The notes under the pieces: model-generated
What the model was told of the DNA's origin: nothing
Databases searched by the model: none
Seen by the model: the letters and a program-made list of their open reading frames with translations, nothing else
Position numbers and translations under genes: made by a program
In this document: positions 1-64,000 of the stretch, one piece after another
Numbering within the stretch: position 1 is the stretch's first letter
How the letters are laid out: each line of letters opens with the position of its first letter
Source of the DNA: Candidatus Omnitrophota bacterium
Lineage (GTDB): Bacteria; Omnitrophota; Gorgyraeia; Aquiviventales; Aquiviventaceae
Assembly: GCA_016198905.1 (NCBI GenBank)
Contig: JACQHR010000013.1
Coordinates: 6,153 to 70,152, forward strand
DNA length: 64,000 nucleotides
Direction: 5' to 3'

Positions 1-180
1 GCCTTCCTTTAATACGGTGGTCGGATGCTCGGCGCGCTTCAAGATCGTCAGGTTCAACTCGACTACGACGCGCGCCGGCTCAATCTTCAATTGCTCCAGC
101 AGCTGTGTAACCGTCGCGCCCTCAGCAACCTCGCGCGCCTGGCCATTCACCACGATGGAAATTGACATCAATTGCTCCAT
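1..180 (-). CDS. thiS: sulfur-carrier protein ThiS (N-terminal ~60 codons; C-terminus runs off the left edge)
   Basis: Not in the ORF track because it is edge-truncated. My own translation of the minus strand from ATG 180..178 gives MEQLMSISIVVNGQAREVAEGATVTQLLEQLKIEPARVVVELNLTILKRAEHPTTVLKEG-. This fits the ThiS/MoaD beta-grasp pattern (IxVNG...TvxxLL...N..iv.r......L.eGD). The ATG overlaps the dprA stop (ATGA). Confidence 0.7.
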   Translation of the reverse strand, partial: MEQLMSISIVVNGQAREVAEGATVTQLLEQLKIEPARVVVELNLTILKRAEHPTTVLKEG

Positions 181-1283
181 CAGCACCGCACGAACCGCTT
201 GCCCGGCAGCTGGCGCACGGCGCGCTTGAGCTCAAGCTGCATCAGGAGCGCGGAGACCTCGGCCATCGCGAGTCCGCTGGCTGCGGCAATGTGATCCACG
301 TACGACGGCTCACGTTCGCTCAAACACGCGACGATGCACGCTTCTCGATCCGCCGGCTCAACGCGCTCGTGTCGCGTCGCCACGGCTGCGGCGCGCGCCA
401 CGGGTTGCGGCGTTAGGCCAAGCTCATCAAGGATGTCTTCGACGCTCGTGACCATGCGCGCCCCTTGCTTGAGCAGATGGTGCGTGCCCTGCGATGTCGT
501 CGAGGTAATGGGGCCGGGGATCGCGAAGACCTCGCGCCCTTGCTCCAGCGCGCAGTCCACGGTGATCAACGCTCCACTGCGTTGAGAGGCCTCAACGACG
601 ACGACCCCGCGCGACAGGCCGCTGATGATACGGTTGCGCCGAGGAAAGTTGTGCGGCAGCGGTGGCGTGCGCATCGGATATTCCGAGAGCACGGCCCCGC
701 CGGCGGCGATCTTCTCGGCGAGCGGCTCGTGCTCCGCGGGATACATGCGGGCCAGTCCGCTGCCCAGCACCGCCAGCGTGCGCCCTTCAGCCTTGAGCGC
801 GCCCTCGTGGGCGGCCGTATCGATACCGCGCGCCAATCCGGACACGACGGTCACCCCGCGCAAGGCCAAATCATAGCCCAGCCGCTCGGCGCATTGCAGG
901 CCGTAGATGGAGGCTCGACGAGAGCCCACCACGGCGATGGCGACCTCATCAGCCTGAAGCAGCGTGCCTCTGACATAGAGCGCCAGCGGCGGATCCGGAA
1001 TCGTGCGAAGCCACTGCGGATACTCGGCGTCTTCAAGCGTCACGATGTCCACGCCGGCCCGTGTGGCGAGGGTGACTTCTTCGTTCAGCAGCCGTTCATT
1101 GCGACAGCCGCCGGCGATGCGTTGCGCCAGCGCAGGACTGATCCCCTCGACGCGTTGAAGCGCTGACACATCGGCTGCGCACACCCGCTCGAGGCTCTCG
1201 AACATGTCCAGGAGACGGCGCAGGCGCGTGGAGCCGACGTCGGGAACCATATTTAAGAGAATGCAGCGTTCGCGATTCGTCAT
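180..1283 (-). CDS. dprA: DNA-processing protein DprA (Smf)
   Basis: 367-aa ORF. It has an N-terminal SAM-like region and the DprA Rossmann core (VVGSRRASIYG, SGLARGIDTAAHEGAL, VVVVEASQRSGALITV, REVFAIPG). A C-terminal winged-helix tail follows. Confidence 0.9.
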   Translation of the reverse strand: MTNRERCILLNMVPDVGSTRLRRLLDMFESLERVCAADVSALQRVEGISPALAQRIAGGCRNERLLNEEVTLATRAGVDIVTLEDAEYPQWLRTIPDPPLALYVRGTLLQADEVAIAVVGSRRASIYGLQCAERLGYDLALRGVTVVSGLARGIDTAAHEGALKAEGRTLAVLGSGLARMYPAEHEPLAEKIAAGGAVLSEYPMRTPPLPHNFPRRNRIISGLSRGVVVVEASQRSGALITVDCALEQGREVFAIPGPITSTTSQGTHHLLKQGARMVTSVEDILDELGLTPQPVARAAAVATRHERVEPADREACIVACLSEREPSYVDHIAAASGLAMAEVSALLMQLELKRAVRQLPGKRFVRC

Positions 1284-1356
1284 GATCCATCCATTGAGGC
1301 ACTAGCTTACCACACGCCTTGCATCAGAAACAAATTGGAAGCGTTCCGCCGGATAA

Positions 1357-1382
1357 GTCGAGCGAGCGAGTCGAGCGAGCGA
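1357..1382. repeat. 13-bp direct tandem GTCGAGCGAGCGA x2
   Basis: Read directly at 1357-1369 and 1370-1382, in the methyltransferase-dprA gap. Confidence 0.7.
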
Positions 1383-1402
1383 TAGGAAGGAGGCGGCCGC
1401 GC

Positions 1403-2158
1403 TCACGGTGTTGCCGTCATCGGCCAGTCGATGAGCCCTGTCCCCGTATAATGCCCGAACGAGGTCAGGTCGAGTTTCGGAAAAGAGACATTCCTCCAAA
1501 TCTTGAGCATCTTCCATAGCCGGATGTCATCAAAAACCACCAACGGCTTGACGCGAAATGAGACCGTCCGGAGCAAATCGAGCAACGTTTGCTCCATCAC
1601 GCCATCCTTGGCGGCATCAATAAAGATGAAGCCCGCTTCTTGAATCAATGCGTCATGCTTGGAAAACACGGCCGGTTGGGTGAGATCATCGGTGTGAATG
1701 ACAAGCCGGCCATCGCTCAAATCCTCATCGTGCACAATCCCTGACGCGCGTATGGTGGGCAGATCGAGTACATCAAAGGTGACGATCTTCGCATCATCAG
1801 CAAGCGTCTGTTTCATCGCCAGCGCCGACAGGCCCGTGGCTGTGCCGATCTCAATGACGACTTTCGGCTGTAGAGTAGCGATGAGCCCGGCCAGAAGCTT
1901 ATAGTGCTCGCCCGGCCAAATGTCCGGGTAGTACGGAGGCTGCGGCAGCCGCGCTGAGAGATGCTCCAGTGCAATGGTCTGTGCGCGCTGAATGGCGTTC
2001 ACGGCAACTGATATCAGGTATGGTGATGGTTGTGCCGCGTCATCGTCGGCAGAAAACAGCATCGAATATTCCATGTGTCGTGCCTGCACCGGAGGAGCCG
2101 GACGGACTCGCGGGAGTCGTTTCTTGAACATCGTCGACATGGCGCTCATCGTTGCCAT
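1403..2158 (-). CDS. class I SAM-dependent O-methyltransferase (family-3 OMT-like)
   Basis: 251-aa ORF with SAM-binding motif I (VIEIGTATGLSALAM), then KIVTFDV and FIFIDAAKDG. These are typical of caffeoyl-CoA-type OMTs. Confidence 0.65.
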   Translation of the reverse strand: MATMSAMSTMFKKRLPRVRPAPPVQARHMEYSMLFSADDDAAQPSPYLISVAVNAIQRAQTIALEHLSARLPQPPYYPDIWPGEHYKLLAGLIATLQPKVVIEIGTATGLSALAMKQTLADDAKIVTFDVLDLPTIRASGIVHDEDLSDGRLVIHTDDLTQPAVFSKHDALIQEAGFIFIDAAKDGVMEQTLLDLLRTVSFRVKPLVVFDDIRLWKMLKIWRNVSFPKLDLTSFGHYTGTGLIDWPMTATP

Positions 2159-2171
2159 CCTCTGCGCTGTC

Positions 2172-2642
2172 TTATGGAGACCGGCTTGGGAGGCGCGTGA
2201 CGGTCAACAGGCGGGCGCGGTCGTTGAAACAAACGGTAAATTTGGTGAAGAAGCCTGCGCGCCCCATCAAGTTGAAGCCCATCCGCAGCGCATCGGAGAA
2301 TCCGGCCGGCACCAGAAACTCGGTACCCGCAAATCTCACCTTGATGTGCTGGAGATAAATCGGCAGCACGCTGCCGTTGCCGAGAGACACATAGCGCCGC
2401 TTGGCGCGGTTGAGTTTGATTCCCAACAGCTGTGCGACATCCACGTGGAAGACGCTCCACGAGGCCCCGGAATCCACATACGCTTGGAGGTACACCCATC
2501 GGTTGCCGGTCCAAACTTGCAGGTAGACGATCGGCGCGTAGTGCCCGTGCGCGTCTTTCATGTAGGGGAACTCGACATGCTGCAGGCTTGATGACTTCTT
2601 GAAGGACGAACGATCCATCAGGAAAAAATACCCACACCCCAC
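2172..2642 (-). CDS. retropepsin-like (clan AA) aspartic protease domain protein
   Basis: 156-aa ORF with the catalytic-type motif YVDSGASWSVF (D-S-G-A) in a small single-domain protein. The true start may be an internal Met. Confidence 0.5.
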   Translation of the reverse strand: MGCGYFFLMDRSSFKKSSSLQHVEFPYMKDAHGHYAPIVYLQVWTGNRWVYLQAYVDSGASWSVFHVDVAQLLGIKLNRAKRRYVSLGNGSVLPIYLQHIKVRFAGTEFLVPAGFSDALRMGFNLMGRAGFFTKFTVCFNDRARLLTVTRLPSRSP

Positions 2643-2646
2643 ACCT

Positions 2647-2726
2647 CAAGCTGCAAGCTGCAGGCTGTAGACTGCACAGGTATCATGGCCACCTGCGACT
2701 TGTGGCCTGAAGCTTGGGGCCTGAAC
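2647..2726. repeat. paired heptamer arrays (CAAGCTG family)
   Basis: Left array at 2647-2681: caagctg caagctg caggctg tagactg cacaggt. Right array at 2699-2726: cttgtgg cctgaag cttgggg cctgaac. The arms are partly complementary. Confidence 0.75.
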
Positions 2727-2742
2727 CATGGATTGTCAATCA

Positions 2743-3465
2743 TCACAGCGCGGTCAGCGACTCTTCGGCCAGCGGAATGTAGTAGATGCCCGCTTCGCGC
2801 TTGTCGTCGAGCCGATGCGAGGCTTTCTGGTAGGCGTCGAGCTGCGTGTCACCGCACGCGACAATGCGATCATCGACGACGACGATGTATTTGCCGCCGT
2901 AGCGATGCGCCAATGCTCCTGCGTGATCAAGAAGGTACTGCCAGCTCTTGCAGAGATAGGGGCTGACGTGCTCCCAAATCCGCTCCACCGTCTCGTCGAC
3001 GGAGAGGCCGCTCGTGTCGATCGTCAAATCCGCCTTGGCATAGGCCGCGGCGCGCTCCTGCATGAGCGACCGGATGCGCGAAAGCGGGTTGGCGTGGCTC
3101 TTCTCGAGCATCGGCCGCATGGCCGGCTTGCGCCCCACGCGCGAGAGAATCACCGCCGGGCGCGCAGTCAGACACACCACGAGACCGCTGGCGCGCAATC
3201 GCGCGCGGTTTTGCGGGTCAACGACTGCGCCGCCACCGGTGGCGATCACCTGATGATGACCATGGATGACGCGGCCGATGCAGCGCCGCTCCATCCGACG
3301 GAACACCGGCTCCCCGCGTTCGGCGAAGATGCGCGCAATCGGTATCTTGGCCCGCGCTTCAATGAGCTGATCGACATCGACAAACTCCCATCCGAGCCGC
3401 TTGGCCAGCCGTTTGCCGACCGTGGTCTTGCCTGTGCCCATGAATCCGATCAGGATCACGTTCAT
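2743..3465 (-). CDS. aroK: shikimate kinase with an extra ~75-aa C-terminal domain
   Basis: MNVILIGFMGTGKTTVGKRLAKRLGWEFVDVDQLIE contains the Walker A motif and a shikimate-kinase N-terminus. I chose the start at ATG 3465, because the ORF-track start at 3492 is a GTG inside the heptamer array. The C-terminal part (KSWQYLLDH...GKYIVVVDDRIVACGDTQLDAYQKA...) is not part of AroK. Confidence 0.85.
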   Translation of the reverse strand: MNVILIGFMGTGKTTVGKRLAKRLGWEFVDVDQLIEARAKIPIARIFAERGEPVFRRMERRCIGRVIHGHHQVIATGGGAVVDPQNRARLRASGLVVCLTARPAVILSRVGRKPAMRPMLEKSHANPLSRIRSLMQERAAAYAKADLTIDTSGLSVDETVERIWEHVSPYLCKSWQYLLDHAGALAHRYGGKYIVVVDDRIVACGDTQLDAYQKASHRLDDKREAGIYYIPLAEESLTAL

Positions 3466-3539
3466 CGCGACAGCACACAGCAGACAGCACACAGCAGACA
3501 GTAAAATCGTTCAACTCGCTCTCGTCCCTTTTGGTTCAT
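3462..3539 (-). CDS. candidate 25-codon upstream ORF (leader peptide) translationally coupled to aroK
   Basis: My own translation gives ATG at 3539 preceded by AAGAGGAAAG, with GAGGA 8 nt upstream. The peptide is MNQKGRERVERFYCLLCAVCCVLSR. The stop TGA (3464..3462) overlaps the aroK ATG (ATGA). The 3' half is encoded by the heptamer array. It is too short for the ORF track. Confidence 0.25.
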   Translation of the reverse strand: MNQKGRERVERFYCLLCAVCCVLSR

Positions 3540-3598
3540 CTTTGCTTTCCTCTTACTCAACGCACATTCTGTGTGCTGTGTGCTTAGTGCTGTTTGCT
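3471..3598. repeat. inverted heptamer arrays (CAGCACA / CTGTGTG) flanking a ~67-nt spacer
   Basis: Left array at 3471-3501: cagcaca cagcaga cagcaca cagcaga cag. Right array at 3569-3598: ctgtgtg ctgtgtg cttagtg ctgtttg. The reverse complement of the right arm matches the left arm at most positions. Confidence 0.85.
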
Positions 3599-4721
3599 AG
3601 AACTGTCGGATGTGCTTCAGGTAGCTCTGATGGTTCCGCTGCACTTCGCGCAGGCTGTCGCCGCCGAATTTCTCCAGCATCGCCTTTGCGAGTTCAAACG
3701 CGATCATCGCCTCGCCGACTACACCGGCGGCGGGCACGGTCGTCACATCGGAGCGCTCCACCGTCGCCACAACCGGCCGCTTCGTGTTGATGTCCACGGA
3801 ACGTAACGGCTTGCGCAGCGTCGAGAGCGGCTTGAGGAATCCGCGCACGATAATCGGCTGGCCCGTGGTCATGCCGCCTTCGAATCCGCCCGCGCGGTTC
3901 GCGGATCGGTAGAAGCCTCGCGCCTTCGTGTAGAAAATTTCATCTTGGACCTTGGAGCCCGGTAGCGATGCGGCTAAGACGCCATCGCCGACTTCCACCG
4001 CTTTGACGGCGTGGATGGAGAGAATCGTCCCGCCCAGAATCGCGTCAAGGCGGCGATCGTAGTGGGCGTAGCTGCCTAATCCGGGTGGTGCGCCCTCAAC
4101 CAGCACCTCGAAGATGCCGCCCAGCGTGTCGCCGGCTTTCACGCACGCATCGATGGCTCGCATCATCCGCTTGGTGGCCGCCGCATCGAGACAGCGCAGC
4201 GGTGTGGGCTCGGCCTTGCGGCGAATCATCGCGATGGTCGCCTGTGCCGATTTCGCACGCACCGAGCCAAGCGCCACCACATGACTGGCAAGTTCCATTC
4301 CTAATGGGCAGAGCAATTGCTTGCACAAGGCGCCGACGGCGACGCGCGCCGCGGTTTCGCGCGCGCTGGCCCGCTCGAGGACATTGCGGATATCGCGGTG
4401 GTCGTACTTCATCGCTCCGGTTAAATCCGCGTGGCCTGGCCGCGGCTGTGTGACGACGGGCAATCGATCGATCGAAGCGTCCTTATTCTTGATCGCCATC
4501 GCGATGGGGCTGCCCAGCGTGATGCCCCGTCGCACACCGGCAAGGATTTCCACGGTGTCGGTTTCAAACTGCATGCGTGGCCCGCGTCCATACCCCAACT
4601 GGCGTCGGCGCATCTCGGCTTGCATCACCGCCGCATCGATGGGCACGCCGGCCGGCATGCCTTCCACCGTCGCCACCAAGTACGGGCCGTGCGATTCACC
4701 TGCCGTCAGAAATCGTAGCAT
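3597..4721 (-). CDS. aroC: chorismate synthase
   Basis: [25 protein letters not shown]..., plus [11 protein letters not shown] and [11 protein letters not shown] prefer the start at Met9 of the ORF (4721). The upstream Met at 4745 lies in the GCCACGTG repeat. Confidence 0.93.
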
Positions 4722-4732
4722 CGAATAGTCCC

Positions 4733-4756
4733 GCCACGTGGCCACGTGGCCACGTG
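4733..4756. repeat. GCCACGTG x3 perfect 8-bp tandem (self-complementary CCACGTGG core)
   Basis: Read directly, in the pilD-aroC gap. Confidence 0.85.
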
Positions 4757-4781
4757 ACCACTGTGTCTCACTTGTTTCATG

Positions 4782-5606
4782 TCAACGCCACCCATAGTAG
4801 CTCCACAAGAGTCGGACCGTTTCCTCCACGCCTGTCGCGCGGAGGATCGCATTACCCTGAAAGAGTGCCACGATCAACCCCAAGGACAAAAACGGCCCAA
4901 ACGGAATGACGTGTGATTTTTTCATGAGCAGCACAAAGAGTCCTGGGATGAGTGCCAACATCGGGGCCAGGAAAAACGTCAGCGCGACCAGTTTCCATCC
5001 GAGGATCGAGCCGGCCATCGCCAGCAGCTTGATGTCCCCGCCCCCCATGCTCTCCTTGCGAAACACCACGTCGCCCAGCAGCCCGGTGCCGTACAAGAGC
5101 CCGCCGCCGACCAGCATCCCCACGATCGAGGAGCGAAATGAAAAGAATCGCGAATCGGTGCCGTGCAGCGCCGGCAGCGCCACGCTGAGGGCGAGCCCGA
5201 TCACGAGCCCGCCCAGGCTGATCTCATCCGGAATGATTTGGAACTCGAAATCAATGAAACTGGCCACGATCAGCGCGTACACAAACGCGAGATAAATGAG
5301 GCCGATGACCGTGACGCCAAATCGCTCGAAGATCGCTACCGTAGCCGCACCGGTCAGCGCTTCCACCACCGGATAGCGCCACAAGATCGAAGCGCGGCAC
5401 TGGCGACACGCCCCGCCCAGCACCACGTAGCTGACGAGCGGGAGATTGTCATACCACGCAATGGGCTTTTCGCAATGAGGACAGCGGGAGCCCGGGAACA
5501 CGATCGACTCTTCGCGCGGCATCCGGTAAATGCACACGTTGAGGAAACTGCCCAGGCAGCCGCCGAGCGCAAACCAAATGACCCACCACACCTCGTGCGG
5601 GATCAC
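4782..5606 (-). CDS. pilD: prepilin peptidase (A24 family, type IV leader peptidase/N-methyltransferase)
   Basis: 274 aa. It has the Zn-binding CPHCEKPIAWYDNLPLVSYVVLGGACRQCRASI, a multi-TM layout, and the two catalytic Asp regions (FIDFEFQIIPD; GGGDIKLLA). Confidence 0.9.
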   Translation of the reverse strand: MIPHEVWWVIWFALGGCLGSFLNVCIYRMPREESIVFPGSRCPHCEKPIAWYDNLPLVSYVVLGGACRQCRASILWRYPVVEALTGAATVAIFERFGVTVIGLIYLAFVYALIVASFIDFEFQIIPDEISLGGLVIGLALSVALPALHGTDSRFFSFRSSIVGMLVGGGLLYGTGLLGDVVFRKESMGGGDIKLLAMAGSILGWKLVALTFFLAPMLALIPGLFVLLMKKSHVIPFGPFLSLGLIVALFQGNAILRATGVEETVRLLWSYYGWR

Positions 5607-5661
5607 GATGTCATCCGTCTGCTCTGGTCCCGGTCATGGCCTGGCACGTGAAAGGTGGTAA

Positions 5662-6522
5662 TCATGACATCGCCCGAACAGCCCGCTCAAGAGCGTGTCG
5701 CATGACGCGGATGGGCGGCTCACGACGCAGCCACAAACGAAGCGATTCGGCACCTTGGTATAGTAGCATCGGAATCCCGTCGATCGCAAGCGCGCCACGC
5801 GCCCGGGCCGCTCGCACGAGCGCGGTCGTGGGCCGTCGGTAGACAAGATCGAACACGGCCAGACGCTTGTGGATGGCTTGTGGATCCACCGGCAGCGGAT
5901 CCTTCGGGCGCAGGCCAAGCGTCGTCGCGTTGACCAGCAAGGTGGAGTGCTCCAGCAACCTGCTCACTGCTCGTCGTTCGAAGGGCACGGTGGTAATCAT
6001 GCCTCCGGAAGAGCTGGCCTGCAGCCAATGGACAAACTGGGCCGCTCGTGCCGGCGTGCGATTCACAACGAAAATGGTCCGCGGACGCATCGACAGCAAC
6101 GCCCATCCCACGGCGCGCGCCGCTCCTCCGGCCCCCAATAGGACCACTTGCTGATCCCGGCAATTGCAGCCAAGATCTTCCTTCAGCGCCCGCCGGAATC
6201 CTTCAACATCGGTATTGTGCCCGACGAAGCGGCCCTCCTTGCGCACCAGCGTATTCACCGCGCCGATTGCCTTCGCCTCCGATGCGACACCCCGTTGAGG
6301 ATCGAGATGTCGCAGGATGTGTTGCTTGTGCGGCACGGTGACGTTGAGACCATCGACACCCGCTAACTCGAGGGCGCGCACGACAGGCTCGAGAAAGCGC
6401 GGCGGCACGTCGAAGGGCGTGTAGAACGCGTCTAGCCGCATCGCCCGCAAGGCCGCGGTGTGCATCGCGGGTGAGAGACTGTGGCTGACTGGATGACCGA
6501 GAATGCCGAAGAGGCGCGTCAT
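5662..6522 (-). CDS. aroE: shikimate dehydrogenase
   Basis: MTRLFGILGHPVSHSLSPAMHTAA..., NVTVPHK, NTD and LLGAGGAARAV. I chose the start at ATG 6522. The longer ORF start lies inside the heptamer array. Confidence 0.9.
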   Translation of the reverse strand: MTRLFGILGHPVSHSLSPAMHTAALRAMRLDAFYTPFDVPPRFLEPVVRALELAGVDGLNVTVPHKQHILRHLDPQRGVASEAKAIGAVNTLVRKEGRFVGHNTDVEGFRRALKEDLGCNCRDQQVVLLGAGGAARAVGWALLSMRPRTIFVVNRTPARAAQFVHWLQASSSGGMITTVPFERRAVSRLLEHSTLLVNATTLGLRPKDPLPVDPQAIHKRLAVFDLVYRRPTTALVRAARARGALAIDGIPMLLYQGAESLRLWLRREPPIRVMRHALERAVRAMS

Positions 6523-6529
6523 CAGAGAA

Positions 6530-6625
6530 GCACACAGCACACGGCACACAGCACACAGGATGGCCGAACGAAGAGGTTACGTTGCGTTTCCTGCTGTCTG
6601 CTGTCTGCTGTTTGCTGTCTGCTGC
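6530..6625. repeat. inverted heptamer arrays (GCACACA / CTGCTGT)
   Basis: Left array at 6530-6557: gcacaca gcacacg gcacaca gcacaca. Right array at 6591-6625: ctgctgt x3, ttgctgt, ctgctgc. There is roughly one mismatch per unit when the arms are paired. Confidence 0.85.
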
Positions 6626-6628
6626 GGT

Positions 6629-8179
6629 TCACGGATGCAGCGCTTGGCGGCGCTTGAGGTAGGCCTGACGCGTCGTCGAGGAAATAAGCTTGTTCACGGC
6701 GTTCAGATACGCTTTCGCCGAGGCCTCGATGACGTCGGTCGACGTTCCACGCCCGCCCACCTCAATGTGCCGGTAGCGCAGTTTCAGCGAGACTTCACCG
6801 AGCGCATCTTTGCCCTTCGTCACCGCGTGGAGGCTGTAATCCACCAGCTCAGGCGACACACCGGTGAGCCGATCAATCGTCTTATAGCACGCATCCACCG
6901 GCCCATCGCCGCAGGCGGCGTCTTGCAGCTCTTTGCCGTCCTTCACCAGACGAATCGTCGCTGTTGGGACGGTATCGCTGCCCGAGGCGGTGTGCACGTA
7001 GACGAGCTTGTAGGTTTCCTGCTCCGGCGGCATGTCCTCTTCGATGATCGCAGCCAAATCCTCGTCGAAAACTTCCTTCTTCTTATCGGCCAGCACCTTG
7101 AAGCGCTCAAAGGCGCGATCCAGCTCCGCTTTCGAGAGGCGAAAGCCCAAGGCACCCAGACGCTTCGCAAACGCGTGGCGGCCGGAGAGCTTGCCCAACA
7201 CCAGCGTGCTGTCCGCCAAGCCGATATCCTGCGGACGCATGATTTCATACGTCGCGCGATGCTTGAGCATCCCATCCTGATGGATGCCGGACTCGTGGCG
7301 AAACGCGTTCTCACCGACGATCGCCTTGTTCGGCTGCACGACGATGCCGGTGAGGCTGCTGACCAGCCGCGACGTTTTGTGGATCTGCCGCGTGTCGATG
7401 CCGGTCGTCGCCCGGTAGAAATCCTGGCGGATCTTCAAGGACATGACGATCTCTTCGAGCGAGGCGTTCCCCGCCCGCTCGCCGATGCCGTTGATCGTGC
7501 ACTCGACTTGGCCCGCCCCGTTCGAGATGGCGGCCAATGAGTTCGGCACCGACAGCCCCAGGTCATTGTGACAATGCACGCTGATCGTCGCGTCCTCGAT
7601 GTTCACGACGTGCTCGGTGATCCCGTTGATGAGTGCCCCGAACTCCTCTGGAATTGCAAACCCAACGGTATCCGGAATGTTCACCGTCGTCGCTCCGGCT
7701 TTGATCACCGCCTCGAGCACTTGGTACAGGAACTCCGGCTCGGTGCGCGAGGCATCCTCAGGCGAAAACTCCACGTCTGTGCTGTACTTCTTCGCGTAGG
7801 TCACCGCCCACACCGCTTGGCGCAGAATCTCGGCTTGCGCTTTGTGGAGCTTGTACTTGCGATGGATCGGCGAGGTCGCCAGGAAGACGTGGATGCGTTT
7901 CTTCTTCGCCGGCGCCAACGCCGCTGCGGCCGCATCGATATCGGGGGCCAGTGAGCGCGCCAACGCGGCGATCGTCGGGCCTTTGATCGTCTGCGCGATC
8001 ATCTTGACCGCTTGCCGATCACCGGGCGAAGCCAGCGGAAATCCGCCTTCAATCACGTCGACACCCAAGCGCGCGAGCTGCTTGGCGATCTCCAGTTTCT
8101 CCGGCGGCGTTAAACTCGCTCCGGGACATTGTTCGCCATCGCGTAAGGTGGTATCGAAGATAACAATACGTCGTGACAT
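6629..8179 (-). CDS. leuA: 2-isopropylmalate synthase
   Basis: [17 protein letters not shown]..., HCHNDLGL, and a C-terminal LeuA dimerisation/regulatory domain. ATG 8179 is preceded by GGAGAA. The ORF-track start at 8200 adds 7 aa. Confidence 0.93.
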
Positions 8180-8199
8180 TTCGTCTTCTCCTACGGACA

Positions 8200-8270
8200 T
8201 TTTGGATTTTGGATTTTTGATTTTGGATTGGACTGGTCATCTAAAATCCAAAATCGAAAATCTGAAATGC
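8200..8270. repeat. inverted heptamer arrays (TTTTGGA / AAAATCC) forming a hairpin
   Basis: Left array at 8200-8232: ttttgga ttttgga tttttga ttttgga ttgga. The loop is actggtcatct. Right array at 8243-8270: aaaatcc aaaatcg aaaatct gaaatgc. Confidence 0.85.
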
Positions 8271-8279
8271 GCTTGGATA

Positions 8280-8582
8280 TCATTCGTCGACGCCGCCCTC
8301 TTCGAGATACGGTTCGATGAGATCCAATAACGCATCCAAGGTTGAGATCAGCGCATGCTCCTCCTCGCGGAGGAGAAGCTGGCGGACCTGGGCAAGATCG
8401 ACCCGTTTTCGAATGATGAGCTCAGAGAGCGCATTGGCCAAGTCGCCGCGCTGTGCGGTGTTCGCTTCATGATACTGCCGCAGCGCTTCGATAAAGAGAT
8501 TTGGCTCTTGGATGTTCTGCTCAAACATCGACATGATAATACCGACTACCTCATCCATTTCATACGCCGCTGCTTGTGACAA
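8280..8582 (-). CDS. hypothetical small acidic helical protein
   Basis: 100-aa ORF in a co-directional gap with coding-like composition. I recognise no motif. Confidence 0.45.
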   Translation of the reverse strand: MSQAAAYEMDEVVGIIMSMFEQNIQEPNLFIEALRQYHEANTAQRGDLANALSELIIRKRVDLAQVRQLLLREEEHALISTLDALLDLIEPYLEEGGVDE

Positions 8583-8620
8583 ACTGCATCTTCACTCCAA
8601 CCGAGAACGAGTTAACGAAC

Positions 8621-9712
8621 TCACGACCGGCTCTTCGCCGTCTGCCGTAGGGCGGTTCGCTTCTGGTTCTTACTTCTGCCTACTGCCTTCTGCTGACTGC
8701 TTACTGCTGATTGCTTAGTGCTACTTCCAATCCAGGGCATCATGGCGCGCAGCTTAGCTCCGACTTGCTCGATGAGATGCTGTTCATCCTGCTGCATGAG
8801 TCGCGTGAAATTCGGGCGGCCGGCTTCATGCTCGGCGACCCATTCCTTTGCGAACTGACCCGACTGAATTTCCTTCAGCAATTGCTTCATCGTTTCTTTC
8901 ACGTGAGCGTCGATGACGCGCGGGCCGCAGTGGATGTCGCCCCACTTCGCGGTATCTGAGACGCGCTTGCGCATCCCCTGGATGCCGCTGGCCCAAAACA
9001 TGTCTGTGATCAATTTCAATTCATGCAGACATTCAAAGTACGCCACCTCGGGCTGATAGCCGGCCTCGACGAGCGTTTCGAATCCGGCTTTGATAAGCGC
9101 TGAGGCGCCGCCGCAGAGGACGGCCTGTTCGCCGAAATTGTCGGTCTCCGTTTCCTCTTTGAATGTCGTCTCGAGCACGCCGGCGCGCGTCGCCCCAATC
9201 CCTTTGGCCCATGCCAGCGCGATCGCTTTCGCCTGCCCCGTTGCGTTTTGATGGACCGCGATGAGGGCCGGCACGCCTTTGCCCTCTTGATATTGCGAGC
9301 GAACGAGGCTGCCAGGACCTTTCGGGGCGATCATCACGACGTCGACGCTCTTCGGCGGCTTGATCAACCCGTAGAGGATCGCGAAGCCGTGTGAAAATCC
9401 CAGCGCTTTGCCCGCTTTCAAGTTCGGCTCGATGGACTCCTTGTAAATCTGTCCTTGGAGCATGTCCTGCGCGAGCACGATGATGAGATCGGCTTTCTTC
9501 GTCGCCTCGGCGACAGACATCGGCGTAAACCCGTCGTGTTTCGCCAGGTCGAAGTTTGGTCCGCCAGGGCGCTGAGCGACAATGACCTTCACACCGCTAT
9601 CCCGCAGGTTCAATGATTGGCCGCGCCCTTGGATGCCGTAGCCGATCACCGCCACGGTCTTGCCCTTCAGCGCCTTGAGATCCGCGTCTTTCTCGTAGTA
9701 GATGTTCGCCAT
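8621..9712 (-). CDS. ilvC: ketol-acid reductoisomerase (class I) with a repeat-encoded C-terminal tail
   Basis: [40 protein letters not shown]... The KARI core ends near ...LRAMMPWI. The last ~30 aa ([35 protein letters not shown]) are read from the heptamer array at 8661-8726. Confidence 0.93.
8661..8726. repeat. heptamer array of ~9 units (TNCTGCN family) inside the ilvC 3' end
   Basis: ttctggt tcttact tctgcct actgcct tctgctg actgctt actgctg attgctt agtgcta. Confidence 0.8.
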
Positions 9713-9723
9713 TGGCCTTTTCC

Positions 9724-9786
9724 TTTGTGCTTTCTGCTGTGTGCTGTGTGCTTACTGCTGGGTGCTGAGTGCTGTGTGCTGCTCAG
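9724..9786. repeat. heptamer array of 9 units (TGTGTGC family) upstream of ilvC
   Basis: tttgtgc tttctgc tgtgtgc tgtgtgc ttactgc tgggtgc tgagtgc tgtgtgc tgctcag. Confidence 0.85.
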
Positions 9787-9788
9787 CG

Positions 9789-10268
9789 TTACTTTTCGAG
9801 CGCGACGCGGCCCGTGCGCACGAGCTTGAGCACGCCATACTTGCGCAGTTCGTCGACGAGCTGATCGAGCGTCTTGGTGTCCCCGGCCACTTCGACCACC
9901 ACGGACTGGTCGGTGGCGTGGGCTACCTTGGCGCCATAGCGCTGGGTGAGCGCTTCGAGCTTGGCCAGGGCAGCCCCGTTGACCTTCACCTGGGCCAGCA
10001 AGAGCTCGCGGTCGATGAAGCGGCCCTCCTTCATCTCCTGCACCTCGATCACGTCGATGAGGCGATTGAGCTGATTCTTCACCTGCTCGAGCTTCACCGC
10101 ATCGGCATCGACGACGATCGTCATGCGCGAGATCGTGGGGTCTTCCGTCGCGCTCACGGTCAAGGAGTCGATGTTGAACCCGCGCGCGCTGATGAGATTC
10201 GCCACGCGCGAGAGCACGCCGAAGTGATTCTCAACCAAACAGGAGATCGTGTGTTTTTCGCTCATCAC
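9789..10268 (-). CDS. ilvN: acetolactate synthase small (regulatory) subunit
   Basis: 159 aa. ACT domain HTISCLVENHFGVLSRVANLISARGFNIDSLTV. It lies adjacent to ilvB. Confidence 0.9.
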   Translation of the reverse strand: MMSEKHTISCLVENHFGVLSRVANLISARGFNIDSLTVSATEDPTISRMTIVVDADAVKLEQVKNQLNRLIDVIEVQEMKEGRFIDRELLLAQVKVNGAALAKLEALTQRYGAKVAHATDQSVVVEVAGDTKTLDQLVDELRKYGVLKLVRTGRVALEK

Positions 10269-10272
10269 ATCT

Positions 10273-10335
10273 CACGTGCATACGTGCAGATGCGCATACG
10301 TCCGCACGTCTACACGCCCACACGTCTGCACGTCG
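10273..10335. repeat. octamer array of 8 units (CACGTCTN family)
   Basis: cacgtgca tacgtgca gatgcgca tacgtccg cacgtcta cacgccca cacgtctg cacgtcgt. It lies in the ilvB-ilvN gap. Confidence 0.8.
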
Positions 10336-12093
10336 TTACCCAAGACTGAGCTTAGATTCTTCATCCGGGGTGGCGCGACGATGCTGCGGCACGCCGCCGT
10401 CTTTGCTCAGCATGGCGTAGGTGCCCAGCATTTGGAAGTGCGGCTTGCCGGGCGCGATCATGGGCCACACGTTTTCTTTTTGTTCCACGAGGAAGTCGAT
10501 GATGGTCGGACGGTCGGCGACACTCATGGCTTGTTCAATGGCCGGCCGCACGCCTTCTTTCTTATCCACCCGCAGGCCCACACAGCCATAGGCCTCGGCC
10601 AGCTTCACGAAGTCCACGACGTTCAGCTCCGAAGCCGCATAGCGGCTCTCGTAGAACTGGTCTTGCCACTGGCGCACCATGCCGTGGAATTGGTTGTTCA
10701 TGATGGCGATCTTGATGGGCAGGCGCTGCTTCGCGGCGGTGGCCAATTCCATCGATGTCATCTGGAAGCTGCCGTCGCCATCGATGTCCCACACCACGTC
10801 TTTCGGGCGGCCGAATTGCGCGCCGATGGCCGCCGGCAAACCAAAGCCCATGGTCCCTAAACCCCCGCTGGTGATGAGCGAACGCGGCTTGTTGAACTGG
10901 TAGTACTGCGCCGTCCACATCTGGTGCTGGCCCACCCCGGTAGCGATCACGGCGTCGCCGCGCGTCGCCTCGGCAATCTGCTGGATGATGTACTGCGGCA
11001 AGAGGCGGCCTTTTTCGCGGTACGTCAGCGGGTACTGGCGCTTCATCTCGGCCAGTTGCTTCAGCCAATCCGACGTATCAGCGCCCTTCACCAGTTTGTT
11101 CAGCTCGATCAAGACCTGGCGCACATCGCCCACCACCGCGTAATCCACGCGCACGGTCTTGTTGATGGACGAGGGGTCCACGTCGATGTGGATCTTCTTG
11201 GCGTGGCGCGCGAACTCATCGGGCTTGCCTGTCACCCGGTCATCGAAGCGAGCGCCGATGCCGATCAGCAAATCGCATTCGGCCACGGCCAGGTTGGTGT
11301 ATTCGAAGCCGTGCATGCCCAGCATGCCCAGACTCAGCGGATCCGACTCGGGAAACGCCCCTAAGCCCAGCAAGCTCGTGGTCACCGGCGCTTTGAGGGT
11401 CTTGGCCAACTGCAGCAGCTCGGCCGAGGCCCCGCTATGAATCACTCCGGCGCCCACGTAAATAATGGGTTTCTTGCTCTTGGCTATCGCCTCAGCCGCT
11501 GCGCGCACTTGCGCCATGTTGATCGCAGGTGCCGCTTGCAGCTTGTAGCCGCGGATGTTCACCTGCTTAGGATACTCGAACTCAGCTTCGTTCACCGTCG
11601 AGTCCACCGGCAGATCAATCAGCACCGGGCCAGGTCGTCCGGTGGCCGCGATATGGAAGGCCTCGCGCACCACGCGAGCCATGTCGCGCACGTCCTTCAC
11701 CAGGTAGCTGTGCTTGGTCACCGGACGCGTGATGCCGATGGTGTCGGCTTCTTGAAACGCATCATTGCCGATGACCGAGGTGCGCACCTGGCCGGTGAGT
11801 GCCACGATGGGAATCGAGTCCATATAGGCCGTGGCCAAGCCGGTTACCAGGTTGGTAGCACCCGGACCGGACGTGGCCAGACACACGCCCACCTTGCCCG
11901 AGGCGCGGGCGTAGCCGTCGGCCATATGCGAGGCCCCCTGCTCATGGGCCGTCAGCACGACCTTAATCGGGGATTGGTAGAGCGCGTCGAACGTCGGCAG
12001 GTTGACCCCGCCGGGGATGCCGAAGACCGTCTCGACACCCTCGCGCTGGAGGCATTCGATCAAGATTTGGGCGCCTTTGAGTTTTGTCGTCAT
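10336..12093 (-). CDS. ilvB: acetolactate synthase large (catalytic) subunit
   Basis: 585 aa. ThDP enzyme: GAQILIECLQREGVETVFGIPGG, and the ThDP motif GLGTMGFGLPAAIGA...DGDGSFQM..NN. Confidence 0.93.
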   Translation of the reverse strand: MTTKLKGAQILIECLQREGVETVFGIPGGVNLPTFDALYQSPIKVVLTAHEQGASHMADGYARASGKVGVCLATSGPGATNLVTGLATAYMDSIPIVALTGQVRTSVIGNDAFQEADTIGITRPVTKHSYLVKDVRDMARVVREAFHIAATGRPGPVLIDLPVDSTVNEAEFEYPKQVNIRGYKLQAAPAINMAQVRAAAEAIAKSKKPIIYVGAGVIHSGASAELLQLAKTLKAPVTTSLLGLGAFPESDPLSLGMLGMHGFEYTNLAVAECDLLIGIGARFDDRVTGKPDEFARHAKKIHIDVDPSSINKTVRVDYAVVGDVRQVLIELNKLVKGADTSDWLKQLAEMKRQYPLTYREKGRLLPQYIIQQIAEATRGDAVIATGVGQHQMWTAQYYQFNKPRSLITSGGLGTMGFGLPAAIGAQFGRPKDVVWDIDGDGSFQMTSMELATAAKQRLPIKIAIMNNQFHGMVRQWQDQFYESRYAASELNVVDFVKLAEAYGCVGLRVDKKEGVRPAIEQAMSVADRPTIIDFLVEQKENVWPMIAPGKPHFQMLGTYAMLSKDGGVPQHRRATPDEESKLSLG

Positions 12094-12145
12094 GGTAACC
12101 AGAGATTATAACACGGTGAGCCGCCGGACGAAAGCCGCCCGTTCG

Positions 12146-12862
12146 TTAAACGGCCTGCGGCGCGGGAGGAAGGACGCTGGTGGGGCGGTTCGGGCCGCGG
12201 ACTTGGCAGTCCTGCGGATAGAGGTAGAGCGGCACGAGCGCGCGGGCGTCATCGTGCTCGCCCTTAAGCCATCGCGCATATCCGAGGCGGCCTAACGTGG
12301 CGGCGCGCGGCAACCAGAACTCTTGCGGCGCTATCGTGGCATCCTGGCCGTGCTGACGAAGGCGCTCGGCATAGAGCCCGGCGCCATCTCCCAGGAACAC
12401 CGCCGGCTCCTTGATGCGGCCAAGCCATTGATCGATCGGACCTAAGAAGTAGTCGCCGTGCCTAACGAGCACACCCTCCTCCCACCGATACAGTGCGGCG
12501 TAAACGTTCTTCTGCTTGGCGTCCAAGATCGGACAAATCGCGCCGGGGGCAAATGGCAGTGCTGCCGCCAAGACTTCGAGCGAGGGCATGCCAACCACCG
12601 GAATCTTTGTGGGAAACGCCAGCGCCTTGACGAAGGAGAGCCCAATGCGCAAGCCGGTGAACGAGCCTGGCCCGCGATCCACAACGATGGCCTCAAGCTG
12701 ATGCAGTTTCGTCCGCGCCGCCTCTAAGACGCGCGTAACCGCACCTGGCAACTCGACGGCGTGTGGATAATCTACCAATAATTCATAGGAAGAGATGAGG
12801 CGGTCGCCATCAAGGACGGCCACACCCAACTGACGCCCGGAGGTTTCAATCGACAGGAGCAT
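12146..12862 (-). CDS. tsaB: tRNA t6A biosynthesis protein TsaB (YeaZ)
   Basis: MLLSIETSGRQLGVAVLDG..., GPGSFTGLRIG, and 238 aa. It overlaps tsaE. Confidence 0.85.
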   Translation of the reverse strand: MLLSIETSGRQLGVAVLDGDRLISSYELLVDYPHAVELPGAVTRVLEAARTKLHQLEAIVVDRGPGSFTGLRIGLSFVKALAFPTKIPVVGMPSLEVLAAALPFAPGAICPILDAKQKNVYAALYRWEEGVLVRHGDYFLGPIDQWLGRIKEPAVFLGDGAGLYAERLRQHGQDATIAPQEFWLPRAATLGRLGYARWLKGEHDDARALVPLYLYPQDCQVRGPNRPTSVLPPAPQAV

Positions 12863-13472
12863 CGGAGTCGCTTTCTGAAGGTGCGGCAGACGACGGCGCG
12901 GGCGTTGCGGGTGGCTGCAGGGCTGCCACGATCGATGCGGCGTGCGTCCCGTGCGCCACGACGGTGATGCGGCGGCGGTTCGTGCTCACGTGATTCAGAC
13001 GAATCTTAATATGATCTTCGGGCAAGAAACCCTCGAACCGCTCCGCCCATTCAATGAGCGTGATTTTATGCGGGGAAAAAATCAGATCCACGTCAAGCCA
13101 GGCCACCGCCGAGGCTCCCTCCAAGCGACAACCGTCGATGTGCACGAGTCCAGGATCGCCGCCCGCCCCCCCGGCCCGCTGGTCATCAGAGCCGGGGCGG
13201 GCGGCTTTCGTAGACGGCGGGCCGGGGGCGTACTCGCGCATGAGCACGAAGGTGGGGCTCTTGAGCGTCTCCTGCTCCCGTCCTAGCCCGCGCGCGATGC
13301 CCTGAATCATCGTCGTCTTGCCGCTGCCGAGCTCGCCGTAGAATGCGACGACGTCGCCTGCCTTCAGCAGACGCCCGAATTGCTCCCCCAACGCCTGAGT
13401 CTCTTCGAGCGAATGACTCACCAGTTCAAACGTTGATGCGGATTGAGAGGTTGCGGATGATCGTTTGCTCAT
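12846..13472 (-). CDS. tsaE: tRNA t6A biosynthesis ATPase TsaE (YjeE), carrying a GC-palindrome insertion
   Basis: GELGSGKTTMIQGIARGLG (Walker A), SPTFVLMREY ... VHIDGCRL. Between them lies a Gly/Pro/Ala/Arg-rich insert (APGPPSTKAARPGSDDQRAGGAGGDPG) encoded by the element at 13157-13230. Confidence 0.8.
   Translation of the reverse strand: MSKRSSATSQSASTFELVSHSLEETQALGEQFGRLLKAGDVVAFYGELGSGKTTMIQGIARGLGREQETLKSPTFVLMREYAPGPPSTKAARPGSDDQRAGGAGGDPGLVHIDGCRLEGASAVAWLDVDLIFSPHKITLIEWAERFEGFLPEDHIKIRLNHVSTNRRRITVVAHGTHAASIVAALQPPATPAPSSAAPSESDSDAPVD
13157..13230. repeat. GC-block palindromic element, family D copy 1 (inside tsaE)
   Basis: cGCCGCCCGCCCCCCCGGCCCGC-tggtcatcaga-GCCGGGGCGGGCGGC-tttcgtagac-GGCGGGCCGGGGGCG. 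It is the reverse complement of the uvrC copy, block for block. Confidence 0.75.
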
Positions 13473-13475
13473 CGT

Positions 13476-14483
13476 CTAGAAATGTTGAAAGCCTTTCGCG
13501 CGCAGCAGGGTGATGCGTCCGTCAACGCGCTGTAGCTCAACACGTGCGCCGCGTCTGACGACGGTGCCGATGCGCGTGACCGGGCACGTGCCGATTCGCG
13601 CGGGCACGCGCGCGGTATCCCGTGCGCCGACCGCAAACAGCAATTCGAAATCCTCGCCGTCGACCAGAGCATGATGCACAGAGCCCGCCGCCTGTGCAAC
13701 AGGAATCGCCGCCGCCTCGATGCGCAGCGTCACACGGCTGGCGCGGGCCAGCTGCCACGCATCTGACGCCAAACCGTCCGAGAGATCCATCATCGCATGG
13801 ACGCGCACGCGCGTGACGAGTGCTTGCGCCTCGCGCAGTCTTGGGATGAACTGCGCGTGCCGGCCGCTGCGTAACGAGCCGCCGAGCCGGCCAGTGACAA
13901 ACAGTGTGTCGCCGACCCGCGCCGTGCTGCGCAGCGTGAGATGACGCGGCTCAACCGTGCCAAGGATGGCGACGTCGATGATCAGTTGGGGCGCGCGGAC
14001 CGTGTCGCCGCCGACGATGGAGACGCCGAATCGTCTGGCGCAGCGCTCGAGTCCGTGATAGAGCCGATCCACAACCGCCACCGGCGTCGACGGCGGCGCG
14101 CCCAGCGAGACGACCGCCCATCGCGGCACCCCGCCCATCGCCGCGATGTCGCTGATGTTCGCGGCTAGCGCCTTCCAGCCGATCAAGGTGGGCTTGGTCA
14201 CTTCTTCTGTGCCCGCCGAAGATCCCACCACCTGTCGGTTCGCCGAAGGCGAATTCCGGCCCTTCGGGCCGGCCGGCAGGTGGTGGGATGGTGGCAGACG
14301 AAAGTGTATTCCCTCCACCAACATGTCACTCGCAAAGAGCAACCGTTTCGATGCCGGCGCGCGCAGCACCGCGGCGTCATCGCCGATTCCCACGATCACG
14401 GAACGGTCGCGGTGCAGTCGGCGTCTCATGCGCGCGATGAGCCCCACTTCGCCAAGCGCGTGCAGTAAACGCGGGATCGCCAT
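13476..14483 (-). CDS. thiL: thiamine-monophosphate kinase, carrying a hairpin insertion
   Basis: GEVGLIARM..., IGDDAAVL, DMLVEGIHF, ANISDIAAMGG, VGGDT, and 335 aa. There is an extra ~28 aa between HF and IGWKAL. Confidence 0.85.
   Translation of the reverse strand: MAIPRLLHALGEVGLIARMRRRLHRDRSVIVGIGDDAAVLRAPASKRLLFASDMLVEGIHFRLPPSHHLPAGPKGRNSPSANRQVVGSSAGTEEVTKPTLIGWKALAANISDIAAMGGVPRWAVVSLGAPPSTPVAVVDRLYHGLERCARRFGVSIVGGDTVRAPQLIIDVAILGTVEPRHLTLRSTARVGDTLFVTGRLGGSLRSGRHAQFIPRLREAQALVTRVRVHAMMDLSDGLASDAWQLARASRVTLRIEAAAIPVAQAAGSVHHALVDGEDFELLFAVGARDTARVPARIGTCPVTRIGTVVRRGARVELQRVDGRITLLRAKGFQHF
14224..14287. repeat. compound hairpin element inside thiL
   Basis: The outer 11-bp perfect inverted repeat is CCCACCACCTG (14224-14234) / CAGGTGGTGGG (14277-14287). 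It encloses two small palindromes: TTCGCCgaaGGCGAA and CCGGCCCttcGGGCCGG. Confidence 0.8.
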
Positions 14484-14489
14484 GACGGC

Positions 14490-15629
14490 CTACGATGACG
14501 CCGACAACGACCGCACCGTCATCGCGACGCCGATCAGCATCGTGTTGTGCACGACGTGCACGGCCAGCGAGCTCATCAGCGAGCCGGTCCGCTCATACAC
14601 GTACGCCAGCAGCACGCCCAACAGAAGAATCGGCAGAAAGCCGACCCAATTCGTGTGGACGAGCGCGAAGAGCCCTCCGCTGAGGAGCATCGCCCTGCGC
14701 ACCGATGTGCGCCCGCGAATGGCCGGGTAGACGACGCCGCGAAAGAAGCATTCCTCCGCCAACGGCCCGATCGCGCAGGCCAACACCACCGTCAGCCCGA
14801 GAACCAGCGGCCGGTGCTCCTGAAAAATCAGCTCCTGTATCGGCTCCGCCGGCGGCGTGAATCCGCACCAGCGCGCGACTTGAGCGATGAGAAACAGCAG
14901 CGCAAACATCCACGGAAATACCATGACATAGCTGCGAAGACCGACGCCGATGGAATGCGACAGATGCCTCGCAGAGCCGCTGAAGAATCGCCACACCGAG
15001 AGGCCCTTGCCCAACGCAAACACGGCGACCGTCAAGACGACAAACCCATCCAAGAACAGCATGGAGGCTGCAATCCACAGATGGTCGTCAGGGCCTTCGC
15101 CGTTGAGATGCGCCAGCATGGCGATGCGGACAAAGGGCATCAAGCTGGCAATGAGGAGCATCAAAAGGATGATGCGCGCCACTTCCGCCAGCGACCACCG
15201 TGGCAGGCGCGCGGCAGGCGTGCGCCAGAACGACGCGAACCCTCCGGCCCACATCCAACCAAACGAAAGAAACAGCCCGCCGATCGTCAGCCCGATGATG
15301 ATGACTCCCAGCGCGGTCACCGTCATGAACAATCTCGGGTGGCCGGCCACGCGCCGACGCACCGCCGCCTGCGTCAGCTCCTTGGGCCACCACTCAAGCG
15401 CCGGTTCGCGCAAGCGTGAGAACGTCGACGGCGCTTCAACGGACGGCACGGCGACGCCGACGCGCGCCTCGAACTGCTGCTCGAGCGCGTTCAGCTCATG
15501 TCTCACCGACGGCGGCCGGCCATGGACGTAGAGCCCCACCGCCACCGCGCCCAACACGACATAGAGGATCCACCCGCGCAAGAGGCGCTGCATCATCGTT
15601 GCCACGTCCGTCGATGGTTCTGGCTGCAC
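14490..15629 (-). CDS. CPBP-family intramembrane glutamic endopeptidase (CAAX protease-like)
   Basis: 379 aa, multi-TM. Motifs are EECFFRG (EExxxR), FALVH (FxxxH) and HVVHN. Confidence 0.75.
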   Translation of the reverse strand: MQPEPSTDVATMMQRLLRGWILYVVLGAVAVGLYVHGRPPSVRHELNALEQQFEARVGVAVPSVEAPSTFSRLREPALEWWPKELTQAAVRRRVAGHPRLFMTVTALGVIIIGLTIGGLFLSFGWMWAGGFASFWRTPAARLPRWSLAEVARIILLMLLIASLMPFVRIAMLAHLNGEGPDDHLWIAASMLFLDGFVVLTVAVFALGKGLSVWRFFSGSARHLSHSIGVGLRSYVMVFPWMFALLFLIAQVARWCGFTPPAEPIQELIFQEHRPLVLGLTVVLACAIGPLAEECFFRGVVYPAIRGRTSVRRAMLLSGGLFALVHTNWVGFLPILLLGVLLAYVYERTGSLMSSLAVHVVHNTMLIGVAMTVRSLSASS

Positions 15630-15692
15630 GCTCCAAGCTGCATGCCACAGAAAGCTGTGTTTCGCCTGAAGCCTGCAGCTTGTGGCTGGCAG
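15626..15692. repeat. degenerate CAAGCTG-family arrays/hairpin
   Basis: ccaagctgcatgccacagaaagctg ... cctgaagcctgcagcttgtggctgg. The same unit family occurs at 2647-2726. Confidence 0.55.
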
Positions 15693-15705
15693 CCGAGATC
15701 ATTCA

Positions 15706-17313
15706 TCATGTTGAAGTCGTCTTTTCAACTCGAGGAAACAAGACGGGATGCGGCCCGATAGCCTGTCCCGACTTCACGCCTGTCCATTGCGCCGCATCCG
15801 CGAAACGCCGAGGAGTCGTCCCGTGGCCCATCTGCTGCCAGATCGCATCGGCGACGGAAGGCATGAACGGATCGAGGGTGATCGCCACAATACGGATCAC
15901 CTCTGCGAGCGCATGGAGCACCGTCTGCAATCTTGGCGCAAGATCCGGCTGCTTCGCCAGTTTCCAGGGGGCAGCCGTCTCGATGTAGCGGTTCGCGCCG
16001 CTGACCACATCCATGATCGCTTCGAGTGCCACAGAAAATTCCATACGATCCATCGCGGCACTGACACGTCCTGCCAGGTCAACCGCCGCCTGTCGCAATG
16101 GTTCATCCTCGACCGCGCATCCCACAGGGCCTGCCGCGGGAATCTTCCCTGCGCCATACCGCTCCATCATGGAGAGCGTTCGGTTGACTAAATTGCCGAG
16201 GTCATTCGCGAGGTCCGCGCTCAGCCGCGTAAAGATGGCATCCTCGGAAAAATTCCCGTCCTGCCCAAACGGAATTTCCCGCAGGAGAAAATACCGATAG
16301 ACGTCGGCCGCGTACGGCTGTCCCTTGAGCACCTCGTTGATCACCACCGTCGGGTTCACGATATTGCCCAGCGATTTCGACATCTTCTGCTCGCCGATCT
16401 TCCACCAGCCGTGCGCGAAAATCATCGTCGGCATCAGCTCATCGGAAAACCCCAGCGCGTGCAGCATGATCGGCCAGTAGAGCGCGTGGTGGCGCAGGAT
16501 ATCCTTGCCGATAAAGTGCACATCCGCGGGCCACAGCCGGCAAAACGCCTCCGATGGCGGTGTTTCCCCGCGATATCCAGGCACGGTGATGTAATTCAGC
16601 AGCGCATCGAACCACACGTAGACCACGTGCTCCGGATCAAACGGCACCGGAATGCCCCACTTCACCCGGCTGCGAGGACGGGTGATGCACAGCGACTCCG
16701 GCAGCGGCTGCTCCAGTAGGCTCGTCAGTTCGTTGTAGCGGCTCTCGGGACGGATGAAGCGTGGGTGCGTCTTGATGAACTGCTTCAACCAGTCTTGATG
16801 CGCGCGCAGCGGCAAGTGCCAGCCTTCTTCTCTCACGGGATCGAGCGGCCGCTGGCACGACGGACACAACGGCTTGCCGGTTGTCGCCGTTCCGCCGAGC
16901 TCCGCTTCGGTCCAGAATGTTTCATCGGGCGTGCAGTACCAGCCTTGATACGACGATCGCTCCAATGAGCCTGCCTCGCGCAACTTCACCAGGATCTGCT
17001 GCACCGCCTCGACGTGGCGCGGCTCGGTGGTCCGAATGAAATCGTCGTAGCGGATGTTGAGGGTCGTCCAGAGCGTCTTGAAATGTTGGACCACCCCATC
17101 GACGAACGCTTGCGGCGTCTTACCGGCCGCCGTCGCCGCCTGCTCGATTTTCTGGCCGTGCTCGTCGGTGCCGGTGAGCAAGAACACCGGCTCGCCTTTC
17201 AGCCGATGGTAGCGCGCCAGGCAGTCCGCCGCTACTTCGGTATACGAGTGGCCGATGTGCGGAGCCGCATTGACGTAGTAGAGCGGCGTGGTGAGATAGA
17301 GGGTCTTAGCCAT
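15706..17313 (-). CDS. metG: methionine--tRNA ligase
   Basis: LYLTTPLYYVNAAPHIGHSYT (HIGH region), KMSKSLGN, a Cys knuckle (CPSCQRP), and 535 aa. Confidence 0.93.
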   Translation of the reverse strand: MAKTLYLTTPLYYVNAAPHIGHSYTEVAADCLARYHRLKGEPVFLLTGTDEHGQKIEQAATAAGKTPQAFVDGVVQHFKTLWTTLNIRYDDFIRTTEPRHVEAVQQILVKLREAGSLERSSYQGWYCTPDETFWTEAELGGTATTGKPLCPSCQRPLDPVREEGWHLPLRAHQDWLKQFIKTHPRFIRPESRYNELTSLLEQPLPESLCITRPRSRVKWGIPVPFDPEHVVYVWFDALLNYITVPGYRGETPPSEAFCRLWPADVHFIGKDILRHHALYWPIMLHALGFSDELMPTMIFAHGWWKIGEQKMSKSLGNIVNPTVVINEVLKGQPYAADVYRYFLLREIPFGQDGNFSEDAIFTRLSADLANDLGNLVNRTLSMMERYGAGKIPAAGPVGCAVEDEPLRQAAVDLAGRVSAAMDRMEFSVALEAIMDVVSGANRYIETAAPWKLAKQPDLAPRLQTVLHALAEVIRIVAITLDPFMPSVADAIWQQMGHGTTPRRFADAAQWTGVKSGQAIGPHPVLFPRVEKTTST

Positions 17314-17330
17314 GAGTTCTGAAGTTAGAT

Positions 17331-17409
17331 GCTGGAGACTGGAAGCTGGACAGGCTGAGTGTTCGACGCTGCTGTTTCCAGCTTCTAGCTTCCAATTTCC
17401 AGCTTCCTG
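17331..17409. repeat. inverted heptamer arrays (GCTGGAA / TTCCAGC) forming a hairpin
   Basis: Left array at 17331-17358: gctggag actggaa gctggac aggctga. Right array at 17375-17409: tttccag cttctag cttccaa tttccag cttcctg. Confidence 0.85.
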
Positions 17410-17412
17410 CTA

Positions 17413-18381
17413 TTACTTTCCGATGAGATTCAGCCATTTCTCGCGCGCCACCGCCGCGACAAGGCGCGGGCTGACGAACTGTTCCAGCGAATCGCGCAGC
17501 GCCACGAGCTCGAACACCGTGTCCAGGCACCGATCCAGATCCATGCCGCGGACCTGCCGGCGAAGCGCGACAGCGTGTCCTGCGTGCGCGATGTACGCCG
17601 TCTCGCTCGTCGCCGTCACCGCCAGATCGCGCAGCCAGCGCATCATCCCGTCCAGCAACTGGGCGACCCCTTCGCGCGACTCCGGCAAGGGACGCTCAAA
17701 CCATGCGGGAGGCGCATCGCTTCCCAGCAACGACACCCACTGATCATACGTGCTCCAACGATCCGCCAATGCGAGCGCCTCTGAGGCGCTGCCTCCTGAC
17801 AGCGACGCGATGGCGGTGGCGGTTGGTTCGTCGCATCCTTTCTGCGTGATCAGGATCTGCTTAACCACGTCAGCAGGAAGCGGCCGGCACCGGATGAGCT
17901 GGCAGCGCGAGACGATGGTGGGCAGACACGCCGAGAATTGCGCCGTCGTAAGGATGAAGCGGGTGTGCGCGGAGGGCTCCTCCAATACTTTCAATAAACT
18001 GTTCGCCGCTTCTTCAGTCAGTCGCTCCGCTCCTTCGAGGATCGCCACCTGAAACGCCGCGCTGTAGGGCCGCAGGGCCACGCGGCCGATCACGTGCCGG
18101 ATCATGTCGATCTTGATCTGATCCGACGCGCCCCCCGCAACGACGCTGTGCACGTCGGGATGCGTGCCCCGCGCAATCTGCCGGCAGACCGTACACGCAT
18201 CACACGGTCGATTGCCTGCTCCCGTGCAATTCAGCGCTTTCGCCATCTCGAAGGCGAGGCGGCGCTTGCCGACTCCGTCCGGGCCGGCGAAGAGATAGGC
18301 GTGGGCCACTCGCTCATCCTGCAGATGGGTCTTGAGCAGCTCGATGACCCGTTCTTGTCCGAGAATGTCGCTCCACGCCAT
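17413..18381 (-). CDS. holB: DNA polymerase III subunit delta'
   Basis: HAYLFAGPDGVGKRRLAFEMAKALNC...CDACTVCRQI, and 322 aa. It sits next to tmk, as in many bacteria. Confidence 0.85.
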   Translation of the reverse strand: MAWSDILGQERVIELLKTHLQDERVAHAYLFAGPDGVGKRRLAFEMAKALNCTGAGNRPCDACTVCRQIARGTHPDVHSVVAGGASDQIKIDMIRHVIGRVALRPYSAAFQVAILEGAERLTEEAANSLLKVLEEPSAHTRFILTTAQFSACLPTIVSRCQLIRCRPLPADVVKQILITQKGCDEPTATAIASLSGGSASEALALADRWSTYDQWVSLLGSDAPPAWFERPLPESREGVAQLLDGMMRWLRDLAVTATSETAYIAHAGHAVALRRQVRGMDLDRCLDTVFELVALRDSLEQFVSPRLVAAVAREKWLNLIGK

Positions 18382-18387
18382 TTATGA

Positions 18388-18422
18388 AGCGACAAGCGAC
18401 ACGTGACACGCGACACGTACGA
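18388..18422. repeat. heptamer array of 5 units (NGCGACA family)
   Basis: agcgaca agcgaca cgtgaca cgcgaca cgtacga. It lies in the tmk-holB gap. Confidence 0.75.
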
Positions 18423-18458
18423 ATGCGCCCGCGAATTCCCACCGCTGCATCGTCGGTC

Positions 18459-19082
18459 TCATGGGTGTATGCGTTTCATGATGAGAGATTCGAGTTGCGC
18501 GCGAACCGCGTCCACAGACTTGGACGCATCCACGATGACGACGCGCCGAGGGTCTCGCCGAGCCAGCTGCAGGTACCCGCGCCGCACCTGCTGATGGAAC
18601 TGCCGCGTCTTGCGTTCCATCCGGTCGTGCGACCGGCGCAGCCTGGCGAACCCTTGCGCCGTCGGGAGATCTAACACGATCGTCAGGTGCGGCATCACCC
18701 CATGAATGGCGTGACGGCCGAGCCGGTCAAGCCACGGCACATGCACGCCGCCGCCGTAGCCTTGATAGACGACCGTGGAGTCATGGAAGCGATCGCAGAC
18801 CACGACGTCGCCCTTGGCTAACGCCGGACGGATGCGCTCTTCCACCAACTGCACGCGCCCGCCGATAAACAAGAGCGCTTCCGCTAACGGCGAGAGGGGA
18901 GTGGTCGTGTGGAGGAGCAATTGGCGCGTCGCGCAGCCCACAGGCGTCGATCCCGGATCTTGCAGCCACACGACCCGGCGCCCCGCGCGCCGAAGCCGCT
19001 GCACCAGCCACCGTGCCTGCGTGGACTTGCCCGATCCCTCCGGGCCTTCCAGCGTGATGAAAAAACCTTTTCTTTCAGACAT
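18459..19082 (-). CDS. tmk: thymidylate kinase
   Basis: GFFITLEGPEGSGKSTQ (P-loop), the DRF motif (CDRFHDST), and 207 aa. Confidence 0.9.
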   Translation of the reverse strand: MSERKGFFITLEGPEGSGKSTQARWLVQRLRRAGRRVVWLQDPGSTPVGCATRQLLLHTTTPLSPLAEALLFIGGRVQLVEERIRPALAKGDVVVCDRFHDSTVVYQGYGGGVHVPWLDRLGRHAIHGVMPHLTIVLDLPTAQGFARLRRSHDRMERKTRQFHQQVRRGYLQLARRDPRRVVIVDASKSVDAVRAQLESLIMKRIHP

Positions 19083-19110
19083 CAGACCTCAGACTGCAGC
19101 ACAACAGACG
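19083..19110. repeat. heptamer array of 4 units (CAGACNN)
   Basis: cagacct cagactg cagcaca acagacg. It fills the whole cysS-tmk gap. Confidence 0.65.
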
Positions 19111-19962
19111 TTACGGCCTACGCCAGACGACGGGGCCGTGAGCCGTGTCTTCAAGGATAAACCCTGCTTCCTGAAACTCTCGACGGATCTGATCCGCGGA
19201 TTGGAAATCCTTGCGCTTGCGTGCGGCTTCCCGCGCGTCGAGCCTTGTGCGCCACTGTGTCGGTAACTCCACAGGCTGCGGCTGGTAGGAGAGAAAGAGC
19301 CCGAGGACGCGGCAGAGCGAGAGCAAGGCATCGGCGTGTTTGACCGCCTCCGCCTCGACGGTGCGACTCAGGTCCACGGCCAACCGATCCAAGACCGCGA
19401 GTGCCGCCGGGGTGTTGAGATCGTCATCCATCGCCCGCTCAAACTGAGCACGCGCCTCGCACGTCTCCAATGGCGAGAGGGTGCTGTTCGTACGCCATGC
19501 TTCGACGCGATGCAGCGCTTCCGCCAATCCGCGCCAGCGGGCCGCCGCCGCTTGCACACTCGGCGCGGAGTAATCGATCGGACTGCGGTAGTGGGCGCCG
19601 AGAAAGAAGATTTTCAGCGCTTCCGCATTGCCCTGGCAATTGTTCAGCGCGTCTTCCACCGTCGTGTAATTCCCCAGCGACTTCGACATCTTCTCGCCAT
19701 TGACGGTGAGCAGGCCGTTGTGCACCCAATAGCGGGCGAACGGCTTACCCGCGGCGACGGCTTGCGCGACTTCGTTCTCGTGGTGCGGGAACACAAGGTC
19801 CACGCCCCCGCCGTGGATGTCGAACTGATCGCCGAGATATTTCGTGCTCATCGCCGAACATTCGATGTGCCAGCCGGGACGCCCAGCACCCCAGGGACTT
19901 TGCCATGATGGCTCGCCGAGTTTCGCCGCTTTCCAGAGCGCAAAATCGAGCGGGTCGTGTTT

Positions 19963-19996
19963 GCCCGCCCCGGCAGTCGCAACAGGCGGGCCGGGG
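19963..19996. repeat. GC-block hairpin, family D-like short copy (inside cysS)
   Basis: GCCCGCCCCGGC-agtcgcaacag-GCGGGCCGGGG. It encodes the extra PGPPVATAGAG just before the conserved DPLDFALWK. Confidence 0.55.
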
Positions 19997-20280
19997 TGCT
20001 CGCCCGGTTCGATGCGAGCGCCGGCTTGCAATTCATCAAGGGTGCGGTTCGACAGCTTCCCATAGCCTTCACACTTTCTGACCGAAAAATACACATCGCC
20101 CTTCGCTTCGTACGCCACCCCTTTGATCAGGAGCGTGGAGATCAGGTCGGTCATCTCCGGCACGACGTGCGCGGTCGCGAGAGGTTCCTTGGTCGGAGGT
20201 TCAATGCCGAAGCGCCGCAACGTCTCGCGATAGCTGGCCAAGTACCGCTGCGACACCTCGGCGCACTTCGCTTTCAAGTC

Positions 20281-20297
20281 GCTGTGTGCTGTGTGCT
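20281..20297. repeat. (GCTGTGT)x2+GCT heptamer repeat at the cysS frame break
   Basis: Read directly. On the coding strand it is GCACACA GCACACA GC. Confidence 0.85.
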
Positions 20298-20585
20298 ATC
20301 TCTTGTCTGGCCTTCTCGATAATCTTGTCATCCACGTCCGTCACGTTGCGCACAAAGTTCACCTGATAGCCGCGAAACGTCAGGTAGCGGCGCAAGACGT
20401 CAAACACGTAGGCGCTGCGCGCATGGCCGATGTGGGGCACGTCGTACACCGTCGGGCCGCACACGTACATCGTCACCGCCGGCGGGTGCAGCGGCGTGAA
20501 GGACTCAATCTTGCGCGTGAGCGTATTGTAGAGCTTCATCTATGATCCGTTCATGGCTCGGCAGCGAGCGGGTCGCCGGCACGGG

Positions 20586-20753
20586 CAGGTCCCGAGCCGG
20601 ACGTCTCGGAGGGTGAGCGGCCATGGTGCCCAGCACTAATTTTCATGCAGCCAACGATAGAAAATTGGTGCTGGGCGAGCGAGCCCGAGAGCCGAGCACC
20701 GGCGGCCACGGTGGGGCCGCCGAGTGCGTGCCGGCGAGGGACGCTGCCCGGGC
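20586..20753. repeat. long structured GC-rich element, family A copy 1 (cysE-cysS gap)
   Basis: It shares a 58-nt identical block with 46178-46235: gagcgagcccgagagccgagcaccggcggccacggtggggccgccgagtgcgtgccgg, at 20677-20734. The conserved 5' part is caggtccYgagccgRacgtctcggaggg. The internal hairpin differs in sequence from copy 2 but keeps its pairing. Confidence 0.8.
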
Positions 20754-20796
20754 CGATCGCGACCCACGATGGATGGACCCGCTGCCAGAGTTAAAA

Positions 20797-21501
20797 TCAC
20801 GAACCTGACTGAGACTTCCGATGCTCTTTCAGGTGCTTCTCGACGGCGTCGATCTCATGCTGCAACGCCTCGAGCCGCTCGGTCAGCGGATCCGGCAGAT
20901 GCGTATGGTCCAGCTTGATCCCCGGGAAGTGCCGGTCCTTGATCCGTGTGATGCGCCCGGGGACCCCGACGACGGTGGAGTGATCCGGCACGTCGCGAAT
21001 CACGACCGCGTTAGCGCCGATCATGGAATCGTTGCCGATGGTGATGTTGCCTAAGACTTTCGCTCCGGCGCCGATGACGACGTTGTTGCCGATTGTGGGA
21101 TGGCGCTTGCCTTTCTCTTTGCCGGTCCCGCCCAGCGTCACACCTTGGAAAAGCGTCACGTTACGGCCGATGACGGTCGTCTCGCCGATCACGACGCCGA
21201 TGCCGTGATCGATGAACAATCCGCGTCCGATCCGCGCGGAAGGATGGATTTCGATGCCGGTCATCCAGCGCGCGATCGTCATCAGCAGCCGCGGAACCAC
21301 GGGGATTTTGACCCGGTCCAACGCATGGGCAAGACGGTAGAACACCACCACGTGCAATCCGGAATACGTCAGGAGCACTTCGACGAGGTTGCGCGCGGCA
21401 GGGTCGCGCTCAAAGCACGCCGTAACCTCCGCGTCGAACGCGACACGGATGACCGTCCCGACGGCGATGAGCAGCGCAAGGATCCAGAAGACCGCCATCA
21501 T
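20797..21501 (-). CDS. cysE: serine O-acetyltransferase
   Basis: [30 protein letters not shown]..., with hexapeptide repeats ([22 protein letters not shown]..., [28 protein letters not shown]). The start is ATG 21501, which overlaps the ispF stop (ATGA). The 314-aa ORF-track version overlaps ispF and is too long. Confidence 0.88.
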
Positions 21502-22022
21502 CTCTTCACTCGCGTACCGCGCGTCATCGTGCGACTCGTTGACGGCGCGACCAGCACGACCACGTGGGCCGCAATCCCCTGCTTGCCGGGGCAGAACGCT
21601 TCGGTCGTCTTCGCCTTGACGGAGACCTGAGCCGCTGAAATGCCCAGCAGGCGGCTGATCGCTCTGGCCATCTGGGCTTTGTATCCGACCAACGTCGGCG
21701 CGTCCGCAATAACGGTGGCGTCGATGTTGCCGATGCGCCACCCGCGGCGCTGCACGCCGGTGCGCGCGGCCTCCACGAACACCCGGCTATCCGCGCGGCG
21801 GTAGCGGGGATCGCTCGAGGGAAACTGCTCGCCGATGTCCGGCGCCCCGATCGCACCGAAGAGCGCATCCGCGAGCGCATGGAGCAGCACGTCCGCGTCG
21901 GAGTGGCCGGAAAGCCCCCGTGCATGCGGCACGGTGATCCCGCCGAGCCGCAGCGGCCGTTTGCCTGCCCCGGAACCGGGGCCGTTGAACCGATGGATGT
22001 CGTAGCCGATGCCGATTCTCAT
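21498..22022 (-). CDS. ispF: 2-C-methyl-D-erythritol 2,4-cyclodiphosphate synthase
   Basis: [12 protein letters not shown]..., [16 protein letters not shown] and DIG. The start is ATG 22022. The longer ORF start lies in the heptamer array. Confidence 0.9.
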
Positions 22023-22027
22023 ATCAT

Positions 22028-22157
22028 CAGCACAAAGCACAAAGCAGACAGCACAACACTTCCGCAGCAATGGTTTGTGGCATGAGATGCGACTGTTTCC
22101 TACTCAAATATGTCATCTACTTTGTGCTTTATGCTTTATGCTTTGTGCTGTGTGCTG
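22028..22157. repeat. inverted heptamer arrays (CAGCACA / CTTTGTG) flanking a ~60-nt spacer
   Basis: Left array at 22028-22058: cagcaca aagcaca aagcaga cagcaca. Right array at 22120-22157: ctttgtg ctttatg ctttatg ctttgtg ctgtgtg. The right arm lies in the ispD 3' end. Confidence 0.85.
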
Positions 22158-22856
22158 GACTCTATGGGACAGTATAGTTTCCGCGAGGATGAGATCATCT
22201 TTTGTCGTGACTTTGATATTGCGCGGATCGCCATGCACCATCCGAACCGGAAACCCGGCGGCTTCGAGGATGGCCGCGTCATCCGGAAATTGCTCGAGCT
22301 GCGATCCCGCCCGCGTCAGCGCCTGCGTGATCCATTCCCGACGGAACACTTGCGGCGTCTGCACCAACCAAAGCGACTCGCGATCCAATGTCAGCCGAAC
22401 ACCCTGTCGCTCATCGACGGCTTTGACGGTCACCGTCGCCGGCAACCCGCACGCCACCGCGCCTTCGCGCCGCGCTGCACGCACGGCGCGTGCGATCACG
22501 TCCGGCGTCACGCAGGGGCGCGCGCCATCATGGATGAGCACCCAGCGCGCCGCGCGCGGCACCACGGCACACCCGCGCGCAACCGAGGCTGCGCGCGAGG
22601 CTCCTCCCACGCATGGCAAAACCGCCTTGGTGATTGCATGCTGCTTGAGAAACGTACGCATCCGCGCTTGCTCGCCTGCGCGTACGACGACGATAATCCA
22701 GCGGATGTCGGGGCTGACTTGCAGAGCCGCCAGCGTGTGGGCCAGCAACGGCCGACCATGAAGCGGCGCGAACAGTTTCGATGGTGATCCGGTAAAACGC
22801 GTGCCGCTGCCGGCCGCCGGCACGACCGCGGCGACGTCCATCGAATGCTGTTTCAT
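22113..22856 (-). CDS. ispD: 2-C-methyl-D-erythritol 4-phosphate cytidylyltransferase
   Basis: VAAVVPAAGSGTRF..., VLIHDGARP and VQTPQVF. An alternative start is ATG 22841. The last ~15 codons lie in a heptamer array. Confidence 0.88.
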   Translation of the reverse strand: MKQHSMDVAAVVPAAGSGTRFTGSPSKLFAPLHGRPLLAHTLAALQVSPDIRWIIVVVRAGEQARMRTFLKQHAITKAVLPCVGGASRAASVARGCAVVPRAARWVLIHDGARPCVTPDVIARAVRAARREGAVACGLPATVTVKAVDERQGVRLTLDRESLWLVQTPQVFRREWITQALTRAGSQLEQFPDDAAILEAAGFPVRMVHGDPRNIKVTTKDDLILAETILSHRVQHTAQSIKHKAQSR

Positions 22857-22960
22857 GTTTCACGTTCCAAGTTTCATGTTGCGGGCAACAAACGCCGAAG
22901 CTTTGATTCCCTACCCTGTCAACTTCGAACCTGAAACCTGAAACCTGAAACTTGGAACAT
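22850..22960. repeat. inverted heptamer arrays (GTTTCAT / GAAACCT)
   Basis: Left array at 22850-22884: gtttcat gtttcac gttccaa gtttcat gttgcgg. Right array at 22926-22960: cgaacct gaaacct gaaacct gaaactt ggaacat. Confidence 0.8.
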
Positions 22961-22961
22961 T

Positions 22962-23975
22962 TTATCGTTTTGGCGCCGGAGCCCCGTCCGGCCTGACGAA
23001 CACCATGCGCCCGGCAGAAGTCTGCAGGACGCTGGTCACAATTCCGCGGATGCTCTGGCCGATGAGCGCACGCCCGTTCTCGACCACGACCATCGTCCCG
23101 TCATCGAGATATGCCACCGCTTGGTGGTGTTCTTTGCCTTCTTTGATAGGCTTGACTTCCAACGCTTCGCCCGGCAGCACCACCGGCCGCAGCGCTTGGG
23201 CGAGCTCGTTGACATTGAGCACGCTGACGTTTTGAAACTCCGCGACCTTGTTCAAATTGAAATCATTGGTGATCACGCGGGCGCTGAGCACCTGGGCGAG
23301 CTTCACAAGCTTCGCATCGGTTTCGGGAATCCCCGGCAGGTCTTCTTCATGGATGCGCACATCCACCGTCGTGAGCTGCCGCAGTTGATTGAGCACTTCG
23401 AGCCCTCGCCGTCCGCGGCTGCGCTTGATGGGATCCGCGCTGTCTGCGACGGTCTGAAGCTCCTTCAACACGAACCGGGGAATTAGCAGGCGGCCTTCAA
23501 TGAAGCGCGTCTTGCATAAATCCAAGAGGCGGCCGTCAATGATCGCGCTGGTATCGACCAACGACGCGTCTTCCCCGCGATCGTGGCGCGCCAGCCGCAC
23601 GTACGGGATGATCACGCTGAACTCATCCCGCCCGCGCAGCGCCATGGCCATGCCGAGGTAGCAGAATGCCCACGTGAGGGACACGCGAAGGCCGCCCGCC
23701 GTAATCGGATCAAACGGCAGCAGCGTGATCGCATCGGCCACCAGCTTGGCCATGATGAGCCCAAAGAGCATGCCGAAGACCGCCGCCGAGGAACCGCGGA
23801 CCGACACGCGCCCGATGCGATGGATCGCCGCTTCCAGCAGGACCAGCAGCGCTCCGGCCCCCGCAGCTAGTGGAATACGCAACCAGAATGGCCAGCCCTC
23901 TGCTTGCCCGATAAACTGCGATCCAAACAGCGCACTGATGATGACAAAGCCGACCCGAACGAATCGTAAATCCAT
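22962..23975 (-). CDS. membrane-anchored PIN + TRAM domain protein (YacL-like)
   Basis: 337 aa. It has N-terminal TM helices, a PIN domain (LVDTSAIIDGRL...ITNDFNLNKVA) and a C-terminal TRAM-like beta domain. It sits between radA and ispD, as B. subtilis yacL does. Confidence 0.75.
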   Translation of the reverse strand: MDLRFVRVGFVIISALFGSQFIGQAEGWPFWLRIPLAAGAGALLVLLEAAIHRIGRVSVRGSSAAVFGMLFGLIMAKLVADAITLLPFDPITAGGLRVSLTWAFCYLGMAMALRGRDEFSVIIPYVRLARHDRGEDASLVDTSAIIDGRLLDLCKTRFIEGRLLIPRFVLKELQTVADSADPIKRSRGRRGLEVLNQLRQLTTVDVRIHEEDLPGIPETDAKLVKLAQVLSARVITNDFNLNKVAEFQNVSVLNVNELAQALRPVVLPGEALEVKPIKEGKEHHQAVAYLDDGTMVVVENGRALIGQSIRGIVTSVLQTSAGRMVFVRPDGAPAPKR

Positions 23976-24061
23976 GCTGAGCTACTCCTCACCCCGACGG
24001 CGCACCGCAATAACGATGATGGAAGAATGTGCCGCGGCGTGTGTGAATGAACGGTGAATGA

Positions 24062-25423
24062 TTAGGTGATCGCTTGCGCGACCGCTTCCCGCACATGACG
24101 GACCTGGACGATCTCCATCCCGTCAACCCCGGTCACTCCTCCGCGTTGGGCGGCCACGAAACAGCGCGTAAACCCGACGCGCTTGGCTTCATGGATCCGC
24201 TGCGACACATTGCTGACCGGCCGGACTTCGCCCGTCAGCCCCACTTCTCCAATCGCGAGATGATGGCGATCCGTGGATCGCTCCTTGAGACTCGAAGCGA
24301 TCGCGATGGCAATGGCCAAATCGGCGGAGGGTTCGAGCAGCCGCACGCCGCCCAGCGACGAGACAAACACGTCCTGCTGCGCGAGCAGATGCAGCCCCAC
24401 GCGCCGCTCCAGCACGGCCAGCAGCATCGAGAGCCGATTGAAATCGATCCCGGTCGTGCGCCGGCGCGGCAGCCCCATGGTGCATGGGCTGGTGAGCGCT
24501 TGCACTTCCACGAGCAGCGGGCGGCTGCCTTCCAGGCTCACCGTCACCGTGCAGCCCGGCACCGCCTCGGTGCGATCGCTCAAGAACAGCTCGGAAGGAT
24601 TCGTCACTTCAACAAGCCCCTCCGCGGTCATGTGGAACACGCCCAGCTCGTACGTCGCGCCGAAGCGGTTCTTGGTGGAGCGCAGCACGCGAAATCCGCT
24701 CGTCGATTCGCCTTCGAAGTAGAGCACGGTGTCGACGAGATGCTCCAGCACCTTTGGACCTGCGAGGAAGCCTTCCTTGGTCACGTGCCCGACGAGAAAG
24801 AGCGCGCAGTGGCGCGCCTTGACCAGTTGGACCAGTTCGTGCGCGCACGCGCGCACCTGGCCGATCGAGCCGGGCGCAGACTGCAGCTGGCTGGTTTCCA
24901 CCACCTGGATTGAATCGACGATCACGACGTGGGGCTTGATCTGTGTGATCGCTTCGATGATCGCTTCCAGCCGCGTCTCGGCCAGCACGTGAATAGCCGA
25001 GGAGCTTAAGCCCAACCGGGTCGCGCGCAATTTCGTCTGATGCGGCGATTCCTCGCCGCTGACGTAGAGGACTGCGTGCTGCGCTGCCGCCAGCGAGCCC
25101 GCGACGCTGAGCAGCAGCGTCGACTTGCCGATTCCCGGCTCGCCGCCCACCAGCGTAATCGAGCCCGGCACGATGCCCCCACCCAGCACGCGATCGAATT
25201 CGCCGATGCCGGTGCGCACGCGCATCGCATCTTCCAGCAGCACATCCGCCAACAGCGTGGGGGGCACAAGCGCCACCGGATCGCTCGCACTCGTCGGAGA
25301 GGACTGCTCGACCACCTCTTCGACGAACGTATTCCATCCGTCGCAGCCCGCGCAGCGCCCGGCCCATTTCACGGACTGAGAGCCGCATTGCTGGCAAATG
25401 TAGAGCGTTTTGAGTTTGGGCAT
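24062..25423 (-). CDS. radA: DNA repair protein RadA (Sms)
   Basis: MPKLKTLYICQQCGSQSVKWAGRCAGCDGWNTF (zinc finger), GGEPGIGKSTLLL (Walker A), a KNRFG motif, and a Lon-like C-terminal domain. The start is ATG 25423. Confidence 0.92.
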   Translation of the reverse strand: MPKLKTLYICQQCGSQSVKWAGRCAGCDGWNTFVEEVVEQSSPTSASDPVALVPPTLLADVLLEDAMRVRTGIGEFDRVLGGGIVPGSITLVGGEPGIGKSTLLLSVAGSLAAAQHAVLYVSGEESPHQTKLRATRLGLSSSAIHVLAETRLEAIIEAITQIKPHVVIVDSIQVVETSQLQSAPGSIGQVRACAHELVQLVKARHCALFLVGHVTKEGFLAGPKVLEHLVDTVLYFEGESTSGFRVLRSTKNRFGATYELGVFHMTAEGLVEVTNPSELFLSDRTEAVPGCTVTVSLEGSRPLLVEVQALTSPCTMGLPRRRTTGIDFNRLSMLLAVLERRVGLHLLAQQDVFVSSLGGVRLLEPSADLAIAIAIASSLKERSTDRHHLAIGEVGLTGEVRPVSNVSQRIHEAKRVGFTRCFVAAQRGGVTGVDGMEIVQVRHVREAVAQAIT

Positions 25424-25444
25424 CGCCGTGTTCACTTGACGATT

Positions 25445-25577
25445 AGTAAGCAGTAAGCAGAATGCAGAAGGCAGCAAGCTATCGGATGAGCCGTGTCGTT
25501 CGGATCTGTATTGCTCGGCTTGTAATAAAACAGTGTGCGCACGCTGCCTACTGCTTACCGCCTGCTGCTTTCTGGCC
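25445..25577. repeat. inverted heptamer arrays (AGTAAGC / GCTGCCT family)
   Basis: Left array at 25445-25479: agtaagc agtaagc agaatgc agaaggc agcaagc. Right array at 25543-25577: gctgcct actgctt accgcct gctgctt tctggcc. The right arm overlaps the mlaD 3' end. Confidence 0.8.
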
Positions 25578-26324
25578 CTTTGGTTTGGCCAAGAGTTTCC
25601 AGGGGTGTGCCCGCAGGTCATCGACAAACCCTTCGACCTGCCGGTAGAGGTCGTCGCTGTAAACGAACTTGCCGAGGTTGCCCTGCCCGGACTCCGCGTA
25701 GAACAAGGCCAGGTTCAGCCGCTCGGCCATCGCTTTCCACTGCCGCGTCGCGTCCCGCGCCTCCAGCACGGCTTCCTTCAGATAGATGCGCGCCTCCGGA
25801 TCTCCGACGAGGGTGTTGAGCCCCTGGAGCGTTTGGTGGAATTCGGTCAGCACTTCGTTGGAGCGCTCCATGATGCGTTCGGTGGACACCGGAGGCTTGC
25901 CGATGAGTTTTTCATCCTCTTTCAGCAGGGCCCCCGCTCCCGGCCCGGGCCGGATCTCGAGATACTTCTCTCCCAGCAACCCAAACGTGCTGATCGACGC
26001 CTCGTCATCCACCCGGATGTTGACGCTGTTCGGCACGCGGATCACCAGCTGGACGTGCGACGGCGGATTCGTTTGTTCGGTCGGCGTGATGAGCTCCACC
26101 CCCACCACCTTCCCGACCTCTTTGCCTGCGTACTGCACGGGAGAGCCGTCGGTGATGCCGTTGGCCGATTCAAACCATACGTAGAGGCGATGCCCCCGCT
26201 CGAACACGGTCGAGAGGTCGCCGATGGCAAACATGAAGAAAATCAGCAGCACGAACCCCAAGATGATCCATGCGCCAACCTTGATCTCCAGCGTCCAGCG
26301 TTGCGTCATCCGCTCTCTCTTCAA
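25548..26324 (-). CDS. mlaD: MlaD/MCE-family lipid-transport substrate-binding protein
   Basis: N-terminal TM helix plus an MCE domain (YVWFESANGITDGSPVQYAGKEVGKVVGVELI). It lies adjacent to mlaF/mlaE. The start is ambiguous between TTG 26324 and ATG 26309. Confidence 0.8.
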   Translation of the reverse strand: MKRERMTQRWTLEIKVGAWIILGFVLLIFFMFAIGDLSTVFERGHRLYVWFESANGITDGSPVQYAGKEVGKVVGVELITPTEQTNPPSHVQLVIRVPNSVNIRVDDEASISTFGLLGEKYLEIRPGPGAGALLKEDEKLIGKPPVSTERIMERSNEVLTEFHQTLQGLNTLVGDPEARIYLKEAVLEARDATRQWKAMAERLNLALFYAESGQGNLGKFVYSDDLYRQVEGFVDDLRAHPWKLLAKPKGQKAAGGKQ

Positions 26325-26363
26325 TCCTCCCTGCCGGTGATGCCTGCTGTGATGGTGATCCCG

Positions 26364-27167
26364 CTACTGCAAATTGACGTGACTGCGTAACGACCAGCGA
26401 GATAAGACGCGGCGGTCCGGTAGCCCTTCCTGAATGGGGCCGGTCGCCTCCCCCTTGATGAATTGCTGGATAATCGGGTTCTTGGAGCCGCGAATCTGCT
26501 CCGGCGTTCCCACTTCGATAATGCCCCCATTGTAGAGCATGGCTATGCGGTCTGCCACTTTGTAGGCGCTGCGCATGTCGTGGGTGACCACGACGGAGGT
26601 GACTTTCAACCGATCGCGCAGGGCCACGATCAACCCGTTGATGATGTCTCCCATGATGGGGTCGATCCCCGTCGTCGGCTCATCGTAGAGCACGATTTCC
26701 GGGTTCATCGCCAAGGCGCGCGCGAGGCCCACGCGCTTGCGCATGCCGCCCGAGAGCGCCGAGGGATACAGCTCGTCGATCTCCTGCAACCCGACGAGCT
26801 GAAGGCATTCGTGCACGCGTTGCTCAAGAGCCGCCGGCGGCGTCTGCGTGTGTTCTCTCAGCGGAAACGCCACGTTCTCGAAGACCGTCATGGAATCAAA
26901 CAGGGCCGCACTCTGAAAGAGCATCCCAAACTTCAGCCGCACCTCGTTGAGCTCGCGGCCGGAGAGCGAGGCGACGTCGACGCCGCCAATCACGACCGAC
27001 CCCTCGTCCGGCTTGAGCAGGCCGATCATGTGCTTGAGGAGCACCGACTTGCCGCAACCCGAGCGACCGATAATGACCGTCGTCTCGCCGGTGTTGATCG
27101 TCAGGTTCACGCGGTCAAGGACCTGATGGTCATTGAACGACTTCGATAAATCCTTGATCTCAATCAT
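26364..27167 (-). CDS. mlaF: ABC transporter ATP-binding protein, MlaF-like
   Basis: GRSGCGKSVLLK (Walker A), LSGGMRKRVGLARAL (signature), LYDEPTTGIDP (Walker B), and 267 aa. Confidence 0.85.
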   Translation of the reverse strand: MIEIKDLSKSFNDHQVLDRVNLTINTGETTVIIGRSGCGKSVLLKHMIGLLKPDEGSVVIGGVDVASLSGRELNEVRLKFGMLFQSAALFDSMTVFENVAFPLREHTQTPPAALEQRVHECLQLVGLQEIDELYPSALSGGMRKRVGLARALAMNPEIVLYDEPTTGIDPIMGDIINGLIVALRDRLKVTSVVVTHDMRSAYKVADRIAMLYNGGIIEVGTPEQIRGSKNPIIQQFIKGEATGPIQEGLPDRRVLSRWSLRSHVNLQ

Positions 27168-27174
27168 CTAGGCT

Positions 27175-27246
27175 GGGGCGTGGGGCACGAGACGTGGGGC
27201 GCGGGAACCGGCTCTCCCCCGTCTCCTGTCTCCCGCCCCTTGCCCC
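27175..27246. repeat. GC-rich palindromic element, family C copy 1 (fills the mlaE-mlaF gap; inverted orientation)
   Basis: GGGGCGTGGGGCACGAGACGTGGGGCGCGGGAACCGGCTCTCCCCCGTCTCCTGTCTCCCGCCCCTTGCCCC. Its reverse complement begins GGGGCAAGGGGCGGGAGACAGGAGACG, identical to the first 27 nt of the lnt copy. Confidence 0.85.
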
Positions 27247-27250
27247 ATGC

Positions 27251-28057
27251 TTATCGCCACACAAAGTAGAACATGGCCGTGCAGATACAATCCGCCGCGA
27301 TAATGAGCAGGAACGACACGACCACTGCGACCGTCGTCGTGCGGCCGACCCCTTCGGCCCCCCCTTCCGTGCGGAAGCCTTCGAAGCAGCTGACGATACA
27401 GATGATCATCCCGAAGATGAACGACTTCAACAGCCCGGAGAAAAGATCCTTGAAGACCAGCGGCAGCGTGGCCATCTTCCAATACAGGCTGGGCAGCACC
27501 CCGAGCTTCATCGTGCCGATGATGAACCCGCCGAGGATGCCGATCGCATCCGCCCAGAGGGTCAGCAGCGGCAACGCCACGAGGATCGCGAGGAACCGCG
27601 GCACGACGAGAAACTTGACCGGATCCACCGCTAGCGTGGTGAGCGCATCGATCTGCTCGGTGACCTTCATGGTGCCCAGCTCGGCGGCGATGGCGGAGCC
27701 CACGCGCCCGGCGACGATGAGGGCGGTCATCACCGGGCCGATTTCCCGCACGACGGAAAGCGACACGAGGCTGGCGATGTAGATCTCCGCCGCCAGTTTC
27801 TTCATCTGATAGGCGCTTTGAAACGCCAGCACCATCCCGATGAAGAGCGCTGAGATGGACACGATGAACCACGACTGAATGCCGATCTTCGAAATTTCGC
27901 GCGCGACGGCATTCCCGCGCAGCGGCCGCGCCACCGCCCCGCCGACGGTTTGCACGAATAAGAGGCACAGGCTGCCGGTGTACCAGAACAGTTCGACGGC
28001 ACGCGTTCCGGCTGCCGCCGTGGTTTCAAGAAACGGGCCGCTGAACCGTCCGATCAT
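27251..28057 (-). CDS. mlaE: ABC transporter permease, MlaE-like
   Basis: MIGRFSGPFLE..., multi-TM, with REIGPVMTALIVAGRVGSAIAAELGTMKVTEQIDAL typical of MlaE. The start is ATG 28057. Confidence 0.85.
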   Translation of the reverse strand: MIGRFSGPFLETTAAAGTRAVELFWYTGSLCLLFVQTVGGAVARPLRGNAVAREISKIGIQSWFIVSISALFIGMVLAFQSAYQMKKLAAEIYIASLVSLSVVREIGPVMTALIVAGRVGSAIAAELGTMKVTEQIDALTTLAVDPVKFLVVPRFLAILVALPLLTLWADAIGILGGFIIGTMKLGVLPSLYWKMATLPLVFKDLFSGLLKSFIFGMIICIVSCFEGFRTEGGAEGVGRTTTVAVVVSFLLIIAADCICTAMFYFVWR

Positions 28058-28186
28058 CGTGACGCGACCTCGCGGTCGCTGCCGGGGAGGTTCCCGTAGA
28101 CACGAATTCCGCAATGCGCGTGCGGACATTCGCAGCCGTCACGCCACATCGCGGAATCGTGGATCGCTTGCGTTGAGCAAGACACG

Positions 28187-30646
<2,460 letters not shown>

Positions 30647-30664
30647 CGCTTCTCCTTCTGTGCG

Positions 30665-31756
30665 TTAGCCTTGGCCGCCTAGCTTGCTGCGAATGAGTTG
30701 TGCCCGTTTGGTGTCGCGTTCCTTCGCGGTCAGCGCCTTGCCCTCCAGCTTCTGCAAGTGCGCCGGCTGCGAGAAGAGAAAGAGCTCATTGACCTTCGTC
30801 CGGTCCATCCCATTGCCGCTCGAGGGGGATCCACCGTTGGGAGCCATCAGTCCCAGATCGACCCCGAGGCGCACCGCCGAGAGCAAATCGAGCGCTTCGT
30901 TGGAGCTCATCGTCTTGGCGTGCTTGAGGATGCCGAACGCCCGCCAGACACGGTCCTCCAGCTGCGTGCGACTGTTCGACAGCAGCGACTCGCGCCCGGC
31001 CTGCTCCTGATGAATCACCTCTTTGAGGATCCGCTCGATGTTCTCGATCAGCTCCTCTTCAGAGCGCCCCAGCGACACCTGGTTCGAAATCTGAAAGAAG
31101 TTGCCCGAGGCTTCGGTGCCTTCCCCGTAGAGCCCGCGCGCAGTCAGCCCCAATTTCGTAATCGTATGCAGCACCTTGTTGATCTGCTTGGTGAGCACCA
31201 GCGACGGCAGATGGACCATCACCGAGGCGCGCATCCCGGTGCCGGTGTTCGTCGGGCAGCAGGTCAGATACCCCCAATCCGTCGAGTAGGCATAGGGGAG
31301 CGCTTCGGAGAGCTCATCATCGAGCGCATCGATGATCGACCACGCATCGCGCAGGTTCATCCCGGACTGCATGACTTGGATGCGCAGATGGTCTTCTTCG
31401 TTGATCATCACGCTGATGACCTCGCCCTGCCCGATCGCCACCGCCTTGTGATCCGCGTGCACGATGTGCTCGCGGCTGACCAGGTGGCGCTCGACGAGAA
31501 ACTGGCGATCCACTTCATCCAGCTCGCGGATCTCCAAAATGAGCGGCTGTTTGAGCGTCACGCTGTGCATGAGGCCGTCTTTGACGACCTTGAAGACTTC
31601 GACCTGCGACGCGGCGGTCGCGCGCGTGGCAAACGGAAACTTCTCGAGGTTGCGCGCCAGACGAATCCGGCTGGACATGACGATGTCCGACACCGGCCCC
31701 GCCCCGCGCAGCCACTCGCTGGGATGTTTCAAGAACTCGTCAAATGCCTTCAGCAT
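30665..31756 (-). CDS. mcsB: protein arginine kinase McsB
   Basis: 363 aa. It has a phosphagen (ATP:guanido) kinase-like catalytic domain (NEEDHLRIQVM, CPTNTGTGMRASVMVHLP) and lies between mcsA and clpC. Confidence 0.9.
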   Translation of the reverse strand: MLKAFDEFLKHPSEWLRGAGPVSDIVMSSRIRLARNLEKFPFATRATAASQVEVFKVVKDGLMHSVTLKQPLILEIRELDEVDRQFLVERHLVSREHIVHADHKAVAIGQGEVISVMINEEDHLRIQVMQSGMNLRDAWSIIDALDDELSEALPYAYSTDWGYLTCCPTNTGTGMRASVMVHLPSLVLTKQINKVLHTITKLGLTARGLYGEGTEASGNFFQISNQVSLGRSEEELIENIERILKEVIHQEQAGRESLLSNSRTQLEDRVWRAFGILKHAKTMSSNEALDLLSAVRLGVDLGLMAPNGGSPSSGNGMDRTKVNELFLFSQPAHLQKLEGKALTAKERDTKRAQLIRSKLGGQG

Positions 31757-32288
31757 CTTTGCGGGCCTTGTGTTTTAATTGCTGCTCGTGCTGCTGCTGT
31801 TCCATGCGACGGATCTGATCGCGCAGCCGCGCGGCTTCCTCGAATTCTTCTTTCTCAATTGCGCGGTCAAGCTTCTTCTTGAGTTCCACCAACTCCGTTT
31901 TCGTCTTCGACGGCTTGACCAGTCGCGCCGGGGACTTGCCCAAATGAATCGGCGAGCCGTGGATGCGCTTCAGCAAACTGCCCAGGCTGCTCTTGAACGT
32001 CTGGTAGCATTGCGCGCAGCCCAGCCGGCCGACTTTGCGGAAATCCTCGTAGGTCATCCCGCACATCGGGCAGGCTTTGGTCTCCGTCGCCTCAGCCTCC
32101 GGCGTTTTCTGGAAGTCCGCCAATCCCGAGAGCATATCCGAGAGCCCGAAATGGCTCTCGACCTGCGCGCCCTTCTGGTTGGCGCAGGCTTCGCACAGGT
32201 GCAGCTCGGTCATCTGCTCGTTGATGATCTCGGTCAGATGGACCGTCGCTTGCGCTTGTTTGCACAGTTCGCAGAGCATTGACATCAC
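31740..32288 (-). CDS. mcsA: McsA-like activator of protein arginine kinase (Cys4 zinc fingers + UVR motif)
   Basis: CELCKQ...CEAC and CPMCG...CAQC zinc-finger pairs, with a C-terminal UVR helix (LKKKLDRAIEKEEFEEAARLRDQIRRME). Confidence 0.8.
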   Translation of the reverse strand: MMSMLCELCKQAQATVHLTEIINEQMTELHLCEACANQKGAQVESHFGLSDMLSGLADFQKTPEAEATETKACPMCGMTYEDFRKVGRLGCAQCYQTFKSSLGSLLKRIHGSPIHLGKSPARLVKPSKTKTELVELKKKLDRAIEKEEFEEAARLRDQIRRMEQQQHEQQLKHKARKDAEGI

Positions 32289-32347
32289 CGTAGCCCTAGT
32301 CTACCAGGTTTCCCATCGCTGGAAAAGTCGCGGCTCCGTGGCCATTT

Positions 32348-33214
32348 TTAGTACCGCACGCCCTCGGTCTTGGTCACCTGGCGAAAGGCCTGTTGGAGCT
32401 TCTTGGTGGCCGGGCCGGGTGTGCCGCTGCCGATGACGCGGCCGTCGATCTTCACGACAGGCACGATCTCGGCGGCAGTGCCGGTCAAGAACACCTCATC
32501 GGCATTGAAGAGATCATGGCGGGTGAGCAAATCCTCGCGCACGTGCAGGCGCTGCTGGGCGGCAAGGTCCATGACCGTCTGTCGCGTGATGCCGCGCAGG
32601 ACGCCGATGTAGGGCGGCGGCGTCAATAGTTGCTTCTTCCTCACGAGGAAGATGTTTTCGCCGGTGCACTCGGTGACGTAGCCGGAGTGCGAGAGCATGA
32701 TGGCCTCTTCGTAACCTGCGTTGATCGCTTCGATCTTCGCAAGGATGTTGTTGAGGTAGTTGAGCGACTTGATTTGCGGGTTCAGCGCTTCGGGCACGTT
32801 GCGCTGGGTCGCCACCGTGATGAGCTCGAGCCCCCGCTCGTAGAGCTGCTGCGGATAGAGCTGAATCTTATCCGCGATCACGAACACCGTCGGCTGCGCG
32901 CACTTGCGCGGATCAAGCCCCAAGTCGCCCTCGCCGCGCGTCACCACGAGGCGGATGTAGGCTCCGCGCAGTTTGTTCACGCGCAGGCTCTGCTTCACCA
33001 CGTCGATGAGCTCGGCGCGGCTCAACGGAATCTTGAGCATGATCGTGTGCGCCGATTCAAAGAGCCGGTCGATGTGCTCCTCCAACTTGAAGATGAGCCC
33101 ATCGTACGAGCGGATACCTTCGAAGACGCCATCGCCGTACAGCAGCCCATGATCGAACACCGACACCGTCGCCTTCGATTCATCCACAAATGTGCCGTTC
33201 AGATAGACTTTCAT
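32348..33214 (-). CDS. ilvE: branched-chain amino acid aminotransferase (fold-type IV)
   Basis: 288 aa. VSVFDHGLLYGDGVFEGIR, and a PLP-Lys region IKSLNYLNNILAK, with LTGTAAEIVPV. Confidence 0.88.
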   Translation of the reverse strand: MKVYLNGTFVDESKATVSVFDHGLLYGDGVFEGIRSYDGLIFKLEEHIDRLFESAHTIMLKIPLSRAELIDVVKQSLRVNKLRGAYIRLVVTRGEGDLGLDPRKCAQPTVFVIADKIQLYPQQLYERGLELITVATQRNVPEALNPQIKSLNYLNNILAKIEAINAGYEEAIMLSHSGYVTECTGENIFLVRKKQLLTPPPYIGVLRGITRQTVMDLAAQQRLHVREDLLTRHDLFNADEVFLTGTAAEIVPVVKIDGRVIGSGTPGPATKKLQQAFRQVTKTEGVRY

Positions 33215-33912
33215 CGCTTCCCCTTCTGTGCGTGGACGCCCTCGTGATCCACGACGCGCCCATCTTCCAACACAATCGTCTGATCCGCACTCTCCGCCAG
33301 CTTCATCTGGTGCGTGACGACGACCAGCCCGACGCGATTGCGCTGATGCAGCCCGACCAAGAGCTCGATGACCTCGGCGCCGGTTTTCGAATCAAGGTTC
33401 CCCGTCGGCTCATCGCACAACAACAGCTTCGGCTCATTGATGAGGGCCCGCGCAATCGCCACGCGCTGCTGCTCACCTCCGGATAATTCACGCGGCTTAT
33501 GCCGCACGCGCTGAGCCAACCCCACTTGCTTCAAGCACGCGGTCGCCTGTTCCCGCAACGCATGCGAGTTGCGCGCGCCGCGCACCAGGCTGGGGAGCAT
33601 CACATTTTCCACCGCCGAGAGCTCCGGCAGCAAGTGATAAAACTGAAACACGATGCCCAGCGTCCGGTTGCGAAACTCCGCGCGCTTGCGGTCGCTCAGG
33701 CGGGAGACGACGTGCTCGTCCCACCGCACCTCACCGCTCGTCGGCGTATCGAGCCCGGCCAAGAGATGCAGCAGCGTCGATTTCCCCGCTCCCGATGGCC
33801 CGACGATGGCGACGAAGGCCCCGGTATCAATCTGCAGCGACACGCCCTTGAGCACCTGCAAGGTGACCTTGCCCATCACGTACTCTTTGTACACACGGCG
33901 CGCTTCGATCAT
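33211..33912 (-). CDS. lolD: lipoprotein-releasing ABC transporter ATP-binding protein LolD
   Basis: [27 protein letters not shown] and [11 protein letters not shown]. It overlaps lolC/E by 4 nt. Confidence 0.85.
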
Positions 33913-35114
33913 TCGTACCGCAGCGCATCGACGGGAGCAAGGTACGCCGCCCGCACCGCGGCATAGGTGCCCGCCAGGACGGTGAGAATGAACGTCGCGC
34001 CGACCACCGCCGTGACATCGATGCTGTTGATCTGCGTCGGGATGTGATCGAGATAGTAGACCGTCGGCGGAAAGAGCGAGACGCCGAACGTCCCCTCAAC
34101 CCATTTGACGAAGCTGTTGAGATTCAACGAGAGCATAAACCCGCCTGCAAGCCCTAGACATACCCCCACAAAACCGATGACGCAACCCTGCGAGAGGAAC
34201 AGTGACGCAATGGACAGCCGCGTGGCTCCCAGCGCCCTGAGGATGCCGATGTCTTTCGTCTTCTCCATCACGATCATGATGAGCATGGACATGATGTTGA
34301 GGGCGGCCACGACGATGATCAGCGTCAGAATGACGAACATGACGGTTTTCTCCACGCGCAACGCGCCAAAGAGTGCCGGGTTCAATTCCATCCACGTCCG
34401 CACACGGTATGAGGCGTCCAATTCACGCTCAATCGCCCGCTGGACATCAGGCGCGCGCTCCAACTGATCCACTTTGACACCGATACCCGTGACGACCCCC
34501 TTGGACTGGTAGAACGCCTGCGCTCGAGTCAGCGTCACGGCAATGAGGTTGGCATCATACTCGTACATGCCCGACCGAAACAACCCGCTGATGCTCAACT
34601 GATGGGGCTTCCCATCCACGGGACTGACGAGCGTCACCACATCTCCAGGCTTCGCATGCAGGAATGCGGCGAGTTCGGTGCCAATAGCCGCTTCGTGATC
34701 GGCCTTCGGCAAGTGGCCCATCACAATGTAGTCGCCAAGATGATTGACGCGCGCTTCGCGATCGACGTCGATGCCGCGCAGCAGCACGCCGAAAGCTTGA
34801 TCCGGCAGCCGCAAGATCGCCTGATTGGAAATAAACGGGCTCACCCCGACGACGTGTTCCATCGCGCTGAGGCGCCGCATGAGTTCCTCGGTGTCTTTGA
34901 TGCCGCTTTGCGCATCCACGATGATGTGGGCGTTGGTGCCGACGAGTTTGTCTTTCATGTCGCGATCAAATCCGCTCATGACGGCGAGCACCACGATGAG
35001 GGCTGCCACGCCGAGCGCCACACCGCCGATCGACAGCACCGCGATGATCGAAATGAACCGCTCGCGCCGTTTCGCGAAGAGGTATCGCAATCCGAGCCAG
35101 AGTTCGTATCTCAT
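33909..35114 (-). CDS. lolC: lipoprotein-releasing system permease LolC/LolE
   Basis: MRYELWLGLRYLFAKRRERFISIIAVLSIGGVALGVAALIVVLAVMSGF..., with a MacB-like periplasmic domain and a FtsX C-terminal region. 401 aa. Confidence 0.85.
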   Translation of the reverse strand: MRYELWLGLRYLFAKRRERFISIIAVLSIGGVALGVAALIVVLAVMSGFDRDMKDKLVGTNAHIIVDAQSGIKDTEELMRRLSAMEHVVGVSPFISNQAILRLPDQAFGVLLRGIDVDREARVNHLGDYIVMGHLPKADHEAAIGTELAAFLHAKPGDVVTLVSPVDGKPHQLSISGLFRSGMYEYDANLIAVTLTRAQAFYQSKGVVTGIGVKVDQLERAPDVQRAIERELDASYRVRTWMELNPALFGALRVEKTVMFVILTLIIVVAALNIMSMLIMIVMEKTKDIGILRALGATRLSIASLFLSQGCVIGFVGVCLGLAGGFMLSLNLNSFVKWVEGTFGVSLFPPTVYYLDHIPTQINSIDVTAVVGATFILTVLAGTYAAVRAAYLAPVDALRYE

Positions 35115-35449
35115 TAACCTGCCAGCAGCTGCTGAACGGCTTTTTCCAGAGCCGGCAACTTTTGTTCGACCACGTCCCAGACCACTTCCACGTTCACACC
35201 AAAATATTCATGAATCAGAATGTCTCGGAGGCCGGCGATCTTGCGCCATTCTATCTGCGGCTGCTGCTGTTTCACCGGTTCTGGCAAGCGCTTGACCGCT
35301 TCACCAATCACCTCGAGGTTGCGGATCACCGCATCCAGCGTTTTGGCATCCTGGGAGAGCGCGGCTAATGACAAGCCCTGCGTAAAGGAGCGGATCTTCC
35401 GGATCGCTTCAAGAATATCTTCCAGATAGACTTTAGAATCCCGGGACAT
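35114..35449 (-). CDS. hepT: HepT-family (DUF86) toxin, HEPN RNase
   Basis: 111 aa. The Rx4HxY motif is present as RDILIHEY. It overlaps the upstream mntA. Its stop overlaps the lolC ATG (TAATG). Confidence 0.8.
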   Translation of the reverse strand: MSRDSKVYLEDILEAIRKIRSFTQGLSLAALSQDAKTLDAVIRNLEVIGEAVKRLPEPVKQQQPQIEWRKIAGLRDILIHEYFGVNVEVVWDVVEQKLPALEKAVQQLLAG

Positions 35450-35726
35450 AGACCGTTTCTTTGAGGATGCGCTCTCTCAACCGGGGTTTCACGGTATCTG
35501 CCAGCACCAGATCCACGCGGCGCTGCAATAGCTCCTCGAGGAAAAATTTGAGATCCATATACGCGTCAAAACTATTGCGCTCCAGCTCCACCAGCACGTC
35601 CACATCGCTCGTACTGGTCTCTTCCCCTCGGGCGATAGACCCAAACAACCCCAAGCGCCGCACGCCGAGTTGTTGCACCGCCCGGCGCTGCTGGGCGAGT
35701 CGTCTCAGGATTTCACTGCGATCCAT
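35433..35726 (-). CDS. mntA: MntA-family minimal nucleotidyltransferase antitoxin
   Basis: 97 aa. GLFGSIARGEETSTSDVDVLVEL matches the GSxxRG...SDxD nucleotidyltransferase motif. Confidence 0.8.
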   Translation of the reverse strand: MDRSEILRRLAQQRRAVQQLGVRRLGLFGSIARGEETSTSDVDVLVELERNSFDAYMDLKFFLEELLQRRVDLVLADTVKPRLRERILKETVYVPGF

Positions 35727-35778
35727 TCTTCACCTCGTTGCAGTGGATGCCCAACCACAGCTCGTACCGCATCGATTA

Positions 35779-35800
35779 GCACACAGCACACAGCACACAG
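35779..35800. repeat. GCACACA x3 perfect heptamer tandem
   Basis: Read directly, in the lysS-mntA gap. Confidence 0.85.
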
Positions 35801-35896
35801 AAAAATTGACATCAAACAGCATGTCATAAGGAACGGCAAAATGACTTTTGTTGTTCGTCTGTCCCATATGTCTAAGCCGATGTTGCAAAGACCCGC

Positions 35897-37405
35897 TCAT
35901 GAGATTTCAGGTTTCAGTAAAGGAAAAAGAATGACGTCCTTGATCGAGGGTTGGTTCAGCAGAATCATCGCGAGGCGGTCGACGCCGACGCCAAGGCCGC
36001 CGGCCGGCGGCATGCCGTATTCGAGCGCCGTCACAAAGTCTTCATCAATCACCCGCCTTTGGGGCGTGGGGCGTGGGGCGTGGGGCGTGGGAGAACTGGT
36101 TTTCCCTCGCCCCCCGTCTCCCGCCCCCTGCCCCTCTAGCTGAGCTTCGAATCGGCGACGCTGCTCGATCGGATCATTCAACTCGGAGTACGCATTCGCC
36201 ACTTCCATGCCGCCGATGTAGAGCTCAAAACGCTCCGTGATGAGTGGATTGTCAGGTTTGCTCTTGGCTAGCGGCGACAACTCCGTCCAATAATCCACCA
36301 CGAAGAGCGGTTTCGATTTCGTCTTCGGGGAAAAGAGCTGCTCGGTCAGTCGGACGAGTTGGGAGCGGTTCAGTTCCTTGACCTGCATCCCCTTGCGCTG
36401 CAGGACCGTTTGCATCTCTTCGAGCGAGGACTGCGGCGTCAACCCCATCTCTTCCATCGCCTTGGCGAATGACACGCGCTCCCACGGCGGTGTGAGATCA
36501 ATCGGCTGACCTTGATACTCACATTGGAGCGAGCCGACGAGCGTTTTGGCCGCGTCGCAAATGAGCTCCTGCACGAAGTCCATCATGAACGCGCAGTCTT
36601 GATACGCCGCGTACGCCTCGAGCATCGTGAATTCCGGATTGTGCTGCGTCGAGAGGCCTTCATTGCGAAAGCAGCGGTTGATTTCATACACGCGTTCCAG
36701 TCCTCCAACGAGCAGCTTCTTGAGATACAGCTCCGGCGCGAGGCGCAGATAGAAATCCGCATCGAGCGCGTTGTGATGCGTGACGAACGGCTCGCCCGCG
36801 GCGCCCCCGGCGATAGGATGCATCATCGGCGTTTCGACTTCGAGAAATCCACGGCGCTCCAGCGTGCGCCGCAGCGACGCCAGCAACTGGCTGCGCTGGA
36901 AGAAGACTTTCCGTACCGGCTCATTGGCGATGAGATCAAGATACCGCTGGCGATAGCGGATCTCGACGTCCTTGAGCCCATGCCACTTCTCCGGCATCGG
37001 TCGCAAGGCCTTCGCCAATATGGTAAAGCGATCCACCTGCACCGTCACTTCATCGGTCTTCGTGCGAAAGAGCGCGCCGGTCACTCCGATAATGTCGCCC
37101 AGGTCCAGCTCGCCGAAAAGTGTAAACGCCTCATCGCCCACGCGATCCTTCTTGACACACATCTGAATCTTGCCGCTGGCGTCCCGCAGATCGGCGAAGT
37201 TCAGTTTGCCCATCGTCCGTTTGGCGCAGAGGCGGCCGGCCGTGCTAACCGACTTGCCCTCGGTGAACCCCGCCACCAACGTCTGGATCGGCTCAGCCTT
37301 CGGAAACGCGGCTCCATACGGAACGATTCCTTGCCGCTCGAGCGCATGCAGCTTGTCGCGGCGGGTGCGGGCTTGTTCGTTCAGATCAGGGTCGTTGTAA
37401 GCCAT
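35897..37405 (-). CDS. lysS: lysine--tRNA ligase (class II), carrying a palindromic-element insertion
   Basis: MAYNDPDLNEQARTRRDKL..., an OB-fold, and class II motifs (FLEVETPMMH; CFRNEG; GGLGVGVDRLAM). The start is ATG 37405. The insert GQGAGDGGRGKTSSPTPHAPRPTPQRR lies between RFEAQ and IDEDFVTALEYGMPP. Confidence 0.92.
   Translation of the reverse strand: MAYNDPDLNEQARTRRDKLHALERQGIVPYGAAFPKAEPIQTLVAGFTEGKSVSTAGRLCAKRTMGKLNFADLRDASGKIQMCVKKDRVGDEAFTLFGELDLGDIIGVTGALFRTKTDEVTVQVDRFTILAKALRPMPEKWHGLKDVEIRYRQRYLDLIANEPVRKVFFQRSQLLASLRRTLERRGFLEVETPMMHPIAGGAAGEPFVTHHNALDADFYLRLAPELYLKKLLVGGLERVYEINRCFRNEGLSTQHNPEFTMLEAYAAYQDCAFMMDFVQELICDAAKTLVGSLQCEYQGQPIDLTPPWERVSFAKAMEEMGLTPQSSLEEMQTVLQRKGMQVKELNRSQLVRLTEQLFSPKTKSKPLFVVDYWTELSPLAKSKPDNPLITERFELYIGGMEVANAYSELNDPIEQRRRFEAQLEGQGAGDGGRGKTSSPTPHAPRPTPQRRVIDEDFVTALEYGMPPAGGLGVGVDRLAMILLNQPSIKDVILFPLLKPEIS
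36061..36134. repeat. GC-rich palindromic element, family C copy 2 (inside lysS)
   Basis: (GGGGCGT)x4 GGGAGAACTGGTTTTCCCTCGCCCCCCGTCTCCCGCCCCCTGCCCC. The centre GGTTTTCCCTCGCCCC is shared with the lnt copy. The left arm has become a perfect heptamer tandem. Confidence 0.85.
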
Positions 37406-37490
37406 GGAGGAGCTTTGATTATACGGCGTCGTCGAGCAACGTGTCAAAGCGAGAAGGTATTCTGTCGAAAACTCCTTCTGATAGCTACCG

Positions 37491-37598
37491 GGGCCACGGG
37501 TGACCCGGCGACGGGTCCCCTGCGCCGCCCGCAGAACCAGCGCGATAGTCGCTGGGCGAGGACGGCGCAGGGTGGCGCCGGGGCAGGCCCCGTGGCCC
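37491..37598. repeat. long hairpin element, family B copy 1 (lnt-lysS gap)
   Basis: The outer stem is GGGCCACGGG (37491-37500) / CCCGTGGCCC (37589-37598). The nested stems are CCCCTGCGCCG/CGGCGCAGGG and CCAGCG-cgatagt-CGCTGG. The 39-nt apex at 37527-37565 is identical to 46691-46729. Confidence 0.85.
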
Positions 37599-37605
37599 GC
37601 GAACG

Positions 37606-39297
37606 TTATCGAAGACGTGCTATCATCCAACCGAGGATGCCGATGAGGCAAGCCCAAGCGAACCAGTCACCCCAACGCTCATAGAGGGTGCGGGTGTAGC
37701 TCAGCGGGACATCACACGCGTGCGTGCCGGCAATGAAGAGTTCGCGACCCTGTTCATCGTGAACGCTTCCAAGAATGCGACCGGCGGGATCGATGCAGCC
37801 GGACCATCCCGTGTTGGCCGCGCGCACCACCGGCACCCGCAGCTCCACCGCGCGGAAGATCGAGGTCTGCGCGTGCTGATAGGCCGCCGCCGTCGGCCCG
37901 AACCACGCGTCGTTGGTGATGACCACCAGCATCCGCGCCCCTTCTTGGACAAACCGTCGCGCAAGCTCAGGAAACACATCTTCGAAACAGATGAGGACGC
38001 TGAACGGGGGCAAGGGGCGGGAGACAGGAGACGTGGGAAAACCGGTTTTCCCTCGCCCCTCGTCTCTCGCCCCCCGCCCCAGCACATCAGCTTCTTGCTC
38101 AATATGAAATACGGTGTGGTGATGCCCACGATCGAAGTCGCCGATCGGCGGCAACAGGCGGCGCAGCCACGGCAAGGTGCGTTCAAAGGGCACGAACTCG
38201 CCGAACGGGACCAGGTGCAGCTTGTCATAGCGCTGATCGATGACGCCGCGATGATCGACGAGTGCTGCGCTGTTGGTCATCATCCACTCCACGCCATCAA
38301 GATGTCCCATTGGAGCGCCCACCAACAGGGGTGCTTTCACCGACTTGGCAAGCGCAAAGACGCGCTGCGTGATCTCCTCATCGAGCCCGAAATAGCCCGG
38401 CACGGAAGTCTCCGGCCAGACGATGAGATCAGGCTCGGTGCGCGCAGCTTCACGCGTGAGCGTTTCGTACTGCGTCAAGATCCGCTCCTGGAACGCTTCG
38501 TCCCATTTCTCAGTTTGAGGGATGTTGCCCTGCGCCACCGCTACCCTGATCGATGAGGCATCGACGATGCTGCTGATGCGCCACGCGCCGTAGCCAAGCC
38601 CAATGAGGACGAGGATCATGACGCACGCCGCGCGAATAAGAACGGATTGTGTGCGTTTTCCGCCCCCCACCCCCCCGGCCCGCCGATTACTACCGTCGGG
38701 GCGGGCCCGCCCCCTGCCCCAAACTGTCGTGCTGATGTAGTCCGCAATCGCCGCATTCCCCATCACGATCAGGAACGATATCCCCCACGCGCCGGTCAGA
38801 TCTGCGAACTGAATGAGCGGCCGCCACGACGTCTGCGAATACGCCAGCAGATTCCAGCCCATCCCCGTGAGGACGTGGCTGCGCGCAAACTCCAGCGTCA
38901 CCCACAGCGCAGGAATCACAATCAGACTCCGGACACCAGATCTCAGACCACAGACAAACCTACCCTGATGTCTGATGTCTGATGTCTGATGTCTGACGAC
39001 GCACCAGCCGAAGATCCCGAAATAGAGCGCGAGGTACGCGCACAGCACGAGCCACCCGACGACGGTGACATAGATCAGCCACCACATCGAGCCGAGGAAG
39101 AACAGTGCACCGATGAGATACGACCACCAAAACGCCGCGCGCGATGACGTCGTGCGCAACAGCAACAGCCACGGAACGAAAGCAATCCACGCGCACCAGG
39201 GCTGATTGAAATTCGGAAATGACAGGACGAGCAGGATGGCGCTACTGAGCGCCGGCAACAGAGGACGAACGATGCGGGACAAACGACGCGTGGTCAA
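37606..39297 (-). CDS. lnt: apolipoprotein N-acyltransferase, carrying three repeat-derived insertions
   Basis: N-terminal multi-TM region plus a CN-hydrolase domain with E/K/C motifs (VWPETSVPG; YDKLHLVPFGE; VLICFED). The suggested start is TTG 39297, which overlaps the upstream stop (TTGA). The ORF-track Met at 39393 would overlap the upstream gene by 100 nt. Confidence 0.85.
   Translation of the reverse strand: MTTRRLSRIVRPLLPALSSAILLVLSFPNFNQPWCAWIAFVPWLLLLRTTSSRAAFWWSYLIGALFFLGSMWWLIYVTVVGWLVLCAYLALYFGIFGWCVVRHQTSDIRHQGRFVCGLRSGVRSLIVIPALWVTLEFARSHVLTGMGWNLLAYSQTSWRPLIQFADLTGAWGISFLIVMGNAAIADYISTTVWGRGRARPDGSNRRAGGVGGGKRTQSVLIRAACVMILVLIGLGYGAWRISSIVDASSIRVAVAQGNIPQTEKWDEAFQERILTQYETLTREAARTEPDLIVWPETSVPGYFGLDEEITQRVFALAKSVKAPLLVGAPMGHLDGVEWMMTNSAALVDHRGVIDQRYDKLHLVPFGEFVPFERTLPWLRRLLPPIGDFDRGHHHTVFHIEQEADVLGRGARDEGRGKTGFPTSPVSRPLPPFSVLICFEDVFPELARRFVQEGARMLVVITNDAWFGPTAAAYQHAQTSIFRAVELRVPVVRAANTGWSGCIDPAGRILGSVHDEQGRELFIAGTHACDVPLSYTRTLYERWGDWFAWACLIGILGWMIARLR
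38006..38080. repeat. GC-rich palindromic element, family C copy 3 (inside lnt; 75 bp)
   Basis: GGGGGCAAGGGGCGGGAGACAGGAGACGTGGGAAAACCGGTTTTCCCTCGCCCCTCGTCTCTCGCCCCCCGCCCC. This is an imperfect palindrome centred on AACCGGTT. Confidence 0.85.
38660..38720. repeat. GC-block palindromic element, family D copy 2 (inside lnt)
   Basis: CCGCCCCCCACCCCCCCGGCCCGCC-gattactaccgtc-GGGGCGGGCCCGCCCCCTGCCCC. Confidence 0.7.
38923..39000. repeat. inverted heptamer arrays (CAGACNN / TGATGTC) inside lnt
   Basis: Left array at 38923-38957: cagactc cggacac cagatct cagacca cagacaa. Right array at 38966-39000: tgatgtc x4 perfect, then tgacgac. The module is 78 nt (26 codons) and the frame stays open. Confidence 0.85.
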
Positions 39298-39935
39298 TAG
39301 CTCGACGAATGTTGCAATTGCTGTTGCGACTTCCAGACGCCATACCCGACGAGCGATCCCCAGATCGCGCCATGCAGCACGCTGAAGTACCACGGCTTAA
39401 ACGCGAGCCACCACCAGAACGATCCGGCGCATCCGCTCACGGCGCCGATCAGGACATGTGTCAGTAACCGCCGGCTCTTCAACAGGCCGCACGCCGCCGC
39501 GAGGAGTACGAACACCGATCCCGCGAGTCCAAAAGCTTGGAAGAGCGTCCACAGCGTTTCGAGCTCGAGCCGAAACGGCCACAGCGCCCGCAGGATGTCT
39601 TCTCGAGACAACCCAGCGATATCGCCAGACCAGAGTTTGACGGAACTGACATAGAGGCTAATCGGAATATAGGGAATCCATCCGCAGATGATGCCGCTGA
39701 CCGGCACACCCACCCATCGCATCCAGAGAGGTTTCTTCGAAAGCCTTGCGGCGAGTCCCACGCCCACGAGGGCCAGCAATGCGCCGTGGGCCGCTCCCGC
39801 CGGCACGATGTGCCAAGTGAACTGCCCACTAAACACGTCCGACGGCACGGGAAACTTGGCATAGCACCACCACGCATTGATCGCCCCACCCACTCCGCCC
39901 ATCAATCCGATCAGACCAAGCGCACGAGCTCTCAT
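39294..39935 (-). CDS. hypothetical multi-pass membrane protein
   Basis: 213-aa ORF with about 6 hydrophobic segments. It is co-directional and tightly packed with its neighbours. I recognise no motif. Confidence 0.5.
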   Translation of the reverse strand: MRARALGLIGLMGGVGGAINAWWCYAKFPVPSDVFSGQFTWHIVPAGAAHGALLALVGVGLAARLSKKPLWMRWVGVPVSGIICGWIPYIPISLYVSSVKLWSGDIAGLSREDILRALWPFRLELETLWTLFQAFGLAGSVFVLLAAACGLLKSRRLLTHVLIGAVSGCAGSFWWWLAFKPWYFSVLHGAIWGSLVGYGVWKSQQQLQHSSSY

Positions 39936-39960
39936 CGGTGGGCCTTATTCCAACCACCCG

Positions 39961-39997
39961 CACGCCAGCACGTCTGCACGTCTACACGTATGCACGG
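39961..39997. repeat. octamer array (CACGTCTN family, same units as 10273-10335)
   Basis: cacgccag cacgtctg cacgtcta cacgtatg cacgg. It lies in the secA-downstream gap. Confidence 0.8.
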
Positions 39998-39999
39998 TT

Positions 40000-42900
40000 C
40001 TATTGCCCATGACACTTCTTGTACTTCTTATTGCTACCGCACGGGCAGGGCTCGTTGCGACCGACTTTGGGGCCTGTGTGTTGCGTTGGACTTCGAGGCT
40101 GGAGGCTGGAGGCTGGAGGCTGGAGGCGTTTCTCCGAAGCTTGGAGCCTGGAGCCTGGAGCCGAACCTATTGGAAGCGTTGATGCTTCATCAGTGAGAGG
40201 AGCGGGAATGAAGCGCGCGGCTTCCGAGGCCTCGGGATGGACTTCTTGCACCGGCGTTCTAGCGAACACGCTGACAGGGCGCGCCTCAGCCGCAACGGGC
40301 TGTACACGCAACAGCATCGTCAGCGAATCCAGCTTGATGGACTCGATCATCACTTGAAACAATTCGTGGGCTTCGCGCTGATATTCGACGACGGGATCGC
40401 GCTGGCCGTAGGCGCGCAAGTGGATGCCTTCGCGCAACGCATCCATCATGTAGAGATGGTCTTTCCATTTTTGATCCATGATCGAGAGCAGGACGGTGCG
40501 CTCCAGCTGCGCCATCATCTCCGGGCCGATCGAGACCCGCTTCGCCTCATAGGCCTGCTCGAAGGCGTGCGTGATGGCCGCGCCAATGGCGTCGCGGTCT
40601 GCGATCGTCGCTTCTTCGCCGAGCGTCACCATGAACTGGCGGCCGGCGGCTTCGCGCAACCCGGCGAGGTCCCAGGCATCCGATCGCAGTTCGTTGGAGG
40701 CAAACGTGCTAAGCAGGCCATCGGCGACCTCTTTGATGATTTCGCGGACAAGACCCTGGAGGTCCACTCCTTCGAGAATCCGACGGCGCTGCTCATAGAT
40801 GACCTCGCGCTGCCGGTTCATCGTGCTGTCGTACTCGACGAGTTGTTTCCGGATATCAAAGTTGTGGCCCTCGACGCGCCGCTGCGCGGTCTCAATGGCT
40901 TTCGAGACCATCCCGTGCTCGATCGGCAAGCCCTCTTCCCATTTAAACCACGGCAGCTCCATCAGCTTCGCGATGCGATCCGAGCCGAAAATGCGCATCA
41001 AATCATCTTCGAGGGAGAGATAAAACCGCGAGGATCCCGGATCGCCCTGACGGCCGGAACGACCGCGCAACTGATTGTCGATGCGGCGCGCCTCATGGCG
41101 CTCGGTGCCGAGCACGTGCAGGCCTCCGACAGCGACGACTTGTTCGTGTTCAGACTCGCAGAGTTTCTTGAATCGCTCGACGATGGCGTGCCGCTCAGTC
41201 TCCTCCAGCGGGGCTTGGCGCTTCTCTTCCTCGGCGCGGATGGCGTCATCCGCCAGCGCTTGAGGATGGCCGCCAAGGAGAATGTCGGTGCCTCGTCCGG
41301 CCATGTTGGTGGCGATCGTGAGCGCGCCTTTGCGGCCGGCCTGGGCGACGATGTGCGCTTCATGCTCATGATATTTGGCGTTGAGGACGTTGTGCGGCAG
41401 CCCGGCCTTGATGGTCGCTGCGGTCTGCACGAGACGCACGATGTCCTCGAGCCTGAAGATGAGCGTCGACTTGGGCGCCTCGCGCTTGAGTTGCGCCAAC
41501 CACTCGCCGACTTGCGCATCCGTGAGGGTCGCCGGCCGCGCGAGTCCTTGTTCAAGCGACGTGCGCAGCGCGTCGCCGAGCGATTCCTTCTTCAGCTCCT
41601 CCAGCGTCCACTGACACACCGTGCTCAACCGCTTCATGATGGGGCCGGGCTCTTTCAGGAACCGCGAGAGCCGCTCGGACTTCTCGATCGAGATCGTGCC
41701 GATGAGCACCGGCTGTCCGGCGCGGTAATGACTGACGATTTCCTGCACGACCGCGAGAAATTTCTCATCCTCGGTTTTATACACCGTATCCGCAAAGTTG
41801 GCGCGGATGAGCGGGCGATTGGTCGGGATGGCCAAGACGTCGAGCTGGTAGATCGTGCTGAACTCCTGCGCTTCGGTGGACGCGGTGCCGGTCATGCCGG
41901 CGAGCTTTTCGTACATGCGGAAGTAATTCTGAAAGGTCACCGAGGCCAGCGTTTGATTCTCTTCGCGAATCCGCACGTTTTCCTTCGCCTCGATCGCTTG
42001 ATGGAGCCCATCGCTCCAGCGCCGTCCCGGCATCAGACGCCCCGTGAACTCATCCACGATGATGATCTCGCCGTCCTTGACCATGTAGTCCACGTCGCAT
42101 TTGAAGAGCTCGTGCGCGCGCAGCGCCTGATTGATGTGATGCACGAGGCGCATGTTCATCTCGTCGTAGAGATTGCCGACCCCGAGCAGCTCTTCGCAGT
42201 GCTTGATGCCCTCTTCCGTGAGACTGACACCTTGCTCTTTCTCATCCACTTCGTACTCCGCGCCTTTGTTCAACCGGGCGACCAATTTATCCAGCTTGTA
42301 GTAGAGCTCGGTCGACTCTTCGGCGGGGCCGGAGATGATGAGCGGTGTTCTGGCTTCATCGATCAAAATGCTGTCGACTTCATCCACGATGGCATAGTGG
42401 TACTCACGTTGGACGAGATCTTCGAGGCGAAACCGCATGTTATCGCGCAGGTAGTCGAAGCCGAACTCGTTGTTCTGCCCGTAGGTGATATCGGCCGCGT
42501 AGGCCTCTTTGCGCGGCACCGGCCGCAGGTGCATAAAGCGCTCGGCCGTCTGCGTCCAGGAGGGATCGTAGAGAAAGGAGAGCGACTCTTCTCCCGGTCG
42601 CCGCTCAGCCGGATCCACACCCTGGATGACGCCGAGGGTGAGCCCCAGCGCGTGATAGATCGGCCCCATCCAGCGCGTATCGCGGCGCGCAAGGTAGTCG
42701 TTGACCGTCACGATGTGCACACCGCGGCCCGTCAGGGCGTTGAGATACGCAGGCAGGGTCGCCACGAGCGTCTTGCCTTCCCCGGTTGCCATCTCCGAAA
42801 TCTTGCCCTCGTGCAGCACCATGCCGCCCATGAGCTGCGTATCGAAGTGCCGCATGTTCAGCACCCGTCGGCTCGCCTCTCGCACGACCGCGAAGGCTTC

Positions 42901-43197
42901 CGGCAGGATCGTACCGAGCGCTTTCTGCTGAATGGCGCGCCGTTGCTTTCTGAGCTCAAGCCGCTCGTCATGATCGCGCTCGTACCATGCCGGATCGGCC
43001 GGTGTGAGGAACGTGTGAGTCGTCAGCTGTTCGCGAAGCCGCACGCGGAATTCGTCGGTCTTCGCCCGCAACTGGGCATCCGAGAGCTTCTGAATCTCCG
43101 GCTCGAGCCGATTGATGCGCTCGACCGTCGGCCAGAGCCGCTTGCGCGCCCGCTCGTGGTGCGTGCCGATCACTTTCTGAACAATCCAATTGACCAT
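40000..43197 (-). CDS. secA: preprotein translocase ATPase SecA
   Basis: 1065 aa. [20 protein letters not shown] (Walker A), [19 protein letters not shown] (DEAD), and the C-terminal zinc-binding tail [14 protein letters not shown]. Confidence 0.95.
40094..40158. repeat. two heptamer arrays (GGAGGCT x4; AGCCTGG x3-4) inside the secA C-terminal linker
   Basis: First array at 40094-40121: cgaggct ggaggct ggaggct ggaggcg. Second array at 40131-40158: agcttgg agcctgg agcctgg agccgaa. Confidence 0.85.
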
Positions 43198-43198
43198 A

Positions 43199-43230
43199 CT
43201 GTGTGCTTTCTGCTTAGTGCTGTGTGCTGG
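43199..43230. repeat. heptamer array (CTGTGTG family) spanning the prfB stop / secA start gap
   Basis: ctgtgtg ctttctg cttagtg ctgtgtg ctgg. Confidence 0.8.
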
Positions 43231-44360
43231 ATTGCGCTTTCCACTTCAAATACGCTTCCATGAAGGGATCGAGTTTGCCCTCGAGCACCGCCTGCGCGTT
43301 TCCCGTCTCATGCTCCGTGCGATGATCTTTCACCATATTATACGGATGCAGCACGTAGGAGCGAATCTGCGAGCCCCACTCGATTTTCTGTTTGGACTGA
43401 TACTCCTTGGCGGCTTGCTCTTCCTTTTTGCGTCGTTCGAGATCCGCTAAGCGCGCTTTGAGCACGTGCATCGCTTTGGCTTTGTTCTGCAGCTGGGAGC
43501 GCTCGTCCTGGCATTGCACCACCGTCCCGGTCGGCACGTGCGTGATGCGCACCGCCGAGTCGGTGGTATTCACCGACTGGCCGCCTTTGCCGCCGGAGCG
43601 GAAGACGTCGATGCGCAGGTCGCCTTCGTTGATTTCAATCGGCGCGTCTTCATCGGCTTCCGGGACGACATCAATCGAGACGAAGGAGGTGTGGCGGCGC
43701 TTGTTGGCATCGAAGGGTGAAATCCGCACGAGCCGGTGCACCCCTTCCTCGCTCTGGAGATAGCCGTAGGCGTACGGGCCCTTCACGATGACCGTCGCAC
43801 TCTTAACACCGGCTTCTTCGCCCGGCTGCAGGTCGATGAGTTCCGTCGAAAACCCGCGTTCATCCGCCCAGCGACGGTACATCCGCAGCAGCATCTGCGC
43901 CCAGTCGCACGATTCGGTGCCGCCCGCGCCTGAATGGACTGTGAGGATCGCATGCTTGCCGTCGACCTCGCCGCCGAGGAGCCGCTGAATCTCGAGCTGC
44001 CCAAACTGCGCCTCGAGCTTGGTGATGTCTTGGGCCAGCTGTGCCAGTGAGGATTGATCGTCGCCATCGATGATCCCGAGCAACTCGGTGAGGTCGCGCA
44101 GCCCCTGCTCGAACTGGTCGATCGGTGTGCGCTGCGCTTTGAGGGTTTTCAGGGTTTGGATGGTCTTGTTGGCGCGGTCCTGATCGGACCAGAAGTCGCC
44201 CTGCGCCATCGCCTGCTCGATCTCGGTGATGCGAGCGGTGATCGCCTCGAGGTCAAAGATACCTCCGCAGTTCGGTCCAGCGCTGCTGGAGCACGGAAAG
44301 GCGATTGCGCAAGTCAACGAGTTGGTCCGGAACCTGAGATGGCGACATTGAGAGAAGCAT
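43214..44360 (-). CDS. prfB: peptide chain release factor 2 (requires programmed +1 frameshift; join 44360..44256 and 44254..43214)
   Basis: Frame 0 from ATG 44360 reads [35 protein letters not shown] then TGA. The +1 frame continues DLEAITARI...FWSDQ... and contains SPF and GGQ (GGKGGQSVN). Confidence 0.92.
44252..44266 (-). promoter_or_regulatory. RF2 programmed +1 ribosomal frameshift site (internal SD-like GGAGG + CUU UGA C)
   Basis: The minus strand reads CGG AGG TAT CTT TGA CCT. GGAGG is at 44266..44262, CTT at 44258..44256, TGA at 44255..44253, followed by C. Confidence 0.9.
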
Positions 44361-44390
44361 CAGTGTAACACGGGCGGTCGTGCGGAACAA

Positions 44391-45872
44391 TCACGCGTTC
44401 GCTGGGGGCTGAGCGTGTGATGCGGTGAGGCGCTGTTCCTTGTCGGCCAACACCTTCAGGAAGGCCTCGACGACGGCAGGATCGTACTGCACGCCGGCGA
44501 ACTTCTGTAATTCCGCCTTCGCGTCCTCAACGGTCATGCGTTTGCGATACGGGCGGTCGGTGACCATCGCGTCGTAGGTATCGGCCACGGAGAGAATGCG
44601 CGCGCCCAACGGAATGGCGTCTCCTTTGAGTCCCGCGGGATAGCCTGCCCCATCGTAGCGCTCGTGGTGATGGCGGACCAGGGCGACGACGTTCTGCAGC
44701 GACCGCACCGGCTTGACGATCGCCTCACCGATGATCGGATGCTGCTGCATGATCTTTTGCTCATCGTCGGTCAGCGGAGTGGCCTTTAACAGGATCTCGT
44801 CCTTGATCCCGATCTTGCCGATGTCATGAAGGATGCCGGCGTTGGTGAGGACGCGCAGGGTATCTTGATCCAATCCCATCACTTCGCCGATCTTGCTGGC
44901 GTAGAAGCCCACACGCTTCGAATGCCCGGCGCTGTAGGGATCTTTGGCCTCCACCGCCAGCGCCAGCGCCATGATGGTTTCGATGTAGGTGCGTTCGACG
45001 TCAAGGTTCAACCGATAGTTTTCCATCGCCACGGCGATCTGCGAGCCGATGCTCGTCACGAGCGATTCGTCATCTTCGGTAAACGGCTTCGACGCGTCGG
45101 TGCGTAGGACGGTGATGACGCCAATGGCGTGTTCGCGCAATTTCAGCGGCACGCTGAGCACCGCGCCGTCTTTGCCATGGCCGCTGCCGAACCCAAGGGC
45201 TGCGGGACTGCTCGTGGCTCGCATCGCACGGCCTTCCTTCGCCACCAACCCGGCAATGCCCTCTCCCAGCTTGAGGCGCGGTGTTTGATCGGGCGGTGTG
45301 GCTGGCCCATTCAGCGACCAGCCCGTCTTGATGTACAGTTCCTGCTTTTCCCCATCCACCAGCATGAGGCTGCCCATTTGGGCCTCGAGGGCCACCGCCG
45401 CGTTCTCCACGATCAGCGTCAGGAGGTTATCGATGCCTTCGTACGACACGATCGCCGTGCCGATGCGGGAGAGGAGCTTCTTGACCAGCTGGCGCGAGGA
45501 TTCGAGCTCGTCGATCTTCTGTTCGAGCTCATGGGTGATCCGGTTAAACGCGCGAGCGAGCTCTCCGATCTCGTTCTGTTCGGTCACTTCAATCTTGCCG
45601 GGCAGCTCCCCATCGGAGAGCGCGGCCACTTTGGCGGTCACCTTCAAGACCGAGCGCACCATGGGCCTGGCAATGGCGAAATACCCGATGAAGGCCGAGC
45701 CCACGATAACGCAGATGGCGATCCCCCAATTCAGCCCGTGGACCATCGCCCAGATGACGAGGACGGGAATGAAGACCATGAAGCCAAAAGCGAGAGCGAG
45801 CTTGTACTCCAGCCGCTCCTCCGCGGGACGTTTGCGCGGCGCGGGCTGTGGCATCGTGGATGACGTTGTCAT
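44391..45872 (-). CDS. membrane-bound HAMP-GAF-HD-GYP domain protein (putative c-di-GMP phosphodiesterase)
   Basis: TM helices, then a HAMP-like segment and a GAF domain. The HD-GYP domain shows HSKRV, LHDIGKIGI and HHERYDGAGYP. The start is ATG 45872 (MTTSSTMPQ...). Confidence 0.85.
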   Translation of the reverse strand: MTTSSTMPQPAPRKRPAEERLEYKLALAFGFMVFIPVLVIWAMVHGLNWGIAICVIVGSAFIGYFAIARPMVRSVLKVTAKVAALSDGELPGKIEVTEQNEIGELARAFNRITHELEQKIDELESSRQLVKKLLSRIGTAIVSYEGIDNLLTLIVENAAVALEAQMGSLMLVDGEKQELYIKTGWSLNGPATPPDQTPRLKLGEGIAGLVAKEGRAMRATSSPAALGFGSGHGKDGAVLSVPLKLREHAIGVITVLRTDASKPFTEDDESLVTSIGSQIAVAMENYRLNLDVERTYIETIMALALAVEAKDPYSAGHSKRVGFYASKIGEVMGLDQDTLRVLTNAGILHDIGKIGIKDEILLKATPLTDDEQKIMQQHPIIGEAIVKPVRSLQNVVALVRHHHERYDGAGYPAGLKGDAIPLGARILSVADTYDAMVTDRPYRKRMTVEDAKAELQKFAGVQYDPAVVEAFLKVLADKEQRLTASHAQPPANA

Positions 45873-46107
45873 GTTCTGCGCTCGTAGCGTTATATGAAGA
45901 GTGACGTGGAAGAGGGCAGGCTCGGAACCTGCCCTCCTAAGAAAAAGTATACCTGAGGTTGCGGAACGCCGACGCAACTCTATGAAAAATTATGCAACAG
46001 CACGTCCCGCTAAGGGATTGTGCGAGGACTCAAGGAGGAGTAAGACAATTCCGTAGTGGTCACGTGTGGCGGGTGACACCTCATGAGTTGCGCGCCATCG
46101 GCCCGGA

Positions 46108-46254
46108 CAGGTCCTGAGCCGAACGTCTCGGAGGGCGAGCGACCATGGTTCCCGCACCCAGCGCGCTGGGTGCGGGAGAGCGAGCCCGAGAGCCGAGCAC
46201 CGGCGGCCACGGTGGGGCCGCCGAGTGCGTGCCGGTGAGGGACGCTGGCCGGGG
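46108..46254. repeat. long structured GC-rich element, family A copy 2 (ogt - HD-GYP gap)
   Basis: See copy 1. The internal hairpin here is the perfect 28-nt palindrome CCCGCACCCAGCGCGCTGGGTGCGGG (46151-46178). Copy 1 has GCCCAGCAC...GTGCTGGGC at that position. Confidence 0.8.
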
Positions 46255-46295
46255 CGGCAACATGTAGAGCCTCTCGGCAGGTTTGTGGGATGAAG

Positions 46296-46607
46296 CTAGT
46301 GTTCCTTCCATCCTTCGGCGTATAACAAGGCGCGCTTGCGAGCCAGACCCCGCGCATAGCCGCCAAGCGTTCCGTCTGAGCGCACGACGCGATGGCACGG
46401 GATGCAAGGCGCAAAGGGGTTCTGGTTCAGCGCGTTCCCGACGGCCCGCATGGCGCGCGGGCGGCCGATCTGCCGAGCCACCCACTGGTACGACCGGGTT
46501 TCGCCTTTCGGAATGCGACAAATCGCTCGGTAGACCTGCTGCTGGAACGGCGTCAATGATCCCCACGCGACGCGAGAAACTGTCCTTGGCGGTGGAAGCT
46601 GTCTCAT
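46296..46607 (-). CDS. ogt: methylated-DNA--protein-cysteine methyltransferase (stand-alone DNA-binding/active-site domain)
   Basis: MRQLPPP...TPFQQQVYRAICRIPKGETRSYQWVA...NPFAPCIPCHRVV contains the PCHR active site. ATG 46607 is preceded by GAGGAGGAG. The 218-aa ORF-track version extends through the upstream hairpin element and is too long. Confidence 0.85.
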   Translation of the reverse strand: MRQLPPPRTVSRVAWGSLTPFQQQVYRAICRIPKGETRSYQWVARQIGRPRAMRAVGNALNQNPFAPCIPCHRVVRSDGTLGGYARGLARKRALLYAEGWKEH

Positions 46608-46623
46608 GATGCGTCTCCTCCTC

Positions 46624-46792
46624 GTGTCCCGAGTCAGAAATCCGTTCATCAACTGCGGAGCGGGTGGCACGGCGGAAGTCCCCTTCGCCCGCCCGCAGAA
46701 CCAGCGCGATAGTCGCTGGGCGAGGACGGGTGAAGGGTCCGCCGTGACAGGACCCGCCCAGGGATTGGTCGCGAATCTCTGACTCAGGACAC
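46624..46792. repeat. long hairpin element, family B copy 2 (uvrC-ogt gap)
   Basis: The terminal arms are GTGTCCCGAGTC (46624-46635) / GACTCAGGACAC (46781-46792). The nested stem is CCCTTCGCCCG/CGGGTGAAGGG. The apex is identical to copy 1. Confidence 0.8.
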
Positions 46793-48315
46793 TAGCGTGC
46801 GTGCAAACGCTGCAGAATCGTTTCGGCCAAGGCGCGGGAGCAGCGACCGGCCCGCGCCACGTCCTCCGCAGAAGCTCGCCGAAGTCCCTCCAACGATCCA
46901 AACTCTCGCAGCAACCAGAGCTTGCGCCGCGGCCCGACACCGGCAACTGCATCCAATGCCGACGCGGTCACGGCACGCTGCCGTCGCTGACGATGAAAGG
47001 TGATGGCGAAGCGATGCGCCTCGTCGCGCACGTGTTGCACCAAATGCAGGACCGGCGACGTCGGCAGCAGCACGACCGGCTCTTGCGACCCTGGCAGGAA
47101 GATCTGCTCGAACCGTTTGGCCAGTCCCATGATCGGCAGTGTCAGCGAGAGCGCCGTCAGCTCTTCGCACGCTGCCGCCAATTGCCCTTTGCCGCCATCA
47201 ACAAGAATCAGATCCGGCAGCGGCAGTTCCCCGGCCCGACCTTCACGAGCGCCGCCCGCCCCGGCTTTCGATCCAGGCGGGCCGGGGGGGCGGGCGGTCG
47301 CCAGCGATCCACTATAACGCCGCCGGATCACCTCGCGCATCATCTGGTAGTCATCTCCGCCGTAGGCGGATCCGCCTTTGGCGGAGATGCCCTGCGCCGT
47401 TTGAATCGTAAAGCGCCGATAGTGCGCCTTGTGCGGCTTGCCATCGACAAACACGACCATCGAGCCCACGGCGAAGTCGCCGAAGATGTTGGAAATATCG
47501 AAGGCCTCGATGCGGCGCGGCAACTGCGGCAATGTGAGGGCAGCCTGCAGCTGCTCGAGCGGGCCGGCAACGAGCGATTTCTCTTTCGCGACGATGATGG
47601 AGGTGAGGGCTTGGATTTGATCGCGTACTCGAGCCGCCTCCTCAAATCGTCGATGAGACGCGGCCTGCGTCATGCGCCGCGACAGATCCCGCAGCAGCCG
47701 CTCGCGCTTGCCCTCGAGAAACGCCACGAGGTCATCGACCATCCGCTGATAATTCTGCGGCGTCACGTAGCCCACGCAGGGGGCCAAGCACTGGCCGAGA
47801 TGATACTCGAGGCACGGGCTCTTCGGGAACGTCTTGCACGTGCGCATCGGAAACACCCGGCGCAGAAACCGCACCGCCTGATGCATGAGGGTCGCTTCGG
47901 TGTACGGACCGAAGTAGTGTGCGGCGTCGTCGAGCTTGCGCCTGGCCACCACAAGCCGAGGGAACGGTTCGTTCGTGATCTTCAGCATCGGGTAGCGTTT
48001 ATCGTCGCGGAAGGTCACGTTGTAATAGGGGGTGAGGTCTTTGATGAGCTGGGCTTCGAGCAGGAGGGCTTCGGCTTCCGACGCGGTTTGGCGCGTCTCG
48101 AGATCGGCCACCATCGTCATCATCCGTGCGATGCGGGGACTGAGGAGGGGGCGGGCCGTGCGAAAATACGAGGCGACGCGCTTGCGCAGGCTCAGCGCCT
48201 TGCCGACGTAGAGCAGCCGGCCCTGCGCATCGCGAAACAGGTAGACGCCGGGCTGATCCGGAAGATGCGCTACTCGCCGGCGAAGACTTGAAACACCGGC
48301 AGTTTGCCCAGCCAT
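46792..48315 (-). CDS. uvrC: excinuclease ABC subunit C, carrying a GC-palindrome insertion
   Basis: LPDQPGVYLFRDAQGRLLYVGKA (GIY-YIG), a UVR domain (FEEAARVRDQIQAL), an RNase H-like region and a (HhH)2 C-terminus. The start is ATG 48315. The insert SLATARPPGPPGSKAGAGGAREGRAGE lies before PDLILVDGGKGQL. Confidence 0.9.
   Translation of the reverse strand: MAGQTAGVSSLRRRVAHLPDQPGVYLFRDAQGRLLYVGKALSLRKRVASYFRTARPLLSPRIARMMTMVADLETRQTASEAEALLLEAQLIKDLTPYYNVTFRDDKRYPMLKITNEPFPRLVVARRKLDDAAHYFGPYTEATLMHQAVRFLRRVFPMRTCKTFPKSPCLEYHLGQCLAPCVGYVTPQNYQRMVDDLVAFLEGKRERLLRDLSRRMTQAASHRRFEEAARVRDQIQALTSIIVAKEKSLVAGPLEQLQAALTLPQLPRRIEAFDISNIFGDFAVGSMVVFVDGKPHKAHYRRFTIQTAQGISAKGGSAYGGDDYQMMREVIRRRYSGSLATARPPGPPGSKAGAGGAREGRAGELPLPDLILVDGGKGQLAAACEELTALSLTLPIMGLAKRFEQIFLPGSQEPVVLLPTSPVLHLVQHVRDEAHRFAITFHRQRRQRAVTASALDAVAGVGPRRKLWLLREFGSLEGLRRASAEDVARAGRCSRALAETILQRLHAR
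47229..47298. repeat. GC-block palindromic element, family D copy 3 (inside uvrC; inverted relative to the tsaE copy)
   Basis: CCCCGGCCCGA-ccttcacgagc-GCCGCCCGCCCCGGC-tttcgatccag-GCGGGCCGGGGGGGCGGGCGG. Confidence 0.75.
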
Positions 48316-49904
48316 TGCAGCACCGTCGACAGTTCCTGCACGCGCAACACGCGGCACGCCACCACGTAGAAGACCATCCCCGCGACAATCACGGTCGGCA
48401 ACCCCAGCCAGGGACGCATCCCCGCAGCTGCCGCTATCCAGACGACCCAACACCCGGCACCCATGAGCAGCGAGGCGGCCGTCATGCGCAGCAGCGGCTC
48501 CGCCACCGGCTGCAGCAGCGAGACTCCGAGCCGCCGCTCGAGACATCGCGTGAGACGATACGCATTCCAGGTGTTGGACATGGCCGCGGCAAGCGCCAAG
48601 CCGGCGACGCGCAAGGGGAACATCAGCAGCACGCTCAACACCGCCCCGATCACCACCGCCTCGGCGGCCAACTTTACCGACGTCCAGGTATCGTGCAGCG
48701 CGTAGAACGCTCCCGTGATCACTTTGCTGATCGAGTAGGCCAGAAGGCCGATGGCGTAGCAGATGAGGGCTTGCGCCGTCATGATCGTCGCCTCGTGGTG
48801 GAACGCCCCGCGCTCAAACAGGCCGCCGACGATCGGAAACGCCAGGACCATCAGGCCCACCGAGGCAGGCAGGATCACAAACCCGACCATCCGCATCACG
48901 GATAGGAGCGTGGCCCGGAACCCGGCGAAATCGTCATGCGCCGCTTGTTCCGCCAGCAGCGGCAGGCTCGCCTGCGCCGAGGCGGTCCCAAACAACGCCA
49001 GCGGCAACTGGACAAGCCGGTTCGCAAAATAGATCGCCGCTACGGCCCCTTCGCCGACGATCGACGCCATCGAGGCGAGGATCGTGTCGATGAGCACATC
49101 GGCCTGGTACACCGCAGAGCCGAGCATGCGAGGCCCGAGCAGCTTCAGCGTCTTAGCTGAGCCTGGATGCGTCCACCGCCAGTGCCACCGGAATCCCAAA
49201 CGCCACGCCACGGGCAGCTGAATCGCCAGCTGAATGACGCCGCCGATCACCACCCCCACCGCCACAGCGACCACGCCCGGCGTCGTCCGCGGCACGAAGA
49301 CCACGCACGCGACGATCATGGCGGCATTAAGGATCGCGGGGCCGAGGGCCGGCATGGAAAAGTGCCGCAGCGTGTTGAGCAGCCCCATGAAATACGCCCA
49401 CAACCCGACCAGCGTGATGAACGGAAAAAGGATGCGGGTCAGCCGGACGGTGAGCGCGAACTTCTCGGGATCCGACATGAACCCGGGCGCGATCACGCGG
49501 ACAATGGCCGGGGCGGCGATCGTGCCCGCCAGCCCCAGGACGCACAGCAGCAGGAACACTTGCGTCAACAGCGCCTGGCTCAGCCGCCAGAACTCTTTCG
49601 ACTCCCCCTTCGCCTGATACCAGCTGAGCACCGGCACAAACGCGCTGGTGACCGCCCCCTCCGCGACCAAATCGCGCAGGAGATTCGGCAGCCGAAACGC
49701 GACGACGAACGCTTGCGCTTGCGCGCTGGTCCCAAAGAGATTTGCGAGCAGGATATCGCGCACAAACCCGAGGACGCGACTGACGCCCGTCGCCAAGGCG
49801 AGCACGCCGGTCGATCGCGCGATGCGTCCGGATACCGACGCGGGCTGACGGCCTTGTCCCGTCGACGGCCTCCGGTCACGAGGTGACGATTTGTCCTCTT
49901 GCAT
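48270..49904 (-). CDS. murJ: lipid II flippase MurJ
   Basis: 14-TM MOP-superfamily profile (SRVLGFVRDILLANLFGTS...AFVVAFRLPNLLRDLVAEGA). The start is ATG 49904. Confidence 0.9.
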   Translation of the reverse strand: MQEDKSSPRDRRPSTGQGRQPASVSGRIARSTGVLALATGVSRVLGFVRDILLANLFGTSAQAQAFVVAFRLPNLLRDLVAEGAVTSAFVPVLSWYQAKGESKEFWRLSQALLTQVFLLLCVLGLAGTIAAPAIVRVIAPGFMSDPEKFALTVRLTRILFPFITLVGLWAYFMGLLNTLRHFSMPALGPAILNAAMIVACVVFVPRTTPGVVAVAVGVVIGGVIQLAIQLPVAWRLGFRWHWRWTHPGSAKTLKLLGPRMLGSAVYQADVLIDTILASMASIVGEGAVAAIYFANRLVQLPLALFGTASAQASLPLLAEQAAHDDFAGFRATLLSVMRMVGFVILPASVGLMVLAFPIVGGLFERGAFHHEATIMTAQALICYAIGLLAYSISKVITGAFYALHDTWTSVKLAAEAVVIGAVLSVLLMFPLRVAGLALAAAMSNTWNAYRLTRCLERRLGVSLLQPVAEPLLRMTAASLLMGAGCWVVWIAAAAGMRPWLGLPTVIVAGMVFYVVACRVLRVQELSTVLQWLGKLPVFQVFAGE

Positions 49905-49926
49905 GGAAGCGGTTCCGTGATAGAAT
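49899..49926 (+). promoter_or_regulatory. candidate sigma70-type promoter of rpsT
   Basis: TTGCAT (49899-49904), a 16-nt spacer, then TAGAAT (49921-49926). AGGAGGA at 49939-49945 lies 6 nt before the rpsT ATG at 49952. Confidence 0.45.
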
Positions 49927-49951
49927 GGTGGCTCTTTCAGGAGGACACACA

Positions 49952-50221
49952 ATGCCGATTAAGCACGCCGCACTGAAACAGCTTCGGAAGGATCGTGGAC
50001 GCCAGCAACGCAATCAGGCCGTCCGGACGGAACTAAAAAACCTCACGAAGCGGCTGCTCACGCTGCTCAGCACGCAGAAGCTCGATGAGGCGGCTACGCT
50101 GCTCCACGTGGTCGCCAAAGAGTACGACCACGCCGCATCGAAGGGGATCATGCACCCGAACACGGCGGCTCGGTATAAATCCCGCTTGGCGCTTCAGCTC
50201 AACAAGCGCCGGTCCACGTAA
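49952..50221 (+). CDS. rpsT: 30S ribosomal protein S20
   Basis: MPIKHAALKQLRKDRGRQQRNQAVRTELKNLTKR... is basic and helical, 89 aa. It has a strong SD. It is the only plus-strand gene in the window. Confidence 0.9.
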   Translation: MPIKHAALKQLRKDRGRQQRNQAVRTELKNLTKRLLTLLSTQKLDEAATLLHVVAKEYDHAASKGIMHPNTAARYKSRLALQLNKRRST

Positions 50222-50224
50222 GCC

Positions 50225-50995
50225 TCATCGCGTCCCCGTCTCGCACAGCTCCAGGAGGAGCTGCTCCAGCGCAAGTTCCGGGCTGGCCCGCCCGCTCTTC
50301 GCATCCCGTTGCACCTGCCAGCACGACGCGAGCTGACGATCCAACACCGCTTGGGATCTGCGGACCACCTCGCTTCGAAGGCGTTCGACATGCCATATCC
50401 GTAAGCCGGTCACCGCGGCGATCTGATCCGCGGAATACCCGCTGTTCGCAAGCCGTTTGACCGCCACCCACCGCTGCACTTGCCACGCCACGAGCCCCAG
50501 CAGTTCGAAGACCTCTTTGCCTTCCACCAGTTGCTCGTGGGCTGCTCGAAGGGCTCCGGCGACGTCACCTTGCCCAAGCGCGTCGGTCAGCGCAAACGGT
50601 TTGCTGGATGCCGTCGGCCGTCCTTGAAATGATTCCACCGTGATGGCCGGATGCTGCTTGGCCAGCGCATGGCGCACGCTCAGCTCCGTCTCGACCAAGA
50701 GCACGACGCAGGCGATGGAGGCGATGGTGTCGGCGTGATGAATGAGGGCCTCGACGCACGCCGCGTCCAGACGGTGCGCGTGGTCAACAACGATCAGCCG
50801 GACGGGACTGAGTGCCGGCTGCTGGCGGCAGAGGGCCAGCAGGTCGGCCGCACTCGTGACCGCGCCGTCGAGCTCGTGCCGGTCGAGGGAGTGAACCTGG
50901 CGGGTGCGCTCAAGCTCGTGGAGGCGCTGAAGTTTCCCAGCGCGATCAGGACCAAGAAAAAGAAGGATGCCACCTATGGGGCGAGCCGACATCAT
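50225..50995 (-). CDS. holA: DNA polymerase III subunit delta (short form), probable
   Basis: 256 aa with an N-terminal LLFLGPDRAGKLQRLHEL pattern. The position downstream of lptE matches the conserved lptE-holA pairing. The sequence evidence alone is weak. Confidence 0.55.
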   Translation of the reverse strand: MMSARPIGGILLFLGPDRAGKLQRLHELERTRQVHSLDRHELDGAVTSAADLLALCRQQPALSPVRLIVVDHAHRLDAACVEALIHHADTIASIACVVLLVETELSVRHALAKQHPAITVESFQGRPTASSKPFALTDALGQGDVAGALRAAHEQLVEGKEVFELLGLVAWQVQRWVAVKRLANSGYSADQIAAVTGLRIWHVERLRSEVVRRSQAVLDRQLASCWQVQRDAKSGRASPELALEQLLLELCETGTR

Positions 50996-51021
50996 GCGTG
51001 ATGTGTTAGGCCGGTTTGGAC

Positions 51022-51603
51022 TTACCAGTTCTCAACCGTGCGCTCGACGATGCGTCGAGCTAGATCAGTCAGCGCGCGGTCAAGCGCTTGGGATTCGGTT
51101 TCCACCGTCACGTTGTTCCCCGAGGCGAAATAACTCGTATCCCCCGTGAGGCGCTCCTCTTCCCAAATGATGGCGTTGTTCGATTGATCGATGAAGCGCA
51201 GATTGACGACGACGTTGAGCCGCCACTCCTCCACCTGCTGCTGGGCGTTGTAGCGCAACGCATCGCGGCGAAACTCCACGAGCTCGCCTTCCAGGCGCGT
51301 ATCCGCGCGATCTTGGCTCGACGGGCGCATGAGTCCGGTAAACTGGAACCGGTTGATCACGGCGTTGGTCAGATCGACTTCCATGCGGTGGCGATAGATC
51401 GGATACTGTTCAGTCCCGGACGTCAGCCGCGTGACATCGATCTTGTTCGCGAAGGGTTTGATGTAGACGGTCTTATAGTTGGAGGGCAAGCCGGGTCGAG
51501 CGGAGTAGCCGCATCCGGCAGACAGCAGACAGCAGACAGCAGACAGCACAAAAGAACAACACCACTTTCTGTGTGCTTTGTGCTGTGTGCTTTGTGCTTC
51601 CAT
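51022..51603 (-). CDS. lptE: LptE-like outer-membrane lipoprotein
   Basis: Lipoprotein signal peptide with lipobox LSAGC, followed by GYSARPGLPSNYKTVYIKPFANK.... The size and the position between bamD and holA fit LptE. The ATG overlaps the bamD stop (TAATG). Confidence 0.55.
   Translation of the reverse strand: MEAQSTQHKAHRKWCCSFVLSAVCCLLSAGCGYSARPGLPSNYKTVYIKPFANKIDVTRLTSGTEQYPIYRHRMEVDLTNAVINRFQFTGLMRPSSQDRADTRLEGELVEFRRDALRYNAQQQVEEWRLNVVVNLRFIDQSNNAIIWEEERLTGDTSYFASGNNVTVETESQALDRALTDLARRIVERTVENW
51517..51601. repeat. inverted heptamer arrays (AGCAGAC / TGCTNTG) encoding the lptE signal peptide
   Basis: Left array at 51517-51551: ggcagac agcagac agcagac agcagac agcacaa. Right array at 51567-51601: ttctgtg tgctttg tgctgtg tgctttg tgcttcc. 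Confidence 0.85.
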
Positions 51604-52571
51604 TATGAAGCGGGGGACGGACGGGGCGTCAGCACTTGCAGTCTGGCGGCCGCTTGCGCCGCCCAGGACGTGGCGCCGAACTGCTGGACAATCGCTTCGT
51701 AGTAGATGCGGGCGGACTCCGGATGCCGACGCCGCTCGTAGAACTGGGCGACCTGAAACTCGTGCTGGGCGCGCCGCGTCTTCAACTCTTCCAAGCGCCC
51801 GGCCGCTTCCTTCGAGAGGCTGCTTTCCGGATACTCGTGCACGAAGGCTTCCAGCTCGCGCACCGCGTGATCCGTCGGCGACTGATCGTACTCGGCTTTG
51901 AACGTCCCCTTCAAACTCGCCTGCGCGATTTGAAAACGCGCGTCATCGACGAGCGGCGAGTCCGGATAGCGCGAGATCACTTGCTCAAACGCGCTGACGG
52001 CTGCCTCGTAATCCTGCAGTGCTAAGTGTGCCAAGCCCAGCTTGTACTGCGCTAACTGGCCGTGCTCGCTGAAGGGCCCGTCATCGACGATGGCCTGAAA
52101 AATCTCCACGGCTTTGTCGCGCGCCGGCAAAAGCGCAGCGATACCGAAGAGTTTTCGCTTCTTGCCTGCGAGGAAGTAGTTGCCCAACTGATATTCCCGC
52201 TCGAGGATCTCGTCAAAGCGTTTGGTCGAGGGATAGGTTTGGACCGTCTTGCGATATTCAAGGAAGGCTTTGTAGTAGTCGCCTTCCTCTTCGTTGCAGC
52301 GGCCCACGTAGTATTGGGCTTCGGCGGCTTCGTGGGATTGCTTGTAGGATTTCAGGAGCTTGCGAAACTCGATGCCGGCTCGGTGATAGTCGTGGCGCTC
52401 GAAGAATCCCACCGCGAAGAGCAGCTGCTCTTCCGGCGTGTCCTTCACCGCTCCGCTGGGCCCGATCCATCCGGTCTGCGGCGACCATACCCAAGCGGCA
52501 AACGCCGTCGAAGGAACCCCGACCGTGAGGATCAGCGCACTGGCAATAGAGAGGAGAACACGAGGTTTCAT
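51603..52571 (-). CDS. bamD: BamD/YfiO-like TPR outer-membrane assembly factor
   Basis: MKPRVLLSIASALILTVGVPSTAFA signal peptide. TPR repeats include YKLGLAHLALQDYEAAVSAFEQVISRYPDSPLVDDARFQIAQ. The start is ATG 52571. Confidence 0.65.
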   Translation of the reverse strand: MKPRVLLSIASALILTVGVPSTAFAAWVWSPQTGWIGPSGAVKDTPEEQLLFAVGFFERHDYHRAGIEFRKLLKSYKQSHEAAEAQYYVGRCNEEEGDYYKAFLEYRKTVQTYPSTKRFDEILEREYQLGNYFLAGKKRKLFGIAALLPARDKAVEIFQAIVDDGPFSEHGQLAQYKLGLAHLALQDYEAAVSAFEQVISRYPDSPLVDDARFQIAQASLKGTFKAEYDQSPTDHAVRELEAFVHEYPESSLSKEAAGRLEELKTRRAQHEFQVAQFYERRRHPESARIYYEAIVQQFGATSWAAQAAARLQVLTPRPSPAS

Positions 52572-52829
52572 TGAGGTGCGTTCACGATACCAAATCCCTC
52601 TCGGAAAGTCAAAATGGAGCAGTGGCCCGGCACGGGGTCGGTTCGCGGCACCGCTCCGGCCCGCCCAGCGCGCGGGCCGTTCGCTCGGGTTCCAGGCCTC
52701 GCTCGCCTCGCTGACGCTCGGCACCATGCCCGCTCGGCCTTCCACACGCGCCGCTCACTCGACCCCGTACCGTCCCCATCACCATGCTCAGAGAATTCTG
52801 CCTGTCAGTGGCACCTGCTCAACTATGCT

Positions 52830-53774
52830 TCAGAGATGCTGGAAAAGAGGAATGACCAGCAGCAGCCAGGGGATGGCGACGAGGGTCGTGAAGAGCCAGA
52901 GGGCGTTGGAGAGCTTGCGGTCAAGGCCAAACAGCAGCGGCAGCACCAGCGGCGAGACGGCGACGGGGGTCGCGGCTTCGAGCAGCACGATCGTGCGCGG
53001 CAGCCCATGGATCTGAAACAGATTGAGGAGCATCCACGCCACGAGCGGCGTATACAAGCATTTGATCCCGCTCATCACGACACACGAACGCAGCCACGGC
53101 CGCGGCGACGCCACGGTCAGTTGCGAGCCGATCGCGGTTAAATAGAGGCTCGTATCAACAGGGATGAGGACGTGATTGAACCATTCAAGCGGCATCGGAC
53201 GCGGCACGCGCGCCAGATTCAGTGCGACGCCCACGAGCATCCCAAGGAACGGATAGAGTCGCAGGTCATCGTTATAGGCTTTGCTGAACGTCGTCGGTGT
53301 GGCCGGATGGCCGTAGCGCGACGCGACCCAAAACCCCAGCGTGTAGAAACAGGGCGTGAAGAACACCAGATACAACATGCACAATCCGTAGCCGGCCTCG
53401 CCGAACAGCGCAAACGCGGTAAAGGCACCGAGGTACCCGACGTTGGAGAACAACGCGCACGTCAGAAAGCTGCCCATTTGGGGATTGGTCAGCTTGGCCT
53501 GTTTCGCATAGAGGAGGGCCGGCAGCAGTGTCGAGAATGAGATGAGCAGCCCAAGCAACGGCAGCAGCCACGGCTCGAGGCTGTGTAGATTCATCCGCCA
53601 GAACGAGAGGCACAACACCGTCGGTGACGTGATCCTCACGACGAATTGGACCAGTCGATAGGCGCGGGCTTCCGTCAGCGCCCCGCCACGGTGCAGCCAC
53701 CAGCCCAGCGCGAGCGAGCCCAGAAATAATCCGAGTCCGAGTTGCAATCGAAGCAGCATCAGGCCATGTGACAT
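52830..53774 (-). CDS. multi-pass membrane transporter, AEC (auxin-efflux-carrier)-like
   Basis: 314 aa with about 10 hydrophobic segments in a 5+5 arrangement. The family assignment rests on size and topology only. Confidence 0.45.
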   Translation of the reverse strand: MSHGLMLLRLQLGLGLFLGSLALGWWLHRGGALTEARAYRLVQFVVRITSPTVLCLSFWRMNLHSLEPWLLPLLGLLISFSTLLPALLYAKQAKLTNPQMGSFLTCALFSNVGYLGAFTAFALFGEAGYGLCMLYLVFFTPCFYTLGFWVASRYGHPATPTTFSKAYNDDLRLYPFLGMLVGVALNLARVPRPMPLEWFNHVLIPVDTSLYLTAIGSQLTVASPRPWLRSCVVMSGIKCLYTPLVAWMLLNLFQIHGLPRTIVLLEAATPVAVSPLVLPLLFGLDRKLSNALWLFTTLVAIPWLLLVIPLFQHL

Positions 53775-53824
53775 GAAACGGTTGCGTGACTGGCAATTTA
53801 TTGTAGGGACTCTTGCGGACGATA

Positions 53825-54106
53825 ACTAGTATTCCGTCCAGATGGAGTTGCGTGATGGGGCTTGGTCAGTGTGGCGGGTGACGCGCAGCCAGGTCCCCTG
53901 CGTCCGCCCGGAGTTGCCGGTCGCCGCAGGCGGCGGCTGTACGGCCGCCCGGCGACGAGGACGGACGCAGGGTGGCGAAGCGGGCCGTCGCCTCACGGCT
54001 TCCGGCACTCCCGTCGGCGACCACGCCGCTGAGGCGGCGCGGTGCCCGCCTCGGTCGCAGGCCCTGCCACACGGATCCATCACAGCAATGCTGACGGAAC
54101 ACTAGT
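53825..54106. repeat. long hairpin element, family B copy 3, with 14-bp terminal inverted repeats
   Basis: The terminal repeats are ACTAGTATTCCGTC (53825-53838) / GACGGAACACTAGT (54093-54106). The internal stems are CAGTGTGGC/GCCACAC and GTCCCCTGCGTCCGCCCG.../...GAGGACGGACGCAGGG, homologous to copy 1 with one extra compensated base pair. Confidence 0.8.
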
Positions 54107-54233
54107 CGCGTCCGACTGGAACAACCGGTAATGTCCTATTTTGATGTGATTCCACCGATGGCAGAACGGATTTCACCGATCACTCCATCGGCGGAATCTG
54201 GTTTCGCAATCTGTGGAATCACAGCTAAGGACA

Positions 54234-56645
54234 CTACCGAACAACCAAGATGGCTTTGCGGCCTTTGAAGGTGCGCAGGTGAAGGCGGGTTCCATCGGTA
54301 CGCAGAGCCATAGCGCCGTCGGTGCGGGTCGAATAGAGGCGAGCGCCGGCGGCTTCGAGCGCGTGGACCGTATCGGCGGATGGCAAATGATGAAGACGGC
54401 CGACGCTGAGAAGTGCGACCTGCGGATGGACCGCGTTGAAGAATGGCGAGCCGGCCGCGCCGAGGCTGCTGCCATGATGCGGGACTTTGAGCACGGTCGA
54501 CCGTAAGGGAGCATCCGTGCGCAACAACCAGGGGGCTCCGCGCGCTTCAAGATCGCCGGTGAGCAAAAGAGTCACGGAGCCCTTCGTCAGCTTCAGGACG
54601 ATCGAATTATCATTGGACGTCGGCGCGGTGCGCGGCACGAAGCCATCAGGCGGATGCAGCACGTCGATGGTCACGTCTGACCCGTCGGTGAGCCGCAGCC
54701 CCGCGGTCACGACGCTCTCTGGCACATGGCGCGCGGCGACTAACGCGTAGAGCGCGCGCGTGGTCGCGGTGCGACCCACCGCCCCGTTGGTGAGGAGCCG
54801 CTTCACGCGCATCTGCTGAAGGATCGGAATGGCGCCGCCGAGATGGTCTTCGTCCGAGTGCGTGAGCAGCAGCGCATCGATCGTCGTGATGCCCTCGCGT
54901 CGAAGAAATGGGATGAGCCGATAGCGGCCGGCCTCCTGCGAGCCGGCGTCGATGAGGATCGTCGAGCCTCGCGGCGTGCGGATGACCATGCTGTCGCTGT
55001 GGCCGACATCGAGCAGATCAAGGCGCAGCCAGCGCGAGTCCCATGCGCGACGCATCACGCCGCTCCATGCCCACAGCGTCGCTGCGGCAAGCCAACAGAT
55101 CGCCACGCGGCTGGCCCGGCAACGGACGCGGCGCCGAACGACCGACAGCATCACCAAACCGTAGTAGACGAGCAGCCACCACACGGACGGGTGCGCGACC
55201 CAGAAGTGGCCGCCAGGAATGCGCTGACACCAACAGACGATCCAGACGATCAGATCCAGCAGTATCCTCAACACTCCAGCCATCCACTGAACGACCGGAG
55301 CCCATATTGTCCCCGCGATGAGGATCAGTGTCCCGCATGCCACCAGCGCGCTGACCAGCGGCGCCACGAGCAGGTTCGCGAGAATGGCAATCGGCGACAC
55401 CAGGTGGAAGTACCACGCGAGCACCGGCGAGAGTCCCACCCAAATGGCCGTCGTGGCCGCCACACTCACCGCCAGATATCGACGCAGCCATTCCGGACGC
55501 AGCCAGTTCACACGCGCCTGCAGCCAGTGCGCCCACCGCGCGCAGAACACGAGCAAGCTCAGGACCGCGCCGAAGGAGAGCTGAAACCCTGGATCGAACA
55601 GCTGCGTGGGATTGATGAAGAGGATCGCGAGTGCGGCGGCCGCCAGTGTATTGGGCCACGAGATGACCCGATCAAGCCACAACGCTCCCAAGACCACCCA
55701 TGCCATGATCGTGGCGCGCACCACCGGCGGTTGCATCCCCGTCAGCATGCAGTAGCCGATGAGTCCAATGCCGGACACGAGCACTCGCACGCGCCACGGC
55801 AGCCCGAGCAGACGCAAGACCGTTTCGAAGAGGAGCGCGATGAGCCCGACATTGAAGCCGCTGATGACCACCATGTGCATGGTGCCCGTCTCGATGAACG
55901 CATCTCGCAATCGATCATCGAGGGCCACGCGCTCGCCAAGCAGGAACGATTGCAACAACCCCGCACGTGAGGGCTCGAACGTCGCTTGGATTGCCTGCTC
56001 CCATCGATGGCGAAGTTGAACAACCGCAGCCACCCACGGCCAGCCTCGACCCCGACGAAGGACGGCGATCCCGTGAAAAGGCCGCACGCGCAATAGTACG
56101 TGAATGTGCTGACGGGCAAGTGCTCCGCGCCAGTCGTATTGGCCGGGGTTGGTCGCCGCCGGCACGCGCGACCACTCCCCTTCGACCACGATCTCATCGC
56201 CGTACGCCAGGAGCATTCGCGGCGATTGAATCGTGGCGCGCACGCTTGCATCGATCGCCTCCCAACCCGCATCCCTGCGGCGATCGCGCACGCGCACGAG
56301 ACAGGTCAGCGCATCTTCGGGTGGTCGCTGGGGATGCGGCGGCACAGGGGTTGGGTCGCTGACGATCACGCCATACAGACGAACGGCTTGCGCCTCGTCG
56401 GCCACGAGGCCTTTGAGCTGTTCCGCGGGATGCGCCCTCCACATCCCCACGCGGCTGACTCCAAGACACATCCACAGCGCCAAGAGCGCGGGGACTCTCA
56501 ACGAGGGATGACCACGCATCGTCATCGCGATGATGCCGCCGAGCAGCCCAAGGATGACTACGACCACGGAAGGAACAGGCGTGAGCGTGCCCAGGATGAT
56601 CCCTACGATCACGGCAAGCGTGATAGGAACAAGTGGAGATCTCAT
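54234..56645 (-). CDS. comEC: DNA internalisation competence protein ComEC/Rec2
   Basis: 803 aa. It has an N-terminal OB/DUF4131-like region, a multi-TM competence domain and a C-terminal metallo-beta-lactamase domain (DVGHSDSMVI...LLTHSDEDHLGG). Confidence 0.88.
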   Translation of the reverse strand: MRSPLVPITLAVIVGIILGTLTPVPSVVVVILGLLGGIIAMTMRGHPSLRVPALLALWMCLGVSRVGMWRAHPAEQLKGLVADEAQAVRLYGVIVSDPTPVPPHPQRPPEDALTCLVRVRDRRRDAGWEAIDASVRATIQSPRMLLAYGDEIVVEGEWSRVPAATNPGQYDWRGALARQHIHVLLRVRPFHGIAVLRRGRGWPWVAAVVQLRHRWEQAIQATFEPSRAGLLQSFLLGERVALDDRLRDAFIETGTMHMVVISGFNVGLIALLFETVLRLLGLPWRVRVLVSGIGLIGYCMLTGMQPPVVRATIMAWVVLGALWLDRVISWPNTLAAAALAILFINPTQLFDPGFQLSFGAVLSLLVFCARWAHWLQARVNWLRPEWLRRYLAVSVAATTAIWVGLSPVLAWYFHLVSPIAILANLLVAPLVSALVACGTLILIAGTIWAPVVQWMAGVLRILLDLIVWIVCWCQRIPGGHFWVAHPSVWWLLVYYGLVMLSVVRRRVRCRASRVAICWLAAATLWAWSGVMRRAWDSRWLRLDLLDVGHSDSMVIRTPRGSTILIDAGSQEAGRYRLIPFLRREGITTIDALLLTHSDEDHLGGAIPILQQMRVKRLLTNGAVGRTATTRALYALVAARHVPESVVTAGLRLTDGSDVTIDVLHPPDGFVPRTAPTSNDNSIVLKLTKGSVTLLLTGDLEARGAPWLLRTDAPLRSTVLKVPHHGSSLGAAGSPFFNAVHPQVALLSVGRLHHLPSADTVHALEAAGARLYSTRTDGAMALRTDGTRLHLRTFKGRKAILVVR

Positions 56646-56664
56646 GGGACGAATCAGTCGTTAA

Positions 56665-56747
56665 TCCGGTTAGGCCCGTTTTGCCCGTTAGGCCCGTTAG
56701 CATGACAACCGGCTCAACCGGCAAAACCGGCTTAACGGGCACAACGG
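56665..56747. repeat. inverted 9-mer arrays (GCCCGTTAG / NAACCGGCN) forming a hairpin
   Basis: Left array at 56665-56700: tccggttag gcccgtttt gcccgttag gcccgttag. Right array at 56705-56747: acaaccggc tcaaccggc aaaaccggc ttaacgggc acaacgg. Confidence 0.8.
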
Positions 56748-56840
56748 AATAAGAAACGCAGAAGAGAGCGTCTCTCTCCTGCGTGTCAGTTGTATCGACG
56801 CCGGCCACGATCGTGTCCGGCCGAGTGGATGTGGAAGAAG

Positions 56841-57206
56841 TTAGGGCGAGCGAGGCGACTTCATACTCAGGATGACGTGCTGCATGATCGCCTCTTGATC
56901 CTTGGGCGCGATCTCCACAAACCGCACGCCGACTTCCACGGAGCGCTTCTGCTCCGTCTTGCTGATGATCTCGTACTCCTCGCTCCACATGACTTCCGCG
57001 GTAAAGTTCACCGGCTGCTCGCGGCCCGGCAGCTTCATCGCCACCTGCAGCCGCGTACCCGTCGGCAGCATCTTCTCTGAGAACAAACAGACGCCGCCTC
57101 CGCCGATGTCCTTGGCAATACCCTGCTGCTCCGGACCGGACGTCAGCACGTGGTACGTCACGTCCAGGCGCGTATCCAACCGCACAAACCGTCTACGCTC
57201 TTCCAT
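56841..57206 (-). CDS. PilZ domain protein
   Basis: MEERRRFVRLDTRLDVTY... contains RxxxR, and DIGGGGVCLFS contains D/NxSxxG-like. 121 aa from ATG 57206. The 216-aa ORF-track version overlaps pcrA. Confidence 0.75.
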   Translation of the reverse strand: MEERRRFVRLDTRLDVTYHVLTSGPEQQGIAKDIGGGGVCLFSEKMLPTGTRLQVAMKLPGREQPVNFTAEVMWSEEYEIISKTEQKRSVEVGVRFVEIAPKDQEAIMQHVILSMKSPRSP

Positions 57207-57208
57207 GG

Positions 57209-59227
57209 CTAGTCGAACTCCCGGGTGTACGATGGCCGCGACTCGATCTCCCCTTGTTCGTAGAGGGTAAACCGGATTTCGCGCAGGAACCGCGAGGGCT
57301 GCAGAAGTAGTTGTCCGTTGCCGCGCAGGCTCATGTCCATTAAGGGATGCGTGATGTAGAGCTCGTCTTTCGCGCGCGTCGTCGCGACGTAGAAGATGCG
57401 GCGCTCTTCCTCTTCGCCCGCTTCTTCCCGCAGCGCCATGTCCGAGGGAAACTCGCCCTCGCACATGCGGATGACGAACACCACGCGCCACTCCAATCCT
57501 TTAGCTTGATGGACCGAGCTCAGGATCAGCCGCTCGGTATCGCTCGAGGAAGCCGCGTTCACCTCTTGACCGTAGAGTTCGCCGAGCAAGATGAGCTCCG
57601 AGAGCAAACTGCGCAGACTGCGATAGGAGCGCGCGAACACCGAGAGTTGCTGGATGTCTTCGAGCCGCGACTGAAACCCTTCGTAGCGCGCGCGCAGGAA
57701 ATCGGTGTAGCTCGTTTCCATCACCGCGCGGATGAGTTCGGAGGGCTCCTTGTCGTCGGCCGATGCTTTGAGCGCGCGCAGGTCGTGCTGAAACCGCTTC
57801 AGGTATGGTTGCGCCGATGACGGCAAGGTCGCGCACACAGCCGGCGACATCGCCGCCTCAAGCGGATTCGCCGATTTCGCGACGACGTCCCAGAGTCTGG
57901 CCGCCGTGACATTGCCGATGCGCGGCAGCATGAGCCACAGCCGCCTCCACGCGACCTCGTCGTACGGGTTATCGAGAATCTTCAGGTAGGCGACGACGTC
58001 TTTGATGTGCGCTTGCTCAAAGAAGCGCACGCCGGAGCGCACTTCATAGGGAATGTTGCGCTTGATGAGCTCCGCCTGCAGGATCGTCGAGTGCGCGTGC
58101 GCGCGGTACAGCACCGCCATCTCGATGAGCGGAATACCCTCGTCGCGCAGTTGCAGGATGCGCTCGGCCACGAACGCCGCTTCTTGATAGACGTCGTTCA
58201 CCGGCAGGACCACCGGGAGACTGCCCCGCGCGCGCTGGGCGATGAGCGTCTTGCGATACTGCTGCCGGTTGTTCAGGATGCTGGCGTTGGTGAACTCCAG
58301 GATTTCCGGTGTTGAGCGGTAGTTGACCTCGAGCTTGAAGAGTTCGGTGCCGGGATTGCGCTCGGCAAATTTGAGAATGTTGTCGTAGTTGGCCCCGCGG
58401 AATTTGTAGATGCTCTGCGCGTCGTCGCCGACGACCATCAAGTTGTGGCCGTTGTGCGCGGTGATGCGCTCGACGATCTGCGCTTGGATCGTGTTGGTGT
58501 CCTGATACTCATCAACGAGGACGGAGCGAAACTGCGCGCCCAGCCGCTGGGCTACGTCCGGATGCTCGAGGAGCAGCTTCAGCCAGAAACGCAGCAGATC
58601 ATCGTAGTCGAGCGCGTTGGCCGCGCGCTTCTTCGCTTCATAGCGCGCGCTCACCTGTGCCAGCTCCTGCGCCCACTGGCTGAAATGCGGGGTGCGCTCA
58701 TCGACCACAAGCCCAAGGGCTCGCTGAGTATTGAATGAGACGCTGATGAGGTCTTGGAGAATGGAGGGCGCGGGAAATCGTTTCTCTTCGATCTTCACTT
58801 TCGCTTCCGTGACGCACACCTTGAGAAGGTCGCGCTGATCCTCGTCATCGAGAATCGAGTAGTTGTTTTGCAATCCAACGAGCGGCGCATGCTGGCGCAG
58901 CAGCCGATTCCCGATGGCGTGAAATGTCCCGCCCCAGATGCTGCCCGCATCGCCGCCGGTGATGGTTTCGACGCGGTTCAACATCTCCCGCGCGGCCTTG
59001 TTGGTGAAGGTCGCCAGCAGAATCTGCTGCGGTGGCACGCCCTTCGTCATCAGGTAAGCCACACGATAGGTGATCGTGCGCGTCTTGCCTGAGCCGGCAC
59101 CGGCGATCACGAGCTTGGGCCCGTCGCCGCACGTCACCGCCGCGCGCTGCGCGTCGTTGAGCTCGCGCTCAAGATCGAGCTGAAACTTCGCGGAGGTGAC
59201 CGCATGGATCGTAAACGTGCGCGTCAT
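57209..59227 (-). CDS. pcrA: ATP-dependent DNA helicase PcrA/UvrD (SF1)
   Basis: LNDAQRAAV..., AGAGSGKTRTITYRVAYL (Walker A), VLVDEYQDTN, and VHQAKGLEWRVVF. The start is ATG 59227. Confidence 0.9.
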   Translation of the reverse strand: MTRTFTIHAVTSAKFQLDLERELNDAQRAAVTCGDGPKLVIAGAGSGKTRTITYRVAYLMTKGVPPQQILLATFTNKAAREMLNRVETITGGDAGSIWGGTFHAIGNRLLRQHAPLVGLQNNYSILDDEDQRDLLKVCVTEAKVKIEEKRFPAPSILQDLISVSFNTQRALGLVVDERTPHFSQWAQELAQVSARYEAKKRAANALDYDDLLRFWLKLLLEHPDVAQRLGAQFRSVLVDEYQDTNTIQAQIVERITAHNGHNLMVVGDDAQSIYKFRGANYDNILKFAERNPGTELFKLEVNYRSTPEILEFTNASILNNRQQYRKTLIAQRARGSLPVVLPVNDVYQEAAFVAERILQLRDEGIPLIEMAVLYRAHAHSTILQAELIKRNIPYEVRSGVRFFEQAHIKDVVAYLKILDNPYDEVAWRRLWLMLPRIGNVTAARLWDVVAKSANPLEAAMSPAVCATLPSSAQPYLKRFQHDLRALKASADDKEPSELIRAVMETSYTDFLRARYEGFQSRLEDIQQLSVFARSYRSLRSLLSELILLGELYGQEVNAASSSDTERLILSSVHQAKGLEWRVVFVIRMCEGEFPSDMALREEAGEEEERRIFYVATTRAKDELYITHPLMDMSLRGNGQLLLQPSRFLREIRFTLYEQGEIESRPSYTREFD

Positions 59228-59233
59228 TTTTGC

Positions 59234-59374
59234 AGCACTAAGCACACAGCAGACAGCACACAGTAGGAAACTTGAGTGCCAGTGAAATGTGTCGGAAGGA
59301 GCCGTGAGGCTGTCTTAGTTGTCCCCTGTCCACTTTGTGCTTTGTGCTTTCTGCTTTGTGCTTTCTGCTTAACG
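59234..59374. repeat. inverted heptamer arrays (CAGCACA / CTTTGTG) flanking a ~64-nt spacer
   Basis: Left array at 59234-59268: cagcact aagcaca cagcaga cagcaca cagtagg. Right array at 59333-59374: ctttgtg ctttgtg ctttctg ctttgtg ctttctg cttaacg. Confidence 0.85.
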
Positions 59375-59647
59375 GAGGAACTCATCCATCAAAATGGTGG
59401 GATCGCGGTCGAGGACCTGGCGGACATCCGCGGTCACCTTGTAGCGCTTGCCGTCGAAGATGAGGATCTTCTGGTCCACCAAGCGCGTCAGCTGGCTCTC
59501 TTCGAAGACGTCGTGGAGGAAGAGCATCTCTTTTACTCCCTCAAAGGAGGCGCCCTGTGGATGGTCGCGGTAGAGGAACGTCATAATCTCGCGAATTTGG
59601 ACATCCCGAGCGGCCTCGACGAGTGTCTGACGAATGGCGGCGTTCAT
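59369..59647 (-). CDS. hypothetical protein
   Basis: 92-aa ORF, co-directional, with coding-like composition. I recognise no motif. Confidence 0.4.
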   Translation of the reverse strand: MNAAIRQTLVEAARDVQIREIMTFLYRDHPQGASFEGVKEMLFLHDVFEESQLTRLVDQKILIFDGKRYKVTADVRQVLDRDPTILMDEFLR

Positions 59648-59678
59648 CGTAGGGCACGTGCCCCAGTCATGCGACGAG

Positions 59679-59855
59679 CTACTGGGGATTTCCTTTCGAT
59701 TCCGAATCCTCTTTCGACGATCCCTTGAGGGCGTCTTGAAACGCTTTGACAGCTTTTCCTAACCCGCGCGCCACTTCCGGCAGCCGCCGCGGGCCGATCA
59801 CCAACAGCGCAATGACGAAGATCACGATGAGCTCTGATAATCCCAAGTTTCCCAT
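59679..59855 (-). CDS. tatA: twin-arginine translocase subunit TatA/E
   Basis: Not in the ORF track (58 aa). My own translation gives MGNLGLSELIVIFVIALLVIGPRRLPEVARGLGKAVKAFQDALKGSSKEDSESKGNPQ. This is the canonical TatA layout: TM helix, FGP-like hinge (IGP), then an amphipathic helix. Confidence 0.8.
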   Translation of the reverse strand: MGNLGLSELIVIFVIALLVIGPRRLPEVARGLGKAVKAFQDALKGSSKEDSESKGNPQ

Positions 59856-59869
59856 GTGCCACCTATCCG

Positions 59870-60229
59870 TTACTGCATGACGACCAGCTCTTTGATCGCC
59901 GCAAACGTTTGTGGTCCCATTCCCGAAACGCTCCGAAGCTCTTCAGGGTGGTGAAATCGACCGTGCTGCATTCGATAGGACAGGATTCGAGCGGCGAGCG
60001 CGGGACCAATCCCCGGCAGCCGCTCTAATTCTGCGGCATCCGCGGTGTTCACGTCAACTTGTCGCGCCCGCGCCAGCGCTGTGTCCCATGCCGCAGTCTC
60101 TATTGATGAGGCGCCACGCTCTGGCGCGCTCGACCACCAGTGTCGCTGGCACATGATCGCGCTCAAGCCAACGAGCATGACCGCGCCAAGCACACTGAGC
60201 GTGCGTTGCTCTTGTGAGATTAACAACAT
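59870..60229 (-). CDS. comEA: ComEA-like helix-hairpin-helix DNA-binding protein
   Basis: N-terminal TM helix, then VDVNTADAAELERLPGIGPALAARILSYRMQHGRFHHPEELRSVSGMGPQTFAAIK (a tandem HhH). Confidence 0.8.
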   Translation of the reverse strand: MLLISQEQRTLSVLGAVMLVGLSAIMCQRHWWSSAPERGASSIETAAWDTALARARQVDVNTADAAELERLPGIGPALAARILSYRMQHGRFHHPEELRSVSGMGPQTFAAIKELVVMQ

Positions 60230-60257
60230 CGAACGCGTGGAGTTTTAGATGCGGCGG

Positions 60258-61448
60258 TCATGGCGTGTTCTGACCGTCCTGCGACTCGGTATGGGAAGTA
60301 TCATTCGGCTGTGAGGAGTCCGACGCTTTCTTTCGACTCTTCATCTCCTCTTCAACAATCTCATCGACCACCGACTTCGAAATGGCCATCAGATGCTTCA
60401 TGCCCTGCCCCATTGCGTACGCGAATGCCTCCTTCGTCAACTTCAAGTACCACTGCCAAGCCTCGGATTCTTGAAAGATTACATACTGTTCAAGTTCTTC
60501 GTCGGGCACTGAGCGGTACATAAACACCAGGCCAAGCCAGGCATAGGCTTCAGCGGCTTGAGGATTCTCCGTTATCTTCTGAAGGTCAACAGCGGTGGTG
60601 TGTCCGCCAAGGTTCATCGTGATCGTCGGAAACGCCGGCGCTTGATCAGGGGCGATCCCCGCCTCGCTCGCCATCGACAACCTGCCTTGCTGTAACGTAT
60701 CCGCCAACATGCTTCCCATCGCCCGCGCCAGCCGCTGAATGAGCACGATTCTTGTTGGAGATAGCGGATGCTGGGGAAGTTGTTCCCTAAATTGCCGCAG
60801 GGCCTCACGATTCTGGAACGCTTCCTGTCCTAGCTGGTACATGTGTTGTGCCAGCGGAGAACTCAACCACGTTTGCACGGCTTCAAGTTTTTGCCGATCG
60901 AACTGTTGGAGGAAGGCGTTCCGCATTGCCGTATAGAGGAGGTCGGCATTGAGCGCCTCCTGCATCGTCTGGCGGAACTTCTCGCGGCTCACCGGGCTGC
61001 TGAGCTTGCTTGTCTGTTGATTGATAAACTGGTCGAGCTGTGGCTTCTGAGTCGCGATGATCCGTTCGAACGTCTCCTTGCTAATGTGTGAAAGCGCAAG
61101 GACGTGGTCCACGAACGCGACTCGCTCGGCATCTTGAGGTTGACCTACTTCGGATGTCTCTGGCGCTGCCGCAGAAGGAGTCGGTGGCGCAGGCGGCGCG
61201 TCAATGATGCGAGGTTCTTGCGCGGCTGTGCTCTCATCAATCCGCTCGATGTCATCACGCCAATAGGTCACCGGCGTGCCGAACCAATCGACGACCACCG
61301 CCTTCTCGGTCCGCTGCGTAATCTTCGCCTCTACCCGCTTGCCGTCTTTGAGGTAAATCGTTTCCGCGACGGCGTGCGCAACGCTTAGAGACAGACTCAG
61401 ACCGATACTACATAGTGGGTGCCACATGTTCGGATTTTTGCCGCGCAT
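60258..61448 (-). CDS. hypothetical secreted protein
   Basis: Signal peptide (MWHPLCSIGLSLSLSVAHA), a Pro-rich linker and helical repeats. No confident family assignment. Confidence 0.45.
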   Translation of the reverse strand: MRGKNPNMWHPLCSIGLSLSLSVAHAVAETIYLKDGKRVEAKITQRTEKAVVVDWFGTPVTYWRDDIERIDESTAAQEPRIIDAPPAPPTPSAAAPETSEVGQPQDAERVAFVDHVLALSHISKETFERIIATQKPQLDQFINQQTSKLSSPVSREKFRQTMQEALNADLLYTAMRNAFLQQFDRQKLEAVQTWLSSPLAQHMYQLGQEAFQNREALRQFREQLPQHPLSPTRIVLIQRLARAMGSMLADTLQQGRLSMASEAGIAPDQAPAFPTITMNLGGHTTAVDLQKITENPQAAEAYAWLGLVFMYRSVPDEELEQYVIFQESEAWQWYLKLTKEAFAYAMGQGMKHLMAISKSVVDEIVEEEMKSRKKASDSSQPNDTSHTESQDGQNTP

Positions 61449-61467
61449 TTCGCTGATCCCAAGTCTC

Positions 61468-63975
61468 TCAGATCACAATATTGACCAGACGCTTAGGCAC
61501 AACAATGAATTGCTTCATAGTTTGGCCGTCGACGAACTTCCTGACCTGCTCGTTGGCGAGCACGATCGCTTTCAATTGCTCCTCGCCGATGTCCGACGGC
61601 ACGACGATGCGCGCGCGGACTTTGCCGTTGACCTGGACAACCAGCGTGACCTCGGCTTCGTGCAACGTGGCCGCGTCAAAGGCGGGCCATGGCGCGTGGG
61701 CGAGGCTCTCATGATGACCCAACCGCCACCAGAGCTCTTCACATAGATGTGGCGCGTACGGCGCGAGCAGCAGGACGAACGTTTCGATCGCGGATTCCGG
61801 CAGCGGCGTGGCGTCTTCGAGCGCGCTGAGCAGCACCATCATCGAGGAGATCGCGGTATTGAACCGCAGCTGCTGCGTATCGTCGGTCACTTTCTTGATC
61901 GTCGCGTGCAGCGTGCGTTTCAACGCCGCCTCCACCGGCACATCCTTCAGCTGCGGATTGAGCCCGGTCTCCGTCACGATCACGCGCCAGAGGCGATTCA
62001 AGAACCGATCGATGCCCTCGATGCTGCGCGTGCTCCACGGCTTGACCGCTTCGAGCGGACCCATGAACATCTCGTACATCCGAAATGCGTCCGCGCCGTG
62101 CGCATTGATCACATCATCGGGATTGACGACGTTGCCGCGCGACTTGGACATCTTCTCGCTGTCTTCGCCGAGGATGAGGCCTTGGTTGATCAGTTTGTGA
62201 AACGGCTCGGCCGTCGAGACGAATTTGAGATCGTAGAGGACCTTATGCCAGAAGCGCGCGTACAGCAGATGCAGCACCGCGTGCTCCGCTCCGCCGATGT
62301 AGAGATCGACCGGCATCCAATAGCGCTCTATCTTGGCATCCCATGCGCGCTGCGTGTTGTGCGGATCGAGATAGCGCAGATAGTACCAGCACGAACCGGC
62401 CCATTGCGGCATGGTGTTGGTTTCGCGCTCGGCAGGACCGCTGCACTGGGGGCATTTCGTCTGCACCCAATCTTTCGCTTTCGCTAGTGGAGGCTCTGCG
62501 GTACCGGTTGGTTTGAAGTCGGCCATGTCTGGCAACGTCAAGGGCAGCGAAGACTCTGGCAGCGGCACGGTGCCGCATGTCGCGCAGTGAACGATCGGAA
62601 TCGGCTCGCCCCAATACCGCTGGCGAGAGAACAACCAATCGCGGAGTTTATAATGGACAATGCGCACGCCAATGCGGTGCGGGGGATCTTTCTTTGAGAG
62701 CCAGTCAATAATCTTGCCCTTAGCTTCCTCGCTAGGCAAGCCGGTAAACGCGCCAGAGTCGTGCATGCGCCCTGGATCGGCGTACGCCTGGGTCAAACTG
62801 TCCGCGTCGAGCTGTTTACCTTCCGGCACAATCACCACACGTACCGGCAGCTGATACTGCCGGGCAAACTCGAGATCGCGCTGGTCATGGGCAGGGACGG
62901 CCATGATCGCGCCGGTACCGTAGCTGGCCAGCACATAGTCGGCGATCCAAATGGGAATCTTCGCTCGAGAATCAGAAGATTCAAAAACAGGATTTATCGC
63001 ATAGGCGCCTGTAAAAATACCGGTTTTCGTTTTTGCAAGATCGGTTCTTTCGAGTTCGCTTTTTCGAGCTACCTCATACTGATACTGCTCAACCGCTTCA
63101 CGATAGTCATCGGTGGTAATATCTCGAACTAGGGGGAGCTCTGGAGCAAGCACCAGATAGGTGGCGCCGAACAGAGTATCGGGTCTTGTTGTAAACACGG
63201 GAATCTGCGCTCTCACACCCTTCCCCGGAAACGTACTCATATGCTTTCTCGTCGCGGTAGTGTCCACGGTGAAGAGGATCTCGGCTCCCTCGCTCTTGCC
63301 GATCCAGTGGCGCTGCATCTCTTTGATGTGCTCGGGCCAGTCCAACGACTCGAGGTCGGCGAGCAAACGATCCGCGTACGCCGTGATCTTCAGCATCCAC
63401 TGGCGCATCGGCTTGCGCTCCACCGGATGGCCTTTGCGCTCGCACTTGCCGTCGACGACTTCTTCATTCGCCAGCACCGTGCCACACGCAGGACACCACC
63501 ACACGGCCGCATCCGCCATGTACGCCAGGCCGCGATGGTAGAGCTGCAGAAAAATCCACTGCGTCCATTTCACGTAGCCCGGATCGGTGGTGTTGAGTTC
63601 ACGATCCCAATCATAGGAAAATCCCAGGCGTTCAATCTGCCGTTTGAAGGTCTCGATGTTCTTGCGCGTGGTGATGGCGGGATGCGTGCCGGTTTCAATC
63701 GCATACTGCTCGGCGGGCAGGCCAAACGCATCCCATCCCATCGGATGCAGCACGTTGTAGCCTTGCATACGTTTGAAGCGCGCGACGATGTCCGTCGCGG
63801 TGTACCCTTCAGGATGCCCAACGTGCAGTCCGGCCCCTGATGGATACGGAAACATATCGAGGATATAAAACTTTGGCTTCGCGCCGCCGTCGGTGGCCCG
63901 GAACGTCTTGTGTTCCTGCCAATACCGCTGCCATTTCGGTTCGATGTCGGAAAAGGGATATTTGTCAGCCATCAC
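61468..63975 (-). CDS. leuS: leucine--tRNA ligase
   Basis: 835 aa. [16 protein letters not shown] (HIGH), KMSKSRGN and a CP1 editing domain. The first codon is GTG 63975, with an ATG at 63972. Confidence 0.95.
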
Positions 63976-63979
63976 GATT

Positions 63980-64000
63980 CAGCACAAAGCAGAAAGCACA
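63980..64000. repeat. start of a heptamer array (CAGCACA family) upstream of leuS, truncated by the window edge
   Basis: cagcaca aagcaga aagcaca. Confidence 0.7.

Follow-up and report, generated by a model that had tools for sequence, protein, structure and literature searches.

Three in-frame inserts from different repeat families in the lnt gene of an Omnitrophota bacterium

The lnt gene of a Candidatus Omnitrophota bacterium contains three in-frame inserts that come from three different repeat families. The preferred reading, to which a probability of roughly 0.8 is given, is that these repeat-family copies, found as insertions in loops that turn over among relatives, are kept at permissive places and are, by inference, translated within a functional apolipoprotein N-acyltransferase (Lnt). 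The sequence-only reading of the 64-kb stretch of DNA analysed here (the window) had proposed three independent repeat-derived insertions in a gene that still keeps its frame open, a proposal borne out by the presence of the three families in an intact ORF with conserved catalytic residues. The features are collected in Table 1.

Table 1. Coordinates of lnt, its inserts and related repeat elements in the window.
Feature	Position	Strand	Remarks
lnt (apolipoprotein N-acyltransferase) ORF	37606..39393	-	stop codon 37606-37608
Site 1 insert	38923..39000	-	inverted heptamer-array hairpin, unit CAGACAT on coding strand; encodes about RHQTSDIRHQGRFVCGLRSGVRS
Site 1 perfect arm	38965..38996	-	CTGATGT x4.6 on + strand, 100% matches (TRF)
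Site 2 insert	38660..38720	-	GC-rich family D element, partial copy, weak palindrome; encodes GRGRARPDGSNRRAGGVGGGKRTQ
Site 3 insert	38007..38080	-	family C 74-nt palindrome, 7-nt periodicity (GGGGCNN units); encodes about GRGARDEGRGKTGFPTSPVSRPLP
Peptides predicted for lnt inserts and insert junctions			HQTSDIR, GKTGFPTSPVSR
Glu328 codon	38410-38412	-	
Lys391 codon	38221-38223	-	
Catalytic Cys469 codon	37987..37989	-	E. coli C387 equivalent; coordinates computed from ORF
Family C copy in lysS	36060..36134	-	in frame; one arm homogenised to perfect TGGGGCG x4.6
Family C copy in spacer	27172..27246	+	flanked by ABC ATPase gene and mlaE; shares 87% identity with lnt copy over 77 nt
Family D copy in tsaE	13148..13228	-	in frame, splitting Pfam/NCBIfam TsaE match at residue 82
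Family D copy in uvrC	47229..47300	-	in frame in RNase H-like domain (182 residues vs 159-position profile)
Heptamer hairpin module in secA	40095..40162	-	GAGGCTG x4.7 / AGCCTGG, in frame, C-terminal tail
Intergenic array	19075..19094	.	TCAGACA x2.9, unit as in lnt site 1
Array in cysS	20281..20297	-	AGCACAC x2.4, site of frame break

Identity of the lnt product

The ORF matched the Pfam families LNT_N (3.2e-35) and CN_hydrolase (3.3e-29), with the membrane domain at the N-terminus and the carbon-nitrogen hydrolase domain at the C-terminus, and scored 320.9 bits against the cut-off of 132.9 for the NCBIfam equivalog TIGR00546. The start is ambiguous (GTG at 39393, TTG at 39297 or TTG at 39258); NCBI calls TTG 39258, and the resulting protein of 550 aa (P0001) is 100% identical. 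The E. coli and P. aeruginosa Lnt structures matched the ORF with E about 1e-28, and HMMER aligned its residues with the E. coli motifs WPE, NKxHLVPFGE and ICYE. The catalytic triad Glu-Lys-Cys is kept (equivalents of E. coli E267, K335 and C387), Glu328, Lys391 and Cys469 being invariant columns in the orthologue alignment. An AlphaFold model (pLDDT 90.8, pTM 0.91) was matched by Foldseek to E. coli Lnt with a TM-score of 0.82 normalised by target length and to 8aq4, 8aq3 and 5n6h with TM-scores of 0.81-0.84 (E 6e-27), and agrees with the overall fold of the solved structures, comprised of eight helices and a nitrilase sandwich. The three inserts correspond to its three stretches of lowest confidence, at ORF residues about 143-152, 233-242 and 433-462. 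The profile score, triad and model establish that the ORF encodes an intact Lnt, the N-acylation activity of which is inferred. Essentiality of lnt in the source organism is assumed. Some bacteria with LolDF-type systems can do without Lnt, and only one lolCE-type permease gene was found near lnt. A second lnt elsewhere in the genome is not excluded, only the window being visible.

Location and structure of the inserts

Lnt of E. coli has eight helices with both termini in the cytoplasm, and its Arm 3 is the beta5-beta6 loop (PMC5500888). Alignment to the E. coli protein placed site 1 in the H4-H5 loop. Site 2 lies in the H6-H7 loop, which like H4-H5 is cytoplasmic, and site 3 in the turn ahead of the beta-strand bearing Cys469. 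The comparison with Lnt orthologues and structures that had been suggested for placing the inserts identified all three as insertions located in loops or a turn.

Translation of the site 1 module gave the peptide VVRHQTSDIRHQGRFVCGLRSGVRS, as previously stated, and TRF recovered the four perfect heptamer units that had been reported within it. The partner arm (about 38923-38957) consists of a degenerate inverted array; read in gene orientation, its units are GTCTGTG GTCTGAG ATCTGGT GTCCGGA GTCTGAT. Folding of the site 1 mRNA strand gave -39 kcal/mol (z -3.4), and none of 200 shuffles folded equally well. At site 3, arms of 37 nt that are 78% complementary folded at -66.5 kcal/mol (z -6.8). The family C palindrome anticipated at this site is present, but it ends six codons before Cys469 and not about eight codons before the catalytic strand. 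The family D palindrome claimed for site 2 was sustained only in part: the peptide was as given and the insertion is real, but the palindrome is weak (z +0.23; 112 of 200 shuffles folded equally well), which rules out a strong hairpin for this copy. The segment has an arm of 23 nt (91% identity) and the GGGGCGGGC motif in common with the longer copies in tsaE and uvrC. Given the weak palindrome and the limited shared arm and motif, membership of site 2 in family D is only partly supported.

Repeat families in the window

The window contains 24 arrays with a period of 7 nt, compared with zero to two for each of periods 5, 6 and 8-11 and none in shuffled sequence. The 7-nt unit consists of a 6-nt core and one variable base. 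Arm lengths cluster tightly at about 4.4-4.6 units, and the arms are asymmetric, one often being perfectly homogenised and its partner degenerate. The family C motif was matched 10 times against 0.36 expected, and three copies of the family are 83-90% identical over 49-77 nt. Family D is also represented by three copies, in lnt (partial), tsaE and uvrC. Intergenic hairpins of the type (AGCACAN)n...(NTGTGCT)n also occur in the window, and some intergenic modules abut start codons.

Further in-frame elements were found within the 64 kb in lysS, secA, tsaE, uvrC and ilvC, and the secA module family also occupies Lnt site 3 in other genomes. The possibility that lnt is the sole gene hit was ruled out by nine intragenic elements in about 57 kb of coding sequence. 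A Poisson estimate for at least three elements in lnt was about 0.003 per gene, or about 0.1-0.2 allowing for 54 genes. Since nine intragenic elements lie in the window and triple carriers also occur among orthologues, lnt is not uniquely hit.

No target-site duplication was seen flanking the three family C copies or at a filled/empty pair of orthologous sites (P0084/P0077), nor was a shared target motif seen at either. A Pfam scan of ORFs in the window (64 kb only) brought up no transposase and no RAYT gene. Thus, mobility of the elements is inferred from their dispersal only. Rfam returned no match in the window at the gathering threshold, with only generic hairpin (miRNA precursor) matches below it.

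Variation among Lnt orthologues

In a comparison of 120 Omnitrophota Lnt sequences, column occupancy fell only at ORF residues about 138-150, 229-250 and 434-460, and length variation was confined to sites 1, 2 and 3. All three sites are expanded in 15 of the 120 orthologues, compared with 6.7 expected if the sites were independent, and none in 37. In other genomes, numerous unrelated heptamer hairpins are found at sites 1 and 3, and the presence of elements is patchy even among close relatives, with families scattered over the tree; a 69-nt module distinguishes orthologues with 95.2% DNA identity. Peptide periodicity at 7 residues was 0.152 for site 1 and 0.217 for site 3, compared with about 0.07 elsewhere. 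For site-3 segments of at least 19 residues the best DNA lag was 7 in 15 of 19, and 13 of those 15 also fold as hairpins (z -2.4 to -8.5). In the outgroup, comprised of non-Omnitrophota loci mostly from distant phyla among the matches listed (L016-L083), site 3 is a 6-residue turn in 58 of 68. The length variation restricted to three sites, together with the unrelated and patchily distributed hairpins, indicates that these are permissive sites with fast turnover. The earlier alternative of insertion hot spots or unusual tolerance is upheld by these results, for the only variable sites in the 120 orthologues are the three stretches modelled with lowest confidence, unrelated hairpins occupy sites 1 and 3, and presence differs between orthologues 95% identical in DNA.

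The modules at sites 1 and 3 could instead have been remodelled in place by heptamer slippage and template switching at quasi-palindromes, in which case the families would be a product of mutational bias, or of gene conversion by copies elsewhere, and not of insertion of a mobile unit. Consistent with such a local origin, the flanking two to three codons also differ between the filled and empty sites of the 95%-identical pair, the 7-nt periodicity is present even in short site 1 loops of orthologues, and the 'empty' site of P0103 keeps array remnants. The frequent pairing of a perfect with a degenerate arm and the failure to find target-site duplications, or a transposase within the window, point in the same direction, as does the standing of heptamers as the commonest long simple repeats in bacteria, ascribed to polymerase slippage (PMC4692102, PMC4679880). 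However, about 75 nt, including a non-repetitive loop, are shared by family C copies at three unrelated loci, and the family is similar across genomes: the 5' arm at site 3 of L091, the Lnt protein of which is only 57% identical to that of the window, differs from the lysS copy at approximately 5 of 48 positions (manual count). This sharing across unrelated loci and genomes requires copying between loci. Moreover, free slippage predicts a broad distribution of arm lengths and not the tight one found, and single-unit steps within an ORF would pass through frameshifted intermediates. Remodelling in place is therefore considered possible but unlikely.

A second alternative is that selection acts on a function carried by the inserts themselves, either as mRNA hairpins that pause or tune the synthesis of a polytopic membrane protein, as protein loops with a role or as a four-unit contingency switch for lnt. 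The strong folds at sites 1 and 3, the excess of triple carriers, the out-of-frame array in cysS and the intergenic modules abutting start codons are compatible with this proposal, and the CAGACAT array has about four perfect units both in the window and in the distant orthologue P0110. Nevertheless, the sequences at each site are unrelated between genomes and many orthologues have none, indicating that no particular peptide or RNA is conserved. The peptides are of low complexity and modelled with low confidence, four units are short for an efficient phase-variation tract, and the excess of triple carriers may merely reflect shared ancestry. Strain-level length variation was also not found in metagenome scans: scanning JGI metagenomes with the exact flanks of the site 1 array gave no match, a protein-guided scan for lnt retrieved 50 loci of which the closest was 59% identical, and no near-identical strain was found in these scans for comparison of unit number. 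A function of this kind is judged distinctly improbable.

Reading frame and translation

All 25 orthologues compared at the DNA level are open through their modules. Of eight out-of-frame units in arm 2 of the CAGACAT module, six retain TGA, whereas the single in-frame unit has TGT or TGG instead in each of three genomes. Families C and L lack stop codons in all six frames. Net positive charge was found in 88-91% of the orthologues' long inserts at the cytoplasmic sites, with the periplasmic site near neutral. The dN/dS of 0.23-0.40 in related lnt pairs is also counted in favour of translation. The avoidance of stops and the charge matched to topology support translation of the inserts as part of Lnt, an inference made without expression or proteomic data, and the argument from stop avoidance is partly conditioned on open ORFs having been selected. 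Retention of Lnt activity despite the inserts is likewise inferred, there being no activity data.

It is very improbable that lnt is decaying or unexpressed and accumulates repeats freely, with an open frame that is coincidental or a second lnt at work. Three inserts in one gene, a moderate dN/dS of 0.23-0.40 in related lnt pairs and an essentiality that is only assumed would permit this, and the insert-bearing orthologue P0084 has lost its last helix to a premature stop, suggesting that some carriers may be decaying. On the other hand, 550-595 codons remain open with all invariant family residues and a strong equivalog score, the model is confident outside the inserts, each insert has a length that keeps the frame, and there is specific avoidance of stops. 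The same pattern is seen in lysS, secA, tsaE and uvrC, which cannot all be dispensable, and the secA-lnt-lysS arrangement is conserved in relatives. Lastly, it is hardly credible that the inserts are repeat-induced assembly chimeras, even though the source is a metagenome-assembled genome with short, dispersed repeats and the one-unit frameshift at the cysS array could be an assembly or consensus error, since independent NCBI, ENA and JGI assemblies carry similar modules at the same three codon-level positions, reads are longer than the elements (61-78 nt), which have unique coding sequence on either side, and every insert preserves the frame.

Proposed origin and maintenance of the inserts

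In the preferred reading, that of repeat-family copies kept at permissive places of a functional Lnt, short families of heptamer-periodic hairpins and GC-rich palindromes would pervade the Omnitrophota genome, copies of which came to lie in lnt. The inserts would persist because each is in one of three structurally permissive places, namely the two cytoplasmic loops and the turn at the distal end of the catalytic-Cys strand, where Arm 3 of the periplasmic nitrilase domain ends. There they would add only low-complexity and probably flexible loop residues. A heptamer array gives one heptapeptide in all three frames because 7 = 1 mod 3; with this frame-independent heptapeptide and the stop-free families C and L, only a total length divisible by three is needed. 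Stops that would arise in the elements are presumed to be removed by point changes. Selection would purge insertions elsewhere in the protein, leaving the three sites to act as sinks, at which elements are repeatedly gained, lost and exchanged across the phylum.

A more speculative extension, rated as rather unlikely, is that the heptamer hairpins are a distinct class of self-propagating elements that generate new protein loops at permissive sites throughout the phylum and, by slippage of one unit, reversible off-switches even in housekeeping genes (for example cysS), perhaps made or moved by an unidentified enzyme that measures arms of about 4.5 units. Such elements would encode one peptide whichever of the three frames is read, with similar peptides from either orientation, and the frame independence of the 7-nt architecture would allow continual colonisation of essential genes.

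Comparison with known repeats

The inserts have the properties of Rickettsia palindromic elements (RPEs) in being dispersed families, in forming palindromes (sites 1 and 3, not the family D copy) and in lying in frame at permissive positions. One site in Lnt is filled time after time by different families and vacated again; we know of no description of this for RPEs. As described by Ogata et al. (2000, 2002) and summarised in PMC10969869, RPEs are dispersed palindromes, many of which lie in frame in housekeeping genes and are translated. The lnt elements resemble them as dispersed short palindromic families in unrelated housekeeping genes that are (in lnt by inference) translated with the host protein at fold-compatible positions and have no known transposase. 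RPEs are about 100-150 bp with conserved family sequences, whereas the Omnitrophota elements are 60-80 nt and built of 7-nt units, many of them different; the hosts, free-living or episymbiotic Omnitrophota, also belong to another phylum. Based on these differences in length and host phylum, and without a comparison to RPE sequences, the Omnitrophota elements appear to be an analogue of RPEs and not a member.

Heptanucleotide repeats are known from bacteria as the cyanobacterial STRR and as TAACTGA in Beggiatoaceae and cyanobacteria (PMC4679880), and as GGGAATC / GGGGAYT in Xanthomonas and Nostoc (PMC4692102). They are similar to the Omnitrophota arrays in tandem 7-nt units, strong over-representation, a preference for about four units, a mostly intergenic location between co-directional genes that is often directly upstream of start codons without a ribosome-binding site, and occasional inverted pairs or copies at ORF edges. 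They differ in having one or a few fixed units per genome compared with dozens, usually in inverted hairpin pairs, in Omnitrophota, where copies also lie deep in conserved enzymes and in frame. REP/REPIN sequences, mobilised by RAYT (PMC3116915), and MITEs are also short, hairpin-forming, dispersed and mostly intergenic families within genomes, and REPs likewise leave no target-site duplication (PMC3116915). No RAYT or other transposase was found among the scanned ORFs of the window, which shows only 64 kb of the genome, and heptamer periodicity and frequent in-frame coding copies distinguish the Omnitrophota elements from REPs. Identity with MITEs was rejected because terminal inverted repeats with duplication are lacking, no duplication having been found at the family C copies or the filled/empty pair.

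In Borgs, coding repeats run directly in tandem, with units whose length is a multiple of three. In contrast, the Omnitrophota units are of 7 nt in inverted arrays, so that frame preservation depends on total length. Borg repeats are similar in evolving rapidly, arising independently in ORFs and adding low-complexity or disordered segments (PMC9879509). The main genomics paper on Omnitrophota is silent on repeats.

By analogy, the Omnitrophota elements are a new variant of Rickettsia-type coding palindromes, the insertion mechanism of which is unknown. They look like a second, independent case, in another phylum, of repeat DNA translated within protein-coding genes, until now regarded as a peculiarity of Rickettsia. 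The compatibility of units that are not multiples of three with an ORF is explained by heptamer arithmetic and stop-free families. As unrelated elements occupy the same three positions across the 120 orthologues, the results also map, through natural variation, where the antibiotic target Lnt tolerates insertions: two cytoplasmic loops and a turn of the nitrilase domain take 20-30 extra residues.

Slippage and the cysS frameshift

The warning that slippage by a single unit would shift the frame of lnt is justified, since 7 = 1 mod 3, and the risk is real. The site 1 tract resembles a contingency locus in that it is perfect, lies in the ORF and has a unit length not divisible by three, so that a change of one unit shifts the frame; it differs in having only about four units, in a housekeeping and not a surface or virulence gene, with no length polymorphism demonstrated. 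Gene callers and quality checks of metagenome-assembled genomes should expect inflated Omnitrophota proteins and heptamer-array frameshifts, real or artefactual. A concrete example in the window is cysS, which is frameshifted by one heptamer unit; deleting one 7-nt unit restores full-length CysS.

Identity of lnt and its inserts

With 320.9 bits, the lnt ORF exceeded the cut-off (132.9) of the NCBIfam equivalog TIGR00546, and it matched the Lnt sequences of E. coli and P. aeruginosa, for which structures are solved, with E ~1e-28. An annotated twin, 100% identical and 550 aa long, is present in a Candidatus Omnitrophica MAG and starts with TTG at 39258; the next nearest relatives are ~60% identical, likewise from Omnitrophota. 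The window has a G+C content of 61%, and its gene order is a nearly unbroken minus-strand series of housekeeping genes. Between secA and lnt a 213-aa membrane protein is predicted (39294-39935), for which no match was obtained in Pfam or NCBIfam; the stop of its ORF overlaps a possible lnt start at 39297.

The sequence-only reading held that lnt carries three repeat-derived inserts in an open frame. Alignment of the window Lnt with 119 Omnitrophota orthologues (120 sequences) confirmed that the inserts are real, since column occupancy collapsed only at these three places (ORF residues ~138-150, 229-250 and 434-460); the peptides assigned to the inserts were reproduced codon by codon on translation. 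At site 1, a perfect CTGATGT x4.6 array (38965-38996) forms one arm of the module, and folding of the mRNA strand gave a hairpin with -39 kcal/mol (z -3.4). Site 3 folds with -66.5 kcal/mol (z -6.8), the stem having one mismatch per 7 nt; the gap from this family C insert to the catalytic Cys469 is 6 codons and not the approximately 8 proposed. The family D insertion at site 2 is also real, whereas its description as a palindrome was overstated, its folding (z +0.23) being no better than that of shuffled sequence.

Coordinates of lnt, its inserts and related repeat features
Feature	Position	Strand	Description
lnt ORF	37606..39393	minus	Pfam LNT_N + CN_hydrolase
Site 1 insert	38923-39000	minus	perfect array + degenerate inverted partner arm
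Site 2 insert	38660-38720	minus	GC-rich family D element
Site 3 insert (family C)	38007-38080	minus	74-nt palindrome, arms 37 nt
Other family C copies (in-window comparison)	lysS 36060-36134; intergenic spacer 27172-27246
Longer family D copies	tsaE 13148-13228; uvrC 47229-47300 (RNase H-like domain)		in frame; domain matches split
secA heptamer module (L family)	40095-40162		in frame, translated; C-terminal tail, before SEC-C zinc motif
ilvC heptamer module	8676-8722		translated; C-terminal tail of IlvC, after KARI_C domain
Intergenic (AGCACAN)n - spacer - (NTGTGCT)n modules	3470-3598, 6529-6624, 9726-9781, 22029-22156, 35778-35800, 43199-43229, 51518-51599, 59233-59370
9-nt-unit hairpin	56659-56746		units GTTAGGCCC / AACCGGC...
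8-nt-unit arrays	4733-4761, 10274-10334, 39960-39996		GCCACGTG, ACGTGCAT/CACGTCTA, GCACGTCT
cysS	split ORFs 20201..20539 + 19111..20277		break exactly at intragenic AGCACAC x2.4 array, 20281-20297

Location of the inserts in the Lnt protein

The AlphaFold model of the window Lnt, computed from the 120-sequence alignment, had a pLDDT of 90.8 and pTM of 0.91, and its superposition with E. coli Lnt gave a TM-score of ~0.82. The lowest-confidence stretches are the three inserts (model residues ~111-120, 201-210 and 401-430; model residue equals ORF residue minus 32). The Lnt crystal structure has eight helices with both termini cytoplasmic, and the 40-residue beta5-beta6 loop, Arm 3, comes before the Cys387 strand (PMC5500888). 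This topology combined with alignment to the Lnt structures places site 1 in the cytoplasmic H4-H5 loop, site 2 in the cytoplasmic H6-H7 loop and site 3 at the turn ending Arm 3, immediately before the catalytic strand. Outside Omnitrophota, 58 of 68 loci (L016-L083) have a turn of 6 residues at site 3, versus 34 residues in the window, and site 1 in other phyla is mostly 16-17 residues (15-19 in all except one) versus 30.

Repeat families in the window

The three family C copies share 83-90% identity over 49-77 nt, non-repetitive loop included, and the family C motif has 10 occurrences (0.36 expected). Homogenisation of one arm of the lysS copy to a perfect (TGGGGCG)x4.6 lowers hairpin complementarity. 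The lnt family D element has one 23-nt arm and a further motif in common with the tsaE and uvrC copies and, judged from sequence, looks like a partial copy. The latter two contain two overlapping inverted repeats in the order A-B-A'-B', a layout that could permit alternative hairpins or a pseudoknot.

The window contains 24 arrays with a 7-nt period, compared with 0-2 for periods 5, 6 and 8-11 and none in shuffles; one intergenic array (19075-19094) has a unit identical to that of site 1. Most heptamer arrays are inverted pairs with arms of ~4.4-4.6 units. TRF analysis of the whole window revealed that array lengths cluster tightly around this value, ~31 nt per arm, and that a perfect arm is frequently paired with a degenerate partner, intergenic modules included. 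These features argue for a defined element architecture, the cause of which is unexplained. Arrays with 9-nt and 8-nt units are also present, and the periodic repeats are therefore not exclusively heptameric. The (AGCACAN)n/(NTGTGCT)n modules occupy many spacers between co-directional genes, starting directly after the upstream stop codon and ending a few nt 5' of the next start codon, where no Shine-Dalgarno sequence is obvious. Their hairpins have one mismatch per 7 nt, and a role in intercistronic processing or translation is possible.

Turnover of elements among orthologues

Across the 120 orthologues, site 1 was expanded to at least 25 residues in 43, site 2 to at least 24 in 31 and site 3 to at least 18 in 72; all three were expanded in 15 and none in 37. 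The 7-residue periodicity of the peptides was 0.152 at site 1 and 0.217 at site 3 against ~0.07 elsewhere, a signature of translated heptamer arrays that is absent from site 2 peptides. Among the 25 orthologues with DNA, 19 site-3 segments had at least 19 residues; 7 was the best DNA lag for 15 of them, and 13 of these 15 were also hairpins (z -2.4 to -8.5). The units vary by genome (GGGTTCC, GAGTGAC, CGAATGA, AGGCTGA/AGCCTCC and others). Module families C (GQGAGDGGRGK), N (RNSEFGIRNS) and L (GSRLKAEGS...SSLQP), or none, are scattered over the neighbour-joining tree of Lnt, and sister sequences differ in module state.

At site 3, an L-family module of 69 nt sets apart two orthologues with 95.2% DNA identity, P0084 and P0077; no target-site duplication was found there, and the 2-3 flanking codons also differ. 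The insert-bearing P0084 has a TGG to TAG change relative to P0077 that removes the last transmembrane helix; this may mean that the copy is decaying or that the 1.7-kb contig contains a sequencing error. The Lnt of locus L091, only 57% identical to that of the window, holds a family C element at site 3 whose 5' arm differs from the window lysS copy at ~5 of 48 positions (manual count on the alignment). The lysS site is occupied by family C in the window, whereas two other Omnitrophota (L001, L002) carry a heptamer module of family L there and a third has an empty site.

Length variation is thus confined to three sites with patchy and interchanged elements, in support of the suggestion that lnt offers insertion hot spots or unusual tolerance. 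Because unrelated units, scattered families and sister differences recur at the same sites, these are permissive sinks with fast gain, loss and replacement, an additional DNA-level target preference being neither supported nor excluded.

Inferred translation of the inserts

All insert lengths are in frame, and the modules of all 25 DNA-level orthologues are open throughout. Families C and L contain no stop codon in six frames, and the site 1 module is open solely in the frame used. If arm 2 were fully complementary to the CAGACAT arm, a TGA would fall in frame within three units; in the window and orthologues P0002 and P0110, it has TGA in 6 of 8 out-of-frame units and TGT or TGG in the single in-frame unit. 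Since 7 = 1 mod 3, a heptamer array yields one heptapeptide in any entry frame, and the peptides from an inverted pair are similar in both orientations; stop-free units are therefore intrinsically ORF-compatible. At the two cytoplasmic sites, long inserts carry a net positive charge in 88-91% of orthologues (+4 and +6 in the window), and those at the periplasmic site are near neutral (window 0), a pattern that fits the positive-inside rule. In three related pairs, dN/dS was 0.23-0.40.

Origin of the inserts

The inserts are best explained, with a probability of roughly 0.8, as neutral or nearly neutral translated repeat copies in a still functional lnt, translation and activity being inferred. 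Genomic repeat elements would have been copied into lnt by a route that remains open, those in permissive loops would be retained, and Lnt function would persist despite them. The dispersal of family C requires copying between loci. Slippage, template switching or gene conversion remains a possible, though tentative, main origin, for which the evidence against a classic mobile element leaves room: target-site duplication is lacking, 'empty' sites retain array remnants, single arms are homogenised and Pfam scans of window ORFs revealed no transposase. It is doubtful that the inserts are themselves functional, as an RNA hairpin, added protein loop or contingency switch, no conserved sequence being found in support. 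That lnt is a pseudogene is unlikely, and an assembly artefact even more so.

As anticipated, slippage by one of the four perfect units would frameshift lnt, and cysS provides a concrete frameshift at an array: in silico deletion of one 7-nt unit restored a full-length CysS (473 aa) that matches Pfam tRNA-synt_1e in one contiguous stretch (391.6 bits). This frameshift may reflect genuine polymorphism, a switch, a programmed event or an assembly or consensus error, which cannot be distinguished without reads. No near-identical strain was found for comparison of lnt array length.

By analogy, the closest counterparts are the Rickettsia palindromic elements, repeat families that reside in frame in many housekeeping genes, at positions compatible with the fold (PMC10969869). 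The heptamer arrays resemble heptanucleotide repeats of other bacteria, namely the TAACTGA repeats of Beggiatoaceae (PMC4679880) and those of Xanthomonas and Nostoc with units GGGAATC and GGGGAYT (PMC4692102), which are mostly intergenic, often just 5' of start codons, prefer approximately four units and are reported to be under-represented in coding regions (PMC4679880, PMC4692102). Hairpins from many different 7-nt units, regular in-frame presence deep within conserved enzymes and phylum-wide turnover at identical protein sites appear to be new. No published description of heptamer-hairpin in-frame inserts with such turnover was found, repeats go unmentioned in the main Omnitrophota genomics paper, and Rfam has no family matching the elements.

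Neighboring genes

The SecA P-loop domain match (secA 40000-43197, residues 462-747) covers 286 residues where the profile has only ~200 positions, implying an additional segment of ~85 residues with no obvious repeat origin. Directly 3' of lysS, a HepT/MNT-type toxin-antitoxin pair is followed by a single lolCE-type permease gene and lolD (33211-35114 and 35114-35726). As there is one permease gene, these may constitute a LolDF-like system, which is relevant to the question of lnt essentiality here.

Follow-up and report, generated by a model that had tools for sequence, protein, structure and literature searches.

The signal peptide of the lptE gene in an Omnitrophota genome is encoded in large part by a pair of inverted heptamer arrays, and comparison with related loci suggests that it is probably a pre-existing leader that was colonised by translated junction arrays, which were tolerated under a filter for signal-peptide function. 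The gene lies on the minus strand of the window, which is the whole 64,000 nt stretch of DNA that was analysed, and it starts within the stop codon of a bamD-like gene. The genes and the junction are as follows.

51022..51603, minus strand: lptE, coding sequence of 193 aa (ORF; Pfam PF04390, E = 2.7e-12)
51601..51605, minus strand: TAATG junction, bamD TAA at 51603-51605 and lptE ATG at 51601-51603 (sequence; an equivalent ATGA, TAATG or GTGA is kept across related loci)
51603..52571, minus strand: bamD-like gene, upstream of lptE (TIGR03302, 119 bits with a cut-off of 81; Pfam YfiO)
50225..50995, minus strand: holA, downstream of lptE in the same operon context (TIGR01128, 93.9 bits with a cut-off of 80)

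The PF04390 match scored 47.8 bits (cut-off 23) and covered residues 43-189 and profile positions 1-118 of 118, while the profile search gave no NCBIfam match for LptE. There were 766 LptE homologues, 60-76% identical in the mature part, some of which carry the NCBI name "LptE family protein". The start of the bamD-like gene is presumed to be at MKPRVLL; the longest ORF extends to 52745. The lptE ATG and the bamD stop have one base in common, as the first-pass annotation described. The holA gene is directly 3' of lptE in the window and in relatives, and the gene order matches in loci L042 and L043. In E. coli the gene context is leuS-lptE-holA, with which the lptE-holA context of the window agrees. 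Inspection of the sequence by eye found no Shine-Dalgarno-like sequence 5' of the lptE ATG, a promoter and terminator scan found nothing at the bamD/lptE junction, and Rfam returned only a chance miRNA match (21 bits versus a gathering score of 94).

From its start, the minus strand of lptE reads ATGGAAGCACAAAGCACACAGCACAAAGCACACAGAAAGTGGTGTTGTTCTTTTGTGCTGTCTGCTGTCTGCTGTCTGCTGTCTGCCGGATGC, which encodes a 31-residue leader up to Cys31. This leader can be divided into four parts.

51569..51599, minus strand: arm A, in the mRNA (AGCACAA/AGCACAC) x 4, nt 5-35; codons 2-12, EAQSTQHKAHR, a polar/basic extension of the n-region (Tandem Repeats Finder, inverted repeat, translation)
51549..51568, minus strand: non-repeat spacer of 20 nt, the loop of the hairpin; K13-F18, which contribute one basic residue and begin the h-region
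51518..51548, minus strand: arm B, in the mRNA (TGCTGTC) x 4.4, nt 56-86; codons 19-29, VLSAVCCLLSA, which form the hydrophobic core and lipobox positions -4 to -2 (Tandem Repeats Finder, 100% matches, score 62)
51511..51516, minus strand: Gly30-Cys31, last residues of the lipobox, with the +1 Cys presumed to be lipidated, outside the arrays (Cys31 invariant in the 32-sequence alignment A1; PS51257-type fit)

Tandem Repeats Finder reported (GCAGACA) x 4.4 with 100% matches at 51518-51548 and (TGTGCTT) x 4.0 at 51572-51599; arm A can alternatively be described as a perfect 14-mer x 2.1 at 51569-51598. The two arms are 79-86% complementary, with about one mismatch per heptamer. The paired inverted arrays that had been described in this signal peptide are thus real, with the arms at codons 2-12 and 19-29, and the assignment of the polar arm to the n-region and the complementary arm to the h-region holds, both arms being translated. 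The statement that the arrays encode the signal peptide "entirely" is too strong, since they account for 22 of the 31 codons, the 20-nt spacer supplies codons 13-18 (K13-F18), and Gly30 and Cys31 lie outside them.

The leader shows several properties of a bacterial lipoprotein (SPase II) signal peptide. Its n-region has a net charge of +2 (K9, R12 and K13 versus E2), W14-G30 form a stretch of 17 uncharged residues ahead of the lipobox Cys, and the arm-B peptide averages about +2.4 to +2.5 on the Kyte-Doolittle scale. The stricter PROSITE lipoprotein side-rule calls for a Lys or Arg among the first seven residues; the leader fails this rule, its first basic residue being K9. In array-bearing relatives the n-region contains a median of 3 K/R. 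The lipobox L-S-A-G-C fits the PS51257-type pattern and fails the strict [LVI][ASTVI][GAS]C, because position -3 is a non-canonical Ser. The PS51257-type fit was found in 35 of 46 array-bearing signal peptides versus 21 of 23 array-free ones, so that 11 of the 46 array-encoded ones fail. Cys31, whose position lies within the range of 15-35 expected of a lipoprotein Cys, is invariant in alignment A1 (32 sequences) and is followed by a conserved GY[TS]xRPG motif. LptE is presumably cleaved and lipidated at this Cys. A Tat-type signal was also considered and was rejected, as the leader peptides that were inspected have no twin-arginine consensus.

Related loci were collected by an alignment-based scan of genome contigs, as a single-protein scan gave no relatives. 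The comparison set consisted of 95 distinct loci, 49 with arrays and 46 without. Loci with arrays and loci without them alike retain the overlap of the bamD stop with the lptE start (ATGA, TAATG or GTGA). From this start, the frame runs without a stop across the arrays as far as the invariant lipobox Cys in 48 of the 49 array-bearing loci, the exception being L124, whose upstream region differs. With a chance expectation of one third, a binomial calculation gives P < 1e-9 even at only 20 independent unit types, and the counts overstate the statistical weight because the loci are phylogenetically non-independent. Individual loci show how the frame is kept: in L003 a mutation has altered the one heptamer unit that would set a TAA in frame; stops are confined to the other two frames in L043 and L126; and in L104 and L126 the ATGA overlap is present and in frame. 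Because the open frame from the conserved overlap persists across the array-bearing relatives, the comparison shows that the lptE arrays are translated, and it supports the ATG of the TAATG overlap as the lptE start.

The same loci bear on the direction of evolution. The signal peptide has a median length of 20 aa in array-free relatives versus 31.5 aa in array-bearing ones, and the array-free relatives, including the most distant (38-48% identity), have the ATGA overlap alike. Since a short signal peptide is already present in array-free relatives, the arrays did not create the export signal; the comparison indicates instead that the lptE signal peptide predates the arrays, which colonised, lengthened and repeatedly replaced an existing leader. 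The proposal that a repeat hairpin had been exapted into an export signal is therefore overstated, the array-free relatives having both the overlapped start and an ordinary leader. Leaders unrelated to any repeat, which the first-pass annotation had counted as evidence against its reading, are found at about half of the loci; this shows the evolutionary direction and leaves translation of the arrays standing.

The repeat units vary between species, while the complementarity of the arms persists. Wholesale turnover of the arrays was seen between genomes whose mature LptE DNA is 93-98% identical. For example, L011 and L098 are 95% identical in mature DNA and have unalignable signal-peptide DNA, L013 and L016 (93%) differ in having an array or none, and a length difference of +12 nt, in frame, separates L019 from L076. 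Between the window and L042 the copy number of the arrays is equal, and a concerted T-to-C change has occurred in three consecutive arm-B units with no compensating change in arm A; the resulting peptide is still signal-peptide-like. An exact 30-mer search of metagenome contigs found no near-identical genomes. The arm-B arrays of lptE were without stops and charges in 10 of 10 cases, with a mean hydropathy of +2.1, a standard reached by only 3 of 15 other arrays. This suggests that the arrays invaded and rebuilt the lptE leader under a filter for signal-peptide compatibility.

The order of the two arms follows from a property of the genetic code. Across 8264 heptamers, arrays that are reverse complements of each other encode peptides of opposite hydropathy (r = -0.71), and the polar-then-hydrophobic layout arises because reverse-complement codons encode opposite hydropathy. 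It is a Blalock-type observation that complementary codons tend towards residues of opposite hydropathy. The Blalock-type idea concerns opposite strands, whereas at lptE both versions lie on one mRNA strand as the two halves of one signal peptide, and the n-then-h architecture comes "free" from codon complementarity. An alternative offered earlier, that such arrays readily give Cys/Leu/Ala/Val-rich hydrophobic peptides, is borne out by this correlation and by the 10/10 versus 3/15 arm-B result.

The arrays at lptE belong to a family that is abundant in the window. There are 22 period-7 arrays of score at least 40, compared with 0 in twenty first-order Markov simulations, and they are located at gene junctions. 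The following members were characterized.

3470-3598, minus strand: non-coding member, running from the upstream stop (arm A) to a point 8 nt short of the downstream ATG (arm B)
22029-22156, minus strand: array pair at a gene junction; an ispD-like ORF takes its C-terminal tail (…RVQHTAQSIKHKAQSR*) from arm A, and arm B is 5' UTR
36060..36134, minus strand: inverted array pair, in frame and translated in lysS, an insertion of 17 aa (gap in the alignment to PDB 3a74)
38925..38996, minus strand: inverted array pair, (CAGACAT) x 4.6 and a GTCTG-rich partner, in frame and translated in lnt (12-aa gap versus E. coli Lnt 6nwr)
40095..40162, minus strand: inverted array pair, in frame and translated in the secA C-terminal linker, just before the zinc-binding tail

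The modules at 3471-3598 and 22028-22157 had both been taken as non-coding. This is correct for the former; in the latter the upstream ispD-like ORF ends with ~13 codons that are read from the 5' arm.

These results can be combined into a candidate mechanism. The cistron boundaries of this Omnitrophota genome are densely populated by inverted heptamer array pairs that resemble the hairpins of cyanobacterial STRRs. The bamD/lptE stop-start overlap leaves no spacer, so the array pair comes to lie within the 5' part of the lptE coding region, where it is translated. The extended polar/basic n-region would then come from arm A; the loop would add more basic residues and begin the h-region; arm B would form the hydrophobic core as far as lipobox position -2; and the Gly-Cys would be supplied by non-repeat DNA. 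Signal peptides are constrained in their physico-chemical properties only, and a heptamer array gives one 7-aa repeat in all three frames, such that only a net length that is a multiple of 3 and the lack of stops should matter. As reverse-complement codons are opposite in hydropathy, a hydrophobic 3' arm would pair with a polar 5' arm in the n-then-h order. Selection has probably removed variants that were out of frame, or that had stops or had charges in arm B. Signal peptidase II would remove the whole leader and so leave mature LptE untouched. We infer that the arrays are tolerated rather than needed at lptE, and the same status applies to the process that generates them.

A different reading of the locus is found in the public NCBI annotation of this genome, which places the lptE start at an internal GTG, codon 19 (protein P0002). 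The arrays would then be an untranslated intercistronic spacer, with lptE starting downstream and encoding a 175-aa protein that begins MLSAVCCLLSAGC. Gene callers picked internal starts in P0009, P0011 and P0040 as well, and in L005 arm A is truly untranslated, with an ATG between its arms. The upstream in-frame ATGA is nevertheless present in all three of those short-called homologues, and the loop of the window locus has no in-frame start codon. The GTG (51547-51549), which is the only alternative lptE start, sits at the 3' edge of the 20-nt spacer and inside arm B, so arm B is translated either way, and it leaves 12 residues, MLSAVCCLLSAG, before the Cys, with zero charged. Together with the in-frame start at the bamD stop and the open frame retained in 48 of the 49 array-bearing loci, these observations make a downstream start very unlikely. 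The gene could also be a contingency locus, in which frameshifts caused by gain and loss of 7-nt units turn expression of lptE, and perhaps of holA, on or off. A non-triplet repeat within a signal-peptide coding region and the very quick array turnover between close relatives would suit such a switch, but no out-of-frame allele due to array length occurs among the array-bearing loci, although consensus assemblies cannot reveal minority alleles. The one closed frame, in L124, goes with a different upstream region, the window and its closest relative have equal copy number, and the sole length difference between near relatives (+12 nt) is in frame. LptE and HolA have core functions, which makes them poor candidates for switching on general grounds. 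We therefore regard phase variation as highly improbable here in spite of the documented precedent of Neisseria opa (PMC3960869). The source is a metagenome-assembled genome with similar arrays at many of its sites, and a short-read assembler might have misjoined repeats. The structure and its flanks recur in the independent ENA contig L042 and in dozens of independent assemblies, always in the order bamD-lptE-holA, and the arrays, at ~30 nt, are judged shorter than typical reads; an assembly artefact is almost certainly not the explanation.

A further alternative is that the inverted arrays are retained both for the RNA structure that they form and for the peptide. A stem beginning 4 nt after the ATG would bar a free 30S subunit, and the stem would be opened, and translation reinitiated, only by a ribosome that terminates on bamD, so that lptE output would be tied to bamD translation, or the operon mRNA would be stabilised or processed by the stem. 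The arms remain complementary though the units vary by species: complementarity of at least 17/21 was found in 27 of 49 array-bearing versus 3 of 46 array-free loci, and of at least 18/21 in 8 of 35 loci versus 1.3% of cross-locus pairings. Fold z-scores were -3.4 to -8.2 in eight relatives versus +0.2 to +1.2 in array-free controls; L003 and L006 are junctions with a strong stem. Intergenic members of the family clamp the upstream stop beside the downstream start, the lptE ATG lacks a Shine-Dalgarno-like sequence ahead of it, and STRR hairpins of cyanobacteria have been suggested to act in an equivalent way (PMC2670836). The window itself gives a different result, as the 93 nt of RNA from ATG to Cys are no more stably folded than dinucleotide shuffles (z = -1.03; 33 of 200 shuffles fold as well), and in L042, the closest relative, arm B has changed without compensation in arm A. 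The earlier claim that a hairpin sequesters the first ~30 codons thus finds no support in this genome and strong support in the relatives. Further, only 16 of the 49 array-bearing loci have at least two arrays at the detection threshold (L009, L038, L055, L075 and L119 have one), and if the arrays are young their complementarity could be a legacy of how they originated. The bamD/lptE overlap predates the arrays and occurs without them, so coupling of lptE to bamD termination, which is plausible, would not require a hairpin. On balance we consider this dual-coding reading unlikely. The persistent complementarity and the z-scores down to -8.2, which pure tolerance does not explain, could mean that the hairpin itself is selected. 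A broader version is rather unlikely too: the arrays may be actively generated Omnitrophota cistron-boundary elements, made by templated copying, with homogenisation keeping them uniform, and with a selected hairpin. The ~90 nt at bamD/lptE may then be dual-coding, as a lipoprotein signal peptide and as a stem that restricts lptE initiation to ribosomes terminating on bamD, the sense/antisense hydropathy symmetry of the code allowing both roles and the arms co-varying as units are replaced.

The preferred explanation, colonisation of a pre-existing leader by tolerated arrays, can be set beside several known systems. STRR families (STRR1-3, for example CCCCAGT) occur in cyanobacterial hosts and, to our knowledge, have been described as non-coding. 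For STRRs such as the hairpin between hupS and hupL, a role in transcript stability or translational coupling has been proposed (PMC2670836). The window arrays share with them the tandem 7-bp units at cistron boundaries and the inverted arrays able to form a hairpin (PMC2670836), but they differ in their Omnitrophota host, in their units (AGCACAC/TGCTGTC and many others), and in having a pair inside an ORF with both arms translated. They are STRR-like in behaviour and are not members of the STRR families. The CTCTT array of Neisseria opa encodes the hydrophobic core of the leader. The opa repeats are non-triplet and translated, and they lie where an outer-membrane protein gene encodes its leader peptide (PMC3960869); lptE too has a short non-triplet tandem repeat translated in its signal-peptide region. 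However, opa has a single array without an inverted partner, with frameshift phase variation and a copy number that varies within strains, whereas lptE is a core envelope-biogenesis gene with no out-of-frame alleles (48/49 in frame). Full-text searches found nothing closer than opa on repeats in signal peptides and no paper on heptamer or tandem repeats in Omnitrophica/Omnitrophota, and the array system of this phylum is largely undescribed.

Judging from the sequences, a conserved lipoprotein of envelope biogenesis appears to be exported in dozens of species by means of leaders read from fast-evolving repeat hairpins. This amounts to a natural experiment on signal-peptide constraint, in which little sequence information is needed. 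Start calls placed inside the repeats yield truncated signal peptides, and lipoproteins would be missed in Omnitrophota as a consequence. Since arrays occur at junctions and inside SecA, LysS and Lnt, the origin, turnover and possible regulatory role of STRR-like hairpins become testable outside cyanobacteria.

Rickettsia palindromic elements (RPEs) are palindromic repeats found between and inside genes, where the in-frame peptide is tolerated (PMC10969869), and the window arrays are likewise in frame and tolerated in LysS, Lnt, SecA and LptE. The RPEs differ in forming families of ~150 bp with conserved sequence and peptide, while the window arrays are variable heptamers around unrelated spacers with no conserved core; use of an RPE as a signal peptide is absent from the review (PMC10969869). 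A MITE with a conserved core was considered for the window arrays and rejected, the loops of separate modules being unrelated on inspection. A universal polarity, with the A-rich arm 5' and the T-rich arm 3', was likewise rejected; it fails at 8199-8268 and 22849-22951 and holds for the AGCACAC family.

The lptE gene (minus strand, 51603 down to 51022; 193 aa) matches the Pfam LptE profile across its whole length and lies between bamD upstream (TIGR03302, 119 bits; cut-off 81) and holA downstream (TIGR01128). The bamD TAA and the lptE ATG have one base in common, giving a TAATG junction. The 5' end of lptE contains the following elements:

51569-51599, minus strand, mRNA nt 5-35: arm A, (AGCACAA/AGCACAC) x 4
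mRNA nt 36-55, minus strand: non-repeat spacer, contributing K13 to F18
51518-51548, minus strand, mRNA nt 56-86: arm B, (TGCTGTC) x 4.4, a perfect array
3' of arm B, minus strand: GGA TGC, coding Gly30 and Cys31

The complementarity between the two arms is 79-86%. The leader peptide sequence given by the first-pass annotation was correct, and its observation of an array-encoded leader is confirmed with minor corrections: 22 of the 31 codons are array-derived and not all of them, since K13-F18 come from the spacer and Gly30 and Cys31 lie outside the arrays. The leader fits a PS51257-type lipoprotein pattern, though not the strict lipobox. Period-7 arrays with a TRF score of at least 40 numbered 22 in the window and none in 20 Markov simulations, far beyond chance expectation.

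Related lptE loci were gathered from 41 species genomes and 80 metagenome contigs, of which 95 were usable without duplicates. In nearly all 95 an in-frame lptE start overlaps or abuts the bamD stop (ATGA, TAATG, GTGA or TGATG), independently of the presence of an array. A clear period-7 array lies between this start and the Cys codon in 49 of the 95, and 48 of those 49 have an open frame running from the overlapped start across the arrays, where only one third would be expected in the absence of coding constraint on array length. Translation of the arrays into a leader peptide, as first proposed, is therefore strongly supported at the level of sequence comparison. Finer signs of coding constraint agree with this: the sole AGCAGTA unit of locus L003 able to place a TAA in frame reads AGCAAAC instead, TAG occurs within the arrays of L043 and L126 out of frame only, and an in-frame ATGA start was found upstream in all three homologues whose called proteins seemed N-terminally short. 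L005 is a real variant with a 50-nt spacer between bamD and lptE, stops in arm A and an ATG between the arms, so that translation covers arm B alone.

The public annotation of the window genome (P0002, 99% identical) instead begins the protein at GTG codon 19 (51547-51549), giving 175 aa. That codon falls within arm B, and the resulting leader, MLSAVCCLLSAG before the Cys, has zero charged residues; the window holds no other in-frame start codon between the lptE ATG and this GTG. Several homologues are called short in the same manner, each with an in-frame ATGA start upstream, and gene callers appear to misplace lptE starts systematically at arrays.

A heptamer array passes through all three frames and hence codes one 7-aa repeat in any phase. 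Mean hydropathy was computed for each array peptide and for the peptide of the reverse-complement array; over all 8264 heptamers open on both strands the two correlate at r = -0.71, so a stem with an uncharged hydrophobic 3' arm usually has a 5' arm that is polar and often basic. The mean Kyte-Doolittle value is about -1.5 to -2 for arm A of the window (STQHKAH-type) and +2.5 for arm B (CCLLSAV). Stops and charges were absent from 10 of 10 lptE arm-B arrays, compared with 3 of 15 other arrays, which is the pattern that a selective filter would leave.

Signal peptides of array-free and array-bearing lptE loci (the array-free values are for clearly array-free loci)
Median signal-peptide length: array-free 20 aa, array-bearing 31.5 aa
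Median uncharged run before Cys: array-free 14, array-bearing 17
Median K/R in n-region: array-free 2, array-bearing 3
PS51257-type lipoprotein pattern fitted: array-free 21/23, array-bearing 35/46

The first-pass annotation read the leader as a repeat hairpin exapted into an export signal. The array-free loci, among them the most distant relatives, low in G+C and 38-48% identical, have the ATGA overlap and ordinary short leaders, e.g. MRVIAFILILSFVSGC. The LptE signal peptide thus predates the arrays, which invaded it, made the leader longer and have come to encode it. The earlier interpretation as a whole is partly supported, its exaptation being better described as colonisation of a signal peptide already present. 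One array-free locus, L101, opens lptE with ATG ATC AAG TGA, an in-frame TGA at codon 4, against AGG CGA in the close relative L020; a pseudogene, recoding or a sequencing error could account for this.

The heptamer units at lptE are highly varied among species (AGCACAC/CTGTCTG, CAGCACT/TTGCTTA, AGCAGTA/TGCTTAC, GGACAGA/TCTGTCT, AGAAGGC/CTGCCTT, CAGACAT/GTCTGTG, TTTGGTC), yet within any one locus the two arms correspond. Complementary positions numbered 18 or more out of 21 in 8 of 35 loci versus 1.3% of cross-locus pairings, and 17 or more out of 21 in 27 of 49 loci with arrays versus 3 of 46 without. Folding, scored as z against dinucleotide shuffles, varied by locus:

L003: -8.15
L006: -7.26
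L023: -6.98
L017: -5.94
L014: -4.27
L019: -3.78
L021: -3.49
L001: -3.42
Window: -1.03
Five array-free controls: +0.2 to +1.2

A hairpin coupling lptE translation to bamD, as had been suggested, is not supported in the window genome, though it may apply in relatives whose stems are strong. The CAGACAT unit (peptide RHQTSDI) of lptE arm A in L045 and L046 (~532-562) is also that of an lnt insertion in the window (38965-38996), so the same units reappear at other sites from genome to genome.

Comparison of close relatives indicates that the arrays are replaced wholesale and that turnover is fast. L011 and L098, with 95% identical mature-region DNA, have unrelated arrays and junction types; L013 and L016 (93%) have a five-copy array and none; L012 and L075 (98%) have arm B in common but not the 5' half; and L019 and L076 (96%) show a 12-nt difference, in frame, inside the array. 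In the 130 nt preceding the Cys codon the leader DNA is unalignable or differently sized in these four pairs, and the reading frame is kept in all four. The closest relative of the window, L042, has 90% identical mature DNA and equal array lengths, with a concerted T-to-C change across three consecutive arm-B units. Arm A shows no compensation and the peptide is still leader-like, so that in this lineage it is the peptide, and not the stem, that is visibly constrained.

Array pairs of the lptE type mark many gene junctions in the window: arm A starts on or at the stop codon upstream, and a 50-70-nt loop of unique sequence separates it from arm B, whose end lies 2-8 nt short of the following ATG. 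Of two modules previously described as non-coding, that at 3471-3598 is so, while arm A of that at 22028-22157 is read as the final ~13 codons of an ispD-like ORF. Translated arrays elsewhere in the window are:

22113-22156: polar C-terminal tail from a junction 5' arm, ispD-like ORF, …RVQHTAQSIKHKAQSR*
8621-8722: polar C-terminal tail from a junction 5' arm, ilvC-like ORF
43214-43229: polar C-terminal tail from a junction 5' arm, ORF 43214..44359
36060-36134, minus strand: lysS array pair, TGGGGCG/CCCCCGC on the plus strand, in frame as …GAGDGGRGKTSSPTPHAPRPTPQ…
37606-39393, minus strand: lnt, arrays at 38925-38996, ~38010-38085 and ~38660-38725
40095-40162, minus strand: secA array pair, in frame in the C-terminal linker just before the conserved zinc-binding tail

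The lysS segment is a 17-aa loop insertion relative to Geobacillus LysS (PDB 3a74). The two or three in-frame array-pair segments of lnt (apolipoprotein N-acyltransferase), e.g. VRHQTSDIRHQGRFVCGLRSGVRS, fall where the protein is 12, ~25 and ~27 aa longer than E. coli Lnt. With LysS, Lnt and SecA all bearing in-frame arrays, the LptE leader is one instance of a general habit of this genome. A crude ORF-based gene list of the whole window places 45 of 50 ORFs on the minus strand, so array polarity with respect to transcription and that with respect to replication are inseparable within it.

The nearest match to the lptE array element itself is the cyanobacterial STRR heptamers, intercistronic hairpins of unknown function (PMC2670836). 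The CTCTT repeats of Neisseria opa likewise lie in a leader-peptide coding region but act as frameshift switches (PMC3960869), and Rickettsia palindromic elements are likewise translated in frame inside genes but form conserved families of ~150 bp (PMC10969869). In none of these do both arms of a hairpin, once translated, supply one half each of a signal peptide. Literature searches turned up nothing published on arrays of this kind in Omnitrophota, and Rfam has no family matching the lptE array region.

Single-arm CA-rich arrays of up to 8 copies lie just 5' of start codons at 9726-9781 and 43199-43229, with no complementary partner nearby. Period-8 arrays, ACGTGCAT / CACGTCTA / GCACGTCT, occur in intergenic spacers at 10274-10334 and 39960-39996 and form a second repeat class in the window besides the heptamers.
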